Shown piece by piece: positions 1 through 64,000 of a DNA stretch of 64,000 nucleotides. Below the pieces are notes generated by a model. The model was not told the origin of the DNA and searched no databases. It was given only the letters and a program-made list of their open reading frames with translations. The DNA comes from Candidatus Magasanikiibacteriota bacterium (GTDB taxonomy: Bacteria; Patescibacteriota; Patescibacteriia; Magasanikbacterales; UBA922). Position 1 is the first letter of the stretch, and every line of letters begins with the position of its first letter. The stretch is taken from contig DOYU01000021.1 in the NCBI GenBank assembly GCA_003518365.1, positions 492 through 64,491 on the forward strand. Reading direction: 5' to 3'. Both the position numbers and the translations under genes were made by a program.

Positions 1-348
1 TCCGTCAACTGCACTTGTATCAATATCGTCATCACTTTGGGAAGCAACTGGTGGAGTCATGGCAGCAGCTGGTGCAGCACTGCGATATGCAGGGCCACGA
101 CCACCTTCTGGTTCATTGATCTTCAGATTAACGCGAGCGTTATTCTTTGCACCAACAATCTTCAAAAGTGTTCGAACTGATCGTGCGGTTTGACCTTGGC
201 GACCGATGACGTATGCCATGTCGCTAGGATCGACGTCGAGAGTGATGAGCACACCACGCTCATCAACGGTGCGAGTTGCCTTCACTTTGTCTGGGTTGTT
301 GACAATAGCTTTGACGACGTAATCCACAAAAGATTGATCTTGTTCCAT
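1..348 (-). CDS. KH-domain RNA-binding protein (YlqC/UPF0109-like); C-terminus runs off the window edge
   Basis: Not in the ORF track because it is open at the window edge. My reverse-strand translation from ATG 348-346 gives MEQDQSFVDYVVKAIVNNPDKVKATRTVDERGVLITLDVDPSDMAYVIGRQGQTARSVRTLLKIVGAKNNARVNLKI..., with the KH GxxG loop (IGRQGQTA). It sits directly downstream of rpsP, the conserved position. Confidence 0.8.
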   Translation of the reverse strand, partial: MEQDQSFVDYVVKAIVNNPDKVKATRTVDERGVLITLDVDPSDMAYVIGRQGQTARSVRTLLKIVGAKNNARVNLKINEPEGGRGPAYRSAAPAAAMTPPVASQSDDDIDTSAVDG

Positions 349-427
349 AGAATTCGTTTCAGAATGTAAATTTGTGAAGAACTGTCGACATTTCCCGAGC
401 ATATCGGGCCAGTTCTATCGTGAGAGT

Positions 428-456
428 AGTATATACAGATGGGTGGATTTTGTCAA
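428..456 (-). promoter_or_regulatory. Candidate sigma70-type promoter for the KH gene (TTGACA-17-TATACT)
   Basis: On the reverse strand, TTGACA (456-451), a 17-nt spacer, then TATACT (433-428). Located just after the rpsP terminator. Confidence 0.45.
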
Positions 457-462
457 TGTCAT

Positions 463-495
463 AAAAAAGACACACCTCACGGCATGTCTTTTTTA
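463..495 (-). terminator. Intrinsic terminator after rpsP (bidirectional shape)
   Basis: AAGACA...TGTCTT stem flanked by an A-run and a T-run, 14 nt downstream of the rpsP stop codon. Confidence 0.5.
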
Positions 496-508
496 TTATT
501 TCAAAATA

Positions 509-1021
509 TTACTCTGCTTTCTTTTCTTCTTCAGCTGGAGTTTCCTCAGCAGCAAGAGCTTCCTCTGCCTTTGGCTCTTCAACAGCTGCAGGAGCTTCAC
601 TTGCAGCTGCCTCCGCAGCCTTTGCTGCTTCTTCAGCTTCTCGTGCTGCTTGTTCTTCCGCTTCCTTCGCTGCTTTTGCAGCTTCTTCTGCCTTGCGTTT
701 TGCTTCTACGGCAGCATTTTTTACTGCATCGATCTTTCCTTGTCGTTTCTGTGAGATACTGACTGCTTTCTTTTTGTCGCCAGTCAAAATTCCTTCGCGA
801 ACAAACAAGTTGTGCACGGCTTCTGATGGAGTCGCACCTTGTGCGAGCCAGTGCTTGATGCGATCTGTATTGAGTGATACTACTTTTGGATTTGCGACAG
901 GGTTGTAGTTGCCGAGAATCTCGAGCGCACGTCCCTGTGTGTCGCGAGCATTTTCTGAGATCACCAATCGGTAACTAGGTGATTTTTTTCTTCCGATGCG
1001 TTGAAATCTAATACTAAGCAT
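509..1021 (-). CDS. rpsP: 30S ribosomal protein S16 with a long Lys/Ala/Glu-rich C-terminal tail
   Basis: MLSIRFQRIGRKKSPSYRLVISENARDTQGRALEILGNYNP is the S16 core. I start at the internal ATG at 1021, not the track start at 1054. About 80 aa of KAE-rich low-complexity tail follow the core. Confidence 0.9.
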   Translation of the reverse strand: MLSIRFQRIGRKKSPSYRLVISENARDTQGRALEILGNYNPVANPKVVSLNTDRIKHWLAQGATPSEAVHNLFVREGILTGDKKKAVSISQKRQGKIDAVKNAAVEAKRKAEEAAKAAKEAEEQAAREAEEAAKAAEAAASEAPAAVEEPKAEEALAAEETPAEEEKKAE

Positions 1022-1146
1022 AATGTCATTAAATGATGTAAACAATCCAATCAACGCAACAACAAACTGTTAGTTGTTAAAAGTTAATTGTTACTTGATT
1101 TGAGAGCAAAATTCTGGTTTCCCAGAGGTTTTTCGTGATGTTGGCG

Positions 1147-1175
1147 AGTATACAGGAAAGCTCTTCAGCTGTCAA
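1147..1175 (-). promoter_or_regulatory. Candidate promoter for rpsP (TTGACA-17-TATACT)
   Basis: On the reverse strand, TTGACA (1175-1170), a 17-nt spacer, then TATACT (1152-1147). This leaves a leader of about 120 nt before rpsP. Confidence 0.45.
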
Positions 1176-1181
1176 TACCAT

Positions 1182-4100
1182 CTAGGACGATGCCTTCTCT
1201 ACCACCTTCTCTGCTTCTCCGAGCTTCACAGAAAGCAGCCGACTCATCCCATCATTTCCCATCGTGACGCCATAGAGCGCGTCTGCTGCGTGCATACTCA
1301 CACGATTGTGTGTGATGAGGATAAACTGTGACTCGGTTGCAAGCTCTTGCAAGATATTCGTAAAGCGGAGTGTGTTTGCTTCGTCGAGGGCAGCCTCGAC
1401 TTCATCGAGAAAGACAAATGGTGATGGATTGGTGCGAAGAATCGCACACACAAGAGCAATCGATACCATGGTTCGCTCTCCTCCAGAAAGTGACTGAATA
1501 TTTTTAATTTTCTTGCCAGGTGGATTTGCCTTGACATCAATCCCCTGCAAAATTTCTTTGCCGCGCTTTTTCCGCCGACTCTTTGCGTCATCCTCGTCAT
1601 CAAGAAGATCATCTTCAACAAGAAGTGCTTCTTCATCGGTTTCATCTAAGGCGGATCCGCCTTGGGCGGATTCTTCCCCATATATCTCAATTAAATCCGC
1701 TTCCCCACCTTCAAACAGCGTCGTAAAATAGCGCTTGAATTCTGTCTTGATTTGTTTGAATGCCTTTTTTCGTTTTTTTCTCATCATTTCATCGAGCTCG
1801 GCAATAAGTGTTTCCAAATCTTTTGCCGTCTTTGTCAGATCATCGAGCTGCAACGATAAATGACTGTGTCGCGTTTTTGTTTCTTCATATTCATCCATGA
1901 CTTCCTGATCAATGCCGCCGATGAGCGACAATTTGTATTTCAATTTATCTATTTCTGCTTGCACTGCTTCGAGCCTATCCATCGTAAGCATAGTCTCAAC
2001 ACGATTCATCACTTCGCCGAGCGACATGTGGAGCTCGTGATAGATTTCTTCTTCGAGATCTTCCATCTTTGTTTCGAGCTTTGCAATCTCGACTTGGAGC
2101 GTATTGCGCTGTTCAGAGATACCATTAAGTGATGTCTGCACGCCTTGCATCTCATCCTGGAGTGCAAACACTCGTTTTCGTTTCTTTTCTTCTTCTGCAT
2201 TGAATGCATCGATCTTTGCTTGTGCTACGGCAAGTTCTTTTTCGACTGTTTCAATATCGTCATCCAGGGCATCCCGTTCTTGCTGAAGTTTTTTCATTGC
2301 AGCATCATAATCTCCTTCACTCATTGATGAGAGAGACAACTCTTGTTCAAACCCTGCTTTTTCTTTATCTATCTCATGCTTTTGCGATTCGAGAAGCTCT
2401 CGTTTGTTTGTGCGCTTGCCAATCTCTGCTTCGAGTGTTCGCAATGTTTCGTCTTCTTGTCGATGAACAGAGGTAAGCGCCGTAAGTTTGTGGTCAAGAG
2501 AAAGCAGTTCTTCTTTTATTTCTTCTTCATTATATTTTGCTCCATACATGGATTCTTGTGAAAAGCTCAGTCCCGTACTCTTTTGTTTTCGATAGCCACC
2601 TTTCATGCTGCCGCTCTTTTCGAGGATATCTCCATCGAGCGTGACCATGCGCACACGTCCGACACCAATCTCACGAGCAGTCTCGATATCTTCGACAATC
2701 AGCGTATCGCCAAGCACGTACGAAAAAATCTCTTCAAACTTTTCATCATATGTCACAATATCGAGCGCAAGACCAATCACGCCCTTCCTTCCAAGATAGC
2801 TTTCGATATCGTGTGAAATATGTCTCCCACGAATTTTTGTCAGTGGAAGAAATGTTGCATAACCAAGTTTACTTTCACGAAGATATCTGATGCAGCTTTC
2901 TGCCACTCGTTCATCTTCGACAACAATTGACGTCAGGTGCGCGCCTGCTGCGATATCGAGTGCAAGCTGATATTCTGCTGCAACGCGACCAAGCTGCGCC
3001 ACAGCGCCAGACACACCACCAAATCGACGGCGTTCAGACAGAATCGCTTCCACTGCACGCAGTCCCGTGTATTGGAAGACCGACGTTTGGGTTTCTGCCT
3101 CACGGAGCATGCGTTCGAGGTCCTGTTTTTTCCGATGCAATTCTTGTATGTCGAGAGACACCTCTTGCACTTTTTTTATCGCAGACATGCGCTTTTGTAC
3201 AAAGTCTGTTTCTTCTTTTTGTATACGAGCGATCTCATCAGCAAGAGTCGCCACTTTCGTATCCACGTCATCACGCTTTTGCTCAAGCCATCCGATATTT
3301 TGCTTGCCGGCTTGGCTATAGGCTGTCTGCATCCGACCGGAGAGAATTGCTCGTTCACGTTCGAGTTCATTCTTTTTTTTCTGTACATCACTATATGCGC
3401 GCTGCAACTCTGCAAAAACATCTTCACGCGATGCACCTTGCGCCAGGGTCGCAAGTTCTGTCTGAATTTCTGACAACGAACGACTCAGGTCATCGTATGT
3501 TTTTTGGATGCCAAACAAATCACTCCGTCCTTTTTCAAGTGCACTGTGATAATGCCCGCCCAAAGTGACATAGTATCCTTCTTGCAATTCGCGCAGCGCG
3601 ATTTCCACTTCTTTCCGCTGTTCAAGTTTTTTTACTTGTCGAGACAAGGCCTTCAATCGTGGCGTAATTTCGTTCAACAAGAGGGATGCCTGATCAATAT
3701 GTTCCTTACTTTTTCGAAGTTTGAGAAATGATTGGTGTCGCTTAATTTGAAATTCTTTGATGCCAGCCGCTTCGTCAAAAAATGCTTTTCGCTCTGAAGG
3801 AGATTGGAGCAGCATGCGATCGATCGTCCCCTGCCCGATGACGCTGTAAGAACCATGAGCAAACTGCGCTTTTGCTAATAAAATCTGAAGATCAATAAGA
3901 CGAACAGTGCCGCCATTGACCAGATACTCGCTCTCGCCAGAACGATAAAGGTTTCGCGTAATGATCAAATCTTCGTATTCTATTGGCGCGCTGTGATCAC
4001 TATTGTCAAAGTGTAAGCTCACGCTCGCCACACTCATTTGTCCCTTGGTGGCAGACCCGGCAAAAATCACGTCCGCCGTCTTTTTTCCTCGCAATTGCTT

Positions 4101-4277
4101 CACACTCTGCTCACCCAGCACCCACCGAATCGCGTCTGAGATATTGCTCTTGCCACTCCCATTTGGCCCCACGATTGCCGTAATACTTTGGCGGTCTTTA
4201 TATGGCGGCAAAAAAGATACCGTTGTCTTATCAGCAAAGGATTTGAAGCCGTGGAGTTCGATGGATTTGAGATGCAT
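1182..4277 (-). CDS. smc: Chromosome segregation protein SMC
   Basis: N-terminal Walker A (GPNGSGKSN), long coiled-coil arms, hinge, C-terminal LSGGE signature and Walker B (FVFLDEVEAALD). Start moved to ATG 4277 (MHLKSIELHGFKSF), which removes 70 unlikely N-terminal residues. Confidence 0.92.
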   Translation of the reverse strand: MHLKSIELHGFKSFADKTTVSFLPPYKDRQSITAIVGPNGSGKSNISDAIRWVLGEQSVKQLRGKKTADVIFAGSATKGQMSVASVSLHFDNSDHSAPIEYEDLIITRNLYRSGESEYLVNGGTVRLIDLQILLAKAQFAHGSYSVIGQGTIDRMLLQSPSERKAFFDEAAGIKEFQIKRHQSFLKLRKSKEHIDQASLLLNEITPRLKALSRQVKKLEQRKEVEIALRELQEGYYVTLGGHYHSALEKGRSDLFGIQKTYDDLSRSLSEIQTELATLAQGASREDVFAELQRAYSDVQKKKNELERERAILSGRMQTAYSQAGKQNIGWLEQKRDDVDTKVATLADEIARIQKEETDFVQKRMSAIKKVQEVSLDIQELHRKKQDLERMLREAETQTSVFQYTGLRAVEAILSERRRFGGVSGAVAQLGRVAAEYQLALDIAAGAHLTSIVVEDERVAESCIRYLRESKLGYATFLPLTKIRGRHISHDIESYLGRKGVIGLALDIVTYDEKFEEIFSYVLGDTLIVEDIETAREIGVGRVRMVTLDGDILEKSGSMKGGYRKQKSTGLSFSQESMYGAKYNEEEIKEELLSLDHKLTALTSVHRQEDETLRTLEAEIGKRTNKRELLESQKHEIDKEKAGFEQELSLSSMSEGDYDAAMKKLQQERDALDDDIETVEKELAVAQAKIDAFNAEEEKKRKRVFALQDEMQGVQTSLNGISEQRNTLQVEIAKLETKMEDLEEEIYHELHMSLGEVMNRVETMLTMDRLEAVQAEIDKLKYKLSLIGGIDQEVMDEYEETKTRHSHLSLQLDDLTKTAKDLETLIAELDEMMRKKRKKAFKQIKTEFKRYFTTLFEGGEADLIEIYGEESAQGGSALDETDEEALLVEDDLLDDEDDAKSRRKKRGKEILQGIDVKANPPGKKIKNIQSLSGGERTMVSIALVCAILRTNPSPFVFLDEVEAALDEANTLRFTNILQELATESQFILITHNRVSMHAADALYGVTMGNDGMSRLLSVKLGEAEKVVEKASS

Positions 4278-4370
4278 GTTTTCGGGACTAGAAGCTAGAA
4301 ACTGGACACTAGGGACAGAATCGCAAATATGGGATAATAATATCATATTTTGGGAGAGAGGAACAAGGTA

Positions 4371-4399
4371 TTGACATTTTTTAGAAAATACGGTAGAGT
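4371..4399 (+). promoter_or_regulatory. Candidate promoter for the DHH phosphoesterase gene (TTGACA-17-TAGAGT)
   Basis: TTGACA 4371-4376, 17-nt spacer, TAGAGT 4394-4399. About 80 nt upstream of ATG 4481. Confidence 0.45.
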
Positions 4400-4480
4400 C
4401 ATCGGCTTGTCTTTCTTCGCTCACGTATTTATAGTAAAAGGACGCAGTAACGAATTCCTCGTCACAAAGTCCAAACATAT

Positions 4481-5491
4481 ATGCCAAAACGGGTAGCCAC
4501 CCACATTTTCAAGGCCATCCAGGCAGCGAGAAAGATTCTCCTTGTGTCTCACAAAAATCCTGACGGAGACACGCTCGGATCTCTTGCTGCAATGATGCAA
4601 TACCTTCGCCATATCGAAAAACCACATGTGGCATTTTGTGCTACCGATATTTCTCCGTCACTGATGTTTTTGCCACACATCGACTATGTGACGCATACAC
4701 CGACCGTGTGGGATGATAAAGATATTGATCTCGTGATTGTATTTGATTCATCCAGTCCAGACTATGCTGGGGTAGAACACTTGCTCCCGATTATGAAAGA
4801 ACGTGGTGCACAGATCGCAAATATCGATCATCACAATACCAATCTTCAATATGGAGATTTCAACCTCGTCTTGCCAAAAGCAAGCTCAACGACAGAAATT
4901 GTCCATGACTTTTTTGCGCACAATAAAATAACCATCACACCAGCAATGGCAACATGCCTGCTCACTGGTATCATTACGGATACGGGGAATTTCACCAATG
5001 CAGCGACCACAAAACACTCGATGAATATTGCAAGCAAACTGATTGAAAAAGGCGGCAACATGGCACTCATTCAAGGATGGGTCCTGAAAGATAAGACTAT
5101 CAATGGACTCAAACTCTGGGGCACCGTACTCAGCAGAATGGCGCATCATGAAAAACTAGACATTGTCTACACGTATGTCACAAAAGAAGATATAGCAAAA
5201 CACGGCGTGACCGAACACGAAGTAGAAGGTATTGCAAACTTTATGAATAATATCAAAGATGGACGTGCTGGCATGATTCTAAAGGAAACAGAAGACGGCA
5301 ATTTCAAAGGGAGTTTTCGTACCACACATGATCATGTCGACGTCTCAGCTTTTGCAAAACTCTTTGGTGGCGGTGGACACAAAAAAGCAGCAGGCTTTTC
5401 TGTAGAAGGACCTATCGAACATGCACTCGAACATATCTTCGAAAAAATTCATCTTTTTGAGAATGGCGAACTTGCACTTGCTGAGGTGTAA
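4481..5491 (+). CDS. DHH/DHHA1 family phosphoesterase (NrnA-like oligoribonuclease / pAp phosphatase)
   Basis: Motifs HKNPDGDTLGS, DHH (NIDHHNTN) and the DHHA1 motif GGGGHKKAAGF. Confidence 0.85.
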   Translation: MPKRVATHIFKAIQAARKILLVSHKNPDGDTLGSLAAMMQYLRHIEKPHVAFCATDISPSLMFLPHIDYVTHTPTVWDDKDIDLVIVFDSSSPDYAGVEHLLPIMKERGAQIANIDHHNTNLQYGDFNLVLPKASSTTEIVHDFFAHNKITITPAMATCLLTGIITDTGNFTNAATTKHSMNIASKLIEKGGNMALIQGWVLKDKTINGLKLWGTVLSRMAHHEKLDIVYTYVTKEDIAKHGVTEHEVEGIANFMNNIKDGRAGMILKETEDGNFKGSFRTTHDHVDVSAFAKLFGGGGHKKAAGFSVEGPIEHALEHIFEKIHLFENGELALAEV

Positions 5492-5502
5492 CCATAAAAA
5501 CT

Positions 5503-5596
5503 CTCCCCCTAGTAGGGGGAGTTGGAGGGGGTTACCGCAGAAGCAAGAATAGTGGTAGTCCATAACCCCACCTTAATCCTCCCCTAGTAGGGGAGG
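5503..5596. repeat. Cluster of G/C-tract hairpins (CTCCCCCTAGTAGGGGGAG ... GGGGTTA/TAACCCC ... CCTCCCCTAGTAGGGGAGG)
   Basis: Two near-identical 19-nt perfect palindromes at 5503-5521 and 5578-5596 bracket a third inverted pair. Located in the 3' intergenic region after the DHH gene. Confidence 0.6.
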
Positions 5597-5610
5597 AAAT
5601 AATAAAAAAA

Positions 5611-5640
5611 CAACTCACAAAAAATGTGAGCTGTTTTTTT
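5611..5640. terminator. Bidirectional intrinsic terminator
   Basis: CAACTCACA-aaaaa-TGTGAGCTG stem with an A-run before and TTTTTTT after. It lies between convergent genes. Confidence 0.6.
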
Positions 5641-5776
5641 ATTTCAAAAGGTTTCGTCTTTTGTCTTATGCTGAGAAGACTCATCAGTCCAGATATCATC
5701 TGAAAACCTCAATGCGACCCTGCAACACGATACCGAAGCATCGTGGCAGAGTCGCTGCAAGAGAACGTGGGAGGCA

Positions 5777-6274
5777 CTAGTACAGGTAGCGCACCACCTC
5801 GAACGTCTCAATTGCGCCTGGTTGCGGCGCAATCGGGACGAACGCCGAGATGTGCACGCCACCTTCCAGCCCGTCGACTTGGAAGACGTAGTCTTCCGTG
5901 TCCATGGTGAGGAACGCCCCACCGTAGACACCACCGTCGCCGGTGACGCCGAAGACCTCGATCTCGAAGATCATTCCGGCGTAGACCTGTACGGGGATCT
6001 CGCCGACGAACTCGTACTCGAACAGCGCGATGTCCGGATCGATGGGATCCCAGACCTGTTGCGCAAAGCCTGCCTCGTCCACCACGGTCAGCCGACAGAC
6101 CGAGATGCACTCGACCCACGCCAAGGGCGGGGTGATGGTCTCATCGCTCGGCGTCGTCGTGTCCACCTGCTCGGGGCAGGCGGCCTGGACGGGCGCGAGG
6201 GTGTCGGAGTCGCAGGCGGCGGCGAGGGTCAGGGTCAGGGTCAGGGCGATGGTGGCGACGAAGAAGCTACGCAT
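5777..6274 (-). CDS. GC-rich predicted lipoprotein, paralog A (divergent)
   Basis: Start at ATG 6274 with GGAGG 6-7 nt upstream. Signal peptide plus lipobox: MRSFFVATIALTLTLTLAAAC. A sampled line is 62% GC. No recognisable family. Confidence 0.6.
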   Translation of the reverse strand: MRSFFVATIALTLTLTLAAACDSDTLAPVQAACPEQVDTTTPSDETITPPLAWVECISVCRLTVVDEAGFAQQVWDPIDPDIALFEYEFVGEIPVQVYAGMIFEIEVFGVTGDGGVYGGAFLTMDTEDYVFQVDGLEGGVHISAFVPIAPQPGAIETFEVVRYLY

Positions 6275-6423
6275 CGGAATCCTCCGGTGATGCGGTCTCA
6301 CGATGTACTTTACTACAGCATTTCTGCAGCAAGCACGATCGAATGAACCGCACCACCAACATGTTCTCTTGCATTGTAAAAAGCATGTCAAAAGAGGTAC
6401 TTGTGTCCTATTTTGAACGGCTG

Positions 6424-6452
6424 AATATAACATAAAAACACACTTTTGTCAA
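6424..6452 (-). promoter_or_regulatory. Candidate promoter for lipoprotein A (TTGACA-17-TATATT)
   Basis: On the reverse strand, TTGACA (6452-6447), a 17-nt spacer, then TATATT (6429-6424). Confidence 0.45.
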
Positions 6453-6461
6453 GTGTATAAC

Positions 6462-6553
6462 TAAAAAAATTGCCTTATGTTAGCAATTTTCTTCTTTTTT
6501 AGAAGTTTGCAAACAGTCGACGCAGCGCACTCCGAAGAGCGCGCCGCGTCGAC
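6462..6553 (-). terminator. Compound 3' element of lipoprotein B: GC hairpin with a CTC-TTCG-GAG apex, then an AT hairpin with a T-run
   Basis: GTCGACGC...GCGCGCTCTTCGGAGTGCGC...GCGTCGAC (6516-6553), followed on the reverse strand by AATTGC...GCAATT and TTTTTTT (6462-6489). The same architecture is repeated after lipoprotein C. Confidence 0.55.
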
Positions 6554-6565
6554 CGCGAAGAAAGA

Positions 6566-7099
6566 TCAGATGCCGTCTTGCCATCCGGGGTCGTAGACCA
6601 CTTGAATGGTGTACCTGCTCCCAGGTGTCCAGTCGTAGATGGGAAATCTCAGCTTTGGTGAGGTCTCGACACCATCATTGACTCGCAGGAGAAATTTGAA
6701 CATGAGGTTGTGGGACACGAGTTCGAGTGTCACACCGCCATTCATAGGGGGCGCGACCATCAGCTCGACCTCGATCTCTGCACCTTCAAGGAGCTGAAAA
6801 TCGAAGATCTCGTTACTCGCGAGATACTCATCGAGCGTAGGTCCCTCTTCATCACTCACATAGTACTCTCCATGAAAGAACCAAATGGGAGCGACCTCCC
6901 CATCCGGCAGGGTGACCGTCACCTTCCACACACCATTGGCCCAGAGAGAAGCGAAGGCTCCTTCTCCACCATAATGAAAGGTGATGCTTGGCTCAGAGGA
7001 ATCTTCCTCCTGCGGAATTTCCACATCTGGAAGGATGGTGGTGTCACAGCCGCCAGAGCTGTAGACGAAACCGAACAGAGCGAGAAAGATAAGTGCGTG
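6566..7099 (-). CDS. GC-rich predicted lipoprotein, paralog B
   Basis: Start at ATG 7099 (MHALIFLALFGFVYSSGGC, lipobox Cys) with GAGGT upstream. Clearly paralogous to 7377..7895: LDEYLASNEIFDFQLLEGAEIEVELMVAPPMNGG versus LDGYLAENEFLDFELTEGQTIHVELIESPPENGA. Confidence 0.65.
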   Translation of the reverse strand, partial: HALIFLALFGFVYSSGGCDTTILPDVEIPQEEDSSEPSITFHYGGEGAFASLWANGVWKVTVTLPDGEVAPIWFFHGEYYVSDEEGPTLDEYLASNEIFDFQLLEGAEIEVELMVAPPMNGGVTLELVSHNLMFKFLLRVNDGVETSPKLRFPIYDWTPGSRYTIQVVYDPGWQDGI

Positions 7100-7194
7100 C
7101 ATGAAATACCTCAGTGTGAATGCGACCATTCGTCAACGTACGGGACCACCCCGCACGTAAACGTATCAATCACATCCACATGACGTTGATCTTT

Positions 7195-7218
7195 CAAACG
7201 TATGATACCATACGTTTG
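7195..7218. promoter_or_regulatory. Perfect 10-4-10 palindrome CAAACGTATG-ATAC-CATACGTTTG at the predicted 5' end of the lipoprotein B transcript
   Basis: Read directly from the sequence. It lies about 10 nt downstream of the candidate -10 box, which is an operator-like or 5' stem-loop position. Confidence 0.4.
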
Positions 7219-7225
7219 ACAGTAA

Positions 7226-7253
7226 AAAATAGCAGAAAAAACAATTTTGTCAA
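7226..7253 (-). promoter_or_regulatory. Candidate promoter for lipoprotein B (TTGACA-16-TATTTT; weak -10)
   Basis: On the reverse strand, TTGACA (7253-7248). The surrounding about 50 nt (ttttgtcaagtgt..aaaaaattgcct.at.ttagcaatt) is conserved with 6440-6490. Confidence 0.3.
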
Positions 7254-7262
7254 GTGTCCAAA

Positions 7263-7363
7263 TAAAAAATTGCCTCATATTAGCAATTTCAAATATTTTT
7301 CAAAAGTGAAGCGAAGCGGCCGGCGCAGCGCTGCAACTCCGAAGAGTGCGCGCCACGCCGGTC
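7263..7363 (-). terminator. Compound 3' element of lipoprotein C (GC hairpin with CTC-TTCG-GAG apex, then AT hairpin with T-run)
   Basis: GGCCGGCG...CTCCGAAGAG...CGCCGGTC (7318-7363) and AATTGC..GCAATT plus a T-run (7263-7289). Same design as 6462-6553. Confidence 0.55.
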
Positions 7364-7376
7364 GCAAGGTGAGAGA

Positions 7377-7895
7377 TCAGGAGCAGGTGCCGTCCGGCAC
7401 GAGCTCCACGAAGTAGGCACGAGGTTCACCCACCGATGTGTAGATGGGCAGATAACACGTGGGCACTCCCCGGTTATTCGTGAACTGATACGCCTGTTGA
7501 TGGGAGACCAAGGTCATCTGCTCGGCACCATTCTCTGGTGGAGATTCGATGAGCTCGACATGGATGGTCTGTCCCTCTGTCAGCTCAAAATCCAGGAACT
7601 CATTCTCCGCCAGGTAGCCATCCAGCTTCCCGGCATCTTCATCAAGGACTTCGTACGGTCCAAGAGAGCGCCAAATCGAAGCAGCAGACCCGTCCGGATT
7701 AAGAACGCTGATCTCGCAGGCTCCTCGGCACCAAAAGGTTCCAAAGTTCTTCTCTCCGAGGTCATGCACTACAACTTTTGCGCCGTCTGCCTTCCCGACC
7801 TTTGGTGTGTCGGATATGCCCTCAATGTCCACATCGCAACCACCAATGAAGATGGCGACCAGCGCAAGAATCATGGTGATAATCGTGAGATGCAT
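7377..7895 (-). CDS. GC-rich predicted lipoprotein, paralog C
   Basis: Start at ATG 7895 with GGAGG 5 nt upstream. MHLTIITMILALVAIFIGGC gives a signal peptide and lipobox. Paralog of 6566..7099. Confidence 0.65.
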   Translation of the reverse strand: MHLTIITMILALVAIFIGGCDVDIEGISDTPKVGKADGAKVVVHDLGEKNFGTFWCRGACEISVLNPDGSAASIWRSLGPYEVLDEDAGKLDGYLAENEFLDFELTEGQTIHVELIESPPENGAEQMTLVSHQQAYQFTNNRGVPTCYLPIYTSVGEPRAYFVELVPDGTCS

Positions 7896-8007
7896 CGCGT
7901 CCTCCATAGAAGTATGAATACGACCATTCGTCAGCGTACGGGACCACCCCGAACACAAACGTATCTGCCGCATCCATACTTCTGTGATCTCTCAAAAATA
8001 TCATATC

Positions 8008-8032
8008 AAACTAGGAGTATTTTTCCTAGTTT
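8008..8032. promoter_or_regulatory. Inverted repeat AAACTAGGA-N7-TCCTAGTTT at the predicted 5' end of the lipoprotein C transcript
   Basis: 9-bp perfect arms, located just downstream of the candidate promoter at 8042-8070. Same position as the palindrome in the lipoprotein B leader, but a different sequence. Confidence 0.35.
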
Positions 8033-8041
8033 GAATAGATG

Positions 8042-8070
8042 AAGATAGCGTATTTTGCGACGTTTGTCAA
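8042..8070 (-). promoter_or_regulatory. Candidate promoter for lipoprotein C (TTGACA-17-TATCTT)
   Basis: On the reverse strand, TTGACA (8070-8065), a 17-nt spacer, then TATCTT (8047-8042). Confidence 0.4.
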
Positions 8071-8201
8071 TATATTAAATATCTGGCTGTATTGCTTACG
8101 CATGTTTCATTGTCAAATTGTTACATTGTTATATTGTTGATGATATTAAATAGATTGATATATGATAATTGTTATTTGCTATCTGAAATGTTAGCACTCT
8201 C

Positions 8202-8230
8202 TTGACAAGACTGATAATCTTCTCTATGCT
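8202..8230 (+). promoter_or_regulatory. Candidate promoter for clpP (TTGACA-17-TATGCT)
   Basis: TTGACA 8202-8207, 17-nt spacer, TATGCT 8225-8230. Confidence 0.45.
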
Positions 8231-8284
8231 ATACTTCTTTACATAATCTATTTCTAGTTACCAGTTACTGGTTCCTAGTCCCCT

Positions 8285-8875
8285 ATGTTTATGCATTCTC
8301 AATACCTCATCCCAACCGTCATCGAAAAAACATCACACGGTGAACGTGCATACGATATTTACTCTCGCCTTTTGAAAGATCGCATTATTTTTCTTGGCAG
8401 CGCGATCGATGACGGCGTCGCAAATACCATCATCGCTCAGCTCCTCTTCCTGGCAAATCAAGACGCGGAAAAAGATATCAAACTCTATATCAACTCCCCT
8501 GGTGGATCCGTCACCGCAGGTATGGCCATCTACGACACCATGCAATTTGTAAAACCACATGTTTCGACGATTTGTATCGGCATGGCAGCAAGTATGGGAT
8601 CAGTCCTCCTCGCAGCAGGAGAAAAAGGAAAACGTTTTGTCCTCCCAAATAGTGAAGTGATGATTCATCAAGTCCTCGGTGGGACACAAGGGCAAGCAAG
8701 TGATATTCAGATTCATGCAGAACGCATTGTCAAAATGAAAAAACATCTGAATGAAATTCTTGCAAAACACTGTGGCCAAACATTTGAAAAAGTAGAAAAA
8801 GACGCAGACCGAGATTACTTCATGAGTGCGGAAGAAGCTGTGACATACGGACTTGTGGACAAAGTTATATCGTAG
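8285..8875 (+). CDS. clpP: ATP-dependent Clp protease proteolytic subunit
   Basis: Full-length ClpP signature: [19 protein letters not shown], catalytic Ser context GMAASMG, and MIHQ.LGG. Confidence 0.95.
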
Positions 8876-9175
8876 TTCACGAGTCACTTAACACGTAGCA
8901 CGAAACAATCTTACTCTGAACGGGAGGAAACCTTGCCAGGCAAGACTACGCTTCGCTAAGATTATGTTTCACCTACGGTGAAACAAGATTGAAGATTACT
9001 TCACAAAAAGAAGGACATGCATGATATGCATGTCCTTCTTAGCATGTAACATAATCTTCAATCTTTTTTGCCGTAAGGCAAAAGTAATCTTAGTGGAGCG
9101 AAGCGAAACGCAATCTTACGTTGCACTAGGACACACGTTGTCACATACTATGTGACTCGTGTCTCGTGAACTACG
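8871..9175. repeat. 305-bp imperfect palindrome filling the clpP/permease convergent intergenic region
   Basis: 13-nt terminal inverted repeats CGTAGTTCACGAG (8871-8883) and CTCGTGAACTACG (9163-9175), each containing the TAG stop codon of the adjacent gene. Mirrored internal blocks: CGCTTCGC-TAAGATTA, small hairpins with CCTACGG/CTTACGG loops, AAGATTGAAGATTA. Central 14-bp hairpin AGAAGGACATGCAT/ATGCATGTCCTTCT at 9010-9039. Confidence 0.7.
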
Positions 9176-10364
9176 TGAACAAAACAAACACACTATACAC
9201 TGCTCCAACAGTCAACACGAGCAAGAGCAATGCACCAAGGAGTGCGATATGATGCAATTTATATTTTCCAGGATCAAGATCACCCAATTTTTTTGCGCGC
9301 CAATAAATCAGAAGAATGAGCAACATCTCAATACTACCAAACACACCACCGACAATATTGATCGCGGCAACAAATTGTCGAAGACCTAATAAAAAAATGA
9401 TACAAGGAATACCAAGTGTCACCACCGTCGCAATGCGCCCACTCATATGATAATCCCATGACAGTGAATCTTTGAGCGATACACCATTGAGCAAAAAGCT
9501 GGTCGCCATGGCAAAGAATGCAAACGCATTGCCAAACAAAAACAACGTGTGGCCGAGCCTATTGCCAAGGCCTATCGTTGCAATTTCTGTTGTCCCCTGT
9601 CCTGTCACCCCTACAACGACGAGCGCAAATGTCAGATACAGCGCCATGACGAGCAACCCTCCTATGAGGATCGCGCGACGAAATGCTCCGTTATCATCTT
9701 TCAAAAGGGCATGTATCTCAGGCACTGCTGTCGTACCATGGAGAGAAAATAAGACCACACCATAGGGAAGAAAGAGATAGGCAAGATTTGTGGTATAGAG
9801 ATGGGTGATGTCAATATGTGGCACACTCAGTGACGTGATAAACAACACAATCACCAAAATGCCAATGGTGAGAATCAGTTCAGCGGTCTTCACAGTGCGA
9901 AGCCCGAGCATCACAAGGAGTGCTGCGAATACAAAGAACACCAGACTCCACTCTACGCTACTGCCCCCAAAGAGCGCAGCAAGCGTTTCCCCTTCTCCAA
10001 TCAGATAAATCACGAGCGCGCCAAACAGCATGCCATACATCATGACGGTCATGATCATCCCGCCTGCCTTTCCTAAATATTTTTTTGCAAACCCAACGAG
10101 CTGAAACGACCCATGTGTTCTCACTGCGACTTCGCCAAGCATGAGATTCAGTCCGATCATAAGCGCGCCTAAGCCAATAATATAGAGCACCCCAATCAAC
10201 ACACCCGCTTGTGCTACAGCATAGGGCAATCCGAGCACTCCAGCACCGATCGTCCCACTGATCATGAGTGCAACGCCTTCAGCCATAGAAAGTTTGCGTC
10301 GAAAAATTCCTTGATGCATGGCAAGGTCTGTGATTTCTAGTTGTGGGCGTTTTCGAAAGAACAT
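9171..10364 (-). CDS. Amino acid permease (Trp/Tyr-type or Aa_trans-like, about 11 TM helices)
   Basis: Polytopic membrane protein with LSMAEGVALMISGTIGAGVLGLPYAVAQAG near the N-terminus. The start is ambiguous: ATG 10364 or ATG 10319. Confidence 0.7.
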   Translation of the reverse strand: MFFRKRPQLEITDLAMHQGIFRRKLSMAEGVALMISGTIGAGVLGLPYAVAQAGVLIGVLYIIGLGALMIGLNLMLGEVAVRTHGSFQLVGFAKKYLGKAGGMIMTVMMYGMLFGALVIYLIGEGETLAALFGGSSVEWSLVFFVFAALLVMLGLRTVKTAELILTIGILVIVLFITSLSVPHIDITHLYTTNLAYLFLPYGVVLFSLHGTTAVPEIHALLKDDNGAFRRAILIGGLLVMALYLTFALVVVGVTGQGTTEIATIGLGNRLGHTLFLFGNAFAFFAMATSFLLNGVSLKDSLSWDYHMSGRIATVVTLGIPCIIFLLGLRQFVAAINIVGGVFGSIEMLLILLIYWRAKKLGDLDPGKYKLHHIALLGALLLLVLTVGAVYSVFVLFT

Positions 10365-10368
10365 GCGA

Positions 10369-11697
10369 TTAAATAGCAACAAGCGTGATAAGGAGCAACA
10401 GAAGACCAAGTGTTTGCACGGTCACATGATGATGCTGATATCGAATCTCCCAAAAGATATTCATGAGAAGTGCGATGGTAAAGAAACCAATAAAGAAAAA
10501 GAATATGCCATTTGTAATATCAAACAAGTTTGTAATAGAAGACAGCAATGATTTCGAGGCAGTGTATTGTTCGATTGGTGTCATTTGTACTTTTGGCAGG
10601 TGCTGCCAATGCAGTGCATAGCTCACAACGTCACCACTCGCGAGTGTCACACGAAGCTCTGGTGCGAGTACTGCAGAGAAATACTCAGACACAGATTCAT
10701 CAATATCGACTGATCCAGAGACAACTCCATAACTTCCTCCCTCTTCTGTGAGAGGAATCGCCGTGTCACCTATCAATACAGCCGCTGAACGATAGTCTTC
10801 GTTGATACTCGCAAATGCAGCAATACGAAATTGTGTGTCACTGATTTCTTCATACCGAACAAACGAACGATCAATATCAACCGGTGGAAGTGTTTCTTCT
10901 TGAACGTCTTCTGGCTCAACACTCACGGCAACAACTTCAGGTGTTGTATCTTCATCAAGAACAATGTCTTCAGCAACGGTTTCTTCTTCTTTTGTCCCGA
11001 GCACGTCGCCAAATGTGGTACTCGATACCACAGGAGCTGGTTCTTCGATTGCTACAAGGGCAAGTTCAGTGACATCCTCAAGAGGTGTATCGGTTACTTC
11101 TTCAAGAGTAGGAGCAACGACACTGCCAGACTTCTCAGCACCAAAGTGCTGCGCCACATACACGACCGGCACGCCATCATACATTCCTGCCGCGAGTCCA
11201 ATACCAGTATCGTGATATTCTGGATCAATAAGATTTGCCAAATGCGTGGGACTATTCACCCAAGCATTGACGAGCGCGCGTGGATCAGAAAAACCAATGG
11301 CAAGATTTTCTCCTGCGGCGCTGTATGGATAGCCAACATCACTAAGCCAAGATGCCAGAGACTTTCCGTCAGGGCCGGTGTGCGCAAAATACGATGCACT
11401 CGCCATGTCTGTGGCTTTGTGTTGTGATGATGCAAAAAGGCGTTGCTCTGATGTGAGTGGCGCGATACCGTTTGCCACGCGCACCTCATTTGTGAGGGTA
11501 AAGAGTCTTGCCTGCTGATCTGCCAAAACATCTGGGATCACATATACCTCCACAGGAACAAGCAGCACAAAGGCAACCACGATCGCTTTCATCGCCAAAA
11601 ATAGTCCACTATAAAAAATCGCCCGCTTTGTATGTAAGATATGCGGATGATAATTGTTCTCGCTATGTGGTATGAAAAAATGCTTGAGGGATGCCAT
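10369..11697 (-). CDS. Membrane-anchored CAP/SCP (YkwD-like) domain protein
   Basis: N-terminal TM segment, then the CAP core (ASYFAHTGPDGKSLASWL ... GENLAIG ... VNAWVNSPTHLANLIDPEY), an acidic linker and a C-terminal TM segment. Start set at ATG 11697 (MASLKHFF). Confidence 0.7.
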   Translation of the reverse strand: MASLKHFFIPHSENNYHPHILHTKRAIFYSGLFLAMKAIVVAFVLLVPVEVYVIPDVLADQQARLFTLTNEVRVANGIAPLTSEQRLFASSQHKATDMASASYFAHTGPDGKSLASWLSDVGYPYSAAGENLAIGFSDPRALVNAWVNSPTHLANLIDPEYHDTGIGLAAGMYDGVPVVYVAQHFGAEKSGSVVAPTLEEVTDTPLEDVTELALVAIEEPAPVVSSTTFGDVLGTKEEETVAEDIVLDEDTTPEVVAVSVEPEDVQEETLPPVDIDRSFVRYEEISDTQFRIAAFASINEDYRSAAVLIGDTAIPLTEEGGSYGVVSGSVDIDESVSEYFSAVLAPELRVTLASGDVVSYALHWQHLPKVQMTPIEQYTASKSLLSSITNLFDITNGIFFFFIGFFTIALLMNIFWEIRYQHHHVTVQTLGLLLLLITLVAI

Positions 11698-11732
11698 ACA
11701 AGAATGTCTGTAGTATAGCAATAAAGGAGTAT

Positions 11733-14399
11733 TTATGACAACGTATCTACCAATGAGTCTGCCAATCCAATATATTTTTCTGGTGTCAGTGTAAAAAGAA
11801 ATTGTTTGTCTTCTTCAGAAATATCAAGTGTTGCGACAAAATTCCTAATTGTTAGGCTATCAAGTCGTGTTCCCCTACTCAATTCTTTTAATCGTTCATA
11901 CGCATCCTGCTGTCCATACTTTCGCAACATGGTTTGGATTGCTTCGGTAACGATTTCCGGATGTGCCTGCAATTCTTGCACAAGCGCAGACTGATTTGGG
12001 GTAATCGTAGCCATTCCTTTTATCATACTTTTTACTGCCAAGAATGCATGCGCAAGTGCTACGCCTTGATTGCGTATCATTGTGCTTCCGCTAAGATCTC
12101 TTTGCATACGTGAGACTGGCAGATGCGTCGCCAATGTTGTAAACAATCCGTTGGCAAGAGCAATATTGCCTTCAGCATGTTCAAAGTGAATCGGATTTAC
12201 TTTATGCGGCATGGTACTTGATCCAACATGTTCTTTCTCTACCATTTGTCCAAACATTCCTCGACTAATATAGAGCCACATGTCTCGCGCCAGATCGAGA
12301 AGGATGGTATTTATACGAGAAACAATCTGATAACTTTCTGCAAGTGAATCATATGTATTGACTTGCGTCGTGAGCAGTAATTGTTCAAAGCCAAGGCTTG
12401 CAAGAAATGATTTGTGAAATCGAGGCCAGTCCACGTGCGCATCGAGTATCTGGTGTGCAGCAAACGTTCCTGTTGCCCCACTGCACTTTGCATCAAATGT
12501 CATGTTTGTAAGATTCGCACGCTGCTTTTTCAGTCTCTCTACAAAGACGGCAATTTCTTTCCCGACCGTAGTGGGTGTTGCCGCTTGTCCATGCGTGAGG
12601 GCAAGCATGGGGAGTCTCGCATGTGTCTTTGCAAATGTGGTTAGTGTGCTCATCAATCTATCAAGCGTTGGAACAAAGACCGTGCTCAGTGAATCACGCC
12701 AGAGTGACAGATATGCAATGTTATTGATATCTTCTGATGTCAGTGCGATATGAATAAAGGGAATTGCATGTGAAAGACCAAGCAATGGCAATCGTTCTTG
12801 CAAAAATATTTCAACGGCTTTTACATCATGATGAATCCTTTTTTCAATCTGTTTTACACGCGCAGCATCTTCGAGAGAAAACAATGTTGAAATGTTTCTA
12901 AGCTGCTCTTTTTGTATGTCTGAAAACGAAACCAACGCCGTGAAGGTTGTTTCTTCTGCGAGTGCAATAAGATATGCAATTTCAATATGCACACGAGAGC
13001 GAATCAATGCGTATTCTGAATGATATGCTGCAAGTTCTTGGACTTGTTCATAATATCGTCCGTCGATTGGGGAAATAGCAGTCAATGCGTTGTCAGCACC
13101 TTCTGCAAGATGTGAAGACAACACAACGGTTTCTGAACGCTTTGGACCAAATGACACAATACCGATCGGACACCCGACTTCTTTTTCTATGAAAGAGAGA
13201 TATGTCTGCACTGCAGGGTCAAATCCTTGCATCGTTGTTGGCATCTCGCCTGTGTACACCTGTTGCCATCCAGAGAGCGTGGTGTACACGGGCTGCGCCT
13301 TTCGCATGTCAGACAAACTTGCCGGCATTTCGTGAACAAGTTTTCCATCAATATAATACGCCGTACATACCTTCAATTCATCAAATCCATTCAAGACATC
13401 GAGCTTTGTAATTGCAATTTCAGTGAGTGGATGTACGCGGGCACTTTGCCTTACTTGCACCAAATCAAGCCAACCAATGCGACGCGCTCTCCCTGTCGTT
13501 GTCCCATATTCTTGTCCAAGTTCGCGGATACGGTCCCCGACCGAATCAGTCAATTCTGTCACAAACGGACTTGTCCCGACACGACTAACGTATGCTTTTA
13601 CCACACCGACAATCCGCTTTGGCGCATTGATGCCAAGTCCACTTCCGACTTCTGCGTGCGCTGCGACATTGTTTGAACTTGTCGTATGTGGATACAATCC
13701 ATGATCAGGATCGAGTGACATTCCTTGTGCTCCTTCAAAAAGGATACGTTTCCCTGCTGTATACGCGTGTGCGAGTTCCACTTCGGTATCAGCAATATAT
13801 TGTTTGAGTTGTTGTCCGTATGCAAGATATTGATTCGTGATTTCTTCTTTTGAAGATTGGAAGGTGCCACGAAGAACATTGGTAATCATGCCCACGTTGA
13901 AATCATACGCTTTGTCCAATTTTTCTCGAAACAGCTCTGGCTCGAGCAAATCGCCCATACGAATTCCATGGCGATACATTTTATCTGCATAGACCGGGGC
14001 AATACCACGCTTGGTGCTTCCGGCAGCGAGCGCACCCTGATGCCCAGAGAGTGCTTCATCCATGGCAATGTGATACGGCATGATGACATGCGCGCGTTCG
14101 CTGATAGCAAGTTTCAGTGGTCTACCGTTTTTTGTGATTTCTGCGATTTCTCCGAGAAGCACGCTGGGATCAATGACAACGCCATTTCCTATCACAGAAT
14201 GGGTGTGTTCAGATACCACGCCACAGGGCAACAGATGCAATTTGTATGTTTGTTCTCCAACGACAATCGTATGCCCAGCATTATTTCCTCCGTGAAATCG
14301 AACAACATACTCTGCATCACTCGCAAGCACATCTGTGATTTTTCCTTTCCCCTCATCCCCCCATTGAGCACCCACGACAACGGTTGTTTGTGGTTTCAT
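11733..14399 (-). CDS. Fusion protein: adenylosuccinate synthetase (N-terminal half) and adenylosuccinate lyase (C-terminal half)
   Basis: One uninterrupted 888-aa ORF. The N-terminal half carries PurA motifs (VVVGAQWGDEGKGKITD, GGNNAGHT, TTTGRARRIGWLD). After a roughly 12-aa linker (SSHLAEGADNA), PurB begins (LTAISPIDGRYYEQV...) and includes the fumarate-lyase signature GSSTMPHKVNP. Confidence 0.85.
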   Translation of the reverse strand: MKPQTTVVVGAQWGDEGKGKITDVLASDAEYVVRFHGGNNAGHTIVVGEQTYKLHLLPCGVVSEHTHSVIGNGVVIDPSVLLGEIAEITKNGRPLKLAISERAHVIMPYHIAMDEALSGHQGALAAGSTKRGIAPVYADKMYRHGIRMGDLLEPELFREKLDKAYDFNVGMITNVLRGTFQSSKEEITNQYLAYGQQLKQYIADTEVELAHAYTAGKRILFEGAQGMSLDPDHGLYPHTTSSNNVAAHAEVGSGLGINAPKRIVGVVKAYVSRVGTSPFVTELTDSVGDRIRELGQEYGTTTGRARRIGWLDLVQVRQSARVHPLTEIAITKLDVLNGFDELKVCTAYYIDGKLVHEMPASLSDMRKAQPVYTTLSGWQQVYTGEMPTTMQGFDPAVQTYLSFIEKEVGCPIGIVSFGPKRSETVVLSSHLAEGADNALTAISPIDGRYYEQVQELAAYHSEYALIRSRVHIEIAYLIALAEETTFTALVSFSDIQKEQLRNISTLFSLEDAARVKQIEKRIHHDVKAVEIFLQERLPLLGLSHAIPFIHIALTSEDINNIAYLSLWRDSLSTVFVPTLDRLMSTLTTFAKTHARLPMLALTHGQAATPTTVGKEIAVFVERLKKQRANLTNMTFDAKCSGATGTFAAHQILDAHVDWPRFHKSFLASLGFEQLLLTTQVNTYDSLAESYQIVSRINTILLDLARDMWLYISRGMFGQMVEKEHVGSSTMPHKVNPIHFEHAEGNIALANGLFTTLATHLPVSRMQRDLSGSTMIRNQGVALAHAFLAVKSMIKGMATITPNQSALVQELQAHPEIVTEAIQTMLRKYGQQDAYERLKELSRGTRLDSLTIRNFVATLDISEEDKQFLFTLTPEKYIGLADSLVDTLS

Positions 14400-14470
14400 A
14401 CTATTGCTAATTTACGTTGAACAGTGTCTCCAATATCTGCGTAATCATTTTATAATCAGTGTAATCCATG

Positions 14471-15913
14471 CTAGGTGATAGGATTGACATCATGCACACC
14501 ACTTTCTCGCGAACCAGCGCTGGTGATGCGCACAAATGTTACGTTTTCTTGCAGCTCGGCGATCGTGTGTGCATTGGTGTAGCTCATACCCGAGCGAAGC
14601 CCCCCAACAAGCTGATACACAATATCTGCCACCACACCTTTGTATGGCACGATTGACTCTACGCCTTCTGGCACCACGTGCGATAGTTCTTTTTGTTCTT
14701 GTCCTTTTTGCTGGCGTTTTTGCGCCTGAGTAAAGCTGGCACTACCGCGAGATATTTTGAATTTTTTATCCCCTTTTGTCATCACGACGCCCGGACTTTC
14801 TGCCGTGCCTGCAAACATACTGCCAATCATCACTGTGTCCGCGCCTGCGCCAATTGCTTTCACAATATCACCAGACGTTTTGATGCCACCGTCTGCGATC
14901 ACCGGAACGCCGTATGTTTTTGCCACTTTTGCGACTTCACTCACGGCAGTGAGCTGTGGCATGCCGCAACCGGTGACCAAACGAGTAATACAAATTGATC
15001 CAGGACCCACGCCAACTTTCAATGCATCAACACCTGCGTCACACAAATCTTTTGCCGCCTGCGCAGTTGCGATATTTCCGGCGATGAGTGGGGTGCCTGG
15101 CACGGCTTGTTTTAATGCTGCAATGGCATTGATCATGAGATCAGAGTGTCCGTGCGCGATATCAATCACGAGAACATCTGCGCCCGCTGTCACAACAGCT
15201 TTTGCTCGCTCGACAAAATCCCCATGCACGCCCACGGCAGCACCGACAATCAATCGTCCGTCTGTATCAAGATTTGCATCAGGAAAATCTACACTAAGTT
15301 TCATATCATCACTCGTAATAAGTCCGATAATGGTATTTTCTTCATCAACAAGTGGAAGTTTTTCTATTTTATGCCGTGCAAATATTGCTCGTGCATCTTC
15401 AAATGTTGTTTCTTTATTTCCAACAACAAGTTTTTCTCTTGGCGTCATAATCTGTGATACACGTGTATCACCATTTGGTGCATAGAGAAAATCTCGTCGT
15501 GATAAAATGCCAAGCAATTTTTTATCCGGACTTGCGACGAGCAGACCGGTGATGCCAATATCTGCGACATATTCTTTTGCAGAGGCAACGGTTTGATCTT
15601 GTTCTATGGTATAGGGATCTTCAATAATAAAATTTTGTGCGCGTTTTACACGCTTTACTTCTTCAACATTTTCTTCAATCGTATTGAAACGATGCAATAT
15701 ACCAATACCACCGAGGCGTGCCATGGCAATCGCCATGTCTGATCCTGTCACAGAATCCATGTTTGCTGTGACAATAGGTATGTTGATATCAAGCTGACGC
15801 GTCAATCTTGTTTTTGTCTGTGCATCGCTGCGAGAACTCAATGTAGAACGACGTGGGACGATGAGAACATCATCGTATGTGAGGGCAAATGGGATCTGCA
15901 TAGCAAAAGGCAT
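14471..15913 (-). CDS. guaB: IMP dehydrogenase
   Basis: FALTYDDVLIVP, a CBS pair, the catalytic loop VGVGPGSICITR, and GGIKTSGD. Start moved to ATG 15913 (MPFAMQIPF). Confidence 0.92.
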   Translation of the reverse strand: MPFAMQIPFALTYDDVLIVPRRSTLSSRSDAQTKTRLTRQLDINIPIVTANMDSVTGSDMAIAMARLGGIGILHRFNTIEENVEEVKRVKRAQNFIIEDPYTIEQDQTVASAKEYVADIGITGLLVASPDKKLLGILSRRDFLYAPNGDTRVSQIMTPREKLVVGNKETTFEDARAIFARHKIEKLPLVDEENTIIGLITSDDMKLSVDFPDANLDTDGRLIVGAAVGVHGDFVERAKAVVTAGADVLVIDIAHGHSDLMINAIAALKQAVPGTPLIAGNIATAQAAKDLCDAGVDALKVGVGPGSICITRLVTGCGMPQLTAVSEVAKVAKTYGVPVIADGGIKTSGDIVKAIGAGADTVMIGSMFAGTAESPGVVMTKGDKKFKISRGSASFTQAQKRQQKGQEQKELSHVVPEGVESIVPYKGVVADIVYQLVGGLRSGMSYTNAHTIAELQENVTFVRITSAGSRESGVHDVNPIT

Positions 15914-16097
15914 AAAAAAACCACCAATTGGCGGCGTGTATACTAAAACGACATCTGCATGAATCCTCCTGTGTAGGATCGTGATTTCTTCATAGCAGAA
16001 GTATCGTAGCATGTTTCTTTTTTGTGGGCAAATACTCGACGAGAAAAGTTATCCGCAGTATACTGATGTGCAGAGCAGCCACAAAAGGAGGTCGCTC

Positions 16098-16397
16098 ATG
16101 CCCGACAATGCACAAAGCAGTGCCAATGGCGATACCCTTAGAGGGAATCCCTACATCGCCCGTGAACATGTCATCCTAAACCCTACAGATCCAAACTACG
16201 GAGGACGTCCCATCCCGAGGATCTGTGATCACTGCGTATTCCAACGCCGTGTGGGTACGACCAAGTACTCTGGTTGTTTGGTGGCCCACCAAAGGCCACT
16301 GACTGCCTTCCAGATCACGCAAGGTGATATACCTGATGTGCTTGATGGCAAACAGGTGGGGAACTACTGCACTTCATGGACACGTGTCGCACGCTGA
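16098..16397 (+). CDS. Hypothetical protein (GC-rich singleton)
   Basis: ATG 16098 is preceded by AAAGGAGG at ideal spacing. 99 aa with no recognisable family. Visibly higher GC than its neighbours and followed by a GC-rich hairpin. Confidence 0.5.
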   Translation: MPDNAQSSANGDTLRGNPYIAREHVILNPTDPNYGGRPIPRICDHCVFQRRVGTTKYSGCLVAHQRPLTAFQITQGDIPDVLDGKQVGNYCTSWTRVAR

Positions 16398-16411
16398 GCA
16401 GACACGCGCGC

Positions 16412-16483
16412 GCGCCGGTGAGTCTCGTACTCACCGGCGCAGCGCATCAAAAAAAGATGACACATTTGTGCATCTCTTTTTTT
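16412..16483. terminator. Two consecutive hairpins; the second is a bidirectional terminator
   Basis: GCGCCGGTGAGT-ctcgt-ACTCACCGGCGC (16412-16440), then AGATGACACA..TGTGCATCT flanked by an A-run and a T-run (16449-16483). Located between convergent genes. Confidence 0.6.
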
Positions 16484-16503
16484 ATATATACTCTTCCGCT
16501 TTT

Positions 16504-17505
16504 TTATTTTTTTGGTTGCAATGTATCTTGAATGAGCGCCCAATATCGATTGTCATCTTTTTGCGTTTTCATAAAGTACCACCACTCCACACCCCAAAAA
16601 TATACACGAGATGCACCAATGCGTGACGCATAGGAAATATTGTCTGCAAGAAATACCGGATTCATGGTCTGTTCCATGTCTTCGATCGTTGTATCAAGTG
16701 GTGTGCTGTCGGTAAACCATGGCTCTGCTTGCAATTCTGAAACAACAAATTGATCGTGTGGCTTATCCCACAGCGCTGCTTTCAAACGGTAAAAACCTGC
16801 TGGCAGCCACTTGTATGAAAAAATCATACCACCAGGTGTGCGTACTCGTCGATATAATGTAGTTCCTAATACATCTCCAAGTTTGCTTGGTCTTCGCCAT
16901 GATGCGAGTTCTCCACTATCTGTCATAACAATCTTACGATCAGGATCAAGGTGTTGAACCAACGCAAGTTCAGAGTAGACAGCCTCTTGATCAAACCTCG
17001 CACAGTCCCCAAATGCAAATCGGATAAACGCTTCGTTTTCTACTTGCCACAATTCAAGCGCTGGATGATCTTGATAGCGTTCTACAACCGTGCGGACATA
17101 GGCAAGCAGCTTTGTGCGATATGATTCTTGTTCAATACCATTGACCCATGCAGGGACATGGCACTCAGGCCAGCGTGGAGCTTTTTGTCCTACGACCAAC
17201 ATGACTTTCACATTATAGGTTGCTGCTTCTTCCATCATCCAGTCCACATTTGAAAAGTCATACGTACCTTCTTCACTCTCAATATCACTCCACATGGCAG
17301 CAATCCTGATATAGTTTGGATGCAGGTCAGTCAGCATTGCTTGATATGCCTGTCGCCAGTCAAGCCCGAGAGATGTTGCATGGTCAGGACTAAAACTAAT
17401 GCCATAGCCGACGTCGTACGTTTTGTGACTATAGGACCAGAAGACGATCCACAGTGCAAGTGCGATGAGAAGTATTGTGGCAAGAGTATATCCGAGGAGT
17501 TTCAT
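16504..17505 (-). CDS. Membrane-anchored TIM-barrel glycoside hydrolase (GH5/GH42-like clan A); family uncertain
   Basis: N-terminal TM segment and a WQVENE acid/base-type motif typical of clan GH-A. Start set at ATG 17505, because the track start at 17532 is a TTG inside a hairpin. Confidence 0.5.
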   Translation of the reverse strand: MKLLGYTLATILLIALALWIVFWSYSHKTYDVGYGISFSPDHATSLGLDWRQAYQAMLTDLHPNYIRIAAMWSDIESEEGTYDFSNVDWMMEEAATYNVKVMLVVGQKAPRWPECHVPAWVNGIEQESYRTKLLAYVRTVVERYQDHPALELWQVENEAFIRFAFGDCARFDQEAVYSELALVQHLDPDRKIVMTDSGELASWRRPSKLGDVLGTTLYRRVRTPGGMIFSYKWLPAGFYRLKAALWDKPHDQFVVSELQAEPWFTDSTPLDTTIEDMEQTMNPVFLADNISYASRIGASRVYFWGVEWWYFMKTQKDDNRYWALIQDTLQPKK

Positions 17506-17609
17506 AGATTTAGAATGTTGAATGTCCCGCAAAGCGGGATAGAATGTAGGATCTTGAATGCAGAATATGGAATGTTGAATGCAACATTCTACATTCTATA
17601 TTCCACATT

Positions 17610-18524
17610 CTACAATACAAAAAGTGCTGAGCCCAGTATAACAAATATCATCGCCACTGTCTGTACGGCAATCTCTCGACGAGAAAATGTTTCTTTCAAA
17701 ACACGTGGCGCAAATTTGGTGAGGAGCACGATGAAGAGGGTCATCAAGGCATACTGCACACCAACAAGTGCATTCACGAGCGTCACACTACCAACTGCGA
17801 TCGCGAGCTGGATGAGGACCACACCGACCACGCCGAGGACTTTGTTACTCACAATAATCAGTATGCCTCTGACGCCGCGAAACGCAGCGTTTTCTCCTTC
17901 TGCTTTTTTCACTCGATGAAACGTATTGCGAACAGCAGGAGAAAAAAGACAAACAATCCCAACCAACCCGGTCGTGGCGCGCGTCCACACAAATCCGGTG
18001 AGAAATGGATAGAGTTCATACAAATATTTTGCTGTCACGTGTGAGATAGCAAAGAGAAGAGCCGCAAGGATTCCCCACGCAAAACTGCTGTTGAATTCTA
18101 CAAGCCCTTTCTCATTAAAAAATGCGAGTAACAATGTTGCTCCTGCAAGCACTGCCATGCCGGCGATCTCAATCGTGCGAAGTGTTTCCCCGAGAAAAAC
18201 AAACGCGAGCACAAAAATAACAATGGTAATCATCGCGCCAATAAATGGGTTGATATGGCTTGCTTCTCCCTTTTTTACGGACAAAAACATTGCCCACAAA
18301 CCAAATCCAAATCCAAGCCCAGAGACAAGTGCCCAGAGCCAATCAATCCCATGTAAAAGCCCTACTCCAAACGGAAACGCAAGCAGCGCGCCAAACATGA
18401 AGATGGTAGAATAAAACGTATACACAATAGGATTGCTAAGTGTTTTTGTGAGGATCAATTTGTCGAGCACAAACACAATCGCAAGTGCAACGTATCCGGC
18501 AAGAGCAAGAAGTAACCAAAGCAT
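17610..18524 (-). CDS. EamA/DMT-family transporter (10 TM helices)
   Basis: Two-fold repeated 5-TM architecture, 304 aa, hydrophobic throughout. Confidence 0.6.
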   Translation of the reverse strand: MLWLLLALAGYVALAIVFVLDKLILTKTLSNPIVYTFYSTIFMFGALLAFPFGVGLLHGIDWLWALVSGLGFGFGLWAMFLSVKKGEASHINPFIGAMITIVIFVLAFVFLGETLRTIEIAGMAVLAGATLLLAFFNEKGLVEFNSSFAWGILAALLFAISHVTAKYLYELYPFLTGFVWTRATTGLVGIVCLFSPAVRNTFHRVKKAEGENAAFRGVRGILIIVSNKVLGVVGVVLIQLAIAVGSVTLVNALVGVQYALMTLFIVLLTKFAPRVLKETFSRREIAVQTVAMIFVILGSALFVL

Positions 18525-18527
18525 AGA

Positions 18528-19430
18528 TTAAGAAAAATACGGAATCCCCCACCAAAGAGATGGCTCAACATAACGGTGCGGGATTTCAAGTGCGAGTAAC
18601 TTCGTTATATCTTCTTGTGACAATGTGAAAGAAATTGCATCGATATTTTCAGCAATGCGTGACGGCGTGGTACTTTTTGGAATGACCACAACACCTCGGT
18701 CAAGGCCAAAACGAAGGAGCACCTGTGCTGGTGTTTTTCCATACGCTTTAGCAATCGACATAACAATGGGATGATCAATCAGTTTTGGGGTAGGATCTCC
18801 TTCATGCTGTCCGCCAGGACGACCAAGTGGTGAATACGCCGTTATATGAATATTTTTTTCATGACAAAATGCGCGGAGGGATTCTTGTGGCAAGTACGGA
18901 TGCATTTCCACTTGATTCATCGCCGGCACAATTGCCACTCGCTCGAGCAGCGATGTGAGCATGTCTTCTGTAAAATTTGACACACCAATTGCGCGGACTA
19001 ATCCCGTTTCAACCAACATCTCCATTGCTTGCCATGTTTCTTCAAAAGGAATATCAATAATCTCACCTGTATCATTTTGTGCAATTCTCCAATGCATCAG
19101 ATACAAATCTAGATAGTCGAGCTGTAGGTCTTTCAATGTCTTTTCACACGCATGGCGCACACGAGTTGGATCATGTTCGGTATTCCAGAGTTTGCTTGTG
19201 ATGAAGACGTCCTCTCGTTTCACACTGCCACGAGAAAACACACTGCTCAGTGCCTCTCCGATTTCTGCTTCATTTTCATAAATCGCCGCACAATCGATGT
19301 GCGTGTATCCAGCCTCTTCGAGCGCATAGCGCACCGCCTCCCCCACTTTCCCAGCCTCAGCCTTCCACGTCCCCAGCCCAATCTGTGGCATGTTCATCCC
19401 AGTATTCAACTCGATCATCGGAAGAACCAT
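18528..19430 (-). CDS. Aldo/keto reductase
   Basis: LNTGMNMPQIGLGTWK, DCAAIYENE, LDYLDLYLMHW and IPKSTTPSRIAENI are all AKR family hallmarks. Confidence 0.88.
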   Translation of the reverse strand: MVLPMIELNTGMNMPQIGLGTWKAEAGKVGEAVRYALEEAGYTHIDCAAIYENEAEIGEALSSVFSRGSVKREDVFITSKLWNTEHDPTRVRHACEKTLKDLQLDYLDLYLMHWRIAQNDTGEIIDIPFEETWQAMEMLVETGLVRAIGVSNFTEDMLTSLLERVAIVPAMNQVEMHPYLPQESLRAFCHEKNIHITAYSPLGRPGGQHEGDPTPKLIDHPIVMSIAKAYGKTPAQVLLRFGLDRGVVVIPKSTTPSRIAENIDAISFTLSQEDITKLLALEIPHRYVEPSLWWGIPYFS

Positions 19431-19488
19431 ATTTGAAATTAGAAATTAGAAATTTGTCCCGCAGAGACGGGATCCCGCTTTGCGGGAC

Positions 19489-20856
19489 TTACATTAAATG
19501 CATATCTTCTATCTCACTCCTCTTTCCCTTCAGCACAATCTCTTCTATATGATACGCACCATTTCTCGGCGCATTGAGAAAGCCACTCATGGCAGCCTCA
19601 GCCAGCCAGCCGGATTCGAGCCAGTCAAAGAGCCATTCGTGTGTAAACGCCGGATCTTCTTGTTCAAATCCTGCATTCACGGCATGAAGCCAGGCCTTAT
19701 TGTATTCTTCTTGCGACCCAATTGTTGGTGCGATAATGATCGGAATACCAAGGCCGGCGTAAAATGACAATTCACTCGGCTTTGTCCAAAGAATATCTGT
19801 GGTGCGGAGTACTTCGTTAAATTGTGAAAAATAATCCAGCTTATGTTTTGCAAACATAATATTCACCGTACCACCAAGATGTTTTTCGAGATGAAGTTCT
19901 TTTACTTTTTCATCATAAAATCGATACACATCATTGCGTGAACCAGCGACAAGATTGAGACGAACAGTTCCTTTTTCTATATGTACACGCAAACTTTCGA
20001 GAATCGTGACTCCCACATCTCGCTGAGCACCAGCACCACCGACAGCGAAGGTAATGGTCAATGGATGTTTTGCATTCAAATTGCAATACTGCTTGCCGAG
20101 GTAGGTATGCAACGTGCTTTCGTATTTTTTTTGATATTTTCCATGCGGATCGAGATTGCCAATACGACACCCAAGATCTTCTTTGAGTGTTTTGATAGTC
20201 TTCCCCCCAATATTTTCTTTTGGTAATGGAAATCCTGTCACAAAAATATTTTTTTCTTTCACCCCATACAGCATGAGACGCTGTTTTACTCGCTTTGTAG
20301 GTGCAAAGTACTGAATTCTACTTTTTTCAGGATGAAGCGGAGCCCAGGCACGACTAATATCCGTATCTGTACACAAGCAAAAAATGTCCCCTTTGTATCC
20401 ATGCTCTTCGGCAAAAAATGCCGTGATGAAAAAGGACGTGACAAATGGTTTTGGATCTTCATTGAGCACCTCTATAAGATGTTTCCCCCACCCTTTTGAA
20501 ATCATCTTATAAATTTGTTTGAGCTGAAGTGATGGCGCTGACAAATCTCTCTTTGGATAAAATGGTTTGATCCGCTGGACATAGTCCATGATATCAAAAA
20601 TCGGCTGGCCAATGAGCGGAATCTTTTTCATACGAGAAATAGTCTCGTACACTTTTTGATTATTTTCCCACGTTCGTTTGTCTTTTTTGGGAATACCGCC
20701 GTAATTGTTTGCCGTGATGATCCCAGCTTGTTGCCACCCTACCGGGCAGGCAGCCATATCTTTCAATGGATATACCGCCCGCTGATGTCCGTATCCCATG
20801 TCTACTGTGACAATATAGGCCTCTTTGTTTGATTGTGGTGTTTTTTTCGTTGCCAT
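19489..20856 (-). CDS. GT-B fold glycosyltransferase (MGDG-synthase/UgtP-like); tentative
   Basis: N-terminal VDMGYGHQRA and C-terminal TKPSELSFYAGLGIPIIIAPTIGSQEEYNKAWL resemble the GT28/MGDG-synthase pattern. Start set at ATG 20856 (MATKKT). Confidence 0.45.
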   Translation of the reverse strand: MATKKTPQSNKEAYIVTVDMGYGHQRAVYPLKDMAACPVGWQQAGIITANNYGGIPKKDKRTWENNQKVYETISRMKKIPLIGQPIFDIMDYVQRIKPFYPKRDLSAPSLQLKQIYKMISKGWGKHLIEVLNEDPKPFVTSFFITAFFAEEHGYKGDIFCLCTDTDISRAWAPLHPEKSRIQYFAPTKRVKQRLMLYGVKEKNIFVTGFPLPKENIGGKTIKTLKEDLGCRIGNLDPHGKYQKKYESTLHTYLGKQYCNLNAKHPLTITFAVGGAGAQRDVGVTILESLRVHIEKGTVRLNLVAGSRNDVYRFYDEKVKELHLEKHLGGTVNIMFAKHKLDYFSQFNEVLRTTDILWTKPSELSFYAGLGIPIIIAPTIGSQEEYNKAWLHAVNAGFEQEDPAFTHEWLFDWLESGWLAEAAMSGFLNAPRNGAYHIEEIVLKGKRSEIEDMHLM

Positions 20857-20954
20857 AGCGAGTATGAATAGTATATCACAAAAATTATTCTGCTCACATG
20901 GCGAGTCTTGATTTTTTCGTGTATATTGAGTATTATAGCGAAGCAAAAAAAGAT

Positions 20955-20983
20955 GGGCTTGTCCTGCCTTTCGCGAAAGGCGG
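20955..20983 (+). repeat. Left copy of the direct repeat flanking the GIY-YIG gene (contains hairpin CCTGCCTTTCGCGAAAGGCGG)
   Basis: GGGCTTGTCCTGCCTTTCGCGAAAGGCGG. The near-identical copy at 21322-21351 differs by a G/T substitution at the first base and one extra C. It is followed by a second hairpin, TCCCTCCCTTC-acg-GAAGGGAGGGA (20989-21014). Confidence 0.7.
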
Positions 20984-21047
20984 AGCGCGTCCCTCCCTTC
21001 ACGAAGGGAGGGATATATCGTATAGTGTGTATCAAACAGGAGGGGCT

Positions 21048-21296
21048 ATGTTCTATACCTACCTATTGCAAAGTACAAAGGACAACAATTTTTATATTGG
21101 ATCAACGACGGATTTAAAAAGAAGATTCACCGAACATAACGATGGGAAAGTTTCTTCAACAAAATTTCGTCGTCCAATGAAATTGGTATATTACGAAGCC
21201 TATCCAGAAGAACATCTGGCACGAGTACGCGAACAAAAATTAAAAGATTTTGGTTCAGCATACACAGCACTATTAAAAAGATTAGGGTATAAATAA
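21048..21296 (+). CDS. Small GIY-YIG nuclease family protein (UPF0213/YhbQ-like)
   Basis: MFYTYLLQSTKDNNFYIGSTTDLKRRFTEHN carries the GIY..YIG and R..H motifs. ATG 21048 is preceded by AGGAGGGG. Confidence 0.85.
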   Translation: MFYTYLLQSTKDNNFYIGSTTDLKRRFTEHNDGKVSSTKFRRPMKLVYYEAYPEEHLARVREQKLKDFGSAYTALLKRLGYK

Positions 21297-21321
21297 TATA
21301 GATATATAGTACGTTGTATAG

Positions 21322-21351
21322 TGGCTTGTCCCTGCCTTTCGCGAAAGGCGG
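21322..21351 (+). repeat. Right copy of the direct repeat flanking the GIY-YIG gene
   Basis: TGGCTTGTCCCTGCCTTTCGCGAAAGGCGG. Confidence 0.7.
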
Positions 21352-21411
21352 GATAAATACTGTGGTCTTCAAAAGAAGATGAGGCAAACAAAAAAATGCA
21401 TATACATACAT

Positions 21412-21482
21412 GGGCGCATCGTATAGTGGTAGTACATTGGTCTCCAAAACCAATTGCGTGGGTTCGATTCCTACTGCGCCTG
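21412..21482 (+). tRNA. tRNA-Trp (anticodon CCA)
   Basis: Folded by hand into a cloverleaf: acceptor GGGCGCA/TGCGCCT, anticodon stem TTGGT/ACCAA, loop CTCCAAA, T-arm GTGGG-TTCGATT-CCTAC. CCA is not encoded. Confidence 0.9.
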
Positions 21483-21538
21483 CACTGGAAAACATACCAA
21501 AAATAAGGTATGTTTTTATAGATAATAGAATAAACGAT

Positions 21539-21973
21539 ATGAAAAAAATAACCATCTCCCCCATGCCGACAATAGATTTTCTCTACATATTTTTTGCAGG
21601 TCTTTTGGGGGCAATCAGCTTCGGCATTGTATTTGGACTCATTGGTCTCTTGTTTGCAGATTATCTCGGCTTTCCACTCGCGGTAGGATCTGAAGAATTT
21701 ATGATGGGAGCTAGCATGATCTTCTACAGTACGCTTGCAATACCAGTCGGCGCATATATTGGATGCCTCAAAACTGCAAAATATTTATCATATACAACAA
21801 AAGACCTATACTCTTATTTTACAGGGTTTGTCCTTATTGCGATTGGATTATTTTTGAAAGATTATGTAAGTGTCTATTCATTGCTAGCATTCGGTGCAGT
21901 CAGTGCATTGGTCTTTGCAATGGTAATGGGGGTCTCTGCAAGCAAATCACAAAAGTCTGACATGACAAAATAG
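21539..21973 (+). CDS. Hypothetical small membrane protein (4 TM helices)
   Basis: ATG 21539 (MKKITISPM...). The track ORF start at 21410 overlaps the tRNA, so it is rejected. Hydrophobic segments throughout. Confidence 0.5.
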   Translation: MKKITISPMPTIDFLYIFFAGLLGAISFGIVFGLIGLLFADYLGFPLAVGSEEFMMGASMIFYSTLAIPVGAYIGCLKTAKYLSYTTKDLYSYFTGFVLIAIGLFLKDYVSVYSLLAFGAVSALVFAMVMGVSASKSQKSDMTK

Positions 21974-22063
21974 GTCAAATCGATTTAATCGTTATTCATA
22001 TCCAGCCCCAAGCTGAATTTTGAAGTATCGTTCCAAGTGCGTCTCACAACGCATGCTAACAAG

Positions 22064-22092
22064 ATAAGACTTACCCTAGTCTTATTTTTTTT
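22064..22092 (+). terminator. Intrinsic terminator
   Basis: ATAAGACT-taccct-AGTCTTAT followed by TTTTTTTT. Confidence 0.65.
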
Positions 22093-22176
22093 ACCAAAAA
22101 TTGGATAATGTTTCTATAATAATATACTATATATGATAATCAAGAATATATTATTCAAGATTAATAGATATAGATT

Positions 22177-22827
22177 ATGTATAGAAAAGGAGAAGTCATA
22201 GGTGTCGGGAATGACAAACGCATATATGCTGACGCAATAACTCCTGAGACAAGAGTTATTGCTGAATTTCGCAAGGAACAAACACCTGAAGAAATAAAGA
22301 GTGTGTACTATCTTGGGAACATAGCTCATATATTATTCCCTCAAAATGTACCCAAAGTATATGAAGCAGGGATGCATCCACAAGAACATACGAAAGTAGA
22401 AAGAAAAAAGGTGGATGTCAATCATAAAAATACGGCTGATCTCATGGTGACATACGAAGATTATTTCATGGGAGATGGTGAAACGGGACCTTCTTCAGAA
22501 GAAGATAGTGAGATGGATGTAGATATAGAAAAAAAAGAAACCGATCCAAGAGTAAAACAACTTTTAACAAAAGCGTCTTCTGTCGGATTATATTTTGATA
22601 CAGGCGGACAAAATTTTTCTTTTGACGATTTGGGTACTGTCCAATATCTTGAAGTGAATCCAGCATTTCATATAGAAAAAAACCACGTCCGTTTGCACTT
22701 CAACGAAAGCAAATTAAGAGATGCCATACAAGCATTAGAAAATGAAAAAGAGAAAAAAAAGGCTACACTATATTTCGAACGATTGATGTCTTTGATCCAA
22801 GTAGCACAAAATAATCTTATACAATAG
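22177..22827 (+). CDS. Hypothetical protein; possible atypical kinase-like fold (YrbL-like); weak
   Basis: Glycine-rich loop-like VIGVGNDKRIY near the N-terminus and LYFDTGGQNFSF resembling a kinase catalytic loop, read by eye only. Very AT-rich. Confidence 0.45.
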   Translation: MYRKGEVIGVGNDKRIYADAITPETRVIAEFRKEQTPEEIKSVYYLGNIAHILFPQNVPKVYEAGMHPQEHTKVERKKVDVNHKNTADLMVTYEDYFMGDGETGPSSEEDSEMDVDIEKKETDPRVKQLLTKASSVGLYFDTGGQNFSFDDLGTVQYLEVNPAFHIEKNHVRLHFNESKLRDAIQALENEKEKKKATLYFERLMSLIQVAQNNLIQ

Positions 22828-22913
22828 TTCCAACTTCCTCCTTCCTCTACGATCCCCTGCACCTCCTGCAGTAGCTCCTGCCGGCAGGCAGGTTAGCGAA
22901 GGCACGGCACTTG

Positions 22914-22948
22914 AAAAACAGAGTGAAAAACACTCTGTTTTTCTTTTT
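22914..22948 (+). terminator. Intrinsic terminator
   Basis: AAACAGAGTG-aaaaa-CACTCTGTTT followed by a T-rich run. Confidence 0.65.
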
Positions 22949-23002
22949 GACATGAAGGGAAGAACGGAGTATTGTACAAGTAAACATATACATTATATTG
23001 GT

Positions 23003-23212
23003 ATGGCTCATCAAAAAAATACAATCGGAAAAAACATCAAACGATTACGGCAAGAACAAAAAATTTCCCAAGATCGTCTTTCAAAACTTGCGGATCTTTC
23101 TTTGAATACTATTGTTACCGTTGAAAGTGGCGCAAACGAAAATCCTACTATTGATACGCTCACAAGGATTGCGAAAGCGTTTCAAGTTGGCGTGGATGAC
23201 CTCATAACATAA
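23003..23212 (+). CDS. XRE-family helix-turn-helix transcriptional regulator (69 aa)
   Basis: IGKNIKRLRQEQKISQDRLSKLADLSLNTIVTVESG is a canonical HTH_3. Start set at ATG 23003. Confidence 0.85.
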   Translation: MAHQKNTIGKNIKRLRQEQKISQDRLSKLADLSLNTIVTVESGANENPTIDTLTRIAKAFQVGVDDLIT

Positions 23213-23220
23213 CACCCACT

Positions 23221-24198
23221 ATGTCTAAACAAACACCTACCAATAATCTCGCTATCTACCAAGCTAAAAACGGCGCGATTGAATTTCGCGGTGATTTTGA
23301 GCAAGAGACGGTTTGGGGAAATTTAAATCAAATTGCCGATCTTTTTGGTCGCGACAAGTCCGTTGTTTCCCGCCATATAAAAAACATCTATAAAACAGGC
23401 GAATTAAACGAAACGGCAACTGTTGCAAAAATTGCAACAGTTCAAAAGGAAGGAAGGAGAGAAGTGATGCGTGAAATTGAGTACTTCAACCTTGATGTTA
23501 TTTTGTCCGTTGGGTACAGAGTAGATTCCAAGCAAGCCACGCAATTCCGCAAATGGTCAACGCAAGCGCTCAAGGCACACCTTGTAGACGGGTATACCAT
23601 CAACAAAAAACGCATCGGTAATAACTACGAACACTTTTTGCGTGCAGTGGCAGAAACAAAAGCACTCCTCCCTGTGGGCAACAAGGTTTCTACCGAGGAT
23701 ATACTTGAACTCGTGAACGCATTTGCTGCTACGTGGTTTTCGCTCGATGCATATGACAAAGACGCATTTCCTCAAAAAACAGCCTCAAAAAAGTCAGTTT
23801 CAGTTGACACTGTAAAGCTACTCAATGCGATTGGTGAGTTGAAGCAAGAACTGATAACCAAAAAGCAAGCAACAAACCTATTTGCACAAGAAAGGAAGAC
23901 GGGAACAGTAGAAGGAATCGTCGGAAATGTATTTCAGTCTGCCTTTGGCAAAGATGTATATCCAAGTATAGAAGAAAAGGCCGCACACATCCTCTACTTC
24001 ATGGTAAAAAATCATCCATTCACCGATGGCAACAAGCGCAGCGGAGCCTTTGCATTTGTTTGGTTTCTACGAAAAGCTGGTTTACTCCGACCAAGTCTTA
24101 CTCCAGAAGCGTTGACTGCCATTACCCTCCTCATTGCAGAGAGTAATCCAAAAGATAAAGACAAAATGGTGGGACTAGTGGTGATGTTAATCAAATAA
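23221..24198 (+). CDS. RhuM-family N-terminal domain fused to a Fic/Doc domain
   Basis: N-terminus: QIADLFGRDKSVVSRHIKNI ... YFNLDVILSVGYRVDSKQATQFRKW, the RhuM family pattern. C-terminus: HPFTDGNKRSGAF, which matches the Doc-type core HxFx[DN][GA]NKR. Confidence 0.8.
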   Translation: MSKQTPTNNLAIYQAKNGAIEFRGDFEQETVWGNLNQIADLFGRDKSVVSRHIKNIYKTGELNETATVAKIATVQKEGRREVMREIEYFNLDVILSVGYRVDSKQATQFRKWSTQALKAHLVDGYTINKKRIGNNYEHFLRAVAETKALLPVGNKVSTEDILELVNAFAATWFSLDAYDKDAFPQKTASKKSVSVDTVKLLNAIGELKQELITKKQATNLFAQERKTGTVEGIVGNVFQSAFGKDVYPSIEEKAAHILYFMVKNHPFTDGNKRSGAFAFVWFLRKAGLLRPSLTPEALTAITLLIAESNPKDKDKMVGLVVMLIK

Positions 24199-24200
24199 CT

Positions 24201-25322
24201 ATGGCAAATAAAAACCTTACAAAAGCAAAAAAGGCAAAAAATGATGAATTTTATACTCAATTTTCAGATATTCAAAAAGAAGTTGAGTCTTATCTTGAGT
24301 ATAACCCAGATACTTTTAAAGATAAGATAATTTACAGTAATTGTGACGACCCGTTCGAAAGTAATTTCTTTCGCTATTTTGTATTAAATTTTGATCGTTT
24401 AGGACTAAAGAGACTTATTTCAACGAGCTACAAACCCTCACCTGTTGCCAATACGCAACTGGGATTATTTGGCGATGACAAAACACTTGAAAAAGTAAAA
24501 GGCCGTCCAAAAGTAACCGCTAACAAATTCATCATCAACGAAGTTGGCGATATCGACGGCGACGGCTCTTTTACGCTAGAAGATATTGCCCAACAGCTTC
24601 GAGCGAATAAAAATAACGAATGGACTCCGCTTGAGGGCGATGGTGATTTTAGAAGTGCCGAATGTGTCGAGTTGCTCAAACAATCTGACATCGTAGTTAC
24701 TAATCCTCCATTTAGTTTATTCCGTGAATATATTACGCAACTTTTCGAACACAAAAAGCAATTTCTAATTATTGGTAGCATGAACTCAATTACTTACAAA
24801 GAAATCTTTGTGTTGATTAAAAATAATAAATTGTGGTTAGGTAATGGGTTTAATGCTGGCAATGCATATTTTTCAACTCCCAATGCGCGAAAAGATTTTG
24901 CTTCTGGTGTGTATGATGAAAAAACTGGTCTTGTAAAATTTCGGAATTGTCATTGGTTTACTAATTTAGATCATGGTCGTCGTCATCAGCCTCTTAATCT
25001 GATGACAACAAATGAAAACCTAAGATTTAATAAAAAAATGCAAGGCAAAACTACTTATGATCGTTATGACAATTATGACGCTATTGATGTACCATTTACA
25101 AAAGCTATCCCTTCTGACTACGAAGGAGTAATGGGTGTTCCTATAAGCTTTCTCGATAAGTACAATCCTAATCAGTTTGAGATATTGGGCTCTGACACAG
25201 ACATAAAAGAAGGTAAACTTCCACTTTTAATAATAAGTAAATGGAATGGAAAGCTAGACAGAGGTTATATACATGGAAAGAGAATCTTCAGTAGAATGTT
25301 TATTAAGCACAAAAAGAAATAA
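24201..25322 (+). CDS. N6-adenine DNA methyltransferase, EcoRI-methylase family
   Basis: N-terminal [16 protein letters not shown]...[18 protein letters not shown] and catalytic motif [12 protein letters not shown]. It begins 2 nt after the previous stop codon. Confidence 0.8.
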
Positions 25323-25323
25323 T

Positions 25324-26487
25324 ATGAAAACAACCTTAAAAAATGATATCACCGTTAAAGAAGTTTGCGACGGCTTTGAATACAACGAATTTGAAGGAAA
25401 AGGTTTGTTTGGTCTCTCTGGCAAACTAACTATTCAGCCAGAGTATCAGCGTAATTATATTTATGCTGACGGCAAACGTGACGTTGCTGTAATTGACTCA
25501 ATTTTAAAGGGTTATCCTATCGGTTTGATCTATTTCAATCAGGCTGGTAAAGACGAGTTTGAAGTATTAGATGGTCAACAGCGCATCACGAGTATAGGTC
25601 GTTTTGTTACTGGCAAATTTGCTGTTAAAGATAAAAACGGTCACGAGCAATACTACAGCGGTATGTCTGAGAGTCAGCGTGAGCAAATTATGAAGACTAA
25701 GTTGTTGGTGTATGTGTGCGAAGGTGACGAGCCTGAGATCAAAGATTGGTTCAAGACTATTAACATTGCTGGAGTGCCATTAACTGAACAAGAGATTCTT
25801 AACGCGGTATATTCTGGGCCATTCGTTACTCGAGCTCGTGAAGAGTTTAGTAATAGTCAAAATACCAACATCCAGAAATGGAGTGCGTACATCGCAGGTG
25901 ATATCAAGCGTCAGGCATACTTGGAACGAGCTCTAGATTGGGTTTCTGATGGATCAATCGATAGTTATATGAGCAAACACCGCAATGACAAAAATATTAC
26001 TGAACTAAAAAAACATTTTGATACTATCATTGACTGGGTCTCAACTATCTTTACTGACGTTGAGAGCGATATGAAAGGCCTTGAGTGGAACAGGATTTAT
26101 GAGACATATCACAAGAAGAAATACAATCCGACTACCATCTCTGCTTCTGTTCAGAAGCTCTATGCTGATGGTTTCGTAAAAAGTCGCAAAGGCATTTTTG
26201 AATATGTTTTAGGCGGAGAAGTTGAAACTAAACTACTTGAAATACGAGTATTTGAGGACTCAACAAAACGTTCAGTTTACGAAGCTCAAACTGCTATTGC
26301 AAAGAAAAAAGGTGTTTCAAACTGTCCACATTGTGCTATTGGGCATGATGCCAATAAAGAAAAAATTTGGACTTTAAGCGATATGGATGCTGATCATGTG
26401 GCTGCTTGGAGTAAAGGTGGAAAAACGGAAGCAAAAAACTGTGAGATGTTGTGTAAAACGCATAATCGTGCCAAAGGTAATCGGTAA
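25324..26487 (+). CDS. DUF262 (ParB/GmrS-like NTPase) fused to an HNH endonuclease
   Basis: N-terminus: IQPEYQRNY ... [10 protein letters not shown], the DUF262 hallmark. C-terminus: CPHCAIG...[12 protein letters not shown]...[15 protein letters not shown], the HNH motif. Start set at ATG 25324, 1 nt after the methyltransferase stop codon. Confidence 0.8.
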
Positions 26488-26493
26488 AATATT

Positions 26494-27987
26494 ATGCACC
26501 TCACAAAAACCGACTATCTCGAATATACCTTTTGCAAAAAGAACCTTTGGCTCAAAAAACATAAGCCAGAGCTTTTTGAAGATGTAGAATTGTCGGAATT
26601 TGAAAAAAAAATTATTGAGGAAGGGAATTTGGCTGATGAGGCTGCAAGAAATTTATTTCCTGATGGAGAATTGATCGGTATCGTCGGAGTAAATGCTATA
26701 CCTGTTACAAAAAAGATACTGGAGAAAAACCCACCAGTATTATTTCAAGGTGCATTTTCATTCAATGACTTTTTTGTTCAAGCGGATATTTTACGTTACA
26801 ACGACATTTTAAAGGGTTGGGAACTTTACGAAGTAAAAGCAACAAATGATGTAAAACGAGAAATCCCTCATCACCATATCAACGACCTTGCGTTTCAAAA
26901 AATTGTAATTGAACAAAATGGGATACACATTATAAAAGCAGGCGTTATTCACCTTAACGGCGAATATAGACAACGAGGCAAAGTAAACTATAACGAACTG
27001 TTCATCATTGCCGAGCTTACTGATGAAGTACTAGAAGCGGAAGAACTTGTACGTGGGCAGATGCGTGATATTCACACATATATGGACATGGCAGAAGAAA
27101 AAAATTGTGAATGTTTGTATCGAGGTAGAAATGCACAATGTACAACGTTCGCTTACTCTAATCCTGAAGTGCCTGAATACTCTGTTCACGATATCAATAG
27201 AATTGGCGGAAGCAAAAAACTGTTTTTTGACTGGATAGATAGAGGGATCTACCGGCTCGAAGATATAGATAACCCAGAAAATCTTACAGGATCAAAAAAG
27301 GCACAATATACTGCGTACATAACAGGTAAGCCTCTCATAGACAAAGAAGCAATACAAAAAGAACTTGGTGAATTGGTTTTTCCTCTCCAATTTTTTGATT
27401 ACGAAGGATATTCTAGTGCTATCCCCAGCTTTAACGGCTTCGGTGCGTATGAACAAGTGCCTTTTCAATATTCACTACATACGCTCCATGAAGACGGAAC
27501 GCTTGAACACCGAGAATATCTCATCACAGAGCCAGAGAATGATTTGACTTTGCCATTGGTAGAAAGAATGAAAGAAGACTTTGATGATGTTGGTACTGTC
27601 ATATCTTGGTACAAATCATACGAATCACAACGAAACGACAAACTAGCAGAACTTCATCCAAATCATGCAGACTTTCTTATTGGCCTCAATGACAGAATGT
27701 TTGACCTCATGACAATGTTTTCCAAAAATTATTATGTGGATGCACGGTTCAAAGGGAGTGCAAGCATAAAAAATGTTCTGCCGGTCATTGTACCGGAATT
27801 AACGTACAAAGTACTTGGTATTCAAAAAGGAGATCAAGCAGTAGAACGTTGGGAAAAAATGATATTTGCAGATATTCATCCAGATGAAAAGAAAGAAATA
27901 AAAAAAGATTTGCTTGAGTATTGCAAATTGGATACTTTGGCGATGGTGAGGATTTGGGAGTTTCTAATGAAAATAAAAAATGTATGA
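26494..27987 (+). CDS. DUF2779 family protein (N-terminal PD-(D/E)xK/Cas4-like nuclease, C-terminal DUF2779)
   Basis: MHLTKTDYLEYTFCKKNLWLKKHKPE...FPDG, ELYEVKA (ExK), and FFDYEGYSSAIPSFNGFGAYEQVPFQYSLH, the DUF2779 hallmark. Confidence 0.75.
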   Translation: MHLTKTDYLEYTFCKKNLWLKKHKPELFEDVELSEFEKKIIEEGNLADEAARNLFPDGELIGIVGVNAIPVTKKILEKNPPVLFQGAFSFNDFFVQADILRYNDILKGWELYEVKATNDVKREIPHHHINDLAFQKIVIEQNGIHIIKAGVIHLNGEYRQRGKVNYNELFIIAELTDEVLEAEELVRGQMRDIHTYMDMAEEKNCECLYRGRNAQCTTFAYSNPEVPEYSVHDINRIGGSKKLFFDWIDRGIYRLEDIDNPENLTGSKKAQYTAYITGKPLIDKEAIQKELGELVFPLQFFDYEGYSSAIPSFNGFGAYEQVPFQYSLHTLHEDGTLEHREYLITEPENDLTLPLVERMKEDFDDVGTVISWYKSYESQRNDKLAELHPNHADFLIGLNDRMFDLMTMFSKNYYVDARFKGSASIKNVLPVIVPELTYKVLGIQKGDQAVERWEKMIFADIHPDEKKEIKKDLLEYCKLDTLAMVRIWEFLMKIKNV

Positions 27988-29219
27988 ATATGCACAGCCC
28001 TCTTTCTTCAATTCAACAACTACAATCAATATTAAGTAGTCCTTCGAAAAAAATCGGATTCCTTTTTGGGGCTGGAATTTCAATGGAAAAAAAAGATAAG
28101 AGTGATTTGGTGGTAGGAACTGATGACAAAAAAGATGAGAACGGTAATGTAATAAAAGAAGGAATGACAAGTCTCGCAATTAAAAATTTATCAGAGGAAC
28201 AAAAAAAAGCTGTAGATTTAATAAAGAATGAGGTTGAAACAGAAAATAAAAAATTTAACATCGAAAGTCTCTTATCAAAAATTTCTGAAAAAGAAAGAGC
28301 TGTTGGCGATCAAGAGCTTTGTGGTTTAACAAAAGAAAAATTATTAAATTTGAGAAAGGATATACAGGATAAAATAAGAGATTTGGTTTCCGTACATAGG
28401 GTGGATGATAAAGAAATTGATATTGAGGCATTAAATCACAGCACATTTGCTCAATGGATTAGTAATGCTGATAGAGAATTCTCAGTAGAAATTTTTACAA
28501 CAAATTACGATTATCTACTAGAACTAGCACTTGAAAAACAAGGAATTCCCTATTTCGATGGTTTTGTGGGTAGTTATGAAGCATTTTTTTGCCCTGAATG
28601 GATTGAAGATGACACGCCTGTCAAAAATTGGGTAAAGCTATGGAAATTACATGGTTCACTTGGTTGGGCACAGAATAGTAAAAAAGAAATAATTAGAACA
28701 TCTGGTAATACCGGTGCGGCGATGATATACCCTTCATTTTTGAAATATGACCATTCCAAAAAACAGCCATACTTGAGCTATATGGATAGATTGTCCGATT
28801 TTTTAAAGCAAGAAGATTCTGTCTTATTTGTTTGTGGTTATTCATTTGGAGATGAACATATAAATGAAATAATTTTGACAGCACTTACGCACTCTCGCTC
28901 ATCACATGTATTTGTGTTGAAAAATGGAGAAATGGAAAAATCTAGCCATCTTTCAAAAGAAATTGCACAAAAAAATTCTAGAATTTCAGTTTATGCAAAA
29001 CGTACCTGTATTATTGGAGGTAAATTTGGAGAATGGAAGCTCGATAGAGAACCAGACAGAAATGAATCCTACAACATATTAGATTATGCTTTTGATGAAG
29101 ACGCTACACCTGATGGAGTACCATGGACAGGAAGAGGTGATTTTCGTCTTGGAGACTTTAAAAAATTTACGGAGTTTTTAGAGCTTTTCTACCATAATTC
29201 GAGATATATCAATAAATGA
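27984..29219 (+). CDS. SIR2-like (SIR2_2) NAD-binding defence protein
   Basis: IGFLFGAGIS, FTTNYDYLLE, KLHGS and CGYSFGDEHIN. The start ATG 27984 overlaps the DUF2779 stop codon (ATGA). Confidence 0.8.
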   Translation: MNMHSPLSSIQQLQSILSSPSKKIGFLFGAGISMEKKDKSDLVVGTDDKKDENGNVIKEGMTSLAIKNLSEEQKKAVDLIKNEVETENKKFNIESLLSKISEKERAVGDQELCGLTKEKLLNLRKDIQDKIRDLVSVHRVDDKEIDIEALNHSTFAQWISNADREFSVEIFTTNYDYLLELALEKQGIPYFDGFVGSYEAFFCPEWIEDDTPVKNWVKLWKLHGSLGWAQNSKKEIIRTSGNTGAAMIYPSFLKYDHSKKQPYLSYMDRLSDFLKQEDSVLFVCGYSFGDEHINEIILTALTHSRSSHVFVLKNGEMEKSSHLSKEIAQKNSRISVYAKRTCIIGGKFGEWKLDREPDRNESYNILDYAFDEDATPDGVPWTGRGDFRLGDFKKFTEFLELFYHNSRYINK

Positions 29220-29220
29220 C

Positions 29221-30999
29221 ATGAGAAATAAAGAGACATTTATAGGTAAAGTGAGAAGTGTCACAGGTAGTACGCTTGCTATTGAGTTACACGAAGATAT
29301 TAGATCAACGTTACCTATTATTGATGGGATATTATATAGAATTGGACAAATTGGTTCTTTTATAAGAATTCCTTTTGGTTATGTTGATTTATATGGAGTA
29401 ATTACACAAGCTGGATCAGACGCTATACCAGAAAAATTAGCGGAGCAAGAGGGTTTGAAAGGATCTCGCTGGATTAAGGCTACTCTTATTGGAGAAAGGG
29501 TCGGTAATAGATTTGAAAGAGGGGTGTTGCAATTTCCTATTGCTGATGACGAAGTTCATTTGGTCACGAAGGATGATTTGGAATTGATATATGGTGGAAT
29601 TGATGAATCAAAGTCAATAGTAGTTGGACAGGTCAGTGCCTCTGAAAATCTGTCAGCAAGAATAGATATAGACAGATTAATTAATAGACATTGCGCCATA
29701 CTTGGCTCTACAGGAAGTGGAAAATCAAATACAGTTTCTGTAATACTAGAAGCAATTGCTTCTAGACATCATGATGATGAAAATATAAAAAGTACGAGAA
29801 TTCTTTTGGTCGACCCTCATGGTGAGTATGGCGATATTTTAAAAAATTATAGTCAAATATTTAAGTTAGGAGCAGACTTGTCAAAAGGAGAAAAAGAACT
29901 AGTTGTTCCATATTGGGCTTTACCTTTTCAAGAATTTATAAAAAGTTTTCCAGGTAATCTAACTGAAAAGCAGGAAGAGTACATACGTGAAGAAATTCTA
30001 CAAAGAAAGATTAAGGCTTCTAAAAAATTAAATCCTATTCCACAAGAGGAGGCAATTACAGCTGATAGCCCTATCCCTTTCAGTATTAAACAACTATGGT
30101 TTGACCTTATTGATATAGAGCAAAAAACTTTTAATAACAAGGAGTTAACCGAAGTCGCACTCGAATCACTAGGCGATCCTGAGGCACTTAAGCCTAACAA
30201 ATACTCCATAGCGTCAACAAATAATACAGCCCCTTTCAGTAATAACAGGGTTGCGCAGGGTATTTCAAGTTTTTTAAACTTAATGCGGAATAGAATTTTA
30301 GATCAAAGATTTAAGTTTTTATTCAAACTAGACACGCTCTCTCCTGGTATTGACGGAACTATTTCAAGTGATTTAGACAGTCTCATTGAAAGTTGGATTG
30401 GGACAGAGAAACCAATAACTATTTTAGACCTATCGAGTATACCCTCTGAAATCATGGGTTCAATTTCTGGTTCTTTGCTTTCAATAATTTATGAATTTCT
30501 ATATTGGGGACAGAATGAAGATGTGGGAGGTCGCCAAACACCTATTCTGTTTGTACTAGAAGAGGCACATAATTATCTAAAGTCAGGCGAGAATTCTATT
30601 GCCTCAAGAACTGTACAAAAAATTGCAAAAGAGGGTAGAAAATATGGTTCAGGTTTACTACTCGTAACCCAACGACCTTCTGAACTGGATGATACTGTTT
30701 TGAGTCAATGTGGTTCAGTTATCGCGTTGAGAATGACAAATTCTAGCGATAGAGGCCACGTAAAGAGTGCTGTCGAGGATTCCCTAAACGAGTTAGTTGA
30801 TTTGCTTCCGAGCCTAAGAACAGGTGAAGGTTTAATTATGGGTGAATGTGTAAAATTACCTATGCGAACTAAATTTTCTAAAACTAGGGAATCTAAAAGT
30901 ACAGACCCACTTGTTTCTAAGCAGTGGAAAACAACTCTTCCAGAATCCTCTAACTATAATAAAGTTTTAGAAAATTGGAGAAATAATAAATTTTCTTAA
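29221..30999 (+). CDS. HerA-like (DUF87) FtsK/HerA-clade ATPase
   Basis: Walker A ILGSTGSGKSNT, Walker B ILFVLEEAHNYL, GRKYGSGLLLVTQRPSEL. It begins 1 nt after the SIR2 stop codon. Confidence 0.85.
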   Translation: MRNKETFIGKVRSVTGSTLAIELHEDIRSTLPIIDGILYRIGQIGSFIRIPFGYVDLYGVITQAGSDAIPEKLAEQEGLKGSRWIKATLIGERVGNRFERGVLQFPIADDEVHLVTKDDLELIYGGIDESKSIVVGQVSASENLSARIDIDRLINRHCAILGSTGSGKSNTVSVILEAIASRHHDDENIKSTRILLVDPHGEYGDILKNYSQIFKLGADLSKGEKELVVPYWALPFQEFIKSFPGNLTEKQEEYIREEILQRKIKASKKLNPIPQEEAITADSPIPFSIKQLWFDLIDIEQKTFNNKELTEVALESLGDPEALKPNKYSIASTNNTAPFSNNRVAQGISSFLNLMRNRILDQRFKFLFKLDTLSPGIDGTISSDLDSLIESWIGTEKPITILDLSSIPSEIMGSISGSLLSIIYEFLYWGQNEDVGGRQTPILFVLEEAHNYLKSGENSIASRTVQKIAKEGRKYGSGLLLVTQRPSELDDTVLSQCGSVIALRMTNSSDRGHVKSAVEDSLNELVDLLPSLRTGEGLIMGECVKLPMRTKFSKTRESKSTDPLVSKQWKTTLPESSNYNKVLENWRNNKFS

Positions 31000-31010
31000 T
31001 TATTAAACAT

Positions 31011-31223
31011 ATGGAAAGAAAACCAGTACAATCATCAAATCTTGCTGCTATTGGATATGATCCTTTGACAGAAACTTTGGAGGTGGAATTCACAGATGGG
31101 TCTGTCTATGAGTATAAGAACGTCTCTCAATTTATATACGATGAGCTGATGAATGCTTCGTCTCATGGTTCTTATTTTAATAGAGAAATCAGTAAAAGTT
31201 TTCCGTATGAGAAAATAGGTTAA
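31011..31223 (+). CDS. KTSC domain protein (70 aa)
   Basis: VQSSNLAAIGYDPLTETLEVEFTDGSVYEYKNV matches the KTSC pattern (SSN...GYD...L.V.F..G..Y.Y..V). Confidence 0.75.
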   Translation: MERKPVQSSNLAAIGYDPLTETLEVEFTDGSVYEYKNVSQFIYDELMNASSHGSYFNREISKSFPYEKIG

Positions 31224-31401
31224 ATATGAAATAGGATTGTTTGAGGGAGGGGCAATTCTCCTTTTTGATTCCCCTCTTCCCCCTCCCCCAAACCAGAAAT
31301 AGAAGTTTTGAATGAATAGAATTAATTGGATACAATTGGACGTAGTTAATATATCCAAAAACCAATAATCTGTTATACTTTCATAGAAGTATCATTCTCA
31401 C

Positions 31402-33249
31402 ATGAAACATTCAACATTCCACTATCATCTATCACGTATGACCCTCCTCTTTCTCATACTGATCCCCATCCTCATCATTATTGTGGGGATGTATGTTTTC
31501 TTTTGGAAAAACGCTGTACCAACAGGAGAACAATTTGTGACCGTATGCTCGGATGAAGATGTGTCGTGCCACCCGACGAATCTCCCGTATCAAGATGCAA
31601 CACTTCCGACTCAGGAACGAGTTGTTGATTTGCTCGGCAGGATGACTCTGGCAGAAAAAATAGGACAAATGGCACTTGTTGAAAAAAATAGTATTAAAAA
31701 CAACAATGACATTGCAACGTATGGACTTGGTGCCATTATGAGTGGTGGTGGAGGAAAACCCACTGACAATAGTCCTACAGGTTGGAAAGACATGATACAG
31801 TCATTTCAAACAAAGAGCCAAACAACACGTCTTCAAATTCCCCTCTTGTATGGCGTGGATGCAAATCATGGACATGGCAATGTACCAGGAGCAACAATTT
31901 TTCCACACGCTATCGGACTTGGCGCGACAAACAACGCGGAACTCGTAAAAAATATTGCAAAAGCAACCGCACAAGAAGCAGAAGCGACTGGCGTTAATTG
32001 GATATTTTCTCCAAATCTTGACGTGACAAACGATGTCAGATGGGGACGAACGTATGAGACGTTTGGTTCAAACACAGAAACCATCGCTAAACTTGGACAA
32101 GCATCTATAGAAGGTATGAACACGGTGCCGACGATGCTTGCGGGCGCAAAACACTTTATCGGGAATGGTGCGACCGAGTGGGGATCATCTGAAAACAAAA
32201 ATTTTTTTATCGACCAAGGCAATGCTTCTGTATCTGAAGAAGAATTGCGAAAGACGCATCTGATACCCTTTATCTCCGCCATTGATGCTGGAGCCAAATC
32301 AATTATGATTGGTCTCAATCAATGGAACAATGAAAAAATTATATTTCACACATATCTTATACAGGATGTATTAAAAGGTAAGCTTGGATTTGACGGATTT
32401 GTCTTCTCAGACTGGTATGGCGTATACGAGGGGGAATCAAATAAATCAACAGCACTCATCAGTGCCATCAATGCTGGCGTAGATATGGTGATGCTTCCCT
32501 ATGATTACACACAATTCTCTCGTATCATGCACCGCGCCGTACAAAATGGCGATATTTCAGAAGCACGGATTGATGATGCTGTGACGAGAATTCTCACGGT
32601 AAAATTTGATAAAGGACTTTTTGATACAACACCAACAAACGTCTCAGACCTCGACATCGTCGGATCAAAAGAACACAAAGATCTTGCACGAATTGCAGTA
32701 CAACAATCTCTGGTGTTGTTAAAAAATAAGAACGTCCTTCCCCTCTCTAAAAAAGTGAATTCCATATTTATAGCAGGATCGAGCGCAGATAATATTGGAA
32801 GACAATCTGGTGGGTGGACAGTAGAGTGGTCTGGTATTGATGGAAATTGGATCCCCGGAACGACGATATTGGAAGGAATAAAAAACACCGTATCCCCTAC
32901 CACGAATATTCAATATGACATGCAGGGATCATTTCCAACACAAACAGAAAAAGCAGATGTTGGTATTGCGATTGTAGGAGAAATGCCGTATGCAGAAGGC
33001 TGGGGAGACAATGCACACCCATCACTTTCTGAAGAAGATATCAATACTATTGAAGCATTGAAAGCACAGAGTAAAAAAATTGTAGTGATTATTGTTTCTG
33101 GTCGTCCGCTTGATATTGCCCCATATATTGACGAGTGGGATGCCGTTGTGGCCGTATGGCTTCCTGGTTCTGAAGGAATGGGAATTGCAGATGTTCTGTT
33201 TGGAGATGTTTCATTCACAGGGAAACTTCCTATTGAGTGGACATGGTAA
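31402..33249 (+). CDS. Glycoside hydrolase family 3 (beta-glucosidase/BglX-like), N-terminal TM anchor
   Basis: LAEKIGQM, GVDANHGHGN, the GFDGFVFSDW nucleophile motif, and a C-terminal alpha/beta sandwich domain. Confidence 0.88.
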   Translation: MKHSTFHYHLSRMTLLFLILIPILIIIVGMYVFFWKNAVPTGEQFVTVCSDEDVSCHPTNLPYQDATLPTQERVVDLLGRMTLAEKIGQMALVEKNSIKNNNDIATYGLGAIMSGGGGKPTDNSPTGWKDMIQSFQTKSQTTRLQIPLLYGVDANHGHGNVPGATIFPHAIGLGATNNAELVKNIAKATAQEAEATGVNWIFSPNLDVTNDVRWGRTYETFGSNTETIAKLGQASIEGMNTVPTMLAGAKHFIGNGATEWGSSENKNFFIDQGNASVSEEELRKTHLIPFISAIDAGAKSIMIGLNQWNNEKIIFHTYLIQDVLKGKLGFDGFVFSDWYGVYEGESNKSTALISAINAGVDMVMLPYDYTQFSRIMHRAVQNGDISEARIDDAVTRILTVKFDKGLFDTTPTNVSDLDIVGSKEHKDLARIAVQQSLVLLKNKNVLPLSKKVNSIFIAGSSADNIGRQSGGWTVEWSGIDGNWIPGTTILEGIKNTVSPTTNIQYDMQGSFPTQTEKADVGIAIVGEMPYAEGWGDNAHPSLSEEDINTIEALKAQSKKIVVIIVSGRPLDIAPYIDEWDAVVAVWLPGSEGMGIADVLFGDVSFTGKLPIEWTW

Positions 33250-33262
33250 ACAGTGTTTTTCT

Positions 33263-33793
33263 ATGCCAACAATAACTTTCAAAACAACACTCCTCACCAT
33301 TGGCTCATGGACTATTCTTCGATTGCCAAAACAGGCAAGCGCGAAACTCCCCTCTCGCGGCATGTGTATGGTGGAAGGAAAAATCAATGATGTGCCATTT
33401 CAGACACCACTCGAACCAGATGGTGAAGGTAGTCATTGGTTTCGTGTCGATGCCACACTGGCAAAGAAAGCTGGTGTGCATGCAGGTGACACCGTCACAC
33501 TCGCAATCGAACCAATGAAAGAATGGCCAAACCCAACGGTGCCAGCAGATCTAAAAAAAGCACTTGCTACGAATAAAAAGGTTGCGCAAGTGTGGGAAGA
33601 CATCACACCAATCGCGCGCTGGGACTGGATCAGATGGATCCGTTCGACAAACAATGCCGACACACGAAAAAAACGCATCGACGTGGCATGCTCGAAAATG
33701 ACAAGTGGCATGAAGAGACCGTGCTGCTTTAACCGCAGCATGTGCACCGAACCGAAGGTGTCGAAAAGCGGTGTGCTACTCGACATAAAGTAA
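33263..33793 (+). CDS. DUF1905 plus YdeI/OmpD-associated domain protein
   Basis: VEGKINDVPFQTPLEPDGEGSHWFRV (DUF1905) and WDWIRWIRSTNNADTRKKRI (YdeI-like). Start set at ATG 33263. Confidence 0.7.
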   Translation: MPTITFKTTLLTIGSWTILRLPKQASAKLPSRGMCMVEGKINDVPFQTPLEPDGEGSHWFRVDATLAKKAGVHAGDTVTLAIEPMKEWPNPTVPADLKKALATNKKVAQVWEDITPIARWDWIRWIRSTNNADTRKKRIDVACSKMTSGMKRPCCFNRSMCTEPKVSKSGVLLDIK

Positions 33794-33796
33794 TGC

Positions 33797-33825
33797 TTGA
33801 CTTTTGCCAAGCACTTCGATAGAGT
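33797..33825 (+). promoter_or_regulatory. Candidate promoter for the proABC operon (TTGACT-17-TAGAGT)
   Basis: TTGACT 33797-33802, 17-nt spacer, TAGAGT 33820-33825. Confidence 0.45.
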
Positions 33826-33834
33826 ATATTCACT

Positions 33835-33897
33835 ATGAATCGACGAGCATACACAACATTTGTACCGCCAACCTACACTTCTCCCCCGGGTGTATAG
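33835..33897 (+). promoter_or_regulatory. Candidate leader peptide MNRRAYTTFVPPTYTSPPGV (4 Pro in 20 aa, as two PP pairs)
   Basis: My own translation. The ATG is about 3 nt from the predicted transcription start, so the mRNA would be leaderless or nearly so. The ORF ends 26 nt before a terminator hairpin that precedes proA. Confidence 0.3.
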
Positions 33898-33922
33898 ATA
33901 TTTTTGTATCAAACTGTTACTA

Positions 33923-33945
33923 AGCACCCGATCGGGTGCTTTTTC
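33923..33945 (+). terminator. Intrinsic terminator inside the proA leader (candidate attenuator)
   Basis: AGCACCC-GATC-GGGTGCT followed by TTTTT, 22 nt upstream of the proA ATG. Leader segment CGGGTGT (33887-33893) can alternatively pair with GCACCCG (33924-33930). Confidence 0.5.
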
Positions 33946-33966
33946 TTACTTCTCTTATATTCATCT

Positions 33967-35148
33967 ATGAAGACTGAACAAAAAAACAATGTCCTCACCT
34001 CCCTCGCCACATTACTCCGAGAGCAAACGGATGCCATCTTACACGCCAATACACAGGATCTCGACAATGCGTCTGATATGGATACAGCATTGCGCGAGAG
34101 ATTGGCACTCGATGCTACAAAAATTCAAAGCATGATTACGTCGATTCACACCATTCTGACACTGCCAGATCCTGAACAAAAAATCATTTCTGCATACACG
34201 CATGACAATGGCCTCGTGATAAAAAATATGACTGTGACTTTTGGCACGATCTTGATTATCTATGAATCACGTCCGGATGTGACGATAGAGGCATCCGCGC
34301 TCGCCTTCAAAGCAGGCAACACGGTACTGCTGAAAGGTGGAAAAGAATCTCTCCATACCAATCTCGCTCTCATCGATCTCTGGCACAAAGCATTGTCTAT
34401 ACATGATATTGATACGTCATATGTAACATATCTCGATATGGACAGAGATGACACGCAATCACTCATTGCAAACAACACACATGATGTTGATCTCATCATT
34501 CCACGCGGCGGCGAAGGGTTGATTTCGTTTGTAGAAACACATGCAAGCGTGCCAGTCCTCGTGAGTGGGCGCGGCAACAATTTTCTCTATCTTGATAGTG
34601 ACGCGGATATCGACATGGCAATTGATATTATAAAAAACGGAAAATCGCGCATAAGCGTGTGCAATGCACTTGATAAAGTATTGATCAATGAGCAGGTGTC
34701 TGACGAACATATCCGCATGATCACATCCACAGTGCATGATGCTGGCATTGCGCTCCTCGGCGACGAACACATTGTAGCAATTGATGAACGCGTGATGCGC
34801 GTCGAAGATATGGAAGCAATTCTCAAAAAAGAATTTCTTTCTGCGACGCTCTTTCTTCACGTGGTAGACACTCTCGACACAGCAATATATATGATCAATA
34901 CCTATTCTGGCGGACATTCAGCAAGCATCGTCTCAAACAATGCTGCACACGCGGACACATTTCAACAGCAGGTTGACTGTGCTGCCGTCTATCACAATGC
35001 ATCATCGCGTTTTACGGATGGCGGACAATTTGGACTTGGTGGAGAAATCGCAATCAGTACTCAAAAGCTCCACTGTCGTGGTCCCATCGGACTCGATAGT
35101 CTTGTGACAAATAAATGGTTCATCACTGGAACCGGACAAATTAGATAA
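33967..35148 (+). CDS. proA: Gamma-glutamyl phosphate reductase
   Basis: IYESRPDVT, GNTVLLKGGKES, IPRGG and YHNASSRFTDGGQFGLG. Start set at ATG 33967. Confidence 0.9.
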   Translation: MKTEQKNNVLTSLATLLREQTDAILHANTQDLDNASDMDTALRERLALDATKIQSMITSIHTILTLPDPEQKIISAYTHDNGLVIKNMTVTFGTILIIYESRPDVTIEASALAFKAGNTVLLKGGKESLHTNLALIDLWHKALSIHDIDTSYVTYLDMDRDDTQSLIANNTHDVDLIIPRGGEGLISFVETHASVPVLVSGRGNNFLYLDSDADIDMAIDIIKNGKSRISVCNALDKVLINEQVSDEHIRMITSTVHDAGIALLGDEHIVAIDERVMRVEDMEAILKKEFLSATLFLHVVDTLDTAIYMINTYSGGHSASIVSNNAAHADTFQQQVDCAAVYHNASSRFTDGGQFGLGGEIAISTQKLHCRGPIGLDSLVTNKWFITGTGQIR

Positions 35149-35155
35149 CCGTATT

Positions 35156-35923
35156 ATGAAAAGAAAAAAAATCGTCCTCAAACTTGGCACATCGACCCTC
35201 ACAGCAGGCAGCACCCATATCTCGTATGGAAAACTGGAAGACATTGCAAGACAACTACTCGCCTTGCGTGACACGTATGATATTATCGTTGTTTCTTCTG
35301 GTGCGATCGCCACAGCAAAACAATTTGTGTCTCTCTCCGGCAATGGCAACACCGTTGAATTGAAGCAGGCACTCTCAGCGATTGGCCAGCCAAAATTGAT
35401 GAGTATGTATGACGAAGTGTTTGAAAAGTTTGGCTTACACATGGCGCAGTGTCTGCTCACAAATCGCGATATTGACCACGATGTCTCACGAACAAACATA
35501 AAAAATACGCTTGATGTGTTGCTTGCAAATGGATACACACCTATCATCAATGAAAATGATACAGTCGCCATCGAAGAAATTATGTTTGGTGACAACGATG
35601 CACTTGCTGCACACGTGGCCGTGATCGCCGAGGCAGACTTGGTCGTGCTTGCATCAGACGTGGATGGCTTGTATGATCGAAATATACACATAGATAAAGA
35701 TGCCATCCTTATCACCGAGGTGTCAGATTTGCAATCTGTCGAATCATACATTGGAGAAAGTACGACAACACTCGGCACCGGTGGCATGAGATCAAAATTA
35801 AAATCAGTTGAAATTTGTAGAAACGCGGGCATTGAAGTCTGGATTGTGAACGGTCAAAAACAAAACTTTCTTGTCGATGCACTCGAACATAAGATTCAAT
35901 TCACTACATTTACCACCACCTAA
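35156..35923 (+). CDS. proB: Glutamate 5-kinase (short form, no PUA domain)
   Basis: IVLKLGTSTLT, VSSGAIA, INENDTVA, GDNDALAA and GTGGMRSKL. Confidence 0.9.
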   Translation: MKRKKIVLKLGTSTLTAGSTHISYGKLEDIARQLLALRDTYDIIVVSSGAIATAKQFVSLSGNGNTVELKQALSAIGQPKLMSMYDEVFEKFGLHMAQCLLTNRDIDHDVSRTNIKNTLDVLLANGYTPIINENDTVAIEEIMFGDNDALAAHVAVIAEADLVVLASDVDGLYDRNIHIDKDAILITEVSDLQSVESYIGESTTTLGTGGMRSKLKSVEICRNAGIEVWIVNGQKQNFLVDALEHKIQFTTFTTT

Positions 35924-35924
35924 T

Positions 35925-36692
35925 ATGAAACATGGATTTATTGGATTTGGGAATATTGCGCACGCCCTCCATGCAGGATTGCAAAAAAATCAAGACAACA
36001 CATTCAAATATATCTCAAAGAGTACGCCAAACGAGAATCTCGATGCGGCAAAGAATATTGGTGACCTCGCAGAATGGGCAGATGTGATTTGGCTTTGCGT
36101 GAAACCACAACAAGCAGCCGAGGTTCTCTCTGAACTGCGCGGCGCAGATCTCTCAAACACGATCGTTGTCTCCCCTATTGCCGGAGTAAAGATCTCAACA
36201 CTGCAAGAAACACTCGGCACAGATATGCCTCTTGTCAGAATTATGCCAAATCTTGCCTTGCAGTACGGACATTCTGTCACTGCGTTTTGTGCGAGTGAGA
36301 TGGATGATGATGTGAAAAAAGTGTACGTTGCACTCGAAACCATGGGCATTGTATTGCATCTGACTGAAGACAAATTTGATCTGTTCACTGCCCTGTTTGG
36401 CAGTGGCCCAGCATTTTTGCTCCGCGTGTTGAACGTCTTTCAAGAGCAAGCCATTGTCTTGGGAATTTCTGAGCAAGAAGCTGCATCACTGGTATTAACA
36501 TTACTGAAAGGGACTACTGCATATCTAGGTGAAAACAAAGAGCAAAGTATCACAGAACTCATTGCACAAGTCGCAAGTAAAGGCGGCGTGACAGAAGCTG
36601 GATTGCACTATTTTGATGACCATCATATAGCGCAGTCATTTCAAGATATGATCTCAATTGCAAAGGAACAATCTGCACGTCTGGGGACGTAA
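35925..36692 (+). CDS. proC: Pyrroline-5-carboxylate reductase
   Basis: FIGFGNIAHAL Rossmann motif, CVKPQ, GSGPAF and ASKGGVTEAG. Start set at ATG 35925. Confidence 0.88.
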   Translation: MKHGFIGFGNIAHALHAGLQKNQDNTFKYISKSTPNENLDAAKNIGDLAEWADVIWLCVKPQQAAEVLSELRGADLSNTIVVSPIAGVKISTLQETLGTDMPLVRIMPNLALQYGHSVTAFCASEMDDDVKKVYVALETMGIVLHLTEDKFDLFTALFGSGPAFLLRVLNVFQEQAIVLGISEQEAASLVLTLLKGTTAYLGENKEQSITELIAQVASKGGVTEAGLHYFDDHHIAQSFQDMISIAKEQSARLGT

Positions 36693-36758
36693 TACATTAC
36701 CATTCTTTTGTCATGAACGACAAAGTGGTATATCATACGACATACATACACTATCACT

Positions 36759-37283
36759 ATGGCTGCAACGCAGGGAGATATCGAACAACTCTTCATGACA
36801 CTCTACGACACGTATCAAGATGCGATTTTTCGGCATTGCTATTTTCGTGTCTATCATCGAGAGATTGCAAAAGAGCTTGCGCAAGAAGCATTCATGAAGG
36901 TCTGGAACTATCTGCAAAAAGGAAATACACTCGAACACCCCAAAGCATTTCTCTATAAAATAGCGACAAACACAGTCATCGACTACCGGCGACGAAAAAA
37001 AGAACAATCACTGGAACAACTCCAAGACACAGGATTTCAAATCGCTGATACCGATCGAATGGAAGAAACCGTGGACGGGAATATGGCCATGGCACACCTC
37101 AGAGAAGTCCTCGACACGCTCGAAGACATCTATCGCGAAGCCTTTCTCTTACGCTATATCGAAGGATTGAAACCAAAAGAAATCGCCGTGATGACTGGCG
37201 AAACCGTGAATGTCATCTCAGTAAGAATCACAAGGGCAAAACGTCAGGTACAGCAGAAGATGAAACACATCCCAACGGTATGA
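36759..37283 (+). CDS. ECF-type RNA polymerase sigma-70 family factor
   Basis: Region 2 (YQDAIFRHCYFRV ... AQEAFMKVW) and region 4 HTH (LKPKEIAVMTGETVNVISVRITRAKRQV). Confidence 0.85.
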   Translation: MAATQGDIEQLFMTLYDTYQDAIFRHCYFRVYHREIAKELAQEAFMKVWNYLQKGNTLEHPKAFLYKIATNTVIDYRRRKKEQSLEQLQDTGFQIADTDRMEETVDGNMAMAHLREVLDTLEDIYREAFLLRYIEGLKPKEIAVMTGETVNVISVRITRAKRQVQQKMKHIPTV

Positions 37284-38626
37284 AAAAGCTACACAAACAA
37301 TTGAACCATGTCAGATTGACAAAGCAAGAATCGGCAGATATGCGTGGTGAGATGTTGTCATACATGAAAGAACACCCAGCAGCGGTAAGTCCTGTAAGAA
37401 AATCTGATCCTATCCGACATAGTATGGGTATAGGGAAACACTTCCCTATACGCTTACTCGTAACACACAATCGTATGTTTGCAGGAATCTTACTTGCCAT
37501 TGTGGCAGCACTCAGTGGAGGGACCGTATTTGCAGCACAAGGAGCATTGCCAGGAGATATGCTGTACCCAATAAAAGTGAACGTCAACGAAGAAGTACGT
37601 GGTGCCTTCACATTGAATACAGAAGCAAAAGTCGCATGGGAGACTACCCTTGCAGAACGTAGATCACACGAAGCAGCAACACTTGTGACAGAAGGAACAC
37701 TTGACGAAGACGTCGCAGCAGACCTTTCAGCCAGGCTCGCAACACATCTTGACAAAGCCGAATCGCTCATGGCAGAGCTGGAAGCAAAAGGAAATCTGGA
37801 AGCCGCTGCCAATGCCCAAAGTAGACTGGAAGCGTTATTGAACGTCCAACAACGCATCTTCCAATCACTTGAAGATGACGCAACCGCTGACACAGAAGAC
37901 AACACCACTACAAGCACTACAACCACAACAACGTCAACAGATACTGACGACGAGGATGATGATACAAATGATGACAATCGAAAAAATGTGTCATCAATCA
38001 CCCATATCCTCGACGCACTCGAACATAAAGCTGATGTTCAAGAACGGGTGAGAGCAGACTACGCAGACAAACTTGAGGAAAAAGATGAAGACGACCGAGC
38101 TCGTACGCTCGCTCAAACAAAACAAGTCACTGAAACAAAAATTGCAACCACAGAAAAAATCCTTCTCGCATTTGAAGAAAAAAATGGCGCACGAACAGAA
38201 GCACACACAGCATTTAACGCAGCTGTCAAGGTAAAACAAGAAGCTGATCAAAAACTTCTTGCAAAAGAATACGGCGATGCATTTGAACTCTATCACAAGG
38301 CGCAAACCATGCTTGATCGCGTTCATCTCTTCTTACGCACTTCAGCCGCTATTGGGATTGATCTCCAGATAGACACTGATCGTGATGACGACGGGGACGA
38401 CGACCGAAATCGATCAGACGAAAAACGTGAAGATGTGAATGATGAAGATACAGACGACGAGCAAAATGCTGATGATGCAGACGAGAAAGAAGATGAAGAG
38501 AAAAATGATGATGATACTGATGAAGATGACGCACTCAATATTGAGATAGAAACCGACGCACTTCTCGATATTGACGACAAAGAGACACGCAGCGAATCAA
38601 AGAGTCGCGTGAACATTGGATTGTAA
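37280..38626 (+). CDS. Single-pass membrane protein (DUF5667-like, putative anti-sigma partner) with an extremely acidic C-terminal tail
   Basis: Overlaps the sigma gene by ATGA. One TM segment (MFAGILLAIVAALSGGTVFA), then GDMLYPIKVNVNEEVR and helical repeats. The last roughly 90 aa are Asp/Glu-rich. Confidence 0.6.
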   Translation: MKKLHKQLNHVRLTKQESADMRGEMLSYMKEHPAAVSPVRKSDPIRHSMGIGKHFPIRLLVTHNRMFAGILLAIVAALSGGTVFAAQGALPGDMLYPIKVNVNEEVRGAFTLNTEAKVAWETTLAERRSHEAATLVTEGTLDEDVAADLSARLATHLDKAESLMAELEAKGNLEAAANAQSRLEALLNVQQRIFQSLEDDATADTEDNTTTSTTTTTTSTDTDDEDDDTNDDNRKNVSSITHILDALEHKADVQERVRADYADKLEEKDEDDRARTLAQTKQVTETKIATTEKILLAFEEKNGARTEAHTAFNAAVKVKQEADQKLLAKEYGDAFELYHKAQTMLDRVHLFLRTSAAIGIDLQIDTDRDDDGDDDRNRSDEKREDVNDEDTDDEQNADDADEKEDEEKNDDDTDEDDALNIEIETDALLDIDDKETRSESKSRVNIGL

Positions 38627-38729
38627 ATAACAATTTTTACATGATAAACCACTTGCATTCATGCTGGTGGTTTATATTTACGCTCGTTCTAATTCTATGG
38701 ATGCTTTTGATAACGGCTACAAGTAAACA

Positions 38730-38860
38730 AAGGGTTTTGAGGGGGAAGCTGTTCGAGCCTCATCGCTTGTCAATGAGTACTTTATTAGCGCCGACACAGG
38801 CGAGTTCTTCCCCCCAACACTTTTTGTTACTTTTTGGTGACAAAAAGTAAGGAAAGAAGT
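38730..38860 (+). repeat. Copy 1 of a roughly 130-nt structured intergenic repeat
   Basis: Aligns over its full length with 54781-54912. Contains GGGGGAAG...CTTCCCCC outer complementarity and a perfect hairpin TTACTTTTTG-gtga-CAAAAAGTAA, and ends in GGTGACAAAAAGTAAGG. Confidence 0.7.
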
Positions 38861-39001
38861 GACTTACAGTGGGTGACCTAAAAATTTGTTTACAGAATAG
38901 ACTCTCATATACTGAATGACGTTCAAACGTGCAGCATGTTACTTTCTCACGATTCTATCGTATACTATAGTAGAAGCATACAAAAAGATATCTTTTTCCC
39001 C

Positions 39002-39571
39002 ATGAACAACACACATATACAGCGTTGGGCCGATGCCGCATCACACGGAGATCGTGAAGCTTTTGGTCGTCTCTATGATCTGTATATCAAAGAGATCTAT
39101 CGCTTTGTCTATTACAAAACACATCACACACAAACGGCAGAAGATTTGACTGCAGATATTTTTGTCAAAGCAATCAAAAATATTTCCTCATATGTTCACA
39201 CCCACGGATCCTTTCGCACATGGCTCTATACCATCACGCGAAGTGCAGTCATCGATCACTATCGGACACAAAAACATGATTCGCCCATAGAAGATGCATG
39301 GGACATCGTGCCAACAAAAGATACCACACAACAAATCCATGCACGCATAGAGATAGATCAGCTCAAACCGTATCTGGCACAATTGTCATCAGAACAGCGA
39401 GATATTCTTGTTCTCAGGCTATGGCAAGCAAAAAGCTATAAAGAAATAGCAGACATCCTCGGCAAAAGTGAAGCAAGCTGCAAAATGGCATTCTCCAGAT
39501 CTCTCAAAACACTTCGTGACAACATGCCCCTTCATCTCTTCCTCATGTTTCTTACCACTCCATTCTTATGA
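39002..39571 (+). CDS. ECF-type RNA polymerase sigma-70 family factor
   Basis: REAFGRLYDLYIKEIYRFVYYK (region 2) and YKEIADILGKSEASCKMAFSRSLKTL (region 4). Start set at ATG 39002. Confidence 0.85.
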   Translation: MNNTHIQRWADAASHGDREAFGRLYDLYIKEIYRFVYYKTHHTQTAEDLTADIFVKAIKNISSYVHTHGSFRTWLYTITRSAVIDHYRTQKHDSPIEDAWDIVPTKDTTQQIHARIEIDQLKPYLAQLSSEQRDILVLRLWQAKSYKEIADILGKSEASCKMAFSRSLKTLRDNMPLHLFLMFLTTPFL

Positions 39572-41067
39572 AAAAAATACATACATTTCTCAAAGAACTC
39601 TACGCCATCGATCCAACGCTGAAAGCGCATGAAACAGAACTCATCATACTCCTCACGCGCATGCTCGAACAAAAACCAGACGTACATATCGACGACGCAT
39701 TTGTATCCTCACTTCGAAAACGACTTGTGGGGACACCGGTACCGTCATCACCTTCATTCTTCACGCATCTTTTTATGAACAAACAACCAGCCTTCATTGC
39801 AACAGGTGCAGTCCTCTCGCTCGCGTTGCTCGTGGGTGTCTATCACTATGGCACGACACGTACAGGCATGATCTCAGGAGGCCAATTTGCTTCGATCTTT
39901 TCACCAAATGAGGTCGTCCACAGAAATGCAGGAGCCTTTGGTGTGCTCTCGTCAACAGAAAGCGCTGCCGCACCGACAGCAGAATCAGTCTCCTTTGATA
40001 CCAGTATGCTCAGCAGCCGTATGCCAGCAGATACGGTGGTCGGCATGGGTGGCGATGGCGTGGATGCAAAGATGATGATCGCGCCAGCACCATACCGCTA
40101 CACATACACGTATACTGGCGAGCCGCTCGAGCTCACTGACACCACGCTCCCAGTCTATCGACGCATCGTGCCAACGAATGCATCACAGGCACTCGGTACA
40201 CAACTCAGCAATGTCGGCACAGGTCTTGTCGATTTGTCCTCATTTGGCACACTGCATGCAGAAACGATTTCTATCTATGACAACGAATATCGTATCACTA
40301 TCGATATTGCCAATGGGCAAGCAAGTATTTATGAAAATTACGACAATCGACAGGACATCTATCGTGAAGCCACAGAAGCAGACATGTTGCCAGAACAACA
40401 ATTGATCGACATCGCAGATGCATTTTTACGCGCACACAATATCAGCACAGCGGGTTATGGCACACCAGTCGTAGATATGCAGTGGAAAACAGTGCAAGCA
40501 AAGCAAGAAACTGCTGATGCAGCATACCAGACGTATATTCCAAATATCATCACGATCATCTATCCATTCCAGCTCGAAGATCATACTGCGCATGACTATA
40601 GCGGATTGCCAGAGGGCATGCGTGTGAATGTCGACATCTTCACAAAAAAAGTAAATAATGTCTCAAATCTCATGGCAGGAGGATTTGAAGCATCAGACTA
40701 CGATGTGACGACAGACAGTAGCCGCGTGATCTCACTTGCAGAGCAAGGTGGACTCAACATGTATCCATGGTATGCAGAAGAGTCAGAAGAACGAATCCTC
40801 GAGCTCGGCACGCCAACGCTCGTCTATATCCAGCACTACTTGCCACAGGAAGGCAATGCACGTTCGTACGAAGTGTTTATCCCTGCACTCCAATTCCCTG
40901 TACAAAATATCCCAACAGATGAACCATTCTACAGCTCACGCATTATCACGATCCCGCTGGTCACCAATATTCTCGATGAAGAAAGAGACCGCCCGATCCC
41001 TACAGAACCACCGATCCTCCTGATGAAAGATGGTGCAGAGCCGGCAGTGGAACCTGCGGTAAGATAA
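39568..41067 (+). CDS. Single-pass membrane protein, putative anti-sigma partner or extracytoplasmic sensor
   Basis: Overlaps the sigma gene by ATGA. Cytoplasmic N-terminus, one TM segment (PAFIATGAVLSLALLVGVYHY), and a roughly 400-aa external domain with no recognisable family. Confidence 0.55.
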   Translation: MKKIHTFLKELYAIDPTLKAHETELIILLTRMLEQKPDVHIDDAFVSSLRKRLVGTPVPSSPSFFTHLFMNKQPAFIATGAVLSLALLVGVYHYGTTRTGMISGGQFASIFSPNEVVHRNAGAFGVLSSTESAAAPTAESVSFDTSMLSSRMPADTVVGMGGDGVDAKMMIAPAPYRYTYTYTGEPLELTDTTLPVYRRIVPTNASQALGTQLSNVGTGLVDLSSFGTLHAETISIYDNEYRITIDIANGQASIYENYDNRQDIYREATEADMLPEQQLIDIADAFLRAHNISTAGYGTPVVDMQWKTVQAKQETADAAYQTYIPNIITIIYPFQLEDHTAHDYSGLPEGMRVNVDIFTKKVNNVSNLMAGGFEASDYDVTTDSSRVISLAEQGGLNMYPWYAEESEERILELGTPTLVYIQHYLPQEGNARSYEVFIPALQFPVQNIPTDEPFYSSRIITIPLVTNILDEERDRPIPTEPPILLMKDGAEPAVEPAVR

Positions 41068-41082
41068 CAATTTATTTCAACA

Positions 41083-41160
41083 AAAAAGCCACTCACTTCC
41101 CCCCTGTACTGATGCTGAGAATCTCAGAAGCAATACAGGATGTGTGAGTGGCTTTTGTTG
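41083..41160. terminator. Long nested hairpin between convergent genes (bidirectional terminator candidate)
   Basis: AAAAGCCACTCAC (41085-41097) pairs with GTGAGTGGCTTTT (41144-41156). Inner stems are CCTGTA/TACAGG and CTGAGA/TCTCAG. Confidence 0.6.
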
Positions 41161-41210
41161 TACCGCCCACGCATCCCGTTGTCAGGGTTGGGGCGTGGGT
41201 GGAGCAGAGG

Positions 41211-42287
41211 CTACGCGAAGCCACGAACCTTCAGCTCGTGTCGAACCTGGTCTCCTACCAAGATCGGTGGGTAGAGGCTATCAATCGCAGCCAGGTGGTC
41301 CTCATTGAGGCCTTCCAAGAACATCGGTAATGGGCGAAGCATGTGATCCGATCGGAAATGAACAAAGAATGTGGACGACACACTGACCAACGGCCATCCC
41401 TCTTGTTCGGAATACTCCATCGCTTTAATGGTCTCTGGTAGGGAGACAACCTCGCTGAAGCTTGCCAAAAGCTTACCCCCGGTAAGCCACTCGAGCTGCT
41501 GTCCGACCTGCACGAGGAGCCAGCCATCAGGCACACAAACCTTCTTCGGCTGTCCGTCGGGGCCCCAGATAATGAGCCCTGGAAACCGAGACTTGCCGTG
41601 GATCGTCAATGCGTTCAAATCCGTATTGAAGGCATTGATGATCGTGTCCTTCTTGCCATGTTCTCGAAGGTTCACACCACTCGGAACCAGGAGATGTGGG
41701 GCTTTTTTCAACAAACGAGAGAAGGTATCACGTTTGAGCCCCTGTGCCAGCGCAAGCATTTCACAGACCGTACGAGCGGTCTCCAGCATCTTCTCTCCCA
41801 ATGCGTCCATCGTGCTGGCCCACTCATTCTTGAATCCGCTCGGGATTACCCGATCAGCGGCGTTCTGCACAGGAAAGGCGGTGGACGCCGGACGCTCACC
41901 AATAGGCCAGGAAAAACGCTCTCCCGGATCTCCCTTACAGTTGCAGGGCGTCACATAAGGGCGATATTCAGGCGGCATGCGGGCGATGAAACCACGATAA
42001 TCAGGAGGGCGCTCAATGTACGGTGGAGAAACTCCCACATGATAGCCCAGATCCGGTCGTTGATCATGGACCCGATCTTTGTAGGGGTTGCCGAAGTAAT
42101 CCTCAAGCATGTTCAGGTATCTTTCGTTGTCACTCGGCAAAATCCGCGGATCGCGCACAAAAACTGCTGAGTGCTGCTTCAACGATTTGAAGAGTCTCCT
42201 GGCCTGCGACATGTCGTGTTTCAATCCCTTCCTGCCTACAAATGTGGACAAGTGGACATATGGAATACCCAACGCCCCGTATCGCAT
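41211..42287 (-). CDS. 2OG-Fe(II) oxygenase superfamily-like protein (IPNS/DIOX_N-like), GC-rich; metal-binding residues appear substituted
   Basis: ATG 42287 is preceded by GAGGTG. N-terminus is IPYVHLS-like. The core LTIHG..FPGLIIW...DGWLLVQVGQQLEWLTGGKL aligns by eye to the jelly-roll consensus (HxD..GLQV....N.Gd.le.wTNg...S..HRV), but it reads NTD and SEV where HxD and HRV are expected. Confidence 0.45.
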   Translation of the reverse strand: MRYGALGIPYVHLSTFVGRKGLKHDMSQARRLFKSLKQHSAVFVRDPRILPSDNERYLNMLEDYFGNPYKDRVHDQRPDLGYHVGVSPPYIERPPDYRGFIARMPPEYRPYVTPCNCKGDPGERFSWPIGERPASTAFPVQNAADRVIPSGFKNEWASTMDALGEKMLETARTVCEMLALAQGLKRDTFSRLLKKAPHLLVPSGVNLREHGKKDTIINAFNTDLNALTIHGKSRFPGLIIWGPDGQPKKVCVPDGWLLVQVGQQLEWLTGGKLLASFSEVVSLPETIKAMEYSEQEGWPLVSVSSTFFVHFRSDHMLRPLPMFLEGLNEDHLAAIDSLYPPILVGDQVRHELKVRGFA

Positions 42288-42471
42288 GATTCACCTCGCT
42301 TTCTCACCAATACGAACATCGTATTGGGAAGTAAAGATACACTACACGACGTATTTCTGACGGTCAAGGTATGGGTTTGGAAGAGTGTTTTTTTGAAAGA
42401 AAATACGTTCGTATACGTACTACGTATATATGAGTACACAGTAGCGTAGATATTTTTTTTTATTACTCGTT

Positions 42472-43065
42472 ATGAACAAACATATTCTCGTTTCATTGTC
42501 TTTTTTATCAGTAGCTCTGGTAATTTCTGGTTGTGGAAATAACACAACTACACCCAATGCTTCTGATACAGGTACAGAGCCAGGTCAAGAACGATTTGGG
42601 AATAATCCAAATGCTCCACAAACTCAGGCTGATATTGTGGGTATTGTGAAATCTATGGTTGGGAATGAAGTGACCATTACTCAAATCGATATGGACAAAA
42701 TGCGTGAGGCAATGGCTGCCAGTAGGCCAGATAGCCAACCTGCAACGGGTGAGGAAGGAAGGAGTAATAATTTTGTCGCAGGAACAGGACCAGGTATGGG
42801 ACCGGGGGGCGGTATGGGTCCTGGTGGTGGTATGGGACCAGATGGTGCCAATATTGATAGTGAAGAAAGAAATCAAGCACTCTCTGACATGATGAAAGAA
42901 TATAGTGCAGGAGACGTAAAAGTAATACTTCCTGTAGGGATTGCGATGAACCGTCGTGGGGAAACAGCAAGTTTAGCTGATGTTGCTGTTGGTGCCAATC
43001 TTTCTATTTGGTTAAATACGTCAGTCAGTGACAAAAAAGTAGCTGAGTATGTAAGTATTAGATAA
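42472..43065 (+). CDS. Lipoprotein with a Gly/Pro/Met repeat (GPGMGPGGGMGPGGGMGP); first gene of a MacAB-like operon
   Basis: Signal peptide and lipobox LVISGC. Confidence 0.65.
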   Translation: MNKHILVSLSFLSVALVISGCGNNTTTPNASDTGTEPGQERFGNNPNAPQTQADIVGIVKSMVGNEVTITQIDMDKMREAMAASRPDSQPATGEEGRSNNFVAGTGPGMGPGGGMGPGGGMGPDGANIDSEERNQALSDMMKEYSAGDVKVILPVGIAMNRRGETASLADVAVGANLSIWLNTSVSDKKVAEYVSIR

Positions 43066-43066
43066 T

Positions 43067-44905
43067 ATGTCTCAAGAAGAATCAATCATTGCTCAAAGCA
43101 AAAAATTTCGTCGTGGAGGATACATACCAAAACTTTTGAAAAATAAAAAAGTACTGATGATAGTGCTTGTTTTGGTAATGACTCTTTCAGGCGGATATTA
43201 TGTGTATTCAAAAATCGCAAAGAACAATGATACCGCTGTTGCTACGAAAAAAACATATACCGTAAAAAAAGGTGATATTCGTATTTCTACCAATGCTGAC
43301 GGCAGTATTGTTGCCAAAGATGGTGTGAGTTTGTCTTTTTCGAGTACAGGTGTCACGATAAAAAATGTATATGTAAAAGAAGGCGATATCGTCAAAAAAG
43401 GTGACAACATTGCAACAGCCGATACAGGTACCCAAAGCATTGATTTGCAATCAGCGTATGCTTCGTATACGTCTGCGAAAGCAAGTTATGAAGAAAAAAT
43501 TGCAGGACCTACAGAAAATGATTTGGCTTCCTACAAAAATTCTGTTGAAAGTGCTCAAGCAAGTCTTGATAAGACGTTGAAACAAAATGAATATGCAATA
43601 CAGAGTGCGGAAAGTTCTCTAGAAACAGCTCTTGCTAATTTGAAATTGTCAGAAGGTGGTGAACAGAGTCAGATAGTACAAGATGCGTACAACGATATAT
43701 ATCTGGATTCACTCAGTGCGGTGACGAATCTGAATGCAGCGCTTACTGCCTCAGATAATATTCTTGGTATTGACAACATATTTGCCAATGATGTTTTTGA
43801 AAATGTATTATCAGTCTTAGATAGTGCGAGCATTTCTCAGGCAAGAAATTCTTATCTTGTTGCAAAACATACGTTGACAACTGCAGAAAATGCCGTTGTG
43901 GTATTGAATGCTTCTTCTCCTCAAGGAGATATGTTGGCGAGTGCCCAATTAGTTCTAGTAGCTATTACCCAAATGCATCAGCATTATTATGATATGCAAG
44001 AAATGCTTGTAGCAACGCTACCCATTGGTGATCTGTCACAAAGCTCCTTAGAGAGTATGCGAAGCAGTGTGAATAGCAAAAAATCATCCATGGTTTCTTT
44101 GCTCAGTTCTTTCAATGCTTCTCTGAAAGCCATAGATACAGCAACATCAAGTTATGATTCATATAAAAGAGCATATGAAAATGCTCTCCAAGCATTGGAA
44201 AAAGCAAAGAGTGATGCTGAGTCTTCTGAAATAAGTGCCAGATTGAGTCTACAAAATGCAGAACAACAGTTGAAAGAGGCATCGGCTCCTTTGACAGAGT
44301 CTGAGCGTAGTTCCGCCAAGAGTAGTCTTGCAAATGCAAGTGCAAGTGTACAAAAACTTCAATATCAAATAGATCAATCTACGCTCAAATCCCCGATTGA
44401 TGGTGAAGTGGTATTGTTGAATGGGAAAACAGGAGACATCATCGTGGATGAAAAAAATTCTCCTTTTGTAACAATTTTGAATAAAGAAACATTTTTTGTT
44501 GAGACAAATATAGAGGAATCTGAAATAAGTAACATCCAAGTTGGTCAAAAAGCTCACATCATTGTTGATGCACTCGATGAAGCAACGCTTGAGGGTACGG
44601 TCAATTTTATTTCCCTTACTTCTGAAAGTGGTACTGGTGGTGTTGTGACGTACCTTGTGCGTGTGTTGCTAGATGATACAGAGTATGTTGATGTGAGAGA
44701 AGGAATGACGGCAGGTGTGGACTTCGTGATTGCGGAATCAAATGATGTCCTGATGGTGCCAGTGCAAGCAGTACAAAATGTAAATGGCAAACCTGCAGTA
44801 ACCATGAACAATGGAGATACCAGAGACGTTGTCACTGGTTTTACAGATGGACAAACAGTGGAGATTATTTCTGGATTAGAAGTTGGAGAACAAGTAACCT
44901 ATTAA
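43067..44905 (+). CDS. Periplasmic adaptor (HlyD/MacA-type membrane fusion protein) with a very long coiled coil
   Basis: N-terminal TM segment, lipoyl-like VKEGDIVKKGDNIA, about 300 aa of coiled coil, and a C-terminal beta-barrel (SPIDGEVVLLNGKTGD). Confidence 0.75.
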   Translation: MSQEESIIAQSKKFRRGGYIPKLLKNKKVLMIVLVLVMTLSGGYYVYSKIAKNNDTAVATKKTYTVKKGDIRISTNADGSIVAKDGVSLSFSSTGVTIKNVYVKEGDIVKKGDNIATADTGTQSIDLQSAYASYTSAKASYEEKIAGPTENDLASYKNSVESAQASLDKTLKQNEYAIQSAESSLETALANLKLSEGGEQSQIVQDAYNDIYLDSLSAVTNLNAALTASDNILGIDNIFANDVFENVLSVLDSASISQARNSYLVAKHTLTTAENAVVVLNASSPQGDMLASAQLVLVAITQMHQHYYDMQEMLVATLPIGDLSQSSLESMRSSVNSKKSSMVSLLSSFNASLKAIDTATSSYDSYKRAYENALQALEKAKSDAESSEISARLSLQNAEQQLKEASAPLTESERSSAKSSLANASASVQKLQYQIDQSTLKSPIDGEVVLLNGKTGDIIVDEKNSPFVTILNKETFFVETNIEESEISNIQVGQKAHIIVDALDEATLEGTVNFISLTSESGTGGVVTYLVRVLLDDTEYVDVREGMTAGVDFVIAESNDVLMVPVQAVQNVNGKPAVTMNNGDTRDVVTGFTDGQTVEIISGLEVGEQVTY

Positions 44906-44916
44906 GACTGAATGGT

Positions 44917-45627
44917 ATGAGTGAAGAAGTTGTCATACAATTGAAAGATGTCCACAAATCTTATTATTTAGGCAATGGCGAAGAAGTACAGGTCTTAAAA
45001 GGGGTTGATGTAGAAATAAAAAAGGGAGAATTTGTCGCACTCATGGGAGAGTCTGGTGGTGGAAAAACCACGTTACTCAATATTCTAGGATGCCTCCATC
45101 CCCTCTCTTCTGGTACATATTTACTCGAAGGAGAAAATATTGGAGATGTCCGTGATGATGGAACGCTCGCGTTTATCCGTAACAAAAAAATGGGCTTTGT
45201 GTTTCAACAATTCAATTTGTTGTCACGTCTCAGTGCTCTCAAAAATGTGGCATTGCCAAGTCTGTATGCAGGAGTCGACAAAGAAACGAGAAACACAAAA
45301 GCAAAAGAACTGTTAAAACTTTTATCAATGGAAGAAAGAACAGAACACAAACCAACAGAGCTTTCGGGTGGTCAACAACAACGTGTCGCCATAGCACGCG
45401 CGCTGATGAACGACCCTGAAATAATTTTGGCAGATGAACCGACAGGTGCTCTTGATTCAAAAAATGGTTTGGAGATTATGGAAATTTTCAAAAATTTCAA
45501 AAACCAACAAAAGACGGTCGTGATGGTAACGCATACCGCAGAAGTTGCAAAATACGCTGACAGAATTATCTATATGCGTGATGGTAAAATTTTGGATACT
45601 CATTATCAGTTGAAGAGTGAGTACTAA
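44917..45627 (+). CDS. ABC transporter ATP-binding protein (MacB/LolD type)
   Basis: [35 protein letters not shown]. Confidence 0.9.
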   Translation: MSEEVVIQLKDVHKSYYLGNGEEVQVLKGVDVEIKKGEFVALMGESGGGKTTLLNILGCLHPLSSGTYLLEGENIGDVRDDGTLAFIRNKKMGFVFQQFNLLSRLSALKNVALPSLYAGVDKETRNTKAKELLKLLSMEERTEHKPTELSGGQQQRVAIARALMNDPEIILADEPTGALDSKNGLEIMEIFKNFKNQQKTVVMVTHTAEVAKYADRIIYMRDGKILDTHYQLKSEY

Positions 45628-45685
45628 TTTTTTGTGAATATACTAGGTAAAAAATTAGAGTTTACGAGGATCATTTGTTGAACGT

Positions 45686-46894
45686 ATGTTTTTAGAAATA
45701 TTAAAAATGGCAGGTGAAGCACTTTGGTCCAATAAGATCCGAAGTTTTTTGTCAGTGCTTGGTATTATTATTGGGGTGTCTACGGTTATCGTAGTAGTAG
45801 GCATTGGGACTGGAGCAAAAAAACAAATAGAAGAACAATACAAAAATCTGAGTGCGACGACCATCATGGTCATGAAACAGATGGGACGAGATGCTGTTTC
45901 TTCTTCAAAACTGGAAGCAGAAGATGCCACTGTTATTTCTCAAAATATTGAACATATAAAGAGTACCACCGTTTTTATTTCGGGCAACTCAACGGTTGCG
46001 TATGGACAAGAATCTGGTTCAGTAAATACATTTGGTATCTATGATACTTTTTTTGATATAGGTAATTTAGAGCTAGAAGCTGGGAGACTTCTCACTCAAG
46101 AAGATGTGAGTAATAAATCAAAAGTCATTGTCATTGGTTCAGGTGCGTTGACGACACTTTTTGGTGAGGAGGCTGAGACTACTCAAGCGGTCGGTCAATT
46201 TATTACTGTTTCTAATAAAAAAATGGAAATAGTCGGCATCCTCAAAGAAAATGGAGGAAGTGTGATGGGGAGAATGTCTTATGATGATGCGGTGTTTGTC
46301 CCATATACGACGGCTGAAAGTATGTTGGGAAATCAAGCCAACATGATGATTGTGGTACTTATGGATGATGTGGACAATTTGCAAACAGGCATGGATGATA
46401 TTACCACTATCTTGCGAATTCAGCATAAACTCAAAGCAAGTCAGGCTGATGATTTTCGTATTTTTGATCCTGGTTCTATTGTCGGCGCTGCCCAAAGTTC
46501 TGCAGATACCATGTCATTACTGTTGGTATCGATCGCAACGATTGTGCTTATTGTATCTGGCGTCGGTATTATGAATGTCATGTTTGTGACGGTGGCAGAA
46601 AGAACAAAAGAAATTGGTATTGCAAAAGCAATTGGGGCACAAAAACAAGATATCTTGACTCAATTTTTGGCTGAATCAGTGATTTTATCAATTGGGGGAG
46701 GAATGGTAGGAGCATTACTTGGTCAAATCATCATTCCCATTTTGAATACATTTGAAGGTTGGTATGTTGTTCCATCTGTTTCTGGAGTGATATTGTCTTT
46801 TACGTTCTCAGCTATTGTAGGTTTATTTTTTGGATTTTATCCAGCACTCAAAGCAAGCAAACTCGATCCTGTAGATGCGTTGAGGAGTGAATAG
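45686..46894 (+). CDS. ABC transporter permease (MacB periplasmic domain plus FtsX 4-TM)
   Basis: LWSNKIRSFLSVLGIIIGV, a large periplasmic domain, and the C-terminal FtsX motif PALKASKLDPVDALRSE. Confidence 0.88.
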   Translation: MFLEILKMAGEALWSNKIRSFLSVLGIIIGVSTVIVVVGIGTGAKKQIEEQYKNLSATTIMVMKQMGRDAVSSSKLEAEDATVISQNIEHIKSTTVFISGNSTVAYGQESGSVNTFGIYDTFFDIGNLELEAGRLLTQEDVSNKSKVIVIGSGALTTLFGEEAETTQAVGQFITVSNKKMEIVGILKENGGSVMGRMSYDDAVFVPYTTAESMLGNQANMMIVVLMDDVDNLQTGMDDITTILRIQHKLKASQADDFRIFDPGSIVGAAQSSADTMSLLLVSIATIVLIVSGVGIMNVMFVTVAERTKEIGIAKAIGAQKQDILTQFLAESVILSIGGGMVGALLGQIIIPILNTFEGWYVVPSVSGVILSFTFSAIVGLFFGFYPALKASKLDPVDALRSE

Positions 46895-46952
46895 CACATT
46901 TTGATTGATGTATACATATACTTGACTTTTTCTGATATTTCATACAGTATAG

Positions 46953-47013
46953 AAGTATACTTACTTCTCTGGACTTCCGATTTCTACCACAAATTCACAG
47001 AGTATAGTATACT
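46953..47013. promoter_or_regulatory. Two palindromic AGTATACT boxes upstream of hicB (candidate autoregulatory operators)
   Basis: AAGTATACTT at 46953-46962 and AGTATACT at 47006-47013, 52 bp apart centre to centre. Half-site-like AGTATAG motifs lie adjacent to each. Confidence 0.35.
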
Positions 47014-47036
47014 TAAAAAGTACGTAAACATTTTAT

Positions 47037-47354
47037 ATGTGGAACACTATATATCGTTTTTTCTTCCCAGCGCTTTCGCCTGCTGAAATAAAAAAAACAT
47101 ATAATATCCCAAACAAATTTAATCTACGCATCCGATTTACTCCTGATGGTTTTTTTGTCTTGACCTGTGAAGAATTGCCAGGCCTCGTAACAGAGGCAAA
47201 AAATGGCAAAGATCTTATAAGAATGTTTAACGATGCCGTATTATCTTACTATGATGTTCCTAAAAAAATAGGAGATGTGGTCCATGAGAAAATGATTATT
47301 GACGGATACGGAACATTTGTATTGCAGGACAACAAGGTTGTCCAACCAGCGTAA
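47037..47354 (+). CDS. hicB: HicB-like (UPF0150) antitoxin
   Basis: DGFFVLTCEELPGLVTEAKNGKDLIRMFNDAVLSYY fits the HicB N-terminal fold pattern. It is paired with hicA 5 nt downstream. The start codon is uncertain. Confidence 0.6.
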   Translation: MWNTIYRFFFPALSPAEIKKTYNIPNKFNLRIRFTPDGFFVLTCEELPGLVTEAKNGKDLIRMFNDAVLSYYDVPKKIGDVVHEKMIIDGYGTFVLQDNKVVQPA

Positions 47355-47359
47355 ACCAT

Positions 47360-47620
47360 ATGGGGAGGCAAGATTTCAATAGAAAACAATGTATACGAGC
47401 ATTACTAAAACTGGGATTTGTAAAAGATAATAAACGACGTGGGAGTCATGACAAATTCAAGGCACCCGAACATGTATTACAACAAAGACAAGCAAATCAG
47501 CCCCCTTTTATCATGGTTCCAAGGTCAAGACAACTTCACTGCCAGTTGGAAATATTGAAAGAACTATGGGCTTTTGGTGGCGATGCATTTGTGGAAGAAT
47601 TTTTAGGCCATATAAAATAA
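47360..47620 (+). CDS. hicA: HicA-family mRNA interferase toxin
   Basis: RKQCIRALLKLGFVKDNKRRGSHDKF...VPRS matches the HicA/YcfA pattern, including the catalytic GSH. Confidence 0.7.
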   Translation: MGRQDFNRKQCIRALLKLGFVKDNKRRGSHDKFKAPEHVLQQRQANQPPFIMVPRSRQLHCQLEILKELWAFGGDAFVEEFLGHIK

Positions 47621-47630
47621 AAACACAGTT

Positions 47631-47924
47631 GTGTCCTTATTAAGGGGAAAAAACAATTCGAGAACAAATAGAAATATAGTCTTCTTTGTAGTCTCTTTTT
47701 TTATTACATTGAATCTTTTTGGTTACACCGGACCACATATTCTAAATCTAATTTTATACTTAGCTTTTTCCGCGTGGTTGACTATCCCCATATTTTCCTA
47801 TAAAGAAGAAAATGTTGACCTAACAAAGTTAATTATCGGTTACCTTTTGTGGGTCGCTATCCAATATTCCATTGTACTATTTGGCATTGCACCTCCAGAA
47901 GGATCGGGAATCCCTCATTTTTAA
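47631..47924 (+). CDS. Hypothetical small membrane protein (GTG start)
   Basis: ORF-track only. Three hydrophobic segments and no recognisable family. Confidence 0.35.
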   Translation: MSLLRGKNNSRTNRNIVFFVVSFFITLNLFGYTGPHILNLILYLAFSAWLTIPIFSYKEENVDLTKLIIGYLLWVAIQYSIVLFGIAPPEGSGIPHF

Positions 47925-47943
47925 TGATTACCTCCAATAACTT

Positions 47944-48375
47944 ATGGACAAAGAAAAGATTGATTTTGAATTTCTAAAAATTCAAATGGACTCATTGCAT
48001 ACTTCAGTACGTTCTAAATTAGCGATTGTTCCACAAATTGCTGCTTTGTCAGCAACAGTTCTTGTTATAGCAACTTTTAGCGATGAACTTTTACAAATAA
48101 CAGGATTATTTAAAGCATCATTATCAGTATTACTCGCATTAATACCAATATCACTTTTGTTTTATCTAATTGAGGTTCATATATCTATAGATAAAGGTGT
48201 TAAAATTATTGAAGAAATTACTAAAGCTGCGCCAGGAGAATTGATGAAAAAAGTAACAGAGAAGCAACCGAAAAAAATAGTATTATTCAATTTTTTGGCA
48301 AATTACTATCCTTTTTTTGCTACAATTCTGTTATCACTCGTGATAGTCTATACTATTTCCCAAATTTGGTGTTAA
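47944..48375 (+). CDS. Hypothetical membrane protein
   Basis: 143 aa with three or four hydrophobic helices and no recognisable family. Confidence 0.45.
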   Translation: MDKEKIDFEFLKIQMDSLHTSVRSKLAIVPQIAALSATVLVIATFSDELLQITGLFKASLSVLLALIPISLLFYLIEVHISIDKGVKIIEEITKAAPGELMKKVTEKQPKKIVLFNFLANYYPFFATILLSLVIVYTISQIWC

Positions 48376-48386
48376 GGTGACTCTCC

Positions 48387-50183
48387 CTACACCAACCTCC
48401 CCAACTCCCCTTCCATTCCATCAATCTTCTCTTGAATAAGAAGCCACTCCTTCTCTACTCCCTCGAGCTCGTAGGTGATATGATCTACCTGCTCTTTTTT
48501 TATACGTGAAAAACTATTTGGATTTTGTTCAAACCAAACAAACAACTCTTGCTTTTCTTTTTCCAGCTCCATCATCCTCACTTCTGCATCATGCAGATTC
48601 TTTTTTTCTTGCTTGAGTTCCTCTCTGATTTCAATGCGTCGTTCTTTCTTTTCGTTTGGGGTTTTTTCTTCTTCTGCGAGCTCTGGCATGGCGATGTGCA
48701 GACGTTCTTTCAGATGATAAATATAATTTTCATAATCATGAAGCGATCGACGTACTTTTCCGCCACCTACTTCGATAATACTCGTCGCAATATTATTTAC
48801 AAACGTTCTATTGTGACTCACAAAAAGAATAGTGATATTCGTCTCTGACAGAGCTTCAGCAAGAGCTTCAACAGTTTCAAAATCGAGATGGTTTGTCGGC
48901 TCGTCGAGGAGAAGGACATCATTCTTTTGGAGCAAAAGTCCTGCCAGACACAGCCGTGCCTTTTCTCCCCCACTCAGGACAGAAATCGGCTTTTTCAGAT
49001 CCTCGTCTGAAAAAAGAAAATTGCCTGCCATCTGAAAGACATCTTGATCTTTTACCTCTGGACCAGCCATATGCACGAGATGATCACCGACTTGATCTTT
49101 TGGATTGAGCATGTCAGGCACATGCTGAGCATAGTAGCCAATGCGAATATGCACACCAAACTTGTATGATCCTGCAAGTGGCGTGAGTGCTCCGGCAATA
49201 GTTTTGAGAAGCGTAGTTTTTCCTTGTCCATTGTTTCCCACGATTGCCACATGCTCTCCCCGCTCGATGTGAAATGAAATATCACTCGCAACGGTATACT
49301 CCGGATACCCGATCGACATCTCGTGCAGAGAAAGTGCTGTTCCTTTTTTATCAGATACAGAAGGAATCGCTATCATGGCACTGCGACTAGGATTCACGAT
49401 CGTGATCGTCTGCAATTTATGAAGTTGCTTCAATTTTGATTGTGCTTGCGATGCTTTTGATGCTTTGTATCGAAAACGGTCGACAAAGGATTGCAAGTGT
49501 CGTTGTTCTTTTGCAATTTTTTTATTGTACCTGCGTGCAAATTCTTCTTGTTGTTCTTTATAGAGCAGATATGCTTCGAGTGGTTGAGGAAAAAAACTTG
49601 CCTTGCCCTGTGCAATCTCGAGTGTCTCTGTGCACGTACGCTTCAAGAATTCTCTGTCATGCGAGATGAGCAAAAAACTTCCAGAAAAGTTTCGCAAAAA
49701 TTGTTCGAGAAGGAGCAGTGTCGAAAGATCGAGATAGTTTGTCGGCTCGTCGAGCAAAAGCAAGTTTGGATCTTCGAGAAGCATCGCCACGATCTTCACG
49801 CGCATCTGATATCCTCCGGCAAAGGATCCGATCTCGCGCGTGAGTTGTGCTTTTTTCAAATGAAATTGTCCAGCCATCTTTGCACATTCCCATTCTTCCT
49901 TGCCGCTCGAACGCATGAGAAAACCGATGACAGTTTCTGTGAGTTCAAAGGGATTTTCTTGCTGACGCAGATAGCCGATGCGCGCATTCTGATGAATCTT
50001 TACTTCTCCCTCCTCTGCCTCTTCGAGTCCCATGATGATTTTGAAAAGCGTCGACTTCCCCGCTCCATTTCTCCCCACCACCCCAATATGCTGCCCAGTA
50101 GACACGGTCAACGACAAATTATCAAACAAAGGATTGATATCATATGACTTTTTCAGATTTGCGACCTGGAGGAGAATCGACAT
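48387..50183 (-). CDS. ABC-F family ATPase (translation-factor type, Uup/EttA-like)
   Basis: Two cassettes (GRNGAGKST and GNNGQGKTT), two signature motifs (FAGGYQMR and LSGGEKAR), no TM segments, and a C-terminal coiled coil. Start set at ATG 50183. Confidence 0.88.
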   Translation of the reverse strand: MSILLQVANLKKSYDINPLFDNLSLTVSTGQHIGVVGRNGAGKSTLFKIIMGLEEAEEGEVKIHQNARIGYLRQQENPFELTETVIGFLMRSSGKEEWECAKMAGQFHLKKAQLTREIGSFAGGYQMRVKIVAMLLEDPNLLLLDEPTNYLDLSTLLLLEQFLRNFSGSFLLISHDREFLKRTCTETLEIAQGKASFFPQPLEAYLLYKEQQEEFARRYNKKIAKEQRHLQSFVDRFRYKASKASQAQSKLKQLHKLQTITIVNPSRSAMIAIPSVSDKKGTALSLHEMSIGYPEYTVASDISFHIERGEHVAIVGNNGQGKTTLLKTIAGALTPLAGSYKFGVHIRIGYYAQHVPDMLNPKDQVGDHLVHMAGPEVKDQDVFQMAGNFLFSDEDLKKPISVLSGGEKARLCLAGLLLQKNDVLLLDEPTNHLDFETVEALAEALSETNITILFVSHNRTFVNNIATSIIEVGGGKVRRSLHDYENYIYHLKERLHIAMPELAEEEKTPNEKKERRIEIREELKQEKKNLHDAEVRMMELEKEKQELFVWFEQNPNSFSRIKKEQVDHITYELEGVEKEWLLIQEKIDGMEGELGRLV

Positions 50184-50235
50184 ATGCGGACATGCTAGCA
50201 GAAATATGCAGAAAAATCCAGGGAAACAATACAAC

Positions 50236-50262
50236 AAAAAACGCCTTTTGAAAAAGCGTCCT
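50236..50262 (-). terminator. Intrinsic terminator after the Gfo/Idh/MocA gene
   Basis: The reverse strand reads ACGCTTTTTCAAAAGGCGT followed by TTTTTTG. Confidence 0.5.
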
Positions 50263-50276
50263 TTGTAAAAAGTATG

Positions 50277-51302
50277 TTATGAAATTCTGACACTTTCCCC
50301 ACTTTCCATAGACGCATATGAAGCTTCCACAATCTCGAGCGTCGATAAGACTTCATCTTTTGTAATATAGGCAGGAGCATGGTGAAACATCACATCATAC
50401 ATATTTTGGATCACACCAATATGCCCATATCCATAGACCGTATCTGCAGTATCGGGAAATGATACGGCTCGATACGCGTCTTCTCCGAGCCCTTGCCAAG
50501 AAACAATTTCATCCATTGCTTTGCCACCAATTTTGACTGTGGCATGTTCAAAACACATCGTAATACTTCCTTCTAAATTTTCTGGATACGAAATAGTATT
50601 CACCTGACACGATCCTATCACATCATTATGAAATTTTACTTGCAATGAGACGACATCTTCACTCTCCATTGCATGTCCATAATTGCCACCAAACGCAAAC
50701 ACATGTTTTGGTGTAGACTCGACGACATGACACATCATATCGACATAATGAATTCCCTGATTCATGAGCACACCACCTTCCAAATCTTTTTTGCCATGCC
50801 ATCCATCATCATAATAACTTTGTGGACGATACCAAAAACAAGATGCATTGACATATTGCAATGTCCCGACAACATCTCTTTGCGTCTGCAAAAATCGTAC
50901 CGGAGGATTAAATCTATTTTGCATCACAGGCAACAACAATCTGCTATATTCTGTTGCCACATCAAACATATCTTTTGCATCAGAGAATTTCATGGCAAGT
51001 GGTTTTTCAACAATCACATCTTTTCCAGCTTTCATACTATCTATGGCAATCTGCCGATGTGATGCAGGAGGCGTACAGATAGCAATAACATCCACCGTGT
51101 CATCTTGAAGCAACGCCTGATAGTCCGTATACATGCGTACACTTCCGTCTATTGTATGGACCAAGGCATCCATTCTTGCCTGATCAGTATCACAGAGAGC
51201 AACAATGGTTGCGTGTGTTACCGCATGGACAGCGTGAATATAGGTAGAAGCAATACGCCCACATCCAATAAGTCCAATGCGAAGAGATTTGTGTGTTGTC
51301 AT
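50277..51302 (-). CDS. Gfo/Idh/MocA family oxidoreductase
   Basis: LRIGLIGCGRIAS Rossmann motif and the EKPLA motif. Start set at ATG 51302. Confidence 0.85.
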   Translation of the reverse strand: MTTHKSLRIGLIGCGRIASTYIHAVHAVTHATIVALCDTDQARMDALVHTIDGSVRMYTDYQALLQDDTVDVIAICTPPASHRQIAIDSMKAGKDVIVEKPLAMKFSDAKDMFDVATEYSRLLLPVMQNRFNPPVRFLQTQRDVVGTLQYVNASCFWYRPQSYYDDGWHGKKDLEGGVLMNQGIHYVDMMCHVVESTPKHVFAFGGNYGHAMESEDVVSLQVKFHNDVIGSCQVNTISYPENLEGSITMCFEHATVKIGGKAMDEIVSWQGLGEDAYRAVSFPDTADTVYGYGHIGVIQNMYDVMFHHAPAYITKDEVLSTLEIVEASYASMESGESVRIS

Positions 51303-51638
51303 ACGTGTCTCAGTTAAAAAACAGGATCGATATATATCGTACCATATATGTAAAAACTGCATAGGGTGTCTCCTATCTTGGCTTTTTGTATAAAAAAAGA
51401 TAGAATGACCTACTTTTTGATTTGACATCGCTTTTTTGTACGTGATTCTCTCCCGTATACAAAAGCTGGGTCAACTCGACCAAAGAAATACCTCGGAGGA
51501 ATTTCCATGATCAAGTTCATCGTCACCGCCGGGCCGGCGCTGACACCCATGACCCACTCTCTCCGGAGGTGGGTCTGTTGCTTTCTATCGCATTCTATTT
51601 TACTATGAATAGTATAATAACCTTTTAAGCCTTCCCCT

Positions 51639-51995
51639 ATGCCGGAACAACTCCACCACGGCAGCTGCCACTGCGGCGCTGTCGCATACGATGTGACCAT
51701 GTCACTCGACAACACAATCACCTGCAATTGTTCTATGTGCGGACGCGCAGGAACCATTCTTGCGTTTGTGCCAGCAGAAAAATTCACCCTTCTCTCAGGA
51801 GAAGACGCACTCACAAATTATCAATTCAATAAAAAAGTGATTGATCATCTCTTTTGCAGCATCTGCGGGATCAAAGCATTTGGGAAAGGAAAAGACAACG
51901 ATGGGAATGATACCGTTGCAGTAAATGTTCGCTGTCTTGATGGTGTTGATATTGAAAGTCTTTCCCCGTATCAGTACGATGGCAAAAATGTATAA
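51639..51995 (+). CDS. GFA (glutathione-dependent formaldehyde-activating / CENP-V) family protein
   Basis: HHGSCHCGAVAY, CNCSMC and FCSICG zinc-binding Cys clusters. Confidence 0.85.
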   Translation: MPEQLHHGSCHCGAVAYDVTMSLDNTITCNCSMCGRAGTILAFVPAEKFTLLSGEDALTNYQFNKKVIDHLFCSICGIKAFGKGKDNDGNDTVAVNVRCLDGVDIESLSPYQYDGKNV

Positions 51996-52060
51996 GAAAT
52001 CCCCATCGACAAATTACGTTTGCCAACAATGTTCATCATAATGTATGTACATTACAGCAA

Positions 52061-52124
52061 CCCTCTTCCCTTAAGCTGTTTGTCCCGATTTGATCGGGAT
52101 TGGTGACAAAAAGTAAGGGAGGAA
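52061..52124 (+). repeat. Partial third copy of the structured repeat (3' core GGTGACAAAAAGTAAGGGA, with a GTCCCGAT..ATCGGGAT hairpin)
   Basis: Shares CTTCCC..TAA and the 19-nt 3' core with 38730-38860 and 54781-54912. The central hairpin is replaced by GTCCCGATTTGATCGGGAT. Confidence 0.55.
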
Positions 52125-52126
52125 AT

Positions 52127-52158
52127 AAAAAACGTTCGCCATATCAGCAAACGTTTTT
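52127..52158. terminator. Bidirectional intrinsic terminator
   Basis: AAACGTT-13 nt-AACGTTT flanked by an A-run and a T-run, between convergent genes. Confidence 0.55.
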
Positions 52159-52173
52159 ACTATATCATGAATA

Positions 52174-53046
52174 TTATTTCTTCTCCTGCGGAGATTTTGG
52201 GAGTTGTATGTCTGACATCGGCGGTTGCTGCGGCATCTTTTTCATACCGTAGAAAAGAGCGCCAAACATGAACCCAAGGAGAATGATCGAGTATACATAC
52301 GGCACAGGAAAGACCATCAAAAGCATGATGAGCTGCACAATCGTAGGAACGGTCAGTGCATACACACCGATGGTGAACACCTGCCAATAGGTAATAGGCT
52401 TTTTGTCTGCGCGCGCGACCACGTAGACCAGCCATGACATAATACCCAGAAAAAACAATTTCCACATGCCCAGAAAACCGGTAATCACAAGCGCAATAGC
52501 AAGCAAAATCCACGGCATGGCACCCTGAAAAAATGTTGTTAATTTGTCACTCACCTGCTGTCTTGTCACAGAAAAGGAAGGAACATTTTTGATATATTCT
52601 GTTTGGACATTCTTCAAATCCTGATCATAGACTTTGATCAGTTTACTCGTGAGCACGAGCGTTGGTATCTCATCGACAACATCGCCACGCGCGTCTTCGA
52701 TACTCACAGAACTCGTTGTCACGGTATCAACATAGAGGAGCATGGCATCACCTTCTGTACTTTCAAAAATCTGACGATATGGCTGTTCCAATCCTGAAAT
52801 GGATAAGGTGCCATCCTGCACTGATACAGCAACATCTGGTGCATTCTCAGTCACTTCATTCCAATACACCAATGCTTGTGATGGCAAATCTCGGACGAAC
52901 AGATAGCCACCAATCACCACGACAAGAAAAAAGAATATGAAAAAATACGCAAGCGCGCTGCCAAGTTTTTCTCGGTTTGATGCCAGCCAGGTGACATCAT
53001 AACAACTTTTGTAGAAGGCTGTTGCAATATGTTTGAGAAATTTCAT
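52174..53046 (-). CDS. Polytopic membrane protein (DUF1189-like); tentative
   Basis: N-terminus MKFLKHIATAFYKSCYDV followed by a TM segment, an extracytoplasmic loop and four C-terminal TM helices. Family assignment is by pattern only. Confidence 0.45.
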   Translation of the reverse strand: MKFLKHIATAFYKSCYDVTWLASNREKLGSALAYFFIFFFLVVVIGGYLFVRDLPSQALVYWNEVTENAPDVAVSVQDGTLSISGLEQPYRQIFESTEGDAMLLYVDTVTTSSVSIEDARGDVVDEIPTLVLTSKLIKVYDQDLKNVQTEYIKNVPSFSVTRQQVSDKLTTFFQGAMPWILLAIALVITGFLGMWKLFFLGIMSWLVYVVARADKKPITYWQVFTIGVYALTVPTIVQLIMLLMVFPVPYVYSIILLGFMFGALFYGMKKMPQQPPMSDIQLPKSPQEKK

Positions 53047-53130
53047 AATAAATCCTGATATGCGGATAATCCAGATCAACAGATACGTATCCGTGGATCT
53101 GGATTATCTGGATATCCGTATGCTGCTACA

Positions 53131-53157
53131 AACAAAAACACCCCTGTTACGGGGCGT
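53131..53157 (-). terminator. Intrinsic terminator after rpmG
   Basis: The reverse strand reads ACGCCCC-GTAACA-GGGGTGT followed by TTTTGTTTGT. Confidence 0.55.
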
Positions 53158-53166
53158 AGTGTACCA

Positions 53167-53322
53167 TTACTTGGTTTCCTTGTGCAAAGTATGAGTGCCG
53201 CAAGTTGGGCAGAGTTTCTTGAGCTCGAGGCGATCCTTGAGCTTTTGTTTATTTTTTCTAGAAAAATGGTTGATCTGCTTGCACTGCTCACATTGCAGCT
53301 TGATCATCTGTTTCTGTGCCAT
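53167..53322 (-). CDS. rpmG: 50S ribosomal protein L33
   Basis: Not in the ORF track (51 aa). My translation is MAQKQMIKLQCEQCKQINHFSRKNKQKLKDRLELKKLCPTCGTHTLHKETK, with the CxxC...CxxC zinc ribbon of L33. Confidence 0.85.
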   Translation of the reverse strand: MAQKQMIKLQCEQCKQINHFSRKNKQKLKDRLELKKLCPTCGTHTLHKETK

Positions 53323-53449
53323 ATGATTAATTACAGAATGATGTTAGTAGTGCAAAGACTATACAGGATTGCGGGAGATTTGTCAATACACACATAAAGG
53401 GAAGAGCCTCCATTGATTTTTGGCTCTATTATGCTATCCTCTGTCATAT

Positions 53450-54700
53450 ATGAGAGTAGCCATCGTAGGTGGAGGCGCCGCTGGCATGATGTGCGCCGCA
53501 ACTATCGCAGAGGAATATCCACATGTGGAAATCTTTGTGCTCGAAAAAAACGCCTCTCTTGGCAAAAAAGTCATTATTTCCGGTGGTGGGAGATGTAATG
53601 TTACGACCGGTATAGAAGACATTGCATTGGTACTCGAAAAATATCCTCGCGGCAATAAATTTCTCCAATCTGCCATGCATCGATTTTCTCCGAGCATGGT
53701 CTATGCTTGGTTTGAAGCACATGGCGTTCCACTCAAATGTGAAGACGATTTGCGAGTGTTTCCCGTATCAAATAATGGGAAAGATATTGTGGCGGTGTTT
53801 GAAGATATATTTGAAGAAGCAGACGTTCACGTCAAATATAAACACAATGTACAAGATATAACAAAAAAAGAAACAGGATTTGTTCTTTCTTTCAAAGATC
53901 AAAATGATCTCGAGGTAGACAAGGTCGTCATGGCACTCGGTGGACAAGCGTATCGTCACACCGGATCTACTGGCGACGGATATTATATCCTCGAACAATT
54001 GGGACACACAATCACTCCCCTTGCACCAAGTCTCAATTCTTTTTTGACAAAAGAATCCTGGCCAAAAGAACTTTCTGGCCTTTCATTTCAAAAAGCAACC
54101 ATTTTTGTACACGGACAAAAAAAACAATATAACAGTACCGGCCCATTTCTCTTTACCCATACTGGTGTCAGCGGCCCGGCAGTGTTTGCACTGTCTTCTC
54201 GAATTGCATTTCTTGACTATGACAAAACGAATCCACTCGCAATACAGATAGATGTCTTTCCAGACCAGACAGAACAAGAACTTCTTGAAAGACTTCAACA
54301 AACGAGAGAAGAACACATGCAAAAAACATTCAAAAATACGTTACCCCACTTGGTAGCGAAGTCACTTGCAGAAGAAATGTGTATCCAACTCGATATTCCC
54401 CTCGATAAAAAAAATGCCGACATGAGTAAAAAAGAATTGGCACGTATCGCAACATATGTAAAAGGAATACCACTCGAAGTAATTGGACGCGGTGCAGGAG
54501 ATGAATTTGTGACTGCCGGTGGCGTCGAACTCACAGAGGTCGACCCAAAAACAATGGAATCAAAAATATGTCCTGGACTGTACTTTGCAGGAGAAATTCT
54601 TGACGTCGACGGCTATACAGGCGGATTCAACTTACAAGCGTCTTGGGCAACTGGGAATGCTGCGGGTATAGCGATTGGAAGTAATGTGCCATTAGCCTAA
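53450..54700 (+). CDS. HI0933/BaiN-like NAD(P)/FAD-dependent oxidoreductase
   Basis: VAIVGGGAAGMMCA, ISGGGRCN, and the C-terminal GLYFAGEILDVDGYTGGFNLQ. Confidence 0.85.
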   Translation: MRVAIVGGGAAGMMCAATIAEEYPHVEIFVLEKNASLGKKVIISGGGRCNVTTGIEDIALVLEKYPRGNKFLQSAMHRFSPSMVYAWFEAHGVPLKCEDDLRVFPVSNNGKDIVAVFEDIFEEADVHVKYKHNVQDITKKETGFVLSFKDQNDLEVDKVVMALGGQAYRHTGSTGDGYYILEQLGHTITPLAPSLNSFLTKESWPKELSGLSFQKATIFVHGQKKQYNSTGPFLFTHTGVSGPAVFALSSRIAFLDYDKTNPLAIQIDVFPDQTEQELLERLQQTREEHMQKTFKNTLPHLVAKSLAEEMCIQLDIPLDKKNADMSKKELARIATYVKGIPLEVIGRGAGDEFVTAGGVELTEVDPKTMESKICPGLYFAGEILDVDGYTGGFNLQASWATGNAAGIAIGSNVPLA

Positions 54701-54780
54701 ATACCAACAATTTTGGATTTGTCACCATGACCATGACGTCTGACATTAATTTGAATTACGAAAAACATTTCTTCTTATCC

Positions 54781-54912
54781 AAGGGGTTTTAAGGGGAAAG
54801 CTGTTTGAGCCTAAGTGCTTGCCAATGAGTATTTTCTTAGCACCGACACAGGCGAGTTCTTTCCCCTAACACTTTTTGTTACTTTTTGGTGACAAAAAGT
54901 AAGGGAAGAAGT
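54781..54912 (+). repeat. Copy 2 of the roughly 130-nt structured intergenic repeat
   Basis: Full-length alignment with 38730-38860. Substitutions are scattered and the last roughly 45 nt are nearly identical. Confidence 0.7.
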
Positions 54913-54955
54913 ATATATATTATTATCTGAAACATCTTTCTTAAAAAAGAAAGTA

Positions 54956-56086
54956 TTATTTCTTATAATACTTCTTTCCCTGCAACTTCTCCGGCAAAAA
55001 ACTTTTCTTTGATCTCATCTCATACCCTTCACCATATCCAAGTTCTTTCATCAAGGCTGTCGGGGCATTCCGGACTTCCATAGGAATAGACAAATTTCCA
55101 TGTGCCTTCACATCTGCCTCTGCCGCGCGGAGGGCATCGTAGGCAGATCGATCTTTTTTACTTTCTGCGAGATAGACGACGCCGTGAGCCAAATTGATCG
55201 CGCATTCCGGCAATCCTATTGTCTCTACTGATCGAAATACTTCATTTGCCACGACGAGCGCGGTTGGCTGCGCCATGCCGATGTCTTCACTCGCAAAGAC
55301 GACCATCCTTCGCGCAATAAACTTTGGGTCTTCACCAGCATCAAGCATCCGTGCGAGATAGTACACCGCCGCATCCGGCTGGCTCGCGCGCATAGATTTG
55401 ATAAAGGCGCTAATCGTGTTGTAATGTTCCTCCCCTTTTTTATCGTAGCGCAGATGTTTTGATTGCAGCGCTTCTTTCAAATGCTCGACAGTAATGGTGG
55501 TATATAATTCTTTTGTCTGCTCTAGCATGGTCAGTGCTTGGCGTGCGTCACCGTTTGCCATAGCAATGAGCCATTCCATAGCATCGTCTGGAATATACAT
55601 CTTTGTGGCTGTCAAAATAACGCGCATATCATCTGGCGTATGTTCGTGCAAGACAAACACCCGACATCGTGATAAGAGCGCGGAGATGACTTCAAAGCTG
55701 GGATTTTCTGTGGTCGCGCCGATCAACACGATTTCTCCAGATTCCACAAACGGGAGCAGATAATCTTGTTGCGCTTTATTGAAGCGATGAATTTCGTCGA
55801 GAAACAATATTTTTTGCGAATCACTTTCTGTCTTGATCACTTTTTCTACATCAGCCTTTTTTGCAGAGACAGCAGAGAGTTCAAAAAAATTTGCACCGAG
55901 ACTTTCTGCATATATTTTTGCCAATGTTGTCTTGCCACTTCCCGGAGGCCCCCAAAGAAGAAATGAAAACATATGCCCCTGCTCGATCGCTTTGCGAAGT
56001 GGCTTTCCGGGTCCCACAAGATGTTCTTGACCAATAAAGTCGTCAAGTGCCCGCGGACGGAGTTGTGTGGCGAGTGGGGTTTTCAT
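54956..56086 (-). CDS. rarA: Replication-associated recombination protein A (AAA+ ATPase)
   Basis: LWGPPGSGKTTLA, ILFLDEIHRFNK, GATTENPSF, and the MgsA C-terminal domain. Confidence 0.9.
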   Translation of the reverse strand: MKTPLATQLRPRALDDFIGQEHLVGPGKPLRKAIEQGHMFSFLLWGPPGSGKTTLAKIYAESLGANFFELSAVSAKKADVEKVIKTESDSQKILFLDEIHRFNKAQQDYLLPFVESGEIVLIGATTENPSFEVISALLSRCRVFVLHEHTPDDMRVILTATKMYIPDDAMEWLIAMANGDARQALTMLEQTKELYTTITVEHLKEALQSKHLRYDKKGEEHYNTISAFIKSMRASQPDAAVYYLARMLDAGEDPKFIARRMVVFASEDIGMAQPTALVVANEVFRSVETIGLPECAINLAHGVVYLAESKKDRSAYDALRAAEADVKAHGNLSIPMEVRNAPTALMKELGYGEGYEMRSKKSFLPEKLQGKKYYKK

Positions 56087-56128
56087 ATATACCAGCAGTA
56101 AGCAATAAGCAGAGTAAGCAGAATATGC

Positions 56129-56515
56129 TTATCGCTTATCTACTGACTGAAATCCAAGCGAAAGGGAATTGATACAATACCGCTTACCAGTCTCTGTCGG
56201 ACCGTCGTCAAAGATGTGGCCAAGATGAGAACCACACTGTGCGCAGCGTACTTCTGTTCTCGTCATGCCCAGAGTAGTATCATCGAGAAATGTCACTGTC
56301 CCCTCTCCCATATCACGATCAAAACTCGGCCATCCACAATGGGAGTCAAATTTTGCGCCAGAAGCAAATAACACATTGCCGCAAGCTGCACATGTGTAGG
56401 ATCCGTCTTCTTTGTGATCGAGAAATTTGCCGGAAAATGGCGCTTCGGTACCACGTTCTCTAAGAATGTGATATTGTTCTTGGGTAAGTTTCTCTCTGAA
56501 CTCTTGGTCGTTCAT
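56129..56515 (-). CDS. msrB: Peptide-methionine (R)-S-oxide reductase
   Basis: YTCAACGNVLF, CAQCGSHLGHIF and RYCINS. Start set at ATG 56515, since the track start is a TTG. Confidence 0.9.
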   Translation of the reverse strand: MNDQEFREKLTQEQYHILRERGTEAPFSGKFLDHKEDGSYTCAACGNVLFASGAKFDSHCGWPSFDRDMGEGTVTFLDDTTLGMTRTEVRCAQCGSHLGHIFDDGPTETGKRYCINSLSLGFQSVDKR

Positions 56516-56593
56516 ATAGGGAGGTGTGAGAAAGTACAATGTATAGGTTCATCGTACGTCGAATTGGCAGGTTGGTCAACTCACAGCATTGTA

Positions 56594-56622
56594 TTGACTA
56601 CTTGACGGGAATACGGTATAGT
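56594..56622 (+). promoter_or_regulatory. Candidate promoter for tRNA-Val (TTGACT-17-TATAGT)
   Basis: TTGACT 56594-56599, 17-nt spacer, TATAGT 56617-56622. About 29 nt upstream of the tRNA 5' end. Confidence 0.5.
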
Positions 56623-56650
56623 TAGCCTCGCAAAAAACAATGGATTTTAT

Positions 56651-56727
56651 GCGCGCCTAGCTCAGTTGGTTAGAGCATCTCGTTTACACCGAGAGGGTCG
56701 GGGGTTCGAATCCCTCGGCGCGCACCA
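56651..56727 (+). tRNA. tRNA-Val (anticodon TAC), 3' CCA encoded
   Basis: Folded by hand: acceptor GCGCGCC/GGCGCGC, D-arm GCTC..GAGC, anticodon stem TCTCG/CGAGA with loop TTTACAC, T-arm GGGGG-TTCGAAT-CCCTC, then ACCA. Confidence 0.92.
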
Positions 56728-56736
56728 AGAACATAA

Positions 56737-56809
56737 GCAATAAACACTAAACAATAAACAGTCGTTACTCAAAATTGTTTATTGCCTGCTGTTTATTGTT
56801 TATTTTTTT
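56737..56809 (+). terminator. Extended hairpin plus T-run between tRNA-Val and tRNA-Thr
   Basis: GCAATAAACA and AAACAATAAACAG pair with TTGTTTATTGC and CTGTTTATTGTTT, followed by TTTTTTT. Confidence 0.45.
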
Positions 56810-56812
56810 CAT

Positions 56813-56885
56813 GCCGTCATAGCTCAGTTGGTAGAGCGCATCCATGGTAAGGATGAGGTCTCGGGTTCGATTCCCGATGTCGGCT
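56813..56885 (+). tRNA. tRNA-Thr (anticodon GGT), CCA not encoded
   Basis: Folded by hand: acceptor GCCGTCA/TGTCGGC (one U-U mismatch), anticodon stem CATCC/GGATG with loop ATGGTAA, T-arm TCGGG-TTCGATT-CCCGA. Confidence 0.88.
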
Positions 56886-56886
56886 C

Positions 56887-56922
56887 AAAAAAAACATTGC
56901 TACATCAAGCAATGTTTTTTTT
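56887..56922 (+). terminator. Intrinsic terminator after tRNA-Thr
   Basis: AAAACATTGC-tacatcaa-GCAATGTTTT followed by a T-run. Confidence 0.65.
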
Positions 56923-57148
56923 GCAATCAATGTTTGAACTGAGCATCAAGAATATTCTATTCATTTTCAATACATCTCACACCAACAAAAAAGTACCTCG
57001 CTCATCACCAAAATTCCTCCTATATATTTATTCATAACATAGACATGTTAGCATCTACTACTCTAAGTCAAACCATGCCTTATACGCTCTACATCTCCTA
57101 CACATTATGTGATATACTCTTATCAATAATGACCTCCTCTGCCTGTCT

Positions 57149-58501
57149 ATGCCAGCAGCTATTTCAATTCACAATCTTTCTGTTACCTATTTTCCTGGAA
57201 AGAGCAATGAAGTAAAAGCACTCAGTAATGCTACTCTTGATATTTATTCAGGAGAATTTATTATTTTTTTTGGTCCTTCTGGTTGTGGAAAATCCACCCT
57301 CCTCTACACTATTGCTGGTCTTGAAAGACCCACAGAAGGAGAAGTTGTTGTCCAAAATTTAACATTGCATGACCTGAAAAATAAAGAACTAGAATATTAT
57401 CACCAGTTTACCACCGGCATGGTCTTTCAGGCGTTTCATCTGATTCCCTCTCTGAGTGTTGAAAAAAATATCTTGTTGCCGCAAATCGCAGTCGGAGGAA
57501 AACGGAAGGAACGCCAAGCAGAAGCAGAACGCCTCATGAAATATTTTGGCGTGTATGAACAACGAGGCAAATTGCCAAACGAACTTTCCGGTGGGCAGCA
57601 GCAACGTGTTGCTATTTGTCGTTCGCTCATCAATGATCCTGAAATTATCTTTGCTGATGAACCGGTCGGAAATCTTGATTCAAAATCAGCACAAGACGTG
57701 CTTGCCCTTATTCAAGAATTGAACATCAAACAAAAAAAGACGATCATTCTCGTCACGCATGATCCTTCCCACCTCGATATAGCGGATCGCGTGTTCTTTA
57801 TGAAAGATGGGAAAATCATTAATACCAAGGAAAATCCCAACAAACGACACATTACGCCAGGTGAACTCGCTGCGGCTCCAGCACCACCAAAGACAAACCT
57901 CGAATTGGTCTCCACATCATTTACCAAAGAAGGTGCCTTTGGGCTGGAAGGCATGTTGCTCGACTATACAGCAAAAGAAATTGTTGCAGAGGCACTCACT
58001 GGATTTACGGCAGAAGAAATCAATCGTATCGAACAGTATGTGAAGTCATATCTGACCGATGTAAAAGCAAAACCGAGCACATTGCAGGAATATCTCAATG
58101 AAGATTATATGACAGCCAATGGATTGGCTCTCAATAAACGCTCTGCCAAAAGGCTGACAACCTTGCTCACGCATACAGCAAAGGAAATGCGTGACCTTCA
58201 CGACAGAGTTATCAGCAAACATAAGAAAAAACCAAACTATGCAGCAGAACTACGCTACTATTTGCTCGGGACGTTTGATGTGTCACTGAGAAATACTGAG
58301 GCAATTGATGCCATGGATGCCGTTATCAAGGATAGAATCAATGACAGGACAGATAGAAAAGGCGCGCAAGCGATGTTTGAGTTGCCTATCTCTCGTGGGG
58401 GTGTAGGTCTTCGCAAAAGAGTTGCAAGAAAAATGGCAAAGCACCTCGACGTGGTATTACTCGCAAGATATCGTGTTGAAAAAAAGGCAAAAAAAATATA
58501 A
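57149..58501 (+). CDS. ABC transporter ATP-binding protein (MacB/FtsE-like) with a roughly 220-aa C-terminal extension of unknown function
   Basis: [35 protein letters not shown]. Residues from about 230 to 450 have no recognisable family. Confidence 0.85.
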
Positions 58502-58520
58502 TACGTAATGACTGGCTCGC

Positions 58521-59810
58521 ATGAAAAAAGATGTGAACACAATCTCACAAAAAAACACCCCAATTGCGGGGGGACAACCTCATCCAAAAAGAAAACGGAT
58601 GGCTTTTCAAGATGTGTTGATGCTCTCTACGCGTACATTTCGGACAAGACCCTTGCGTACATCACTCACCATTTTAGGTATGAGTGTTGGTATAGGTGCC
58701 GTCTTATTTTTGGTATCCCTGGGATATGGTCTCCAAGAAACGGTATTAAATCGTATTACAACCGCAGATGCCCTCCTCAGTCTCGACGTCAGCCCAGGAG
58801 ATACAGAACTCATCCAACTCAATAATCAGAGTATCGACAAGATAGCTTCTTTGGAGCATGTTGAAGAAGTGAGTCCTGTGGCAGCACTTCCTTCTCAGAT
58901 TGCTTACGGAGAACTGACAGGTGTCGTCACGATGTACGGCGTCAAACCATCCTTTTTTGGTCTGAGTGGTCTGAACCCCATGATTGGTGACTTCTTTTCA
59001 GACGAAGATCTGAATAATGGACGCCATGATATAGTCGTATCGTCTGCGTTGTCGGCAATATTTGATGTTCCTCCAGAAGACATGATTGGACACAACGTCA
59101 CGCTCACAGCCTTTTTGCCATTCATCGATGAGGCTGGATTTGAAGAAATAAAAACAGTAGACATTCCTGCAACATTTACCATCAGTGCCGTCATTGACGA
59201 TGAAGGAGAAAGCTTTATTTACGCACCATCATCATTGCTCGAAGGAATCCAAGTGAATACCTACATAGGCATAAAGGTAAAAGCGACAGATCCTGAATAT
59301 ATGAGTGCACTCAGAGATCAAATTATTGAAATGGGATTCTTTGTATCAGTCCTCCAAGATACCATTGATCAAGTAACAAAAATCTTCACCATTATTCAGG
59401 TAGTCCTCGGATTGTTTGGTCTCATAGCTCTCATCGTCTCTGCGATTGGGATGTTTAATACGATGACGGTCATGCTCCTCGAAAGAACGAATGAAATCGG
59501 TATTATGCGCTCTATTGGCGTCACAAAAAGTGACGTAAAAAAACTCTTTATTATTGAAGCAATGGTAATGGGATTTTTAGGTGGTTTTGGTGGAGTTGCC
59601 CTCGGTCACATTGGAGGTGTTTTAGCAAATGTAGGGGTAAACATCCTCGCAAAAAGTTTTGGTGGACAAGCACTGGACCTCTTCTCATACCCCTCAATAT
59701 TTATCCTTGTAATCGTCATTTTTTCAACAATTATTGGACTTCTCACCGGTCTCTTCCCTGCTCGACGTGCCGGCAAGCTCAAACCCCTCGATGCGCTCAG
59801 ATATAAGTAA
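58521..59810 (+). CDS. ABC transporter permease (MacB periplasmic domain plus FtsX)
   Basis: LRTSLTILGMSVGIGAV, and the C-terminal FtsX motif FPARRAGKLKPLDALRYK. Confidence 0.85.
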   Translation: MKKDVNTISQKNTPIAGGQPHPKRKRMAFQDVLMLSTRTFRTRPLRTSLTILGMSVGIGAVLFLVSLGYGLQETVLNRITTADALLSLDVSPGDTELIQLNNQSIDKIASLEHVEEVSPVAALPSQIAYGELTGVVTMYGVKPSFFGLSGLNPMIGDFFSDEDLNNGRHDIVVSSALSAIFDVPPEDMIGHNVTLTAFLPFIDEAGFEEIKTVDIPATFTISAVIDDEGESFIYAPSSLLEGIQVNTYIGIKVKATDPEYMSALRDQIIEMGFFVSVLQDTIDQVTKIFTIIQVVLGLFGLIALIVSAIGMFNTMTVMLLERTNEIGIMRSIGVTKSDVKKLFIIEAMVMGFLGGFGGVALGHIGGVLANVGVNILAKSFGGQALDLFSYPSIFILVIVIFSTIIGLLTGLFPARRAGKLKPLDALRYK

Positions 59811-59864
59811 TATCATGCACAATGTGTCTCATATCGAAAAATCCTTTAGGTAAGGGCTTTTCTA

Positions 59865-59893
59865 TTGACAAGAACAACAGGATCCGCTATACT
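59865..59893 (+). promoter_or_regulatory. Candidate promoter for typA (TTGACA-17-TATACT)
   Basis: TTGACA 59865-59870, 17-nt spacer, TATACT 59888-59893. Confidence 0.5.
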
Positions 59894-59963
59894 TGTGCCC
59901 TATAGAGATTCTCCAGCTCGGAGAATTTTATTATAAAAAAATTACGAACTAGTACCACAAGAT

Positions 59964-61748
59964 ATGGATATTCGAAATATCGCCATCATCGCACACGTAG
60001 ACCATGGCAAAACCACCCTCACAGACGCCCTCCTCCGCCAAACAGGGATGATTGAGGAAACAGGCAGTATGGATAGTAACTCGCTTGAACAAGAGCGAGG
60101 TATTACGATTTATGCAAAAAACACCACGCTCTATTACAAAGATGTAAAAATCAATATCGTTGACACACCAGGCCATGCGGATTTTGGCTCAGAAGTAGAA
60201 CGAGTCCTCCGATCGATTGATTCTGTGATCCTCGTTGTAGATGCACAGGAAGGGCCAATGCCACAGACAAAATTTGTCTTGAAAAAAAGTCTCGAGCTTG
60301 GTCTCAAGCCGCTTGTGGTACTCAATAAAATTGACAAACCTGCAGCAAGACCAGACGAAGTCCATGAAGAAGTACTGGAATTATTTATGGATCTTGGTGC
60401 CAATGATGAACAAATGAACTTCCCGTATTGTTATGCCATCGGCAAACAAGGAATTGCGAAAAAAACACTCGACGATGCATCAACTGATATGAATCCCCTC
60501 CTGGATCTCATTCTCGAGCACGTTCAGCCAGCACCTCATGACATCACTGTCCCATTTCGCATGCAACCCTTCAATCTTGCCTATGATGACTTTGTTGGTC
60601 GTCTTGCGATTGGACGTATTTACGAAGGAATTGTGCATGTCGGTGATAAAGTCATTATCAAAAAACCAACAGGTGAAACACGCAGTGGCACGATTACAAA
60701 ACTGCAGCAATTCAAAGGGTTTGATCGTGTTGACGCCACAGAAGCGCTTGCTGGTGACATTGTCATGTTAGCAGGCATTGCAGACATCGATATTGGAGAA
60801 ACCATCTGTCACAGCGCCAATCAAGAACCACTCCCAGCGATTCATGTGGATGAGCCAACTATCGGGATTGACTTTTTAGTCAATAATTCTCCCTTTGCCG
60901 GCAAAGAAGGAAAATTTGTCACGACAAGACAGATCAAAGAACGACTTGAAAAAGAATTGGAAATTAATGTAGGGCTCAAAATCGACTTTTCTGAATCAGA
61001 CAAATTCAAAGTCTATGGCCGTGGAGAACTCCATATTGCTATTTTGCTTGAACAAATGCGCAGAGAAGGATTTGAATTGCAAGTCAGCCAGCCACAGGTT
61101 ATTATCAAAGAAATCGAAGGCGTCAAAAGCGAACCATTTGAAGAAGTCACGATCGATATTCCTGAAGAATTCACGGGAACGATTATCGAAAAATTGAGTA
61201 AACGCAAAGGTCTCATGACAAACATGGTCTCAAAAAACGGCCATGCGCGTCTTACCTTTGAAATTCCTTCTCGTGGCCTCCTTGGTTACCGTGGTCAATT
61301 TATCATGGACACAAAAGGCGAAGGTATCATGGCAAGCCAAGGCGCAGGGTTCCGTAAATATGTTGGAGAGATAGAAAAACGAAATGTTGGCTCTATGATC
61401 TCCATGGTCACAGGCAAAGCGCTTGGCTATTCACTCGCAAATCTCCAAGAACGAGGTGCCCTCTATATCGGACCAAACGTCGAAGTATACGAAGGTATGG
61501 TCATCGGAAATACTGCAAAGGGAGAAGACATGGCGGTCAATCCTATCAAAGGAAAGCAACTCACCAATATGCGTGCCAGTGGTACGGATGAGGCGCTGAA
61601 CCTGACACCACCATTGGACATGACGCTTGAACGTGCGCTGGAAACCATTGCAGAAGACGAATACCTTGAAATCACGCCATTAAGTGTCCGCATTCGAAAA
61701 CAATTTCTTACAGAAAATGATCGAAAGAGATCCGGACGCAAGGCCTAG
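59964..61748 (+). CDS. typA: Translational GTPase TypA/BipA
   Basis: IRNIAIIAHVDHGKTTL, DTPGHADFG, NKIDK, and the BipA C-terminal domain. Confidence 0.93.
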   Translation: MDIRNIAIIAHVDHGKTTLTDALLRQTGMIEETGSMDSNSLEQERGITIYAKNTTLYYKDVKINIVDTPGHADFGSEVERVLRSIDSVILVVDAQEGPMPQTKFVLKKSLELGLKPLVVLNKIDKPAARPDEVHEEVLELFMDLGANDEQMNFPYCYAIGKQGIAKKTLDDASTDMNPLLDLILEHVQPAPHDITVPFRMQPFNLAYDDFVGRLAIGRIYEGIVHVGDKVIIKKPTGETRSGTITKLQQFKGFDRVDATEALAGDIVMLAGIADIDIGETICHSANQEPLPAIHVDEPTIGIDFLVNNSPFAGKEGKFVTTRQIKERLEKELEINVGLKIDFSESDKFKVYGRGELHIAILLEQMRREGFELQVSQPQVIIKEIEGVKSEPFEEVTIDIPEEFTGTIIEKLSKRKGLMTNMVSKNGHARLTFEIPSRGLLGYRGQFIMDTKGEGIMASQGAGFRKYVGEIEKRNVGSMISMVTGKALGYSLANLQERGALYIGPNVEVYEGMVIGNTAKGEDMAVNPIKGKQLTNMRASGTDEALNLTPPLDMTLERALETIAEDEYLEITPLSVRIRKQFLTENDRKRSGRKA

Positions 61749-61764
61749 GCACATATACTCCTGG

Positions 61765-61797
61765 AAGCCCCTGTTATCTACATAGCAGGGGCTTTTG
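61765..61797 (+). terminator. Intrinsic terminator after typA
   Basis: AAGCCCCTG-12 nt-CAGGGGCTT followed by TTTG. Confidence 0.6.
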
Positions 61798-61852
61798 TAT
61801 TGCAATGAAAGAAATGAGTGATACCGTGCGTATTACATCATAGAGGAAAAGT

Positions 61853-62449
61853 GTGTATACTCTCAGCATGACTGATTATTCTGCCGATACAGATGAATCC
61901 CTTGCTCTGCGCTCGACGACCGATCACGACGCATTTGGAGCACTCGTTGGGCGATATGAGCAAAAGCTCTATCGCTATGTTCGTCGTATCACAGATGCGA
62001 GTCATGAAGAGTGTGAAGATATTTTGCAAGAAATTTTTTTAAAAACATATCGCTATCTACATAATTTTGATGATTCACTTTCATTTTCTTCATGGATCTA
62101 TCGAATAGCACACAATGAAACGATCAGCCACTTCCGAAAACGATCAGTAAGACCACAGACCATCCGAGAAGAAGATGGGACTCTCTACCTCCAAAATATT
62201 GAAGCAGATATGGATATTGCCGCAGAGATAGATACCAAAGCTCTTCAACAACAAATTCAAAAAATCCTAGATACCCTTGGCCCAAAATATAAAGATGTTC
62301 TCCTCCTGAGATACCTCGAAGAAAAAAATTATCAAGAAATTTCAGATATTCTCAAAATACCCGTAAAAACAGTAGGGACAAGAATCAATAGAGCAAAAAA
62401 ACAACTGCATCAGAGTATTACAGAACAGGGCCTGTTCATTACTCCATAA
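61853..62449 (+). CDS. ECF-type RNA polymerase sigma-70 family factor
   Basis: DAFGALVGRYEQKLYRYVRRI (region 2) and YQEISDILKIPVKTVGTRINRAKKQL (region 4). GTG 61853 has GAGG 6 nt upstream. ATG 61868 is the alternative start. Confidence 0.82.
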   Translation: MYTLSMTDYSADTDESLALRSTTDHDAFGALVGRYEQKLYRYVRRITDASHEECEDILQEIFLKTYRYLHNFDDSLSFSSWIYRIAHNETISHFRKRSVRPQTIREEDGTLYLQNIEADMDIAAEIDTKALQQQIQKILDTLGPKYKDVLLLRYLEEKNYQEISDILKIPVKTVGTRINRAKKQLHQSITEQGLFITP

Positions 62450-62453
62450 TCAT

Positions 62454-63239
62454 ATGGATATCAAACAAAAAATCCTAGATACAATCAAAAACGAACACAT
62501 CACCCCTATTCCCGCATGGAAATTCTTCATGGGGACATATGGCTTATGGATGCTTTCTGGAGTGCTTCTCATACTCGGTTCCTTTGGTGTGGCATCGATT
62601 GTTTTTCTCTTTACAAAAAATGATTGGGATATTTATACCGAATTGTCTGAATCAAAATTCACACATATTGTATCAACACTCCCCTATTTGTGGCTTGCCA
62701 TTTTTGTCATCATGCTCATTTTGCTCTATGTCGATATTCGTCATACAAAACGAGGATATTCCTATACATCACTGCATCTTTTCTTCGCAGCATTAGGAGC
62801 AAGCATACTCCTCGGGTTTGGGCTTCATGTGATAGGCGTTGGACAAAAAATCGACACGATCATCACAAAAACAGACCCCCACTATGCTCACATGTTCAAT
62901 CCTCGCCTGAGAGCGTTGAGCCAGCCAGAAAAAGGTATTCTTATGGGAAAGGTCACCAACATAGAGACTATATCCTCGACAACAACACGCATGTATGTCG
63001 AAAATCCTCTCTTAGAAGGTACCTGGGTTGTGATTGTTCAGCCAACAACTATTCTTCCACCCTCAGGAATACAGATTCAAGATCGTATTCGTGTACTTGG
63101 AGAAGAAATAAAAGATGTCGACACAGCAGAACATCAATTTTTTGCTCACATCATCCTTCCCTTTGACACACTCGGCATAGAACCAGGATGGAAAAGACGG
63201 AACATGCAACCACCCCCTCTCCAACGTCCTATCCGCTAA
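62454..63239 (+). CDS. Membrane protein (4 TM helices), putative partner of the upstream sigma factor
   Basis: Starts 4 nt after the sigma gene stop codon. No recognisable family. Confidence 0.5.
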   Translation: MDIKQKILDTIKNEHITPIPAWKFFMGTYGLWMLSGVLLILGSFGVASIVFLFTKNDWDIYTELSESKFTHIVSTLPYLWLAIFVIMLILLYVDIRHTKRGYSYTSLHLFFAALGASILLGFGLHVIGVGQKIDTIITKTDPHYAHMFNPRLRALSQPEKGILMGKVTNIETISSTTTRMYVENPLLEGTWVVIVQPTTILPPSGIQIQDRIRVLGEEIKDVDTAEHQFFAHIILPFDTLGIEPGWKRRNMQPPPLQRPIR

Positions 63240-63374
63240 GAACCACATACAAAGAGAAAAGAGAGAGGCACATACGCTTCTCTCTTTATTATGAAAGAAA
63301 ATATGAGAAGGATACGTACTATATAGCAGAAGGGCCCGAGAACAACAATCTATACTCAATAATTCATATCTCCT

Positions 63375-64000
63375 ATGAACAAGCCACAAATAACGACAAC
63401 AGCAGCCATTCTCTTTGCCGTTGCAACTATGGGAATTGGTCTGGCAAATGCACAAGGAAGTGCATCTTCAGAAGGAGCAAATCCTCCTCAACGATCTTTT
63501 GGACAAGCACAACATCAACGCATGGATCAGGTACTCGAAGCCACAGATTATGCATCATTTGTCGATGAAGTAGGCACTGATGCAAAAATTCTTGACGTCA
63601 TTACTGAAGACAATTTTGGTCAATTCCTCAAAATGCATGAACTCATGCAATCCGGAGATTTAGACGGTGCAAAGACTATTGCAGATGAGCTAGACATGCC
63701 ATATGGAATGAAAGACATGCGTCAGGATGGAAGAGGAAGAGGTGCAGAAGGTATGGGACAAAGAGGTGGTAACAGAGGACAACTTTCAGAAGAAGAAAGA
63801 ACTGCGGTAGACGCAGCGATGGAATCTGGAGATTACCAGGCTTTTATAAAAGCACATGGAGCAGATTCAGATATAACATCTCGAGTGAGTGAAGAACAAT
63901 TCAAGGACATGGTGACTCGTCATAAAGAAAATGAAACACGCCGAGATGCAGTACAGGCATCCATTGATGCACGAGATTACGACTCCTTTGTGAAAGCAGT
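63375..64000 (+). CDS. Secreted protein with repeated [DG]DYxxF[VI]K helical units; 3' end beyond the window
   Basis: Not in the ORF track (open-ended). My translation is MNKPQITTTAAILFAVATMGIGLANAQGS... (signal peptide) with TDYASFVDE, GDYQAFIKA and RDYDSFVKA repeats. Confidence 0.55.
   Translation, partial: MNKPQITTTAAILFAVATMGIGLANAQGSASSEGANPPQRSFGQAQHQRMDQVLEATDYASFVDEVGTDAKILDVITEDNFGQFLKMHELMQSGDLDGAKTIADELDMPYGMKDMRQDGRGRGAEGMGQRGGNRGQLSEEERTAVDAAMESGDYQAFIKAHGADSDITSRVSEEQFKDMVTRHKENETRRDAVQASIDARDYDSFVKA

Follow-up and report, generated by a model that had tools for sequence, protein, structure and literature searches.

What is an 82-codon nuclease gene, bracketed by two near-identical hairpin repeats, doing beside a tRNA-Trp gene of a Candidatus Magasanikiibacteriota bacterium? 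The initial annotation of this locus had seen in it a small mobile or homing-type cassette with hairpin-repeat ends, inserted just upstream of the tRNA. Here we examined the window, that is, the whole 64,000-nt (64-kb) stretch of contig DOYU01000021.1 that was analyzed, together with related loci. The coordinates given for the repeats, for the GIY-YIG gene with its RBS and for the tRNA, which starts 60 nt past the right repeat copy, could all be reproduced (Table 1).

The nuclease gene and the tRNA-Trp copies around it

The product of the ORF at 21048-21296 matches the Pfam GIY-YIG domain (PF01541) over residues 1-67 with E=9.5e-17 and 61.5 bits, against a cut-off of 22.6. Residues Y5, Y16, G18, R26, H30, E50 and E62 are invariant in 22 homologs, and the AlphaFold2 model (pLDDT 97.4) has its best Foldseek fold matches in UPF0213 BH0048 and the Slx1 nuclease domain (TM 0.72, rmsd 1.6 Å). 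Judging from this match at the curated threshold, the catalytic residues and the predicted alpha/beta GIY-YIG fold, the protein belongs to the GIY-YIG superfamily. The domain fills nearly the whole protein, with no extra DNA-binding domain, and the cassette encodes no other ORF. The protein also matches UPF0213 proteins, and its match to the group I intron endonuclease family TIGR01453 reaches 23.8 bits, far under the 56-bit cut-off. When aligned by hhalign, its family is homologous to an Azospirillum protein flanked by four canonical SRM hairpins (probability 98.4%, E=6.8e-15). Viral contigs gave only six weak matches to the GIY protein and plasmids five, one of the latter being the SRM-flanked Azospirillum gene. 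Between genes of the Trp clade pN is ~0.2 and pS is saturated, which indicates that the gene is under strong purifying selection.

Table 1 Features of the tRNA-Trp locus, in positions of the window
Feature	Position	Strand	Basis
Promoter, sigma-70-like, TTGATT-17 nt-TATTAT	20908..20936	+	consensus scan
hp1L, left hairpin module (left repeat of the initial annotation), GGGCTTGTCCTGCCTTTCGCGAAAGGCGG	20955..20983	+	
psi1b, second degenerate tRNA-Trp 5' copy	20982..21033	+	hairpin-excised alignment to tRNA
hp2, third related hairpin, TCCCTCCCTTCACGAAGGGAGGGA, absent from the initial annotation	20990-21013		71% like repeat
RBS GGAGGGG (21039-21045) and GIY-YIG gene (ATG 21048, stop 21294-21296, 82 aa)	21039..21296	+	
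psi2, degenerate tRNA-Trp copy holding hp1R	21304..21374	+	hairpin-excised alignment
hp1R, right hairpin (right repeat of the initial annotation 21322-21351, TGGCTTGTCCCTGCCTTTCGCGAAAGGCGG)	21325-21353		
tRNA-Trp (CCA), intact	21412..21483	+	ARAGORN; Rfam 63.8 bits; blastn of window
Terminator-like hairpin AACATACC-N8-GGTATGTT, then T run	21491..21519	+	read off sequence

The two repeat copies share an exact 21-mer (20963-20983 = 21331-21351) and are 29/30 identical, a single C indel apart, despite the decay of the tRNA-derived sequence that surrounds them. Their palindromic core, GCCTTTCGCGAAAGGC, occurs at only two sites in the 64 kb (0.03 expected), no third copy of the 29-mer was found in the window at ≤3 mismatches, and hairpins of the hp1/hp2 family number three. 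Two independent public assemblies, GCA_003488405.1 and GCA_003536515.1, carry the identical sequence at the locus, and one of them has an NN scaffold gap and a small duplication exactly at the right repeat.

Comparison with the tRNA places both 29/30-nt hairpin modules as inserts within degenerate tRNA-Trp copies rather than as plain cassette ends. At hp1L, a GGG stands at the expected tRNA 5' end, ~18 nt past the -10 box, and is joined to the hairpin CTTGTCC-TGCCTTTCGCGAAAGGCGG; placing it by its promoter distance against the empty sites of relatives, we take this region to be what is left of a first tRNA copy that was disrupted (psi1a). The second copy, psi1b, consists of the acceptor-like GGAGCGCG, of hp2 with its perfect 10-bp stem inserted at about tRNA position 7/8, and of ATCGTATAGTGTGTATC (tRNA positions 7-24), with an 11/11 match to the tRNA at 21017-21027. 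Once the hairpin is removed, psi1b aligns to the tRNA with z=4.4, a value reached by 4/1000 shuffles. In psi2, hp1R is inserted in the D-loop after GTATAGTGG, and the tRNA resumes as TAAATACTGTGGTCTTCAAAA (tRNA positions 19-38); minus the hairpin, the alignment spans tRNA positions 10-38 (z=7.5, reached by 0/1000 shuffles). This unit is predicted to fold into an extended D-stem plus hairpin (z=-3.7) and is homologous to pseudo-tRNA::hairpin units of two related loci, L014 and L016. The duplicated tRNA segments in the window are thus positions 7-38, not the 3' end. Two short similar strings that had been noted between the repeats and the gene (the first, ATCGTATAGTGTGTATC, at 21014-21033 and the second at 21303-21324) are real, and proved to be decayed D-arms of tRNA-Trp.

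Two further ideas about these copies were rejected. The pseudo-tRNAs are not functional tRNA-like RNAs, as they form no cloverleaf, the GC hairpin dominates their fold and ARAGORN does not call them; and the stretch 21352-21411, where a repeat match had hinted at a deleted second GIY gene, aligns to the tRNA anticodon arm.

The locus accordingly runs from a tRNA promoter through two decayed, hairpin-interrupted tRNA-Trp copies, the nuclease gene and a third hairpin-interrupted copy to the intact tRNA, which is the functional copy and the sole tRNA-Trp of the window. A TTGATT...TATA(A/G)T element precedes the tRNA or pseudo-tRNA in five related loci (L011, L067, L068, L069 and L070), and in the empty-site relatives the equivalent promoter drives tRNA-Trp directly. 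No + strand terminator was called by the consensus scan between promoter and tRNA, and no T tract follows the hairpins. As read from the sequence, the tRNA transcription unit encloses the cassette, which comes after the tRNA promoter and between the disrupted copies and the intact tRNA. The initial view of the locus therefore holds in that a nuclease cassette tied to hairpins adjoins the tRNA, and gives way in that the repeats are modules of tRNA copies, not its ends, and in that the gene sits within the unit instead of merely upstream of the tRNA. The terminator-like hairpin past the tRNA, which the consensus scan did not call, may tentatively be taken as the end of the transcription unit. 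Directly downstream of tRNA-Trp lies a low-GC island with restriction and defense genes. Because the tRNA-derived arms have decayed, the copy in this genome is probably no longer mobile, whereas the GIY-YIG gene and the two hp1 hairpins are still maintained.

Related loci in Patescibacteria

Relatives from Patescibacteria metagenomes show the same order without decay: a tRNA promoter, a tRNA copy split by a GC hairpin, a GIY-YIG gene and an intact tRNA. At least 15 of the 50 metagenomic homolog loci end in a same-strand tRNA, located at most ~60 nt past the GIY stop in 13 loci and past the second tandem GIY cassette in L016 and L018, and eight tRNA species are used (Trp, Gln, Asn, Phe, Glu, Cys, Thr and Pro). 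From stop codon to intact tRNA the distance is 4-57 nt, with an overlap in one locus; the closest relatives have a hairpin upstream of the gene only, and 2-12 nt separate their stop from the intact tRNA. Colinear, ungapped copies of the downstream tRNA were found in the 220 nt upstream of the GIY gene in 10/12 related tRNA-type loci tested, where they begin at tRNA position 1 (18/18, 35/36, 35/35 and similar) and are split by a GC hairpin. The best upstream segment scored 29-70 in 9/12 loci, compared to 20-23 for the best of 300 shuffles; segments of L017, L026, L034 and L060 scored 22-24, at or just above the shuffle maximum.

Empty sites, for which it had been suggested that relatives be searched, do exist. 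Like the window, L011 (78% identity) and L070 (73%) are occupied and have a divergent DUF6938 neighbor, whereas L067 (79%) keeps the DUF6938 neighbor and presents a clean, empty promoter-tRNA-terminator site. A second clean empty tRNA-Trp was found in L068, with two other genes intervening between the tRNA and DUF6938; it comes from the same metagenome (JGI 3300010234) as the occupied L071, and the two have identical tRNA-Trp sequences. L069, with a tRNA sequence identical to that of the window, holds a tRNA relic and no GIY gene, which looks like gene loss, and the empty sites could be losses as well. Since synonymous sites within the Trp clade are saturated, the cassettes are old and largely fit vertical inheritance with occasional loss. 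Three other loci with DUF6938 orthologs (L066, L079 and L080) are rearranged, with tRNA-Trp not adjacent, and are uninformative.

The search of relatives for further GIY copies, also proposed at the outset, revealed the same GIY lineage at differing tRNA species. GIY proteins encoded at tRNA-Gln (L026, L040), tRNA-Asn (L043) and tRNA-Phe (L034) form one group with 62-71% identity, and the window's Trp protein is closer to the tRNA-Pro protein L018a (64% identity) than to the Trp protein of L071 (51%). Moreover, the L026 pseudo-copy has the acceptor arm TGCCAGG, which is unlike TGGGAGA of the local tRNA and similar to the arm of L040. The closest homologs (65-80% identity) are all at tRNA-Trp. 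Tandem double cassettes occur in L016 and L018, and the first GIY gene of L016 is pseudogenised by a stop at codon 10.

Near GIY genes (within 200 nt), GC hairpins show a 7-fold enrichment. Among 10 Trp-family hairpins, which always lie 38-51 nt upstream of the ATG, 95% of cells pair and 4/10 pairs carry compensatory double changes, a score reached by 0/500 shuffles. Within the pseudo-copies the hairpin site varies (after tRNA positions 7/8, 10/11, 18 or 36), and L026 and L040 bear the same hairpin sequence at differing positions of the tRNA copy. Hairpin-tagged tRNA copies with no gene following are represented by psi2 of the window, a unit downstream of tRNA-Asn in L043 and tandem units in L071. 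The SRM search motif HGTCWYN(0-2)YYVSBRHN(0-5)WNVSBRGN(0-2)RNCYNB matched nowhere in the window (0 matches, against a shuffle mean of 0.2) and in none of the Patescibacteria loci, and the same scan returned 4 around the Azospirillum homolog. Rather than being a generic, abundant hairpin at a site devoid of polymorphism, the exact hp1 20-mer had 8 matches across one genome for each of 185,579 species, with no GIY gene or tRNA near any of them and the source genome not among them: 5/8 are in high-GC genomes and likely due to chance, and 3/8 are solitary hairpins in Patescibacteria contigs.

Known systems and competing explanations

Hairpin-flanked single-domain GIY-YIG genes are already known from the Ssn family of site-specific single-strand DNA nucleases with NTS/SRM hairpin repeats, whose 'NTS-ssnA-NTS' architecture was likened by the authors to an insertion sequence, and whose role outside Neisseria, as well as the mobility of hairpin-gene-hairpin units, was left open in 2025 (Chenal et al. 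2025, Nat Commun, PMC11893778). Ssn proteins have ~80-100 aa and a single domain without a DNA-binding part, as does the 82-aa protein here, and their genes have, on either side, hairpin-forming repeats of 20-50 nt whose 5' flank is oriented, to which hp1L and hp2 upstream and hp1R downstream correspond. Ssn enzymes cleave single-stranded DNA site-specifically beside the hairpin and leave double-stranded DNA and RNA uncut. Family members were defined by CDD cd10448 or by similarity to N. meningitidis SsnA (E<1e-10), for which the homology to the Azospirillum protein with its four canonical SRMs serves here only as a proxy. In contrast to Ssn repeats, the hairpins of the window miss the published SRM motif, number three in 64 kb as opposed to hundreds of dispersed repeats in Neisseria, and sit in tRNA gene copies, with the gene inside a tRNA transcription unit. 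The Ssn paper makes no mention of tRNA or Patescibacteria (PMC11893778). In the full-text literature searched, we came across no account of GIY-YIG cassettes with this tRNA-nested layout.

Other systems resemble the locus in part. Homing endonucleases have a separate DNA-binding domain and more than 200 aa, whereas the window protein is a bare catalytic domain; homing does not normally leave part of the target duplicated, and these cassettes reside in cellular Patescibacteria, not in phages. The likeness lies in a GIY-YIG nuclease gene lodged among tRNA genes, as with the free-standing homing endonuclease gene SegB in a tRNA gene cluster of phage T4 (PMC2330249), in the presence/absence polymorphism, in common 5' hairpins (PMC2677866) and in break-induced copying through flanking homology, which is the model proposed here. 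IS200/IS605 and REP/RAYT systems likewise combine a small enzyme gene with short palindromic repeats recognized as folded single-stranded DNA, and leave gene-less solo hairpins, but they employ HUH Y1 transposases with covalent intermediates and lack the tRNA-copy architecture. The window element encodes no HUH Y1, and as a GIY-YIG nuclease only hydrolyzes DNA, joining must rely on host repair. Islands and prophages with tyrosine integrases also leave a functional tRNA upon insertion, the element replacing the displaced part and a partial tRNA copy remaining at the other end; they carry the tRNA 3' part and an integrase, whereas the present element, of ~0.4 kb, encodes a single 82-aa nuclease, has no recombinase adjacent and is accompanied by a second copy of the 5' part, or of all, of the tRNA. 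Group I introns are selfish inserts in tRNA genes of the same phylum, anticodon loop included, with HNH, LAGLIDADG and PD-(D/E)XK endonucleases, not GIY-YIG (PMC13011429). Unlike with introns, the tRNA here is restored by duplication instead of splicing, an uninterrupted tRNA-Trp following the cassette, and Rfam at gathering thresholds detected only three tRNAs and no intron RNA in the window.

Could the hairpins be ordinary features, either generic terminators or intergenic palindromes that happen to lie by a small gene, or relic att sites of an island at the tRNA that was brought in by an integrase? GC hairpins are common between genes, the low-GC island starts just past tRNA-Trp, and the solitary hp1 20-mers of three other Patescibacteria contigs have neither GIY gene nor tRNA nearby. 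Against this stand the missing T tracts and terminator calls, the confinement of the core to the locus within the 64 kb, the fact that the 14 related tRNA-type loci examined have their hairpins embedded in pseudo-copies of the tRNA, and the duplication of the 5' part of the tRNA, unlike the 3' part in integrase elements; nor is there an adjacent integrase or a tRNA 3' repeat at the far end of the island. We consider this explanation highly improbable and already largely refuted, and its att-site version was rejected because no recombinase is adjacent and the window holds no 3'-end repeat. It is also improbable, if to a lesser degree, that the hairpins act at the RNA level only, as 5'-UTR or intercistronic elements that govern how the nuclease mRNA is translated, processed or kept stable and have nothing to do with DNA recognition. 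Of 16 free-standing endonuclease genes, 15 were reported to have a hairpin upstream of the start codon, and such hairpins can sequester the RBS (PMC2677866); the Trp-family hairpin always lies 38-51 nt before the ATG, in the minimum-free-energy fold predicted for the leader in the window GGCUUGUCC is paired to the region of the RBS, and the covariation fits an RNA structure equally well. However, the hairpin itself leaves the RBS uncovered, hairpin-tagged tRNA copies exist without a gene (psi2, L043, L071), one hairpin sequence occupies different tRNA-copy positions in L026 and L040, and the Azospirillum homolog is flanked on both sides by SRM hairpins, which are known DNA targets.

The gene could also be a domesticated host nuclease, a resident Ssn-type system that, for example, limits recombination or single-stranded DNA uptake in these competence-dependent bacteria, borrows the strong tRNA promoter and is no longer mobile, the pseudo-copies being old by-products of local duplication. 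SsnA modulates natural transformation in Neisseria (PMC11893778), strong purifying selection together with saturated synonymous divergence speaks for long-term retention, all the closest homologs are at tRNA-Trp, and the tRNA arms of the window have decayed whereas the gene and hp1 copies were kept. Yet the similarly diverged relatives L067 and L068 have no gene at the site, which shows it to be dispensable; the same arrangement is found at eight tRNA species, one GIY lineage covering three of them; tandem and pseudogenised copies exist; and with three hairpins in 64 kb, no genome-wide target set is in view. On balance, we regard domestication as unlikely, albeit worth keeping in mind.

A possible route into tRNA genes

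Taken together, these sequence comparisons suggest a little-known selfish element that colonizes tRNA genes without killing them. The explanation toward which we lean, with modest confidence, is a selfish, Ssn-like cassette. It would invade tRNA genes, preserve the tRNA by duplicating or replacing its 5' part, and ride the tRNA promoter. Such a cassette would comprise a single-domain GIY-YIG nuclease and its cognate GC-rich hairpin, settled here in the tRNA-Trp gene, with the nuclease gene transcribed from the tRNA promoter and the tRNA presumably freed from the 3' end of the transcript by RNase P. By analogy with characterized Ssn enzymes, the protein would bind its own hairpin in single-stranded DNA and cut a few nt 5' of it, that is, in the tRNA-derived flank. 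The resulting nicks or breaks would stimulate recombination via tRNA homology, whereby a tRNA gene may receive a copy of the segment 'hairpin, gene, fresh tRNA 5' part', its old 5' part staying upstream as a hairpin-tagged pseudo-copy and a functional tRNA being rebuilt. Because the functional tRNA would be rebuilt, insertion would be non-lethal and repeatable, giving rise to tandem cassettes. Besides the missing SRM motif matches, the small number of hairpins in 64 kb and the age of the cassettes, it counts against this model that the intact tRNA would remain a target after insertion unless protected, and that the variable hairpin positions in the pseudo-copies are not predicted by a single fixed cleavage site.

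More tentatively, and only as a reasonable possibility, the loci may represent an undescribed class of minimal mobile elements of ~0.4 kb in Patescibacteria, in which an Ssn-type GIY-YIG nuclease and a hairpin achieve a 'self-healing' insertion into tRNA genes. Either the insert would end in a fresh tRNA 5' part or the whole tRNA would be duplicated, so that an essential single-copy tRNA survives; the element would capture the tRNA promoter, and the displaced hairpin-tagged tRNA copy would serve as both recognition site and homology arm. If true, this would assign the Ssn family a biological role, that of parasitizing tRNA genes, and site-specific mobility would require no more than a bare 82-aa nuclease domain. 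The loci also bear on the idea of Ssn mobile units, as in them genes of this kind are gained, lost, repeated in tandem and found at changed targets, always nested in a tRNA gene that duplication keeps functional. Should the model hold, it would describe how an element can insert into essential single-copy genes of very small genomes and account for the tRNA gene fragments and hairpin-bearing pseudo-tRNAs beside these Patescibacteria tRNA genes. It would likewise offer natural pairs of a tiny nuclease and a hairpin/tRNA-flank target for single-strand DNA tools, with hp1 and its tRNA-derived flank as defined substrates for a direct biochemical test.

Layout of the GIY-YIG locus at tRNA-Trp

The sequence features described in the initial annotation were all located: two copies of a hairpin repeat (a 29-nt string on the left, hp1L, and one with one C more on the right, hp1R, sharing an exact 21-mer), between them an 82-aa open reading frame (ORF) preceded by GGAGGGG, and a tRNA-Trp(CCA) 60 nt beyond the right copy. 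The ORF matches the Pfam GIY-YIG domain (E=9.5e-17). The palindromic core of the repeat, GCCTTTCGCGAAAGGC, is confined to these two copies in the 64-kb window, where 0.03 matches are expected, and no third copy of the full repeat was found in the window with up to 3 mismatches allowed; an additional hairpin related to the repeats, hp2, had been overlooked. GCA_003488405.1 and GCA_003536515.1, public assemblies from two Candidatus Magasanikbacteria-like genomes, contain the identical region, which is therefore no assembly artefact. In the latter (locus L002), an 18-nt duplication and a gap of NN coincide with the position of the right hairpin repeat, suggesting that this repeat confounds assembly.

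Features of the window locus, in order, and of compared loci (psi1a, psi1b and psi2, degenerate, hairpin-interrupted tRNA-Trp copies)
Feature	Sequence	Position
1. Promoter	window	20908-20936
2. psi1a with hp1L	window	hp1L, 20955-20983
3. psi1b with hp2	window	hp2, 20990-21013
4. RBS and GIY-YIG gene	window	ORF, 21048-21296
5. psi2 with hp1R	window	aligned segment, 21297-21411; hp1R, 21322-21351
6. Intact tRNA-Trp	window	21412-21483
Promoter scan call inside psi1b	window	20998-21026
Hairpins around a tRNA-like string	window	5503-5597
Low-GC island	window	22000-32000
NN gap and duplication	L002	~5270-5290
First of two tandem GIY-YIG genes	L016	2631-2660
Tandem array	L071	330-470 (minus strand)
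Y1 transposase gene	L070	4541-4981
GIY-YIG gene with SRM hairpins	L078	1379-1887

The promoter ahead of the first pseudo-copy is conserved in relatives, a consensus scan called no terminator on the plus strand from this promoter to tRNA-Trp, and no T tract follows the window hairpins. The promoter scan also gave a call inside psi1b (TTCACG-17-TATAGT), and the tRNA-Trp D-arm, in the 21322-21327 region and in the relatives' D-loops, has the sequence GTATAATGG or GTATAGTGG, nearly a perfect -10 hexamer; promoter elements of the nuclease gene might perhaps derive from pseudo-tRNA D-arms.

Directly downstream of tRNA-Trp, GC content falls to 0.34-0.39, compared to ~0.45, in a stretch encoding an XRE-type HTH protein, a RhuM/Fic protein, an EcoRI-like methylase and a GmrSD-like protein. 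The stretch resembles a defence or restriction island adjoining the tRNA; no repeat of the tRNA 3' end was found at its far end.

Hairpins within broken tRNA copies

The closest metagenomic GIY-YIG homologues (65-80% identity) all directly precede an intact tRNA-Trp of the same strand, with 2-12 nt between stop codon and tRNA where there is one cassette. Upstream of each gene, the 5' part of the same tRNA is copied from position 1, with a GC-rich hairpin interrupting the copy. These pseudo-copies are of two types. One has the hairpin in its D-loop, behind ...GTATAATGG, with tRNA sequence continuing beyond it; in the other, approximately positions 37-53 are replaced by the hairpin, which follows the anticodon loop (...CTCCAA) and precedes T-loop and 3' acceptor remnants. 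This layout allows the parts of the window to be read. The right repeat is the D-loop hairpin of a tRNA-Trp copy that has decayed: once this hairpin was removed, the psi2 segment aligned to tRNA positions 10-38 (z=7.5; 0/1000 shuffles equalled the score). Upstream of the gene, GGAGCGCG is followed by hp2 and then by ATCGTATAGTGTGTATC, which corresponds to tRNA positions 7-24 (z=4.4), and the start of the left repeat coincides with the place that the tRNA 5' end takes, relative to the promoter, in relatives. None of the pseudo-tRNAs folds into a cloverleaf. The proposal of a small mobile or homing-type cassette with hairpin-repeat ends is thus partly supported: the GIY-YIG gene is hairpin-flanked, but the supposed ends are hairpins inside decayed tRNA-Trp copies, and the short similar strings noted beside them, both of which exist, are decayed D-arms of these copies. 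With its tRNA-derived arms decayed, the window cassette is probably immobile.

In a convergent intergenic region elsewhere in the window, the similar hairpins CTCCCCCTAGTAGGGGGAG and TCCTCCCCTAGTAGGGGAGGA lie on either side of ATAGTGGTAGT, which equals tRNA-Trp positions 12-22; this could be another relic of hairpin and tRNA fragment, or chance.

Across ten Trp-family hairpins, a 10-bp stem is paired in 95% of cells, with compensatory double changes at four stem pairs (the observed covariation was reached by 0/500 shuffles), and perfect GC hairpins are 7-fold enriched within 200 nt of GIY genes. The hp1 copies in the window are 29/30 identical despite decay of the surrounding tRNA-derived sequence, an indication that the hairpin sequence is under selection or was copied recently.

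Among more distant homologues, the order of partial tRNA copy, hairpin, GIY-YIG gene and intact tRNA recurs at tRNA-Gln, Asn, Phe, Glu, Cys, Thr and Pro. A same-strand tRNA ends at least 15 of 50 homologue loci, and in 13 loci the tRNA after the gene is ~60 nt or less from the stop codon. Twelve related loci were tested, and in 10 of them the upstream match begins with the first tRNA position; the best ungapped upstream segment scores 29-70 in 9 of 12, where the best of 300 shuffles reached 20-23, and only 22-24, at or just above the shuffle maximum, in L017, L026, L034 and L060. Two loci (L016 and L018) carry two tandem cassettes each, with the tRNA after the second. At L016, upstream of tRNA-Trp, the first gene stops at codon 10 (MFYTYLLQS*) and is a pseudogene, a decaying cassette ahead of the intact second one. 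Some hairpin-tagged tRNA copies have no accompanying gene: psi2 of the window, a unit downstream of tRNA-Asn (L043) and an array downstream of an intact tRNA-Trp (L071). The latter comprises at least 3 tandem 53-nt units, ACAATGTACAGTCTCCAA-CCCGGCCGGGGCCGGG-CGATCCTCTCCACGCCTGC, each a truncated tRNA copy with positions 37-53 replaced by the hairpin, and reaches the contig end.

Turnover of the cassettes and a proposed copying model

The DUF6938 protein gene upstream of the window cassette is well conserved, and the comparison covered sites that share this divergent DUF6938 neighbour or have a tRNA-Trp nearby (percentages are DUF6938 identities to the window). The cassette is present in L011 (78%) and L070 (73%), and at tRNA-Trp of L071 (75%), where a PEGA-domain gene separates the tRNA from DUF6938. 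Empty sites in relatives, which the initial annotation had proposed to look for, were found: L067 (79%) is a clean one, consisting of promoter, 20 nt, tRNA-Trp and terminator, and tRNA-Trp is also empty in L068 (77%), where two other genes separate it from DUF6938. L069 (76%) has neither gene nor hairpin and retains a relic of tRNA positions 34-58 (4/1000 shuffles). The empty L068 and the occupied L071 came from one metagenome and have identical tRNA-Trp sequences. The GIY proteins of tRNA-Gln, tRNA-Asn and tRNA-Phe loci form one group (62-71% identity), one tRNA-Pro protein is nearer to the window's Trp protein than is another Trp protein, and the pseudo-copy in L026 has an acceptor arm unlike that of its local tRNA-Gln and similar to the one in L040. 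Taken together, the occupied and empty sites, the L068/L071 pair, the grouping across tRNA species and the L026 acceptor arm argue for repeated colonisation of tRNA genes rather than one ancient event. On the other hand, synonymous sites of the GIY genes in the Trp clade are saturated with pN ~0.2, so that the gene is functional and the cassettes are long-lived; vertical inheritance and losses may lie behind much of the cassette distribution. An IS200/IS605-type Y1 transposase gene (PF01797) just downstream of DUF6938 in L070 is probably unrelated to the GIY cassette at that genome's tRNA-Trp.

Beyond what is directly observed (how the locus is built, a conserved promoter with no terminator called between it and the tRNA, covariation in the hairpin, cassette gain and loss, and switches between tRNA species), we propose that gene and tRNA would share one transcript, from which RNase P would free the tRNA. 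The nuclease may recognise the hairpin in single-stranded DNA and cut in the tRNA-derived flank, and the resulting breaks or nicks could lead to hairpin, gene and a new tRNA 5' part being copied into a tRNA gene via tRNA homology. This step would rebuild an intact tRNA and leave a tagged pseudo-copy behind. Such copying predicts tandem arrays, which are seen.

Relation to Ssn nucleases and homologues away from tRNAs

The residues that are invariant in GIY-YIG enzymes (Tyr, Tyr, Arg, His and Glu) are present in the window protein, and its very confident structure model (pLDDT 97.4) best matches UPF0213 proteins and the Slx1 nuclease domain. Hairpin-flanked GIY-YIG genes are of a known kind: the Ssn family, defined in 2025, comprises single-domain GIY-YIG proteins of ~94 aa whose binding site in single-stranded DNA is a hairpin repeat (NTS/SRM), with the cut made immediately upstream of the repeat; such repeats flank 71% of the genes, on both sides in 42%, an arrangement that its authors likened to an insertion sequence (PMC11893778). 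On Azospirillum lipoferum 4B plasmid AZO_p3 (L078), a 97-aa GIY-YIG gene between sufB and sufC has an inverted pair of canonical SRM hairpins on each side, four in all (CGTCATCCCCGCGAAGGCGGGGATCCAG), and the window's family is homologous to its protein (hhalign probability 98.4%, E=6.8e-15). In contrast, the window hairpins do not match the published SRM motif and the gene is nested among tRNA copies. We therefore call protein and cassette Ssn-like rather than a proven Ssn member. What is new is the nesting between tRNA copies broken by hairpins and an intact one, which recurs for eight tRNA species of Patescibacteria; full-text literature searches found no description of it, and the Ssn paper mentions neither tRNA nor Patescibacteria (PMC11893778).

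A second class of homologues lies away from tRNAs (L020-L025, L027-L031, L033, L035-L037; also L030, L039 and L041), with terminal inverted repeats, CCCCGTTAGATA...TATCTAACGGGG, around genes located in intergenic DNA or within ORFs. The C-terminal codons of the protein lie in the right arm, and in L025 the GIY ORF runs on into the host ORF. In L030, L039 and L041, the gene lies within an integrase-like gene and has a different inverted repeat.

Follow-up and report, generated by a model that had tools for sequence, protein, structure and literature searches.

The region between the tRNA-Trp gene and a GH3 glycoside hydrolase gene of a groundwater Candidatus Magasanikbacteria (CPR), positions 21484-31375 of the window (the whole 64,000-nucleotide stretch of DNA that was analysed), is very probably a composite, integrase-less genomic island in a tRNA-Trp/GH3 intergenic hotspot, with a gene array made of independently mobile modules. 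We conclude that it is an ordinary defence island, holding several already known anti-phage modules that are separately mobile, at a site where cargo can be swapped. The stretch of ca. 9.9 kb is AT-rich (GC 0.366 versus 0.439 in the remaining window; 0.33 to 0.42 for individual island genes), and contains ten + strand genes downstream of tRNA-Trp, the last eight of which form an array from XRE to KTSC. A Pfam domain search revealed no integrase or transposase domain in the ten island ORFs, and no phage structural or conjugation genes were found in the region in Pfam and PHROG searches. Both the low GC relative to the flanks and the lack of an integrase or transposase had been proposed in a preliminary description of this DNA, and both were confirmed. 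The region consists of two layers. The first is a 1.4-kb tRNA-proximal remnant that extends from the tRNA 3' end to a degenerate copy of this end; the second, of 8.3 kb, is the defence array from XRE to KTSC, which occupies the space from the degenerate copy to the promoter of GH3. The features of the flanks, the proximal segment and the right end are as follows:

21048..21296, + strand: GIY-YIG gene, 82 aa, in the flank outside the island (Pfam GIY-YIG, 9.5e-17)
21412..21483, + strand: tRNA-Trp (CCA), the proximal landmark (ARAGORN; Rfam tRNA, 63.8 bits)
21539..21973, + strand: hydrophobic, membrane-like ORF, 144 aa (ORF list)
22177..22827, + strand: ORF, 216 aa (ORF list)
~22826-22862, + strand: degenerate copy of the tRNA-Trp 3' end (...CCCTGCAC), from alignment with the tRNA end and with related loci L167, L172 and L168
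31231..31360, + strand: right-end segment, island-specific (blastn, alignment, motif search in loci)
31402..33249, + strand: GH3 glycoside hydrolase gene, the distal flank (Pfam)

The GIY-YIG gene, earlier taken as a landmark at the island start, is present, but lies upstream of the tRNA and outside the island; identical 21-nt palindromes (20963-20983 and 21331-21351) are located on either side of it. The island abuts tRNA-Trp as described, but the eight-gene array does not, as two further + strand genes are located between the tRNA and XRE. No family match was obtained for either of them, the 144-aa or the 216-aa ORF, in Pfam, PADLOC, NCBIfam or PHROG. In L168, the place of the 216-aa ORF is occupied by another ORF, which by eye reads as HicA-like, and the upstream sequence differs. 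A hairpin with a T-run at ~21487-21517, 3' of tRNA-Trp, aligns with L167 and L172. The degenerate tRNA-end copy is followed by a GC-rich insert of ca. 49 nt and by a terminator hairpin with a 13-bp stem (22913-22943; terminator scan), and 22826..22943 appears to be an attR-like relic that divides the region in two. In L172, an equivalent degenerate copy and hairpin are found immediately before GH3. An integrase gene, and direct repeats of the tRNA 3' end on both sides, are expected for a tRNA-targeted island; here, only the internal degenerate copy was found. Alignment with relatives revealed no tRNA repeat at the distal border, so this part of the preliminary description stood, but it had missed the internal copy at ~22826-22943.

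Comparison with relatives revealed both an empty site and alternative cargo. In L167, the tRNA 3' end, the hairpin and a promoter motif are followed by the GH3 ATG at position 110. The synteny proposed earlier, with tRNA-Trp leading straight to GH3 in another genome, was thus observed in L167, within 110 nt. Its GH3 gene is 80.6% identical to that of the window at the nucleotide level, and its tRNA 3' end is identical to that of the window tRNA-Trp at 24 of 28 nt; the contig begins inside the tRNA, and the tRNA-Trp identity rests on these 28 nt. The gene order of L167 is otherwise rearranged, with DUF6938, EamA and GH42-like genes downstream. Contigs of a 93%-related strain (L168-L170) share window positions 22843-23455 at 99.3% and 31231-33260 at 93.4% (blastn), and contain, between these shared ends, genes for a Dam-like methyltransferase, a DpnII restriction endonuclease, an N4/N6 methyltransferase, GajA (5.5e-212) and GajB (4.9e-168). 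At the same site, close relatives therefore carry a DpnII-type restriction-modification (RM) system and Gabija instead of the window array, i.e., the cargo is exchangeable. The sister strain keeps XRE, while everything past RhuM codon 78 is replaced. The right-end segment is common to the window and the Gabija/DpnII island (~93%), and is missing from the L167 empty site and from L172; the promoter-like motif of GH3, AATCTGTTATACTT, at ~31366-31380, is conserved in the alignment. Strains thus exchange cargo between conserved ends, as seen with a single lineage carrying other cargo and a single empty site, the contigs of other relatives breaking just upstream of GH3. The empty site and the different cargo of the sister strain bear out the earlier proposal of a horizontally acquired, integrase-less defence island next to tRNA-Trp.

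There is no recombinase and no distal-border repeat, which leaves the insertion mechanism to inference; exchange would occur by homologous recombination at the conserved ends, not by site-specific integration. The same data bear on another view, in which an integrative element (a prophage or ICE) entered at tRNA-Trp with the defence genes as cargo and has since decayed to the present region. Its position next to a tRNA, its low GC, and the degenerate copy at 22826-22862 with its equivalent before GH3 in L172 are consistent with such an origin. The att-like copy, however, encloses the 1.4-kb proximal segment only and leaves the defence array outside, without a distal repeat; integrase, phage structural and conjugation genes are absent from the region; and conserved ends around different cargo in two strains fit hotspot recombination better. 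We consider an integrative-element origin unlikely, and retain the composite island in a recombining hotspot as the preferred interpretation.

The array itself comprises the following features:

22947..22975, + strand: promoter-like site (TTGACA, 17 nt, TATTGT), directly upstream of XRE (consensus scan, 10/12, pattern match only)
23003..23212, + strand: XRE-family HTH regulator, 69 aa (HTH_3, 2.6e-11; PADLOC HTH_VI, capH, RM control protein)
23221..24198, + strand: RhuM N-terminal domain with a Doc-type Fic domain (Virulence_RhuM, 6e-23; Fic, 1.6e-12)
24201..25322, + strand: N6-adenine DNA methyltransferase, M.EcoRI family, type II (EcoRI_methylase, 3e-127; MTase_II PDLC03297, 2.8e-106)
25324..26487, + strand: DUF262 (GmrSD_N/ParB-like) and HNH endonuclease (Pfam; PADLOC REase_II PDLC03418, 1.7e-88, full length)
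26494..27987, + strand: DUF2779 two-nuclease protein, 497 aa (Pfam; Cas4 HMMs, 2e-5)
27984..29219, + strand: predicted SIR2 NADase effector (SIR2_2, 1e-21; PADLOC SIR2 PDLC04093, 7.2e-108; PDB 8w9l, 9e-55)
29221..30999, + strand: HerA hexameric ATPase (DUF87/HerA_C; PADLOC HerA PDLC04105, 2.1e-150; PDB 8wiv_A, 2e-141)
31011..31223, + strand: KTSC protein, 70 aa (KTSC, 1e-25; PDB 7x8c, 2e-16; 8wiv_A residues 629-695, 1.5e-12)

The coordinates, Pfam domains and gaps of these co-directional genes (8, 2, 1, 6, -4, 1 and 11 nt from ORF coordinates) agree with those given earlier. The scans placed a strong terminator (22913-22943) and the promoter-like site just before XRE, and revealed no further strong terminator within the eight-gene array. 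Transcription from the XRE promoter may extend through all eight genes; a shared transcript would reflect island packing rather than a single machine. The preliminary description leaned towards the latter, i.e., a novel, integrated defence system encoded by a single operon, with interdependent parts. The co-directional genes, spaced by -4 to 11 nt, and the lone terminator/promoter-like site before XRE, with no strong internal terminator, are as expected for it. The distribution of the genes argues the opposite. The whole block was observed solely in near-identical contigs from the same population, every module is found alone elsewhere, and the sister strain retains XRE while swapping all beyond RhuM codon 78. 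PADLOC names most of the parts (SIR2, 7e-108; HerA, 2e-150; REase_II, 2e-88; MTase_II, 3e-106; PDC-S23, 7e-112). One unnamed eight-gene system is thus not supported, and we regard it as highly improbable. The array is instead predicted to contain at least four independent modules: XRE with RhuM-Doc, a type II RM pair, a solo DUF2779 gene, and SIR2-HerA-KTSC. Some functional coupling is still conceivable, given how closely the genes are spaced, the ATGA shared by DUF2779 and SIR2, and a distant locus in which DUF2779, SIR2, HerA and KTSC follow in the same order (L123, below).

The XRE gene, whose longest ORF starts at 22952 and codes for 86 aa, is the conserved left-end gene, common to the window and the alternative-cargo island at 99.3% (blastn versus L168); its product probably represses the promoter. 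The RhuM-Doc protein matches the PADLOC candidate PDC-S23 over its full length (6.6e-112), and the Doc-type motif HPFTDGNKR was read in its translation, while the match to NCBIfam DOC_P1 (3.7e-8) is under that model's cutoff. The gene upstream codes for the XRE HTH regulator, not for a Phd-type antitoxin. PDC-S23 is a candidate system only, and we know of no demonstrated activity for it; XRE and RhuM-Doc are, accordingly, a candidate toxin-like or abortive-infection module.

The M.EcoRI-family enzyme and DUF262-HNH (longest ORF from 25273) are predicted partners in a type II RM pair, in which the former would methylate host DNA and the latter would cut unmethylated incoming DNA. The methyltransferase and endonuclease genes lie side by side, and the pair recurs in unrelated replicons: it stands alone, in the same order, on plasmids of E. 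faecium (pBN83-1), Pseudarthrobacter psychrotolerans and Moraxella osloensis, whose endonucleases are 60-67% identical to the window DUF262-HNH.

The N-terminal half of the DUF2779 protein is a Cas4/MGME1-like PD-(D/E)xK domain (Cys C14, C205, C207 and C216; D98, E113 and K115), and the C-terminal half contains the residues of a DEDDy 3'-5' exonuclease (D302, E304, D404, Y476 and D480). In the DUF2779 alignment, invariant columns include the D...ExK triad, the four Cys and the DEDDy residues. Foldseek matched an AF2 model to MGME1, RecE and Cas4 (probability ~1.0), while a DUF2779 profile revealed no sequence match in the PDB. The two-nuclease assignment draws on published work (PMC13621843, PMC3985635); according to the former, no member of the family has been characterised, and a homologue is quasi-essential in JCVI-syn3.0, pointing to housekeeping DNA repair as its role in some lineages. 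The protein would combine a Cas4-like 5' nuclease with a DEDDy 3'-5' exonuclease, and presumably degrades or processes DNA ends.

Two partnerships were considered for this nuclease. As an accessory nuclease of a four-gene variant of SIR2-HerA-KTSC, it would generate or trim the ends of DNA by which HerA is activated. The 4-nt overlap of the DUF2779 stop and the SIR2 start (ATGA, read directly) and the distant locus L123, with the same tight order of DUF2779 (27% identity), SIR2 (30%), HerA (39%) and KTSC (51%), point in this direction; in addition, DNA ends are reported to gate a type III Sir2-HerA (PMC13434337). Yet neither SIR2 nor HerA was present in any of the ~60 related DUF2779 loci (54-87% identity), DUF2779 was present in only 1 of ~30 HerA-clade loci having upstream sequence, and plasmid DUF2779 genes are found in other contexts. 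DUF2779 and SIR2-HerA are each frequent in variable or defence regions, and occasional adjacency is thus expected. An accessory role is, in our view, quite improbable. A partnership with RM, either as a post-cleavage end-degrading nuclease or as a general RM- or RhuM-associated CPR defence gene, appears doubtful, if slightly less so. Among 150 genes at most two positions from DUF2779 in CPR loci, ResIII (7), RhuM (5), N6_N4_Mtase (4), N6_Mtase (3) and SWI2_SNF2 (3) were among the commonest, these being raw counts without background control. An M.EcoRI-like methyltransferase gene is immediately upstream of DUF2779 in L039, and RhuM is so in at least five loci. On the other hand, DUF2779 has housekeeping neighbours in many loci (e.g., Tig, SmpB, FtsH, Fmt and MetK), the plasmid methyltransferase and DUF262-HNH pairs lack DUF2779, and the quasi-essential JCVI-syn3.0 homologue (PMC13621843) suggests repair. 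DUF2779 is best viewed as a solo module of the island.

The SIR2 and HerA genes are adjacent and co-oriented, with a 1-nt gap, match defence profiles, and code for intact motifs. SIR2 (an alternative start at 27990 would change the gap before it from -4 to +2) contains GAGIS at 29, and TTN174-Y-D176 and LH223GS at positions that correspond to N163, D165 and H212, which are catalytic in the Paenibacillus SIR2 (PMC11472057). The HerA Walker A motif, GSTGSGKS, is intact at residue 162. In 44 HerA-clade loci, only SIR2-HerA-KTSC is common and the flanks are variable. KTSC is found 3' of HerA in 41 of these (all 41 informative loci, the remaining three being cut at the HerA stop), and in none of 36 more distant HerA loci. 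The split KTSC is thus the common form, in 41/41 metagenomic loci and in the three plasmid loci inspected (E. coli, Sulfitobacter and Enterobacter), where SIR2-HerA-KTSC is annotated. Experimental papers still describe SIR2-HerA as a two-gene system, and KTSC as a conserved third gene of this clade is the most useful by-product of the analysis. By analogy with Paenibacillus, the module would act through abortive infection: a HerA hexamer would sense or process phage DNA and activate the SIR2 NADase, leading to NAD+ depletion, with the KTSC domain supplied in trans, not as the HerA C-terminus.

The modules could also be imagined as linked layers, in which restriction cleavage would generate DNA ends, DUF2779 would process them, and the HerA ATPase and SIR2 NADase would be triggered in response. 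In this improbable reading, the array would be more than a passive assembly, with KTSC as an obligatory DNA-sensing third subunit of Paenibacillus-type SIR2-HerA, DUF2779 as the link between restriction-made ends and the HerA/SIR2 trigger, one XRE-gated promoter, and a scaffold with conserved ends on which strains would swap cargo without an integrase.

Integrase-less defence-island hotspots between conserved core genes have been described in E. coli, Pseudomonas and Vibrio. The site analysed here is similar in its fixed flanks (tRNA-Trp and GH3), in the empty site and alternative defence cargo of relatives, and in the lack of a recombinase. It differs in its host, a member of the CPR (Patescibacteria), and in that two strains share short island-internal ends, XRE with the RhuM 5' end (99.3%) and the 130-nt right end. 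RhuM-Doc resembles PDC-S23 and P1 Doc in its PDC-S23 match and its Doc motif, but is preceded by XRE instead of Phd. The RM pair, in contrast to its plasmid counterparts, is embedded between RhuM-Doc and DUF2779. DUF2779 shares folds and catalytic residues with Cas4/MGME1/RecE and with DnaQ-like DEDDy exonucleases; unlike Cas4, MGME1 and RecE, it fuses both nuclease domains, with no helicase and no Cas1/Cas2 context. By sequence, the closest solved relative of SIR2-HerA appears to be that of Paenibacillus sp. 453MF (PDB 8W9L, 8WIV, 8WLD; PMC11472057). Both have SIR2 followed by HerA (HerA, 2e-141 over residues 3-590; SIR2, 9e-55), the SIR2 N-x-D...H residues, the HerA Walker A motif and a KTSC module. 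In the Paenibacillus HerA, KTSC is fused as residues 629-695, at the C-terminal end of what the authors called the 'arm domain', whereas the predicted system of the window, hosted by a CPR bacterium, contains KTSC as a separate gene, 11 nt after HerA, which places it in the Paenibacillus-type clade, where KTSC is either fused to HerA or encoded by the next gene.

The AT-rich island (GC content 0.366 at 21484-31375, versus 0.439 elsewhere in the window) lies between a tRNA-Trp gene and a GH3 gene (31402-33249). A preliminary description had placed eight named genes in it, and the ORF list and Pfam searches located all of them where they had been proposed:

21412-21483, + strand: tRNA-Trp(CCA) (ARAGORN, Rfam)
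23003-23212, + strand: XRE (Pfam HTH_3, 2.6e-11)
23221-24198, + strand: RhuM + Fic (Pfam Virulence_RhuM, 6e-23; Fic, 1.6e-12)
24201-25322, + strand: EcoRI_methylase (Pfam, 3e-127)
25324-26487, + strand: GmrSD_N (DUF262) + HNH (Pfam GmrSD_N, 1.3e-22; HNH, 2.1e-5)
26494-27987, + strand: DUF2779 (Pfam, 1.1e-34)
27984-29219, + strand: SIR2_2 (Pfam, 9.6e-22)
29221-30999, + strand: HerA (Pfam DUF87, 1e-36; HerA_C, 5.4e-10)
31011-31223, + strand: KTSC (Pfam, 1e-25)

The near-gapless spacing of these genes was likewise confirmed from the ORF list (gaps of 8, 2, 1, 6, -4, 1, and 11 nt); the overlap between DUF2779 and SIR2, read directly in the sequence, is ATGA. Two further + strand ORFs, 21539-21973 and 22177-22827, lie between the tRNA gene and XRE and produced no matches in PHROG, Pfam, NCBIfam, or PADLOC scans. 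As had been claimed, no integrase or transposase domain was detected by Pfam in any ORF of the island. An Rfam scan of the whole window revealed three tRNAs and nothing else. A GC-rich inverted repeat at the right end (31243-31290) was considered and rejected: its folding is no better than that of shuffled sequences (z = -0.8). The repeat is confined to this island and the sister island described below, and is thus not a dispersed one.

The GIY-YIG gene (21048-21296), previously taken for a landmark of the island, is in fact located upstream of the tRNA gene. It codes for 82 amino acids, and the 21-nt palindrome CCTGCCTTTCGCGAAAGGCGG occurs in identical copies on either side of it (20963-20983 and 21331-21351), with a related hairpin at 20991-21011; gene and palindromes may together constitute a small mobile cassette. 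Small GIY-YIG genes of similar kind adjoin DUF2779 in eight other CPR loci. A second low-GC stretch of the window (43000-49000; GC content 0.376) contains an efflux-type operon rather than a defence locus, with genes for an HlyD/MacA-like membrane-fusion protein, an ABC ATPase, and a MacB/FtsX permease; the stretch may be another acquired segment.

Exact protein matches were found in groundwater assemblies from the Rifle aquifer, for example GCA_000998635.1 (Candidatus Magasanikbacteria bacterium GW2011_GWD2). The island was present at the same place in all of about two dozen near-identical contigs, and is fixed within the Rifle population. Two unusual gene calls in public assemblies were traced to N runs, i.e., to scaffolding artefacts: an aberrant, truncated SIR2 in L007 (near window position 28986), which is not a natural variant, and an 880-aa DUF2779-SIR2 fusion in L010 (3190-3195), considered as Rosetta-stone evidence and rejected.

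A relative, L167, whose GH3 is 79% identical to that of the window at the amino acid level (80.6% at the nucleotide level), carries an empty site, with a tRNA 3' end directly before GH3. Its contig begins with GTGAGTTCGATTCTTACCGCGCCTGCT, which matches the 3' end of the window tRNA-Trp at 24 of 28 positions and has a T-stem change that is compensated; next come a hairpin, a promoter-like motif AATCTG(C/T)TATACTT, and the GH3 ATG at position 110. The synteny check put forward in the preliminary description was thus positive. Downstream of GH3, L167 (1-11957) contains DUF6938, EamA, and GH42-like genes on the + strand, whereas in the window these genes lie on the - strand, on the upstream side of the tRNA; an inversion or rearrangement occurred around the hotspot in L167 relative to the window. 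In another relative, L172 (GH3 identity 80%), the GH3 promoter is immediately preceded by a degenerate tRNA-end copy (…GCCTGCAC) and the same hairpin. The window equivalent of this copy is at ca. 22826-22862, and is followed by a GC-rich insert of ca. 49 nt and then by a terminator with a 13-bp stem (22913-22943). The earlier statement that the distal border lacks a copy of the tRNA 3' end was upheld by alignment, and is to be corrected to include this degenerate copy inside the region. Because att-like copies are present in both L172 and the window, the 1.4 kb beside the tRNA looks like a remnant of a tRNA-integrated element; the defence array lies beyond this relic. Little was gained from the upstream context of the other GH3 relatives (L172 and L173 at 79-80%, L171 at 62%): two of these three contigs break less than 500 nt from GH3, and L171 is not syntenic. 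We conclude, as judged by comparison of sequences, that the island is real and well delimited, and occupies a hotspot between tRNA-Trp and GH3 in a CPR bacterium.

Different cargo was observed in L168-L170, contigs of a sister strain that also comes from the Rifle aquifer (GH3 identity 93.4%). The sister contigs share window positions 22843-23455 at 99.3% identity, a segment that runs from the relic through the terminator and XRE to nucleotide 235 of RhuM; in the sister strain RhuM is truncated to 86 aa. Similarity resumes at 31231, eight bases past the KTSC stop codon, and the 130 nt at 31231-31360 are present in both islands and absent from the empty site. Between the shared ends, genes for a Dam-like methyltransferase, a DpnII-family restriction endonuclease, a second methyltransferase, GajA (5.5e-212), and GajB (4.9e-168) are located, i.e., a DpnII-type RM system and Gabija (L168:1166-7327, also in L169 and L170). 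The higher identity of the left end (99.3%, versus 93% for the chromosomal flank) suggests that the lineages recently exchanged island DNA; the exchange would have proceeded by homologous recombination at the shared ends. In CPR bacteria (Patescibacteria) genomes are tiny, and few defences have been characterised. The locus is a clean case of a strain-variable hotspot without an integrase, with SIR2-HerA and RM in one strain and Gabija and DpnII RM in the other, and such integrase-less exchange of cargo between conserved ends is worth following up.

The suggestion that the eight genes form one system was not borne out, since the modules, traced singly, occur apart. They were said not to be a named system, which holds for the combination only; PADLOC assigned the parts to several named systems standing side by side (SIR2-HerA, type II RM, and candidate PDC-S23). 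The island is thus composed of known or candidate defence modules. Plasmids of Enterococcus faecium, Pseudarthrobacter psychrotolerans, and Moraxella osloensis code for proteins with 60-67% identity to DUF262-HNH. In all three plasmids a gene for an "adenine-specific methyltransferase EcoRI family protein" immediately precedes that for DUF262-HNH, with no other island genes nearby. At least five other CPR loci have a RhuM-family gene beside DUF2779. The Fic motif of the window RhuM protein, HPFTDGNKR, is Doc-like, which points to a fusion of the RhuM N-terminal domain with a toxin domain of the kinase type. XRE, which also heads the Gabija/DpnII island, resembles RM control proteins and capH (PADLOC). 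It directly follows the terminator and a promoter-like site, a position that fits the role of a gatekeeper, and we infer that it controls whatever cargo follows. No convincing operator palindrome was seen by eye upstream of XRE.

Homologues of DUF2779 number in the thousands. Identity is 68-100% for the 120 top-scoring ones, most of which belong to Uhr-, Magasanik-, Falkow-, and Jacksonbacteria. In 20 homologues, a Cas4-type set of four cysteines (C14, C205, C207, C216) and a PD-(D/E)xK triad (D98...E113-x-K115) in the N-terminal half, and a DEDDy set (D302, E304, D404, Y476, D480) in the C-terminal half, were invariant; the window protein retains them all. An AlphaFold2 model (mean pLDDT 74) matched the folds of MGME1, RecE, and Cas4 with a probability of ca. 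1.0 and weak E-values (ca. 2e-3), and matched ExoI and the DinG exonuclease domain more poorly. These matches came from fold comparison alone, a profile search of PDB sequences yielding none. Published sequence analyses agree with a dual-nuclease assignment (PMC13621843, PMC3985635). From the conserved residues and the model we infer an enzyme that degrades or processes DNA ends, a candidate for defence or for DNA-end processing.

A scan of species-representative genomes yielded 66 DUF2779 loci (L021-L086). Their neighbours are highly variable, and plasmid contexts differ again. The families most often found within two genes of DUF2779 (raw counts, n = 150) were ResIII (7), RhuM (5), N6_N4_Mtase (4), NYN (4), N6_Mtase (3), SWI2_SNF2 (3), and nSTAND NTPases (3), together with housekeeping genes. 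When all island and flank proteins were used as tblastn queries, neither SIR2 nor HerA was found at any of the 66 loci, and a general functional link between DUF2779 and SIR2-HerA is, on this gene-neighbourhood evidence, unlikely. A distant metagenomic locus, L123 (5236-10121), contains DUF2779 (27% identity), SIR2, HerA, and KTSC in the same order and tightly spaced, and a DUF262-HNH homologue (35%) on the opposite strand ca. 3 kb downstream. This gene order, and the 4-nt overlap with SIR2 in the window, leave room for a functional DUF2779-SIR2 link. DUF2779 is unusually conserved across CPR classes (65-87% identity in the 66 loci) and also occurs in MAGs labelled Bacteroidetes, Bacillota, Neomarinimicrobiota, and "Gammaproteobacteria", which suggests strong constraint and horizontal spread, or mislabelled bins. 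As an uncharacterised Cas4-like and DEDDy nuclease that recurs beside RM and RhuM genes, it is worth following up.

HerA homologues with 55-82% identity were found in Patescibacteria, Desulfobacterales, Bacteroidota, Clostridium, Sulfuricurvum, and Ignavibacteria. A metagenome scan yielded 80 HerA loci, 44 of them forming a clade at 37% identity or more (L087-L130) and 36 being distant (33% or less). Wherever the sequence reaches, SIR2 is located immediately upstream of HerA in the clade, in unrelated flanks. A separate KTSC ORF starts within ca. 25 nt of the HerA stop codon in 41 of the 44 clade loci, the other three contigs ending at that codon. None of the 41 has a HerA-KTSC fusion, and KTSC was absent from all 36 distant loci. 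RefSeq-annotated SIR2-HerA-KTSC triads were found on E. coli C5 plasmid A (locus tags RG28_RS29290-29300) and on Sulfitobacter faviae and Enterobacter plasmids (L177-L179), in which gene order was inspected; Citrobacter and Klebsiella plasmids gave matches of similar strength at the search level only. In this one large SIR2-HerA clade KTSC is a constant partner and may be a third component that has been overlooked, so that constructs lacking the small downstream gene may be incomplete. This constancy is worth following up.

Catalytic residues are intact in both SIR2 (N174, D176, H223) and HerA (Walker A, GSTGSGKS). By analogy with characterised relatives, as described in PMC11472057, PMC11514289, and PMC13434337, a HerA hexamer and a SIR2 dodecamer would form a complex, in which phage cues would switch on the NADase of SIR2 as well as the ATPase and nuclease of HerA, and the resulting NAD+ depletion would abort infection. 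KTSC, supplied in trans, probably binds nucleic acid or acts between subunits. The experimental SIR2-HerA literature examined describes a two-gene system and does not mention KTSC; the sole mention found is an "unpublished observation" (PMC9503650). The closest solved structures are those of the Paenibacillus sp. 453MF system (8wiv_A for HerA, 2e-141; 8w9l_A for SIR2, 9e-55). Residues 576-696 of the Paenibacillus HerA are termed the "C-terminal arm domain", and the name KTSC is never used (PMC11472057). The 70-aa KTSC protein of the window matches solo KTSC structures (7x8c, 4rgi) and also residues 629-695 of the 696-aa Paenibacillus HerA (1.5e-12). Thus, KTSC is fused to HerA in Paenibacillus 453MF, whereas in the clade of the window it is encoded by a separate gene.

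Follow-up and report, generated by a model that had tools for sequence, protein, structure and literature searches.

We analysed a stretch of 64,000 nt from a Candidatus Magasanikiibacteriota bacterium (here named the window), in which an island of low GC content (0.31-0.40, versus 0.42-0.46 in the flanks) carries a defence operon on the plus strand. The operon starts with a small XRE/HTH_3 gene (23003..23212; ATG at 23003, TAA at 23212; 69 aa), hereafter XRE, which is the probable transcriptional controller of the operon. After a gap of 8 nt, it is followed on the same strand by an ORF of 325 aa (23221..24198; ATG at 23221, TAA at 24198) encoding a RhuM/Fic/DOC family protein (PADLOC PDC-S23), hereafter RhuM-Doc. 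Both ORFs are exactly as described in an earlier, sequence-only reading of this DNA. The rest of the operon (24201..30999, plus strand), annotated with Pfam and PADLOC, consists of five tightly packed, co-directional genes, encoding an EcoRI-like adenine methyltransferase (MTase; 24201..25322; PF13651, E 3e-127), a DUF262/GmrSD_N-HNH endonuclease (25273..26487; PADLOC REase_II, E 1.7e-88), a DUF2779 protein with weak Cas4-like matches (26494..27987), SIR2 (27921..29219; PADLOC E 7e-108) and HerA (29221..30999; PADLOC E 2e-150), while housekeeping genes resume from 31402. This packed downstream operon agrees with the proposal, made in the sequence-only reading, that the XRE and RhuM-Doc genes are the front end of a defence island.

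Upstream of XRE, an intrinsic-terminator-like hairpin (22913..22943, plus strand; a 13-bp stem, then a T run) ends the preceding transcription unit and is followed by a predicted sigma-70-like promoter for the operon, TTGACA-17-TATTGT (22947..22975, plus strand; 10 of 12 positions matching). Downstream of this promoter lies a 17-nt motif, ATACATTATATTGGTAT (22988..23004, plus strand), which overlaps the XRE start codon and occurs once in the 64-kb window, compared with 0.07 copies expected by chance. This motif is a candidate operator. Its dyad symmetry is weak, with arms of 4-5 nt (ATAC/GTAT), and when a classical palindromic operator was sought between the promoter and XRE, only the terminator hairpin and short repeats were found; the comparison across loci described below was more informative on the operator than this palindrome search. 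By eye, an 8-nt palindrome, TTGTACAA, overlaps the -10 element. An Rfam search of 21300..24300 matched only a tRNA-Trp (21412..21483), and a GC-rich segment at 22828..22912 had no Rfam match. We kept 23003 as the start of XRE, since its homologues are 69-71 aa long in nearly all cases and since the alternative start at 22952, which would give an ORF of 86 aa, lies within the -35 hexamer; the longer ORF was rejected on these grounds. The 86-aa version is the one annotated in some public assemblies.

The RhuM-Doc protein is composed of two recognizable domains. The N-terminal RhuM module (approximately residues 10-125; 23248..23595, plus strand) is a winged-helix/Bro-N-like, putative DNA-binding domain. 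Pfam RhuM (PF13310, Virulence_RhuM) matches residues 66-135 with 81.9 bits, well above the gathering cutoff of 33.7, in a match spanning only profile positions 1-70 of 252, and the N-terminal half taken alone matches the PADLOC RhuM candidate models PDC-S05; these scores uphold the earlier assignment of this half to the RhuM family. The C-terminal Doc-type Fic domain (approximately residues 197-325; 23809..24195, plus strand) is recognized by Pfam Fic/DOC (PF02661) over residues 204-283, with 48.5 bits against a gathering cutoff of 24, and the NCBIfam model TIGR01550 (DOC_P1) falls below its curated cutoff (33.6 versus 38.65 bits). Its active-site motif, HPFTDGNKR (residues 265-273; 24013..24039, plus strand), fits the consensus HxFx(D/N)(A/G)NKR described for Doc proteins together with a six-helix core, in which the Lys of the motif forces an inverted binding of ATP and hence a kinase chemistry (PMC4177925). 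The second Arg found in the canonical Fic motif (HPFTDGNKRSGA) is missing from it. A stretch resembling the Fic inhibitory helix [ST]xxxE[GN], TGTVEG (residues 226-231), was also considered and rejected as a chance match, its Glu not being conserved in close homologues.

From end to end, the protein matches the PDC-S23 HMM (E 6.6e-112; residues 7-325, profile positions 4-324 of 327). At least 7997 homologues were found in a collection of 5.8 billion proteins; among the matches listed, all carry PF13310 plus PF02661, the length is about 325-340 aa, and the sources include many Patescibacteria but also Proteobacteria, Bacteroidota and Firmicutes. In databases these proteins are named "virulence protein RhuM/Fic/DOC family protein" (NCBI), "RhuM family protein" or "prophage maintenance system killer protein" (JGI). 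Conservation was measured on an alignment of 147 sequences with 38-76% identity, in which about 24 positions besides the active-site motif do not vary. More specifically, the invariant residues of the Doc domain include K263, F267, D269, N271, K272 and R273, H265 is retained by at least 90% of the sequences, and the N-terminal part contains an invariant block formed by W32, H52, E61, L91, D92, G98, Y99, R100, S103, F109, R110 and W112. Invariant positions among sequences this diverged indicate purifying selection on the function of RhuM-Doc.

An AlphaFold2 model built with the 147-sequence alignment (mean pLDDT 83.7) was used for the structural comparisons, while an earlier model based on 34 close homologues (pLDDT 57.9) was left out of the fold search. 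The pLDDT values are 89-98 for residues 200-325, 79-96 for residues 31-120 and 58-80 for the linker, and with a pTM of 0.55 the inter-domain arrangement is uncertain. In this model, a helical linker joins the winged-helix/Bro-N-like module of RhuM-Doc to its Doc-type Fic domain. The C-terminal domain is predicted to adopt the alpha-helical Fic core fold, in the form of a minimal Doc-like core; the best four Foldseek matches were Doc chains, and the closest solved structure is Doc, not an AMPylase. A profile search of PDB sequences returned a "Death-on-curing family protein" (9vzc_A, E 1.7e-8) and P1 Doc (E 5e-3), and sequence searches with the N-terminal half against PDB sequences gave no match. 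Profiles and fold together place the HPFTDGNKR motif in a Fic/Doc fold of the Doc type, as the sequence-only reading had claimed when it set this motif apart from the AMPylase type.

To describe the neighbourhood of RhuM-Doc, we sampled 76 loci with 37-61% identity from species-representative genomes of many phyla. The small ORFs immediately 5' of the gene encoded an HTH_3 protein in 1 case out of 25, and larger genes in this position were mostly unrelated housekeeping genes (N6_Mtase in 2 of 47). On the 3' side, HsdR is the immediate neighbour in 7 of 73 loci. An all-against-all comparison of ORFs of at least 40 aa within 700 bp detected no small neighbour shared among the 76 loci, the largest shared-neighbour cluster being HsdR, with 6 loci. 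No XRE like that of the window was found in these loci by phmmer, and a search for a Phd/YefM-type antitoxin gave no match. Type I restriction-modification (R-M) genes are present in 17 of the 76 loci (phmmer), on the strand of RhuM-Doc in all but one, and about three quarters of the sampled loci had no R-M gene within the flanks examined, which reached up to 8 kb on each side and often less. The five close relatives that were checked (70-77% identity) had no XRE beside them (0/5): P0003 (76%) directly follows an HsdM, and P0005 (75%), P0002 (77%), P0007 (71%) and P0027 (70%) are solitary between housekeeping genes. These housekeeping neighbours are genes such as those for GAPDH, Asp-tRNA ligase, MscS and DNA ligase. 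RhuM-Doc was also observed on conjugative and mobilisable plasmids and, among its contexts, as the lone passenger of a Tn3-family transposon. Members of the family rarely stand immediately after an XRE controller, as RhuM-Doc does in the window. As RhuM-Doc is kept in many genomes without a conserved neighbour, its dependence on a dedicated antitoxin is unlikely.

The XRE protein was then characterized in its own right. Pfam identifies HTH_3 over residues 12-67 (E 1.4e-11), so that essentially all of the 69 residues belong to the HTH domain; being close to a bare HTH domain, the protein has no extension of the kind by which Phd binds Doc. Its PADLOC matches are HTH_VI (E 3.4e-12), capH (E 2.2e-9) and the R-M model "Control_protein" (E 7.6e-9), and sub-threshold NCBIfam matches were obtained with the HipB-like (E 3.3e-10), PezA and MqsA antitoxin models. 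The closest solved structures are QseC, SinR and CylR2, with no C protein among them. We collected 955 homologues, of which the best 120 come from several Patescibacteria lineages and are 75-87% identical to the window protein, apart from one near-identical copy (99%).

These homologues (75-87% identity) are found directly 5' of methyltransferases in type I, II, IIG or III R-M operons. The contexts sampled amount to only five independent groups. In two of them, a gap of 2 nt separates XRE from the next gene, which is either HsdM, followed by Bro-N and AAA_15/21, or a Dam-like MTase with an NmeDI-type endonuclease, or a fused MTase. Two others have a gap of 4 nt, followed in one by an Eco57I-type MTase, a 450-aa gene, SIR2 and HerA, and in the other by an N6_N4 MTase and a ResIII helicase. 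The last is a single locus with XRE upstream of an HTH-SocA/Panacea gene. RhuM-Doc is absent from all five groups. Both in the window and in its homologues, XRE is a small HTH_3 protein whose gene leads a co-directional R-M operon.

The control region is conserved together with the gene. By eye, TTGAC(A/C)-17-TAT(T/C)(G/A)T is present in 3 of the 4 other XRE-headed locus groups (L093, L098-L102 and L103), and the L105-L108 group has a promoter with a weaker -35 element (TGGACA/TTGGAC). Between promoter and start codon, every XRE locus group carries the motif ATACA(A/T)TATA(A/T)T(G/A)GTAT, in a variant one base shorter in L093. The 17-nt motif is present in exactly one copy, just 5' of XRE, in 17 XRE-headed loci, and was not found in RhuM-Doc loci without XRE. 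In these respects XRE resembles the C proteins of R-M systems, which are likewise small XRE-type HTH proteins encoded by the first gene of their operon, with a conserved motif between promoter and start codon. Unlike C proteins, however, it precedes a methyltransferase gene and not an endonuclease gene, and its motif is only weakly palindromic and unlike the canonical C-box. Most likely, XRE controls the operon much as the controller (C) protein of an R-M system does. The label of repressor given to it in the sequence-only reading is plausible, although more for the operon as a whole than for the Doc gene specifically.

A comparison by blastn with six related loci (L001-L006) delimited a 1.4-kb cassette (22820..24215, plus strand) that includes the terminator, the promoter, the motif, XRE, RhuM-Doc and the first 15 nt of the next gene. 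Identity over the cassette is 97.5-99%, compared with 86.6% over the flanking core gene (21539..21979). In the related genome the cassette is followed by different cargo, the gene after RhuM-Doc in L001-L006 being a type I HsdM. The L001 operon corresponds to the L093 operon with RhuM-Doc added between XRE and HsdM; in L093, HsdM directly follows XRE. Moreover, RhuM-Doc ends in 12-16 nt (GATGTTAATCAAATAA) that look like the 3' terminus typical of XRE genes (GATGATTTAATTAAATAA); this likeness could have arisen by chance or could mark a past recombination event.

The explanation that we favour, and that we consider probable, separates the two genes: XRE and its motif would be the control module of the operon, and RhuM-Doc a self-contained defence cargo inserted behind XRE, whose Doc domain would act as a kinase that is autoinhibited until a signal arrives. 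Behind the terminator, the sigma-70-like promoter, the 17-nt motif and XRE form a highly conserved head that recurs before many different R-M operons in related (probably Patescibacteria) genomes. XRE would bind the 17-nt motif and thereby control transcription of the whole operon as a C protein does, possibly by repression. RhuM-Doc, a member of PDC-S23 lying between XRE and the methyltransferase, would function on its own. By homology with P1 Doc, we infer that it is a kinase, possibly acting on EF-Tu: the Doc domain would bind ATP in the inverted orientation and phosphorylate a target such as EF-Tu, translation would stop, and an abortive-infection outcome could follow. Because RhuM-Doc does without a partner, its N-terminal region probably keeps the protein inactive, a block that would be lifted once this DNA-binding module meets a signal, for example foreign DNA. 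This autoinhibition is a conjecture, given the uncertain inter-domain arrangement of the model (pTM 0.55, linker pLDDT 58-80). Other observations also speak against the favoured explanation: the shared cassette fits a functional pair of XRE and RhuM-Doc as well, the TIGR01550 score is below cutoff, and the motif has a weak symmetry and, in L093, a spacing that is off by one base.

A bolder reading of the same cassette, which we regard as possible but doubtful, takes the promoter, the 17-nt motif and XRE as a conserved unit of Patescibacteria defence islands that moves horizontally and serves as a platform on which cargo genes dock and are expressed. Its cargo would be swapped by recombination at the 3' end of XRE; RhuM-Doc would be one such cargo, and its 3'-end similarity to XRE the scar of its insertion.

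Alternatively, RhuM-Doc could be an accessory of R-M systems, bound to DNA via its N-terminal module and modifying an R-M subunit or another DNA-bound protein, so as to tune or back up restriction. PrrC backs up EcoprrI in a comparable way. The type I R-M genes in 17 of 76 loci, with a single exception to the shared strand, and HsdR as the immediate downstream gene in 7 of 73 are consistent with such a role, as is the position of RhuM-Doc between controller and methyltransferase in both the window and L001; an embedding in R-M neighbourhoods has also been noted in the literature (PMC3710099). However, about three quarters of the sampled loci lack an R-M gene in the flanking sequence examined (at most 8 kb per side and often shorter), close relatives stand alone among housekeeping genes, and the R-M partners belong to types that are unrelated (L001 has type I, the window EcoRI-like with DUF262-HNH), which makes this role unlikely.

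Since the two genes share a strand and a promoter, with 8 nt between them, it would be tempting to read them as a type II toxin-antitoxin pair, in which XRE would repress the promoter and neutralise Doc by binding it, and the loss of XRE would free the kinase. XRE-type antitoxins exist, XRE has sub-threshold matches to the HipB-like, PezA and MqsA antitoxin models, and the two genes travel as a cassette of 97.5-99% identity before different cargo. P1 Doc is itself a classical toxin of this kind (PMC4177925), which we count in favour of a pair. Against it, an HTH gene is found in 1 of the 25 small upstream ORFs and no neighbour is conserved across the 76 diverse loci, XRE is absent from all five close relatives checked, members of this XRE family with 75-87% identity stand before methyltransferases at loci that have no Doc gene, and XRE, a bare HTH domain, has no toxin-binding extension. 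We therefore judge a toxin-antitoxin pair to be quite unlikely. It is likewise unlikely that XRE is a Phd-like partner of Doc: the homologues of RhuM-Doc almost never occur with an XRE or a conserved small neighbour, and the same XRE family heads R-M operons without RhuM-Doc.

Least probable of all, RhuM-Doc would play no part in phage defence and would be either an addiction gene that selfishly stabilises mobile DNA or an inert remnant, a view that its presence on plasmids and as a Tn3-family passenger, the JGI name and its scattered chromosomal positions may suggest, but addiction normally requires a labile antidote gene and none is conserved beside RhuM-Doc, the positions invariant in 147 sequences indicate purifying selection, and the gene recurs in defence neighbourhoods.

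Comparison with known systems shows where the locus is ordinary and where it differs. The window protein shares its length, its two Pfam domains and its invariant motif with the PDC-S23 and NCBI RhuM/Fic/DOC families, and its architecture is no different from theirs. The P1 Doc of Phd-Doc (PDB 3k33, 3dd7) is only about 20% identical to the window Doc domain, which differs from it in being fused to an N-terminal region of 200 residues and in having neither a Phd/YefM-type antitoxin gene nor a conserved partner. With canonical RhuM (PF13310, PDC-S05; RhuM of Salmonella SPI-3), the N-terminal ~135 residues are shared, including the invariant NLD..GYR..FR.W block, whereas the C-terminal region (profile positions 71-252) is replaced by the helical linker and the Doc domain. 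The fusion is already known, from the NCBI product name, from the PADLOC HMMs (PDC-S23, a single-gene candidate) and from a study of 2013 reporting that, in R-M neighbourhoods, RhuM-like genes stand in place of DOC toxin genes and are often fused to DOC, and proposing RhuM as a toxin domain in multilevel defence (PMC3710099). The expectation that the fusion would offer a new functional hint for RhuM was thus anticipated, as both the fusion with its R-M link and the architecture had been recorded. In the papers searched, PDC-S23 is not mentioned, and among those on RhuM with phage, Fic or R-M we found no experimental study of the fusion.

The locus adds one more member to a named and very abundant RhuM-Doc family. 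A Doc-type domain that is tolerated without a partner gene is probably self-controlled, and this makes the protein a candidate stand-alone Doc-type Fic kinase effector of defence. The more interesting lead, within the five groups sampled, is the conserved head of XRE and motif before very different R-M operons of Patescibacteria. This strikingly conserved regulator family heads many kinds of R-M operon in bacteria of the candidate phyla radiation, and offers a handle on the control and exchange of defence genes in these minimal genomes.

Lastly, the Bro-N + Fic genes and the PrrC/RloC-type genes found in R-M operons likewise combine a DNA-binding or sensor module with a toxin-type enzyme, as a presumed second line of defence (PMC3710099). 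The window protein differs from them by its predicted Doc kinase-type effector, which is neither a HEPN RNase nor an AMPylase-type Fic, and by having no ABC ATPase. Bro-N+Fic genes adjoin a close relative (L088, L089).

The XRE family to which the 69-aa gene upstream of RhuM-Doc belongs consists of proteins of 69-71 aa, which share 75-87% identity over several Patescibacteria lineages (window 22988..23212; loci L093-L108, which are headed by an XRE gene and lack RhuM-Doc). In these loci, the XRE-family gene heads restriction-modification operons of types I, II, IIG and III, whose methyltransferase gene begins 2-4 nt downstream of it, and in the window as well as in the loci the 17-nt motif ATACAWTATAWTRGTAT is found upstream of XRE every time.

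The final 12-16 nt of RhuM-Doc (GATGTTAATCAAATAA; window 24183..24198) are similar to the 3' end that the XRE gene usually has (GATGATTTAATTAAATAA; L093 5193..5210). L001, a related-genome locus with the cassette and a type I HsdM, corresponds to the L093 operon plus RhuM-Doc, inserted exactly where the end of RhuM-Doc resembles the XRE 3' end. This likeness may be a recombination scar.

On its upstream side, the cassette adjoins a 216-aa ORF (window 22177..22827), for which no significant match was obtained in Pfam or PADLOC. Between the stop of this ORF and the terminator lies a GC-rich stretch of approximately 85 nt (window 22828..22912) containing the palindrome CCTGCCGGCAGG. The stretch as a whole is kept in L001, within the 97.5% identical cassette; it has no match in Rfam and no ORF is assigned to it. 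In L001, two unrelated small ORFs occupy the place of the 216-aa ORF, so the flanks of the cassette are variable on both sides.

The tRNA-Trp segment (window 21406..21517; tRNA-Trp 21412..21483) aligns inverted to L001 8198..8310 with 84% identity, while the neighboring membrane-protein gene (21539..21979) aligns to L001 in direct orientation, an arrangement suggesting a small inversion adjoining the island. The tRNA-Trp is also adjoined by a 132-aa ORF (window 20898..21296), in which a candidate GIY-YIG-like sequence (YIGSTTDLKRRFTEHN) was recognized by eye.

Around a close relative of RhuM-Doc, a protein of about 300 aa with a weak Bro-N match and a Fic domain is encoded 3 kb upstream (L088 4346..5227; L089 4298..5227), and this neighborhood holds a second gene of the type "DNA-binding domain + Fic" besides the RhuM-Doc relative.

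Among the downstream island genes, DUF2779, SIR2 and HerA are grouped in window 26494..30999 and are grouped again around an XRE-headed type IIG operon (L103 3442..10210). The DUF2779 genes of the window and L103 share 70.6% DNA identity, the L103 copy being located on the opposite side of XRE and on the opposite strand compared with the window. Finally, the end of the methyltransferase gene and the DUF262-HNH ORF, as listed, overlap by 50 nt (window 25273..25322), and the true start of DUF262-HNH may be the internal Met at residue 17 of the listed ORF ("MKTTLKND").
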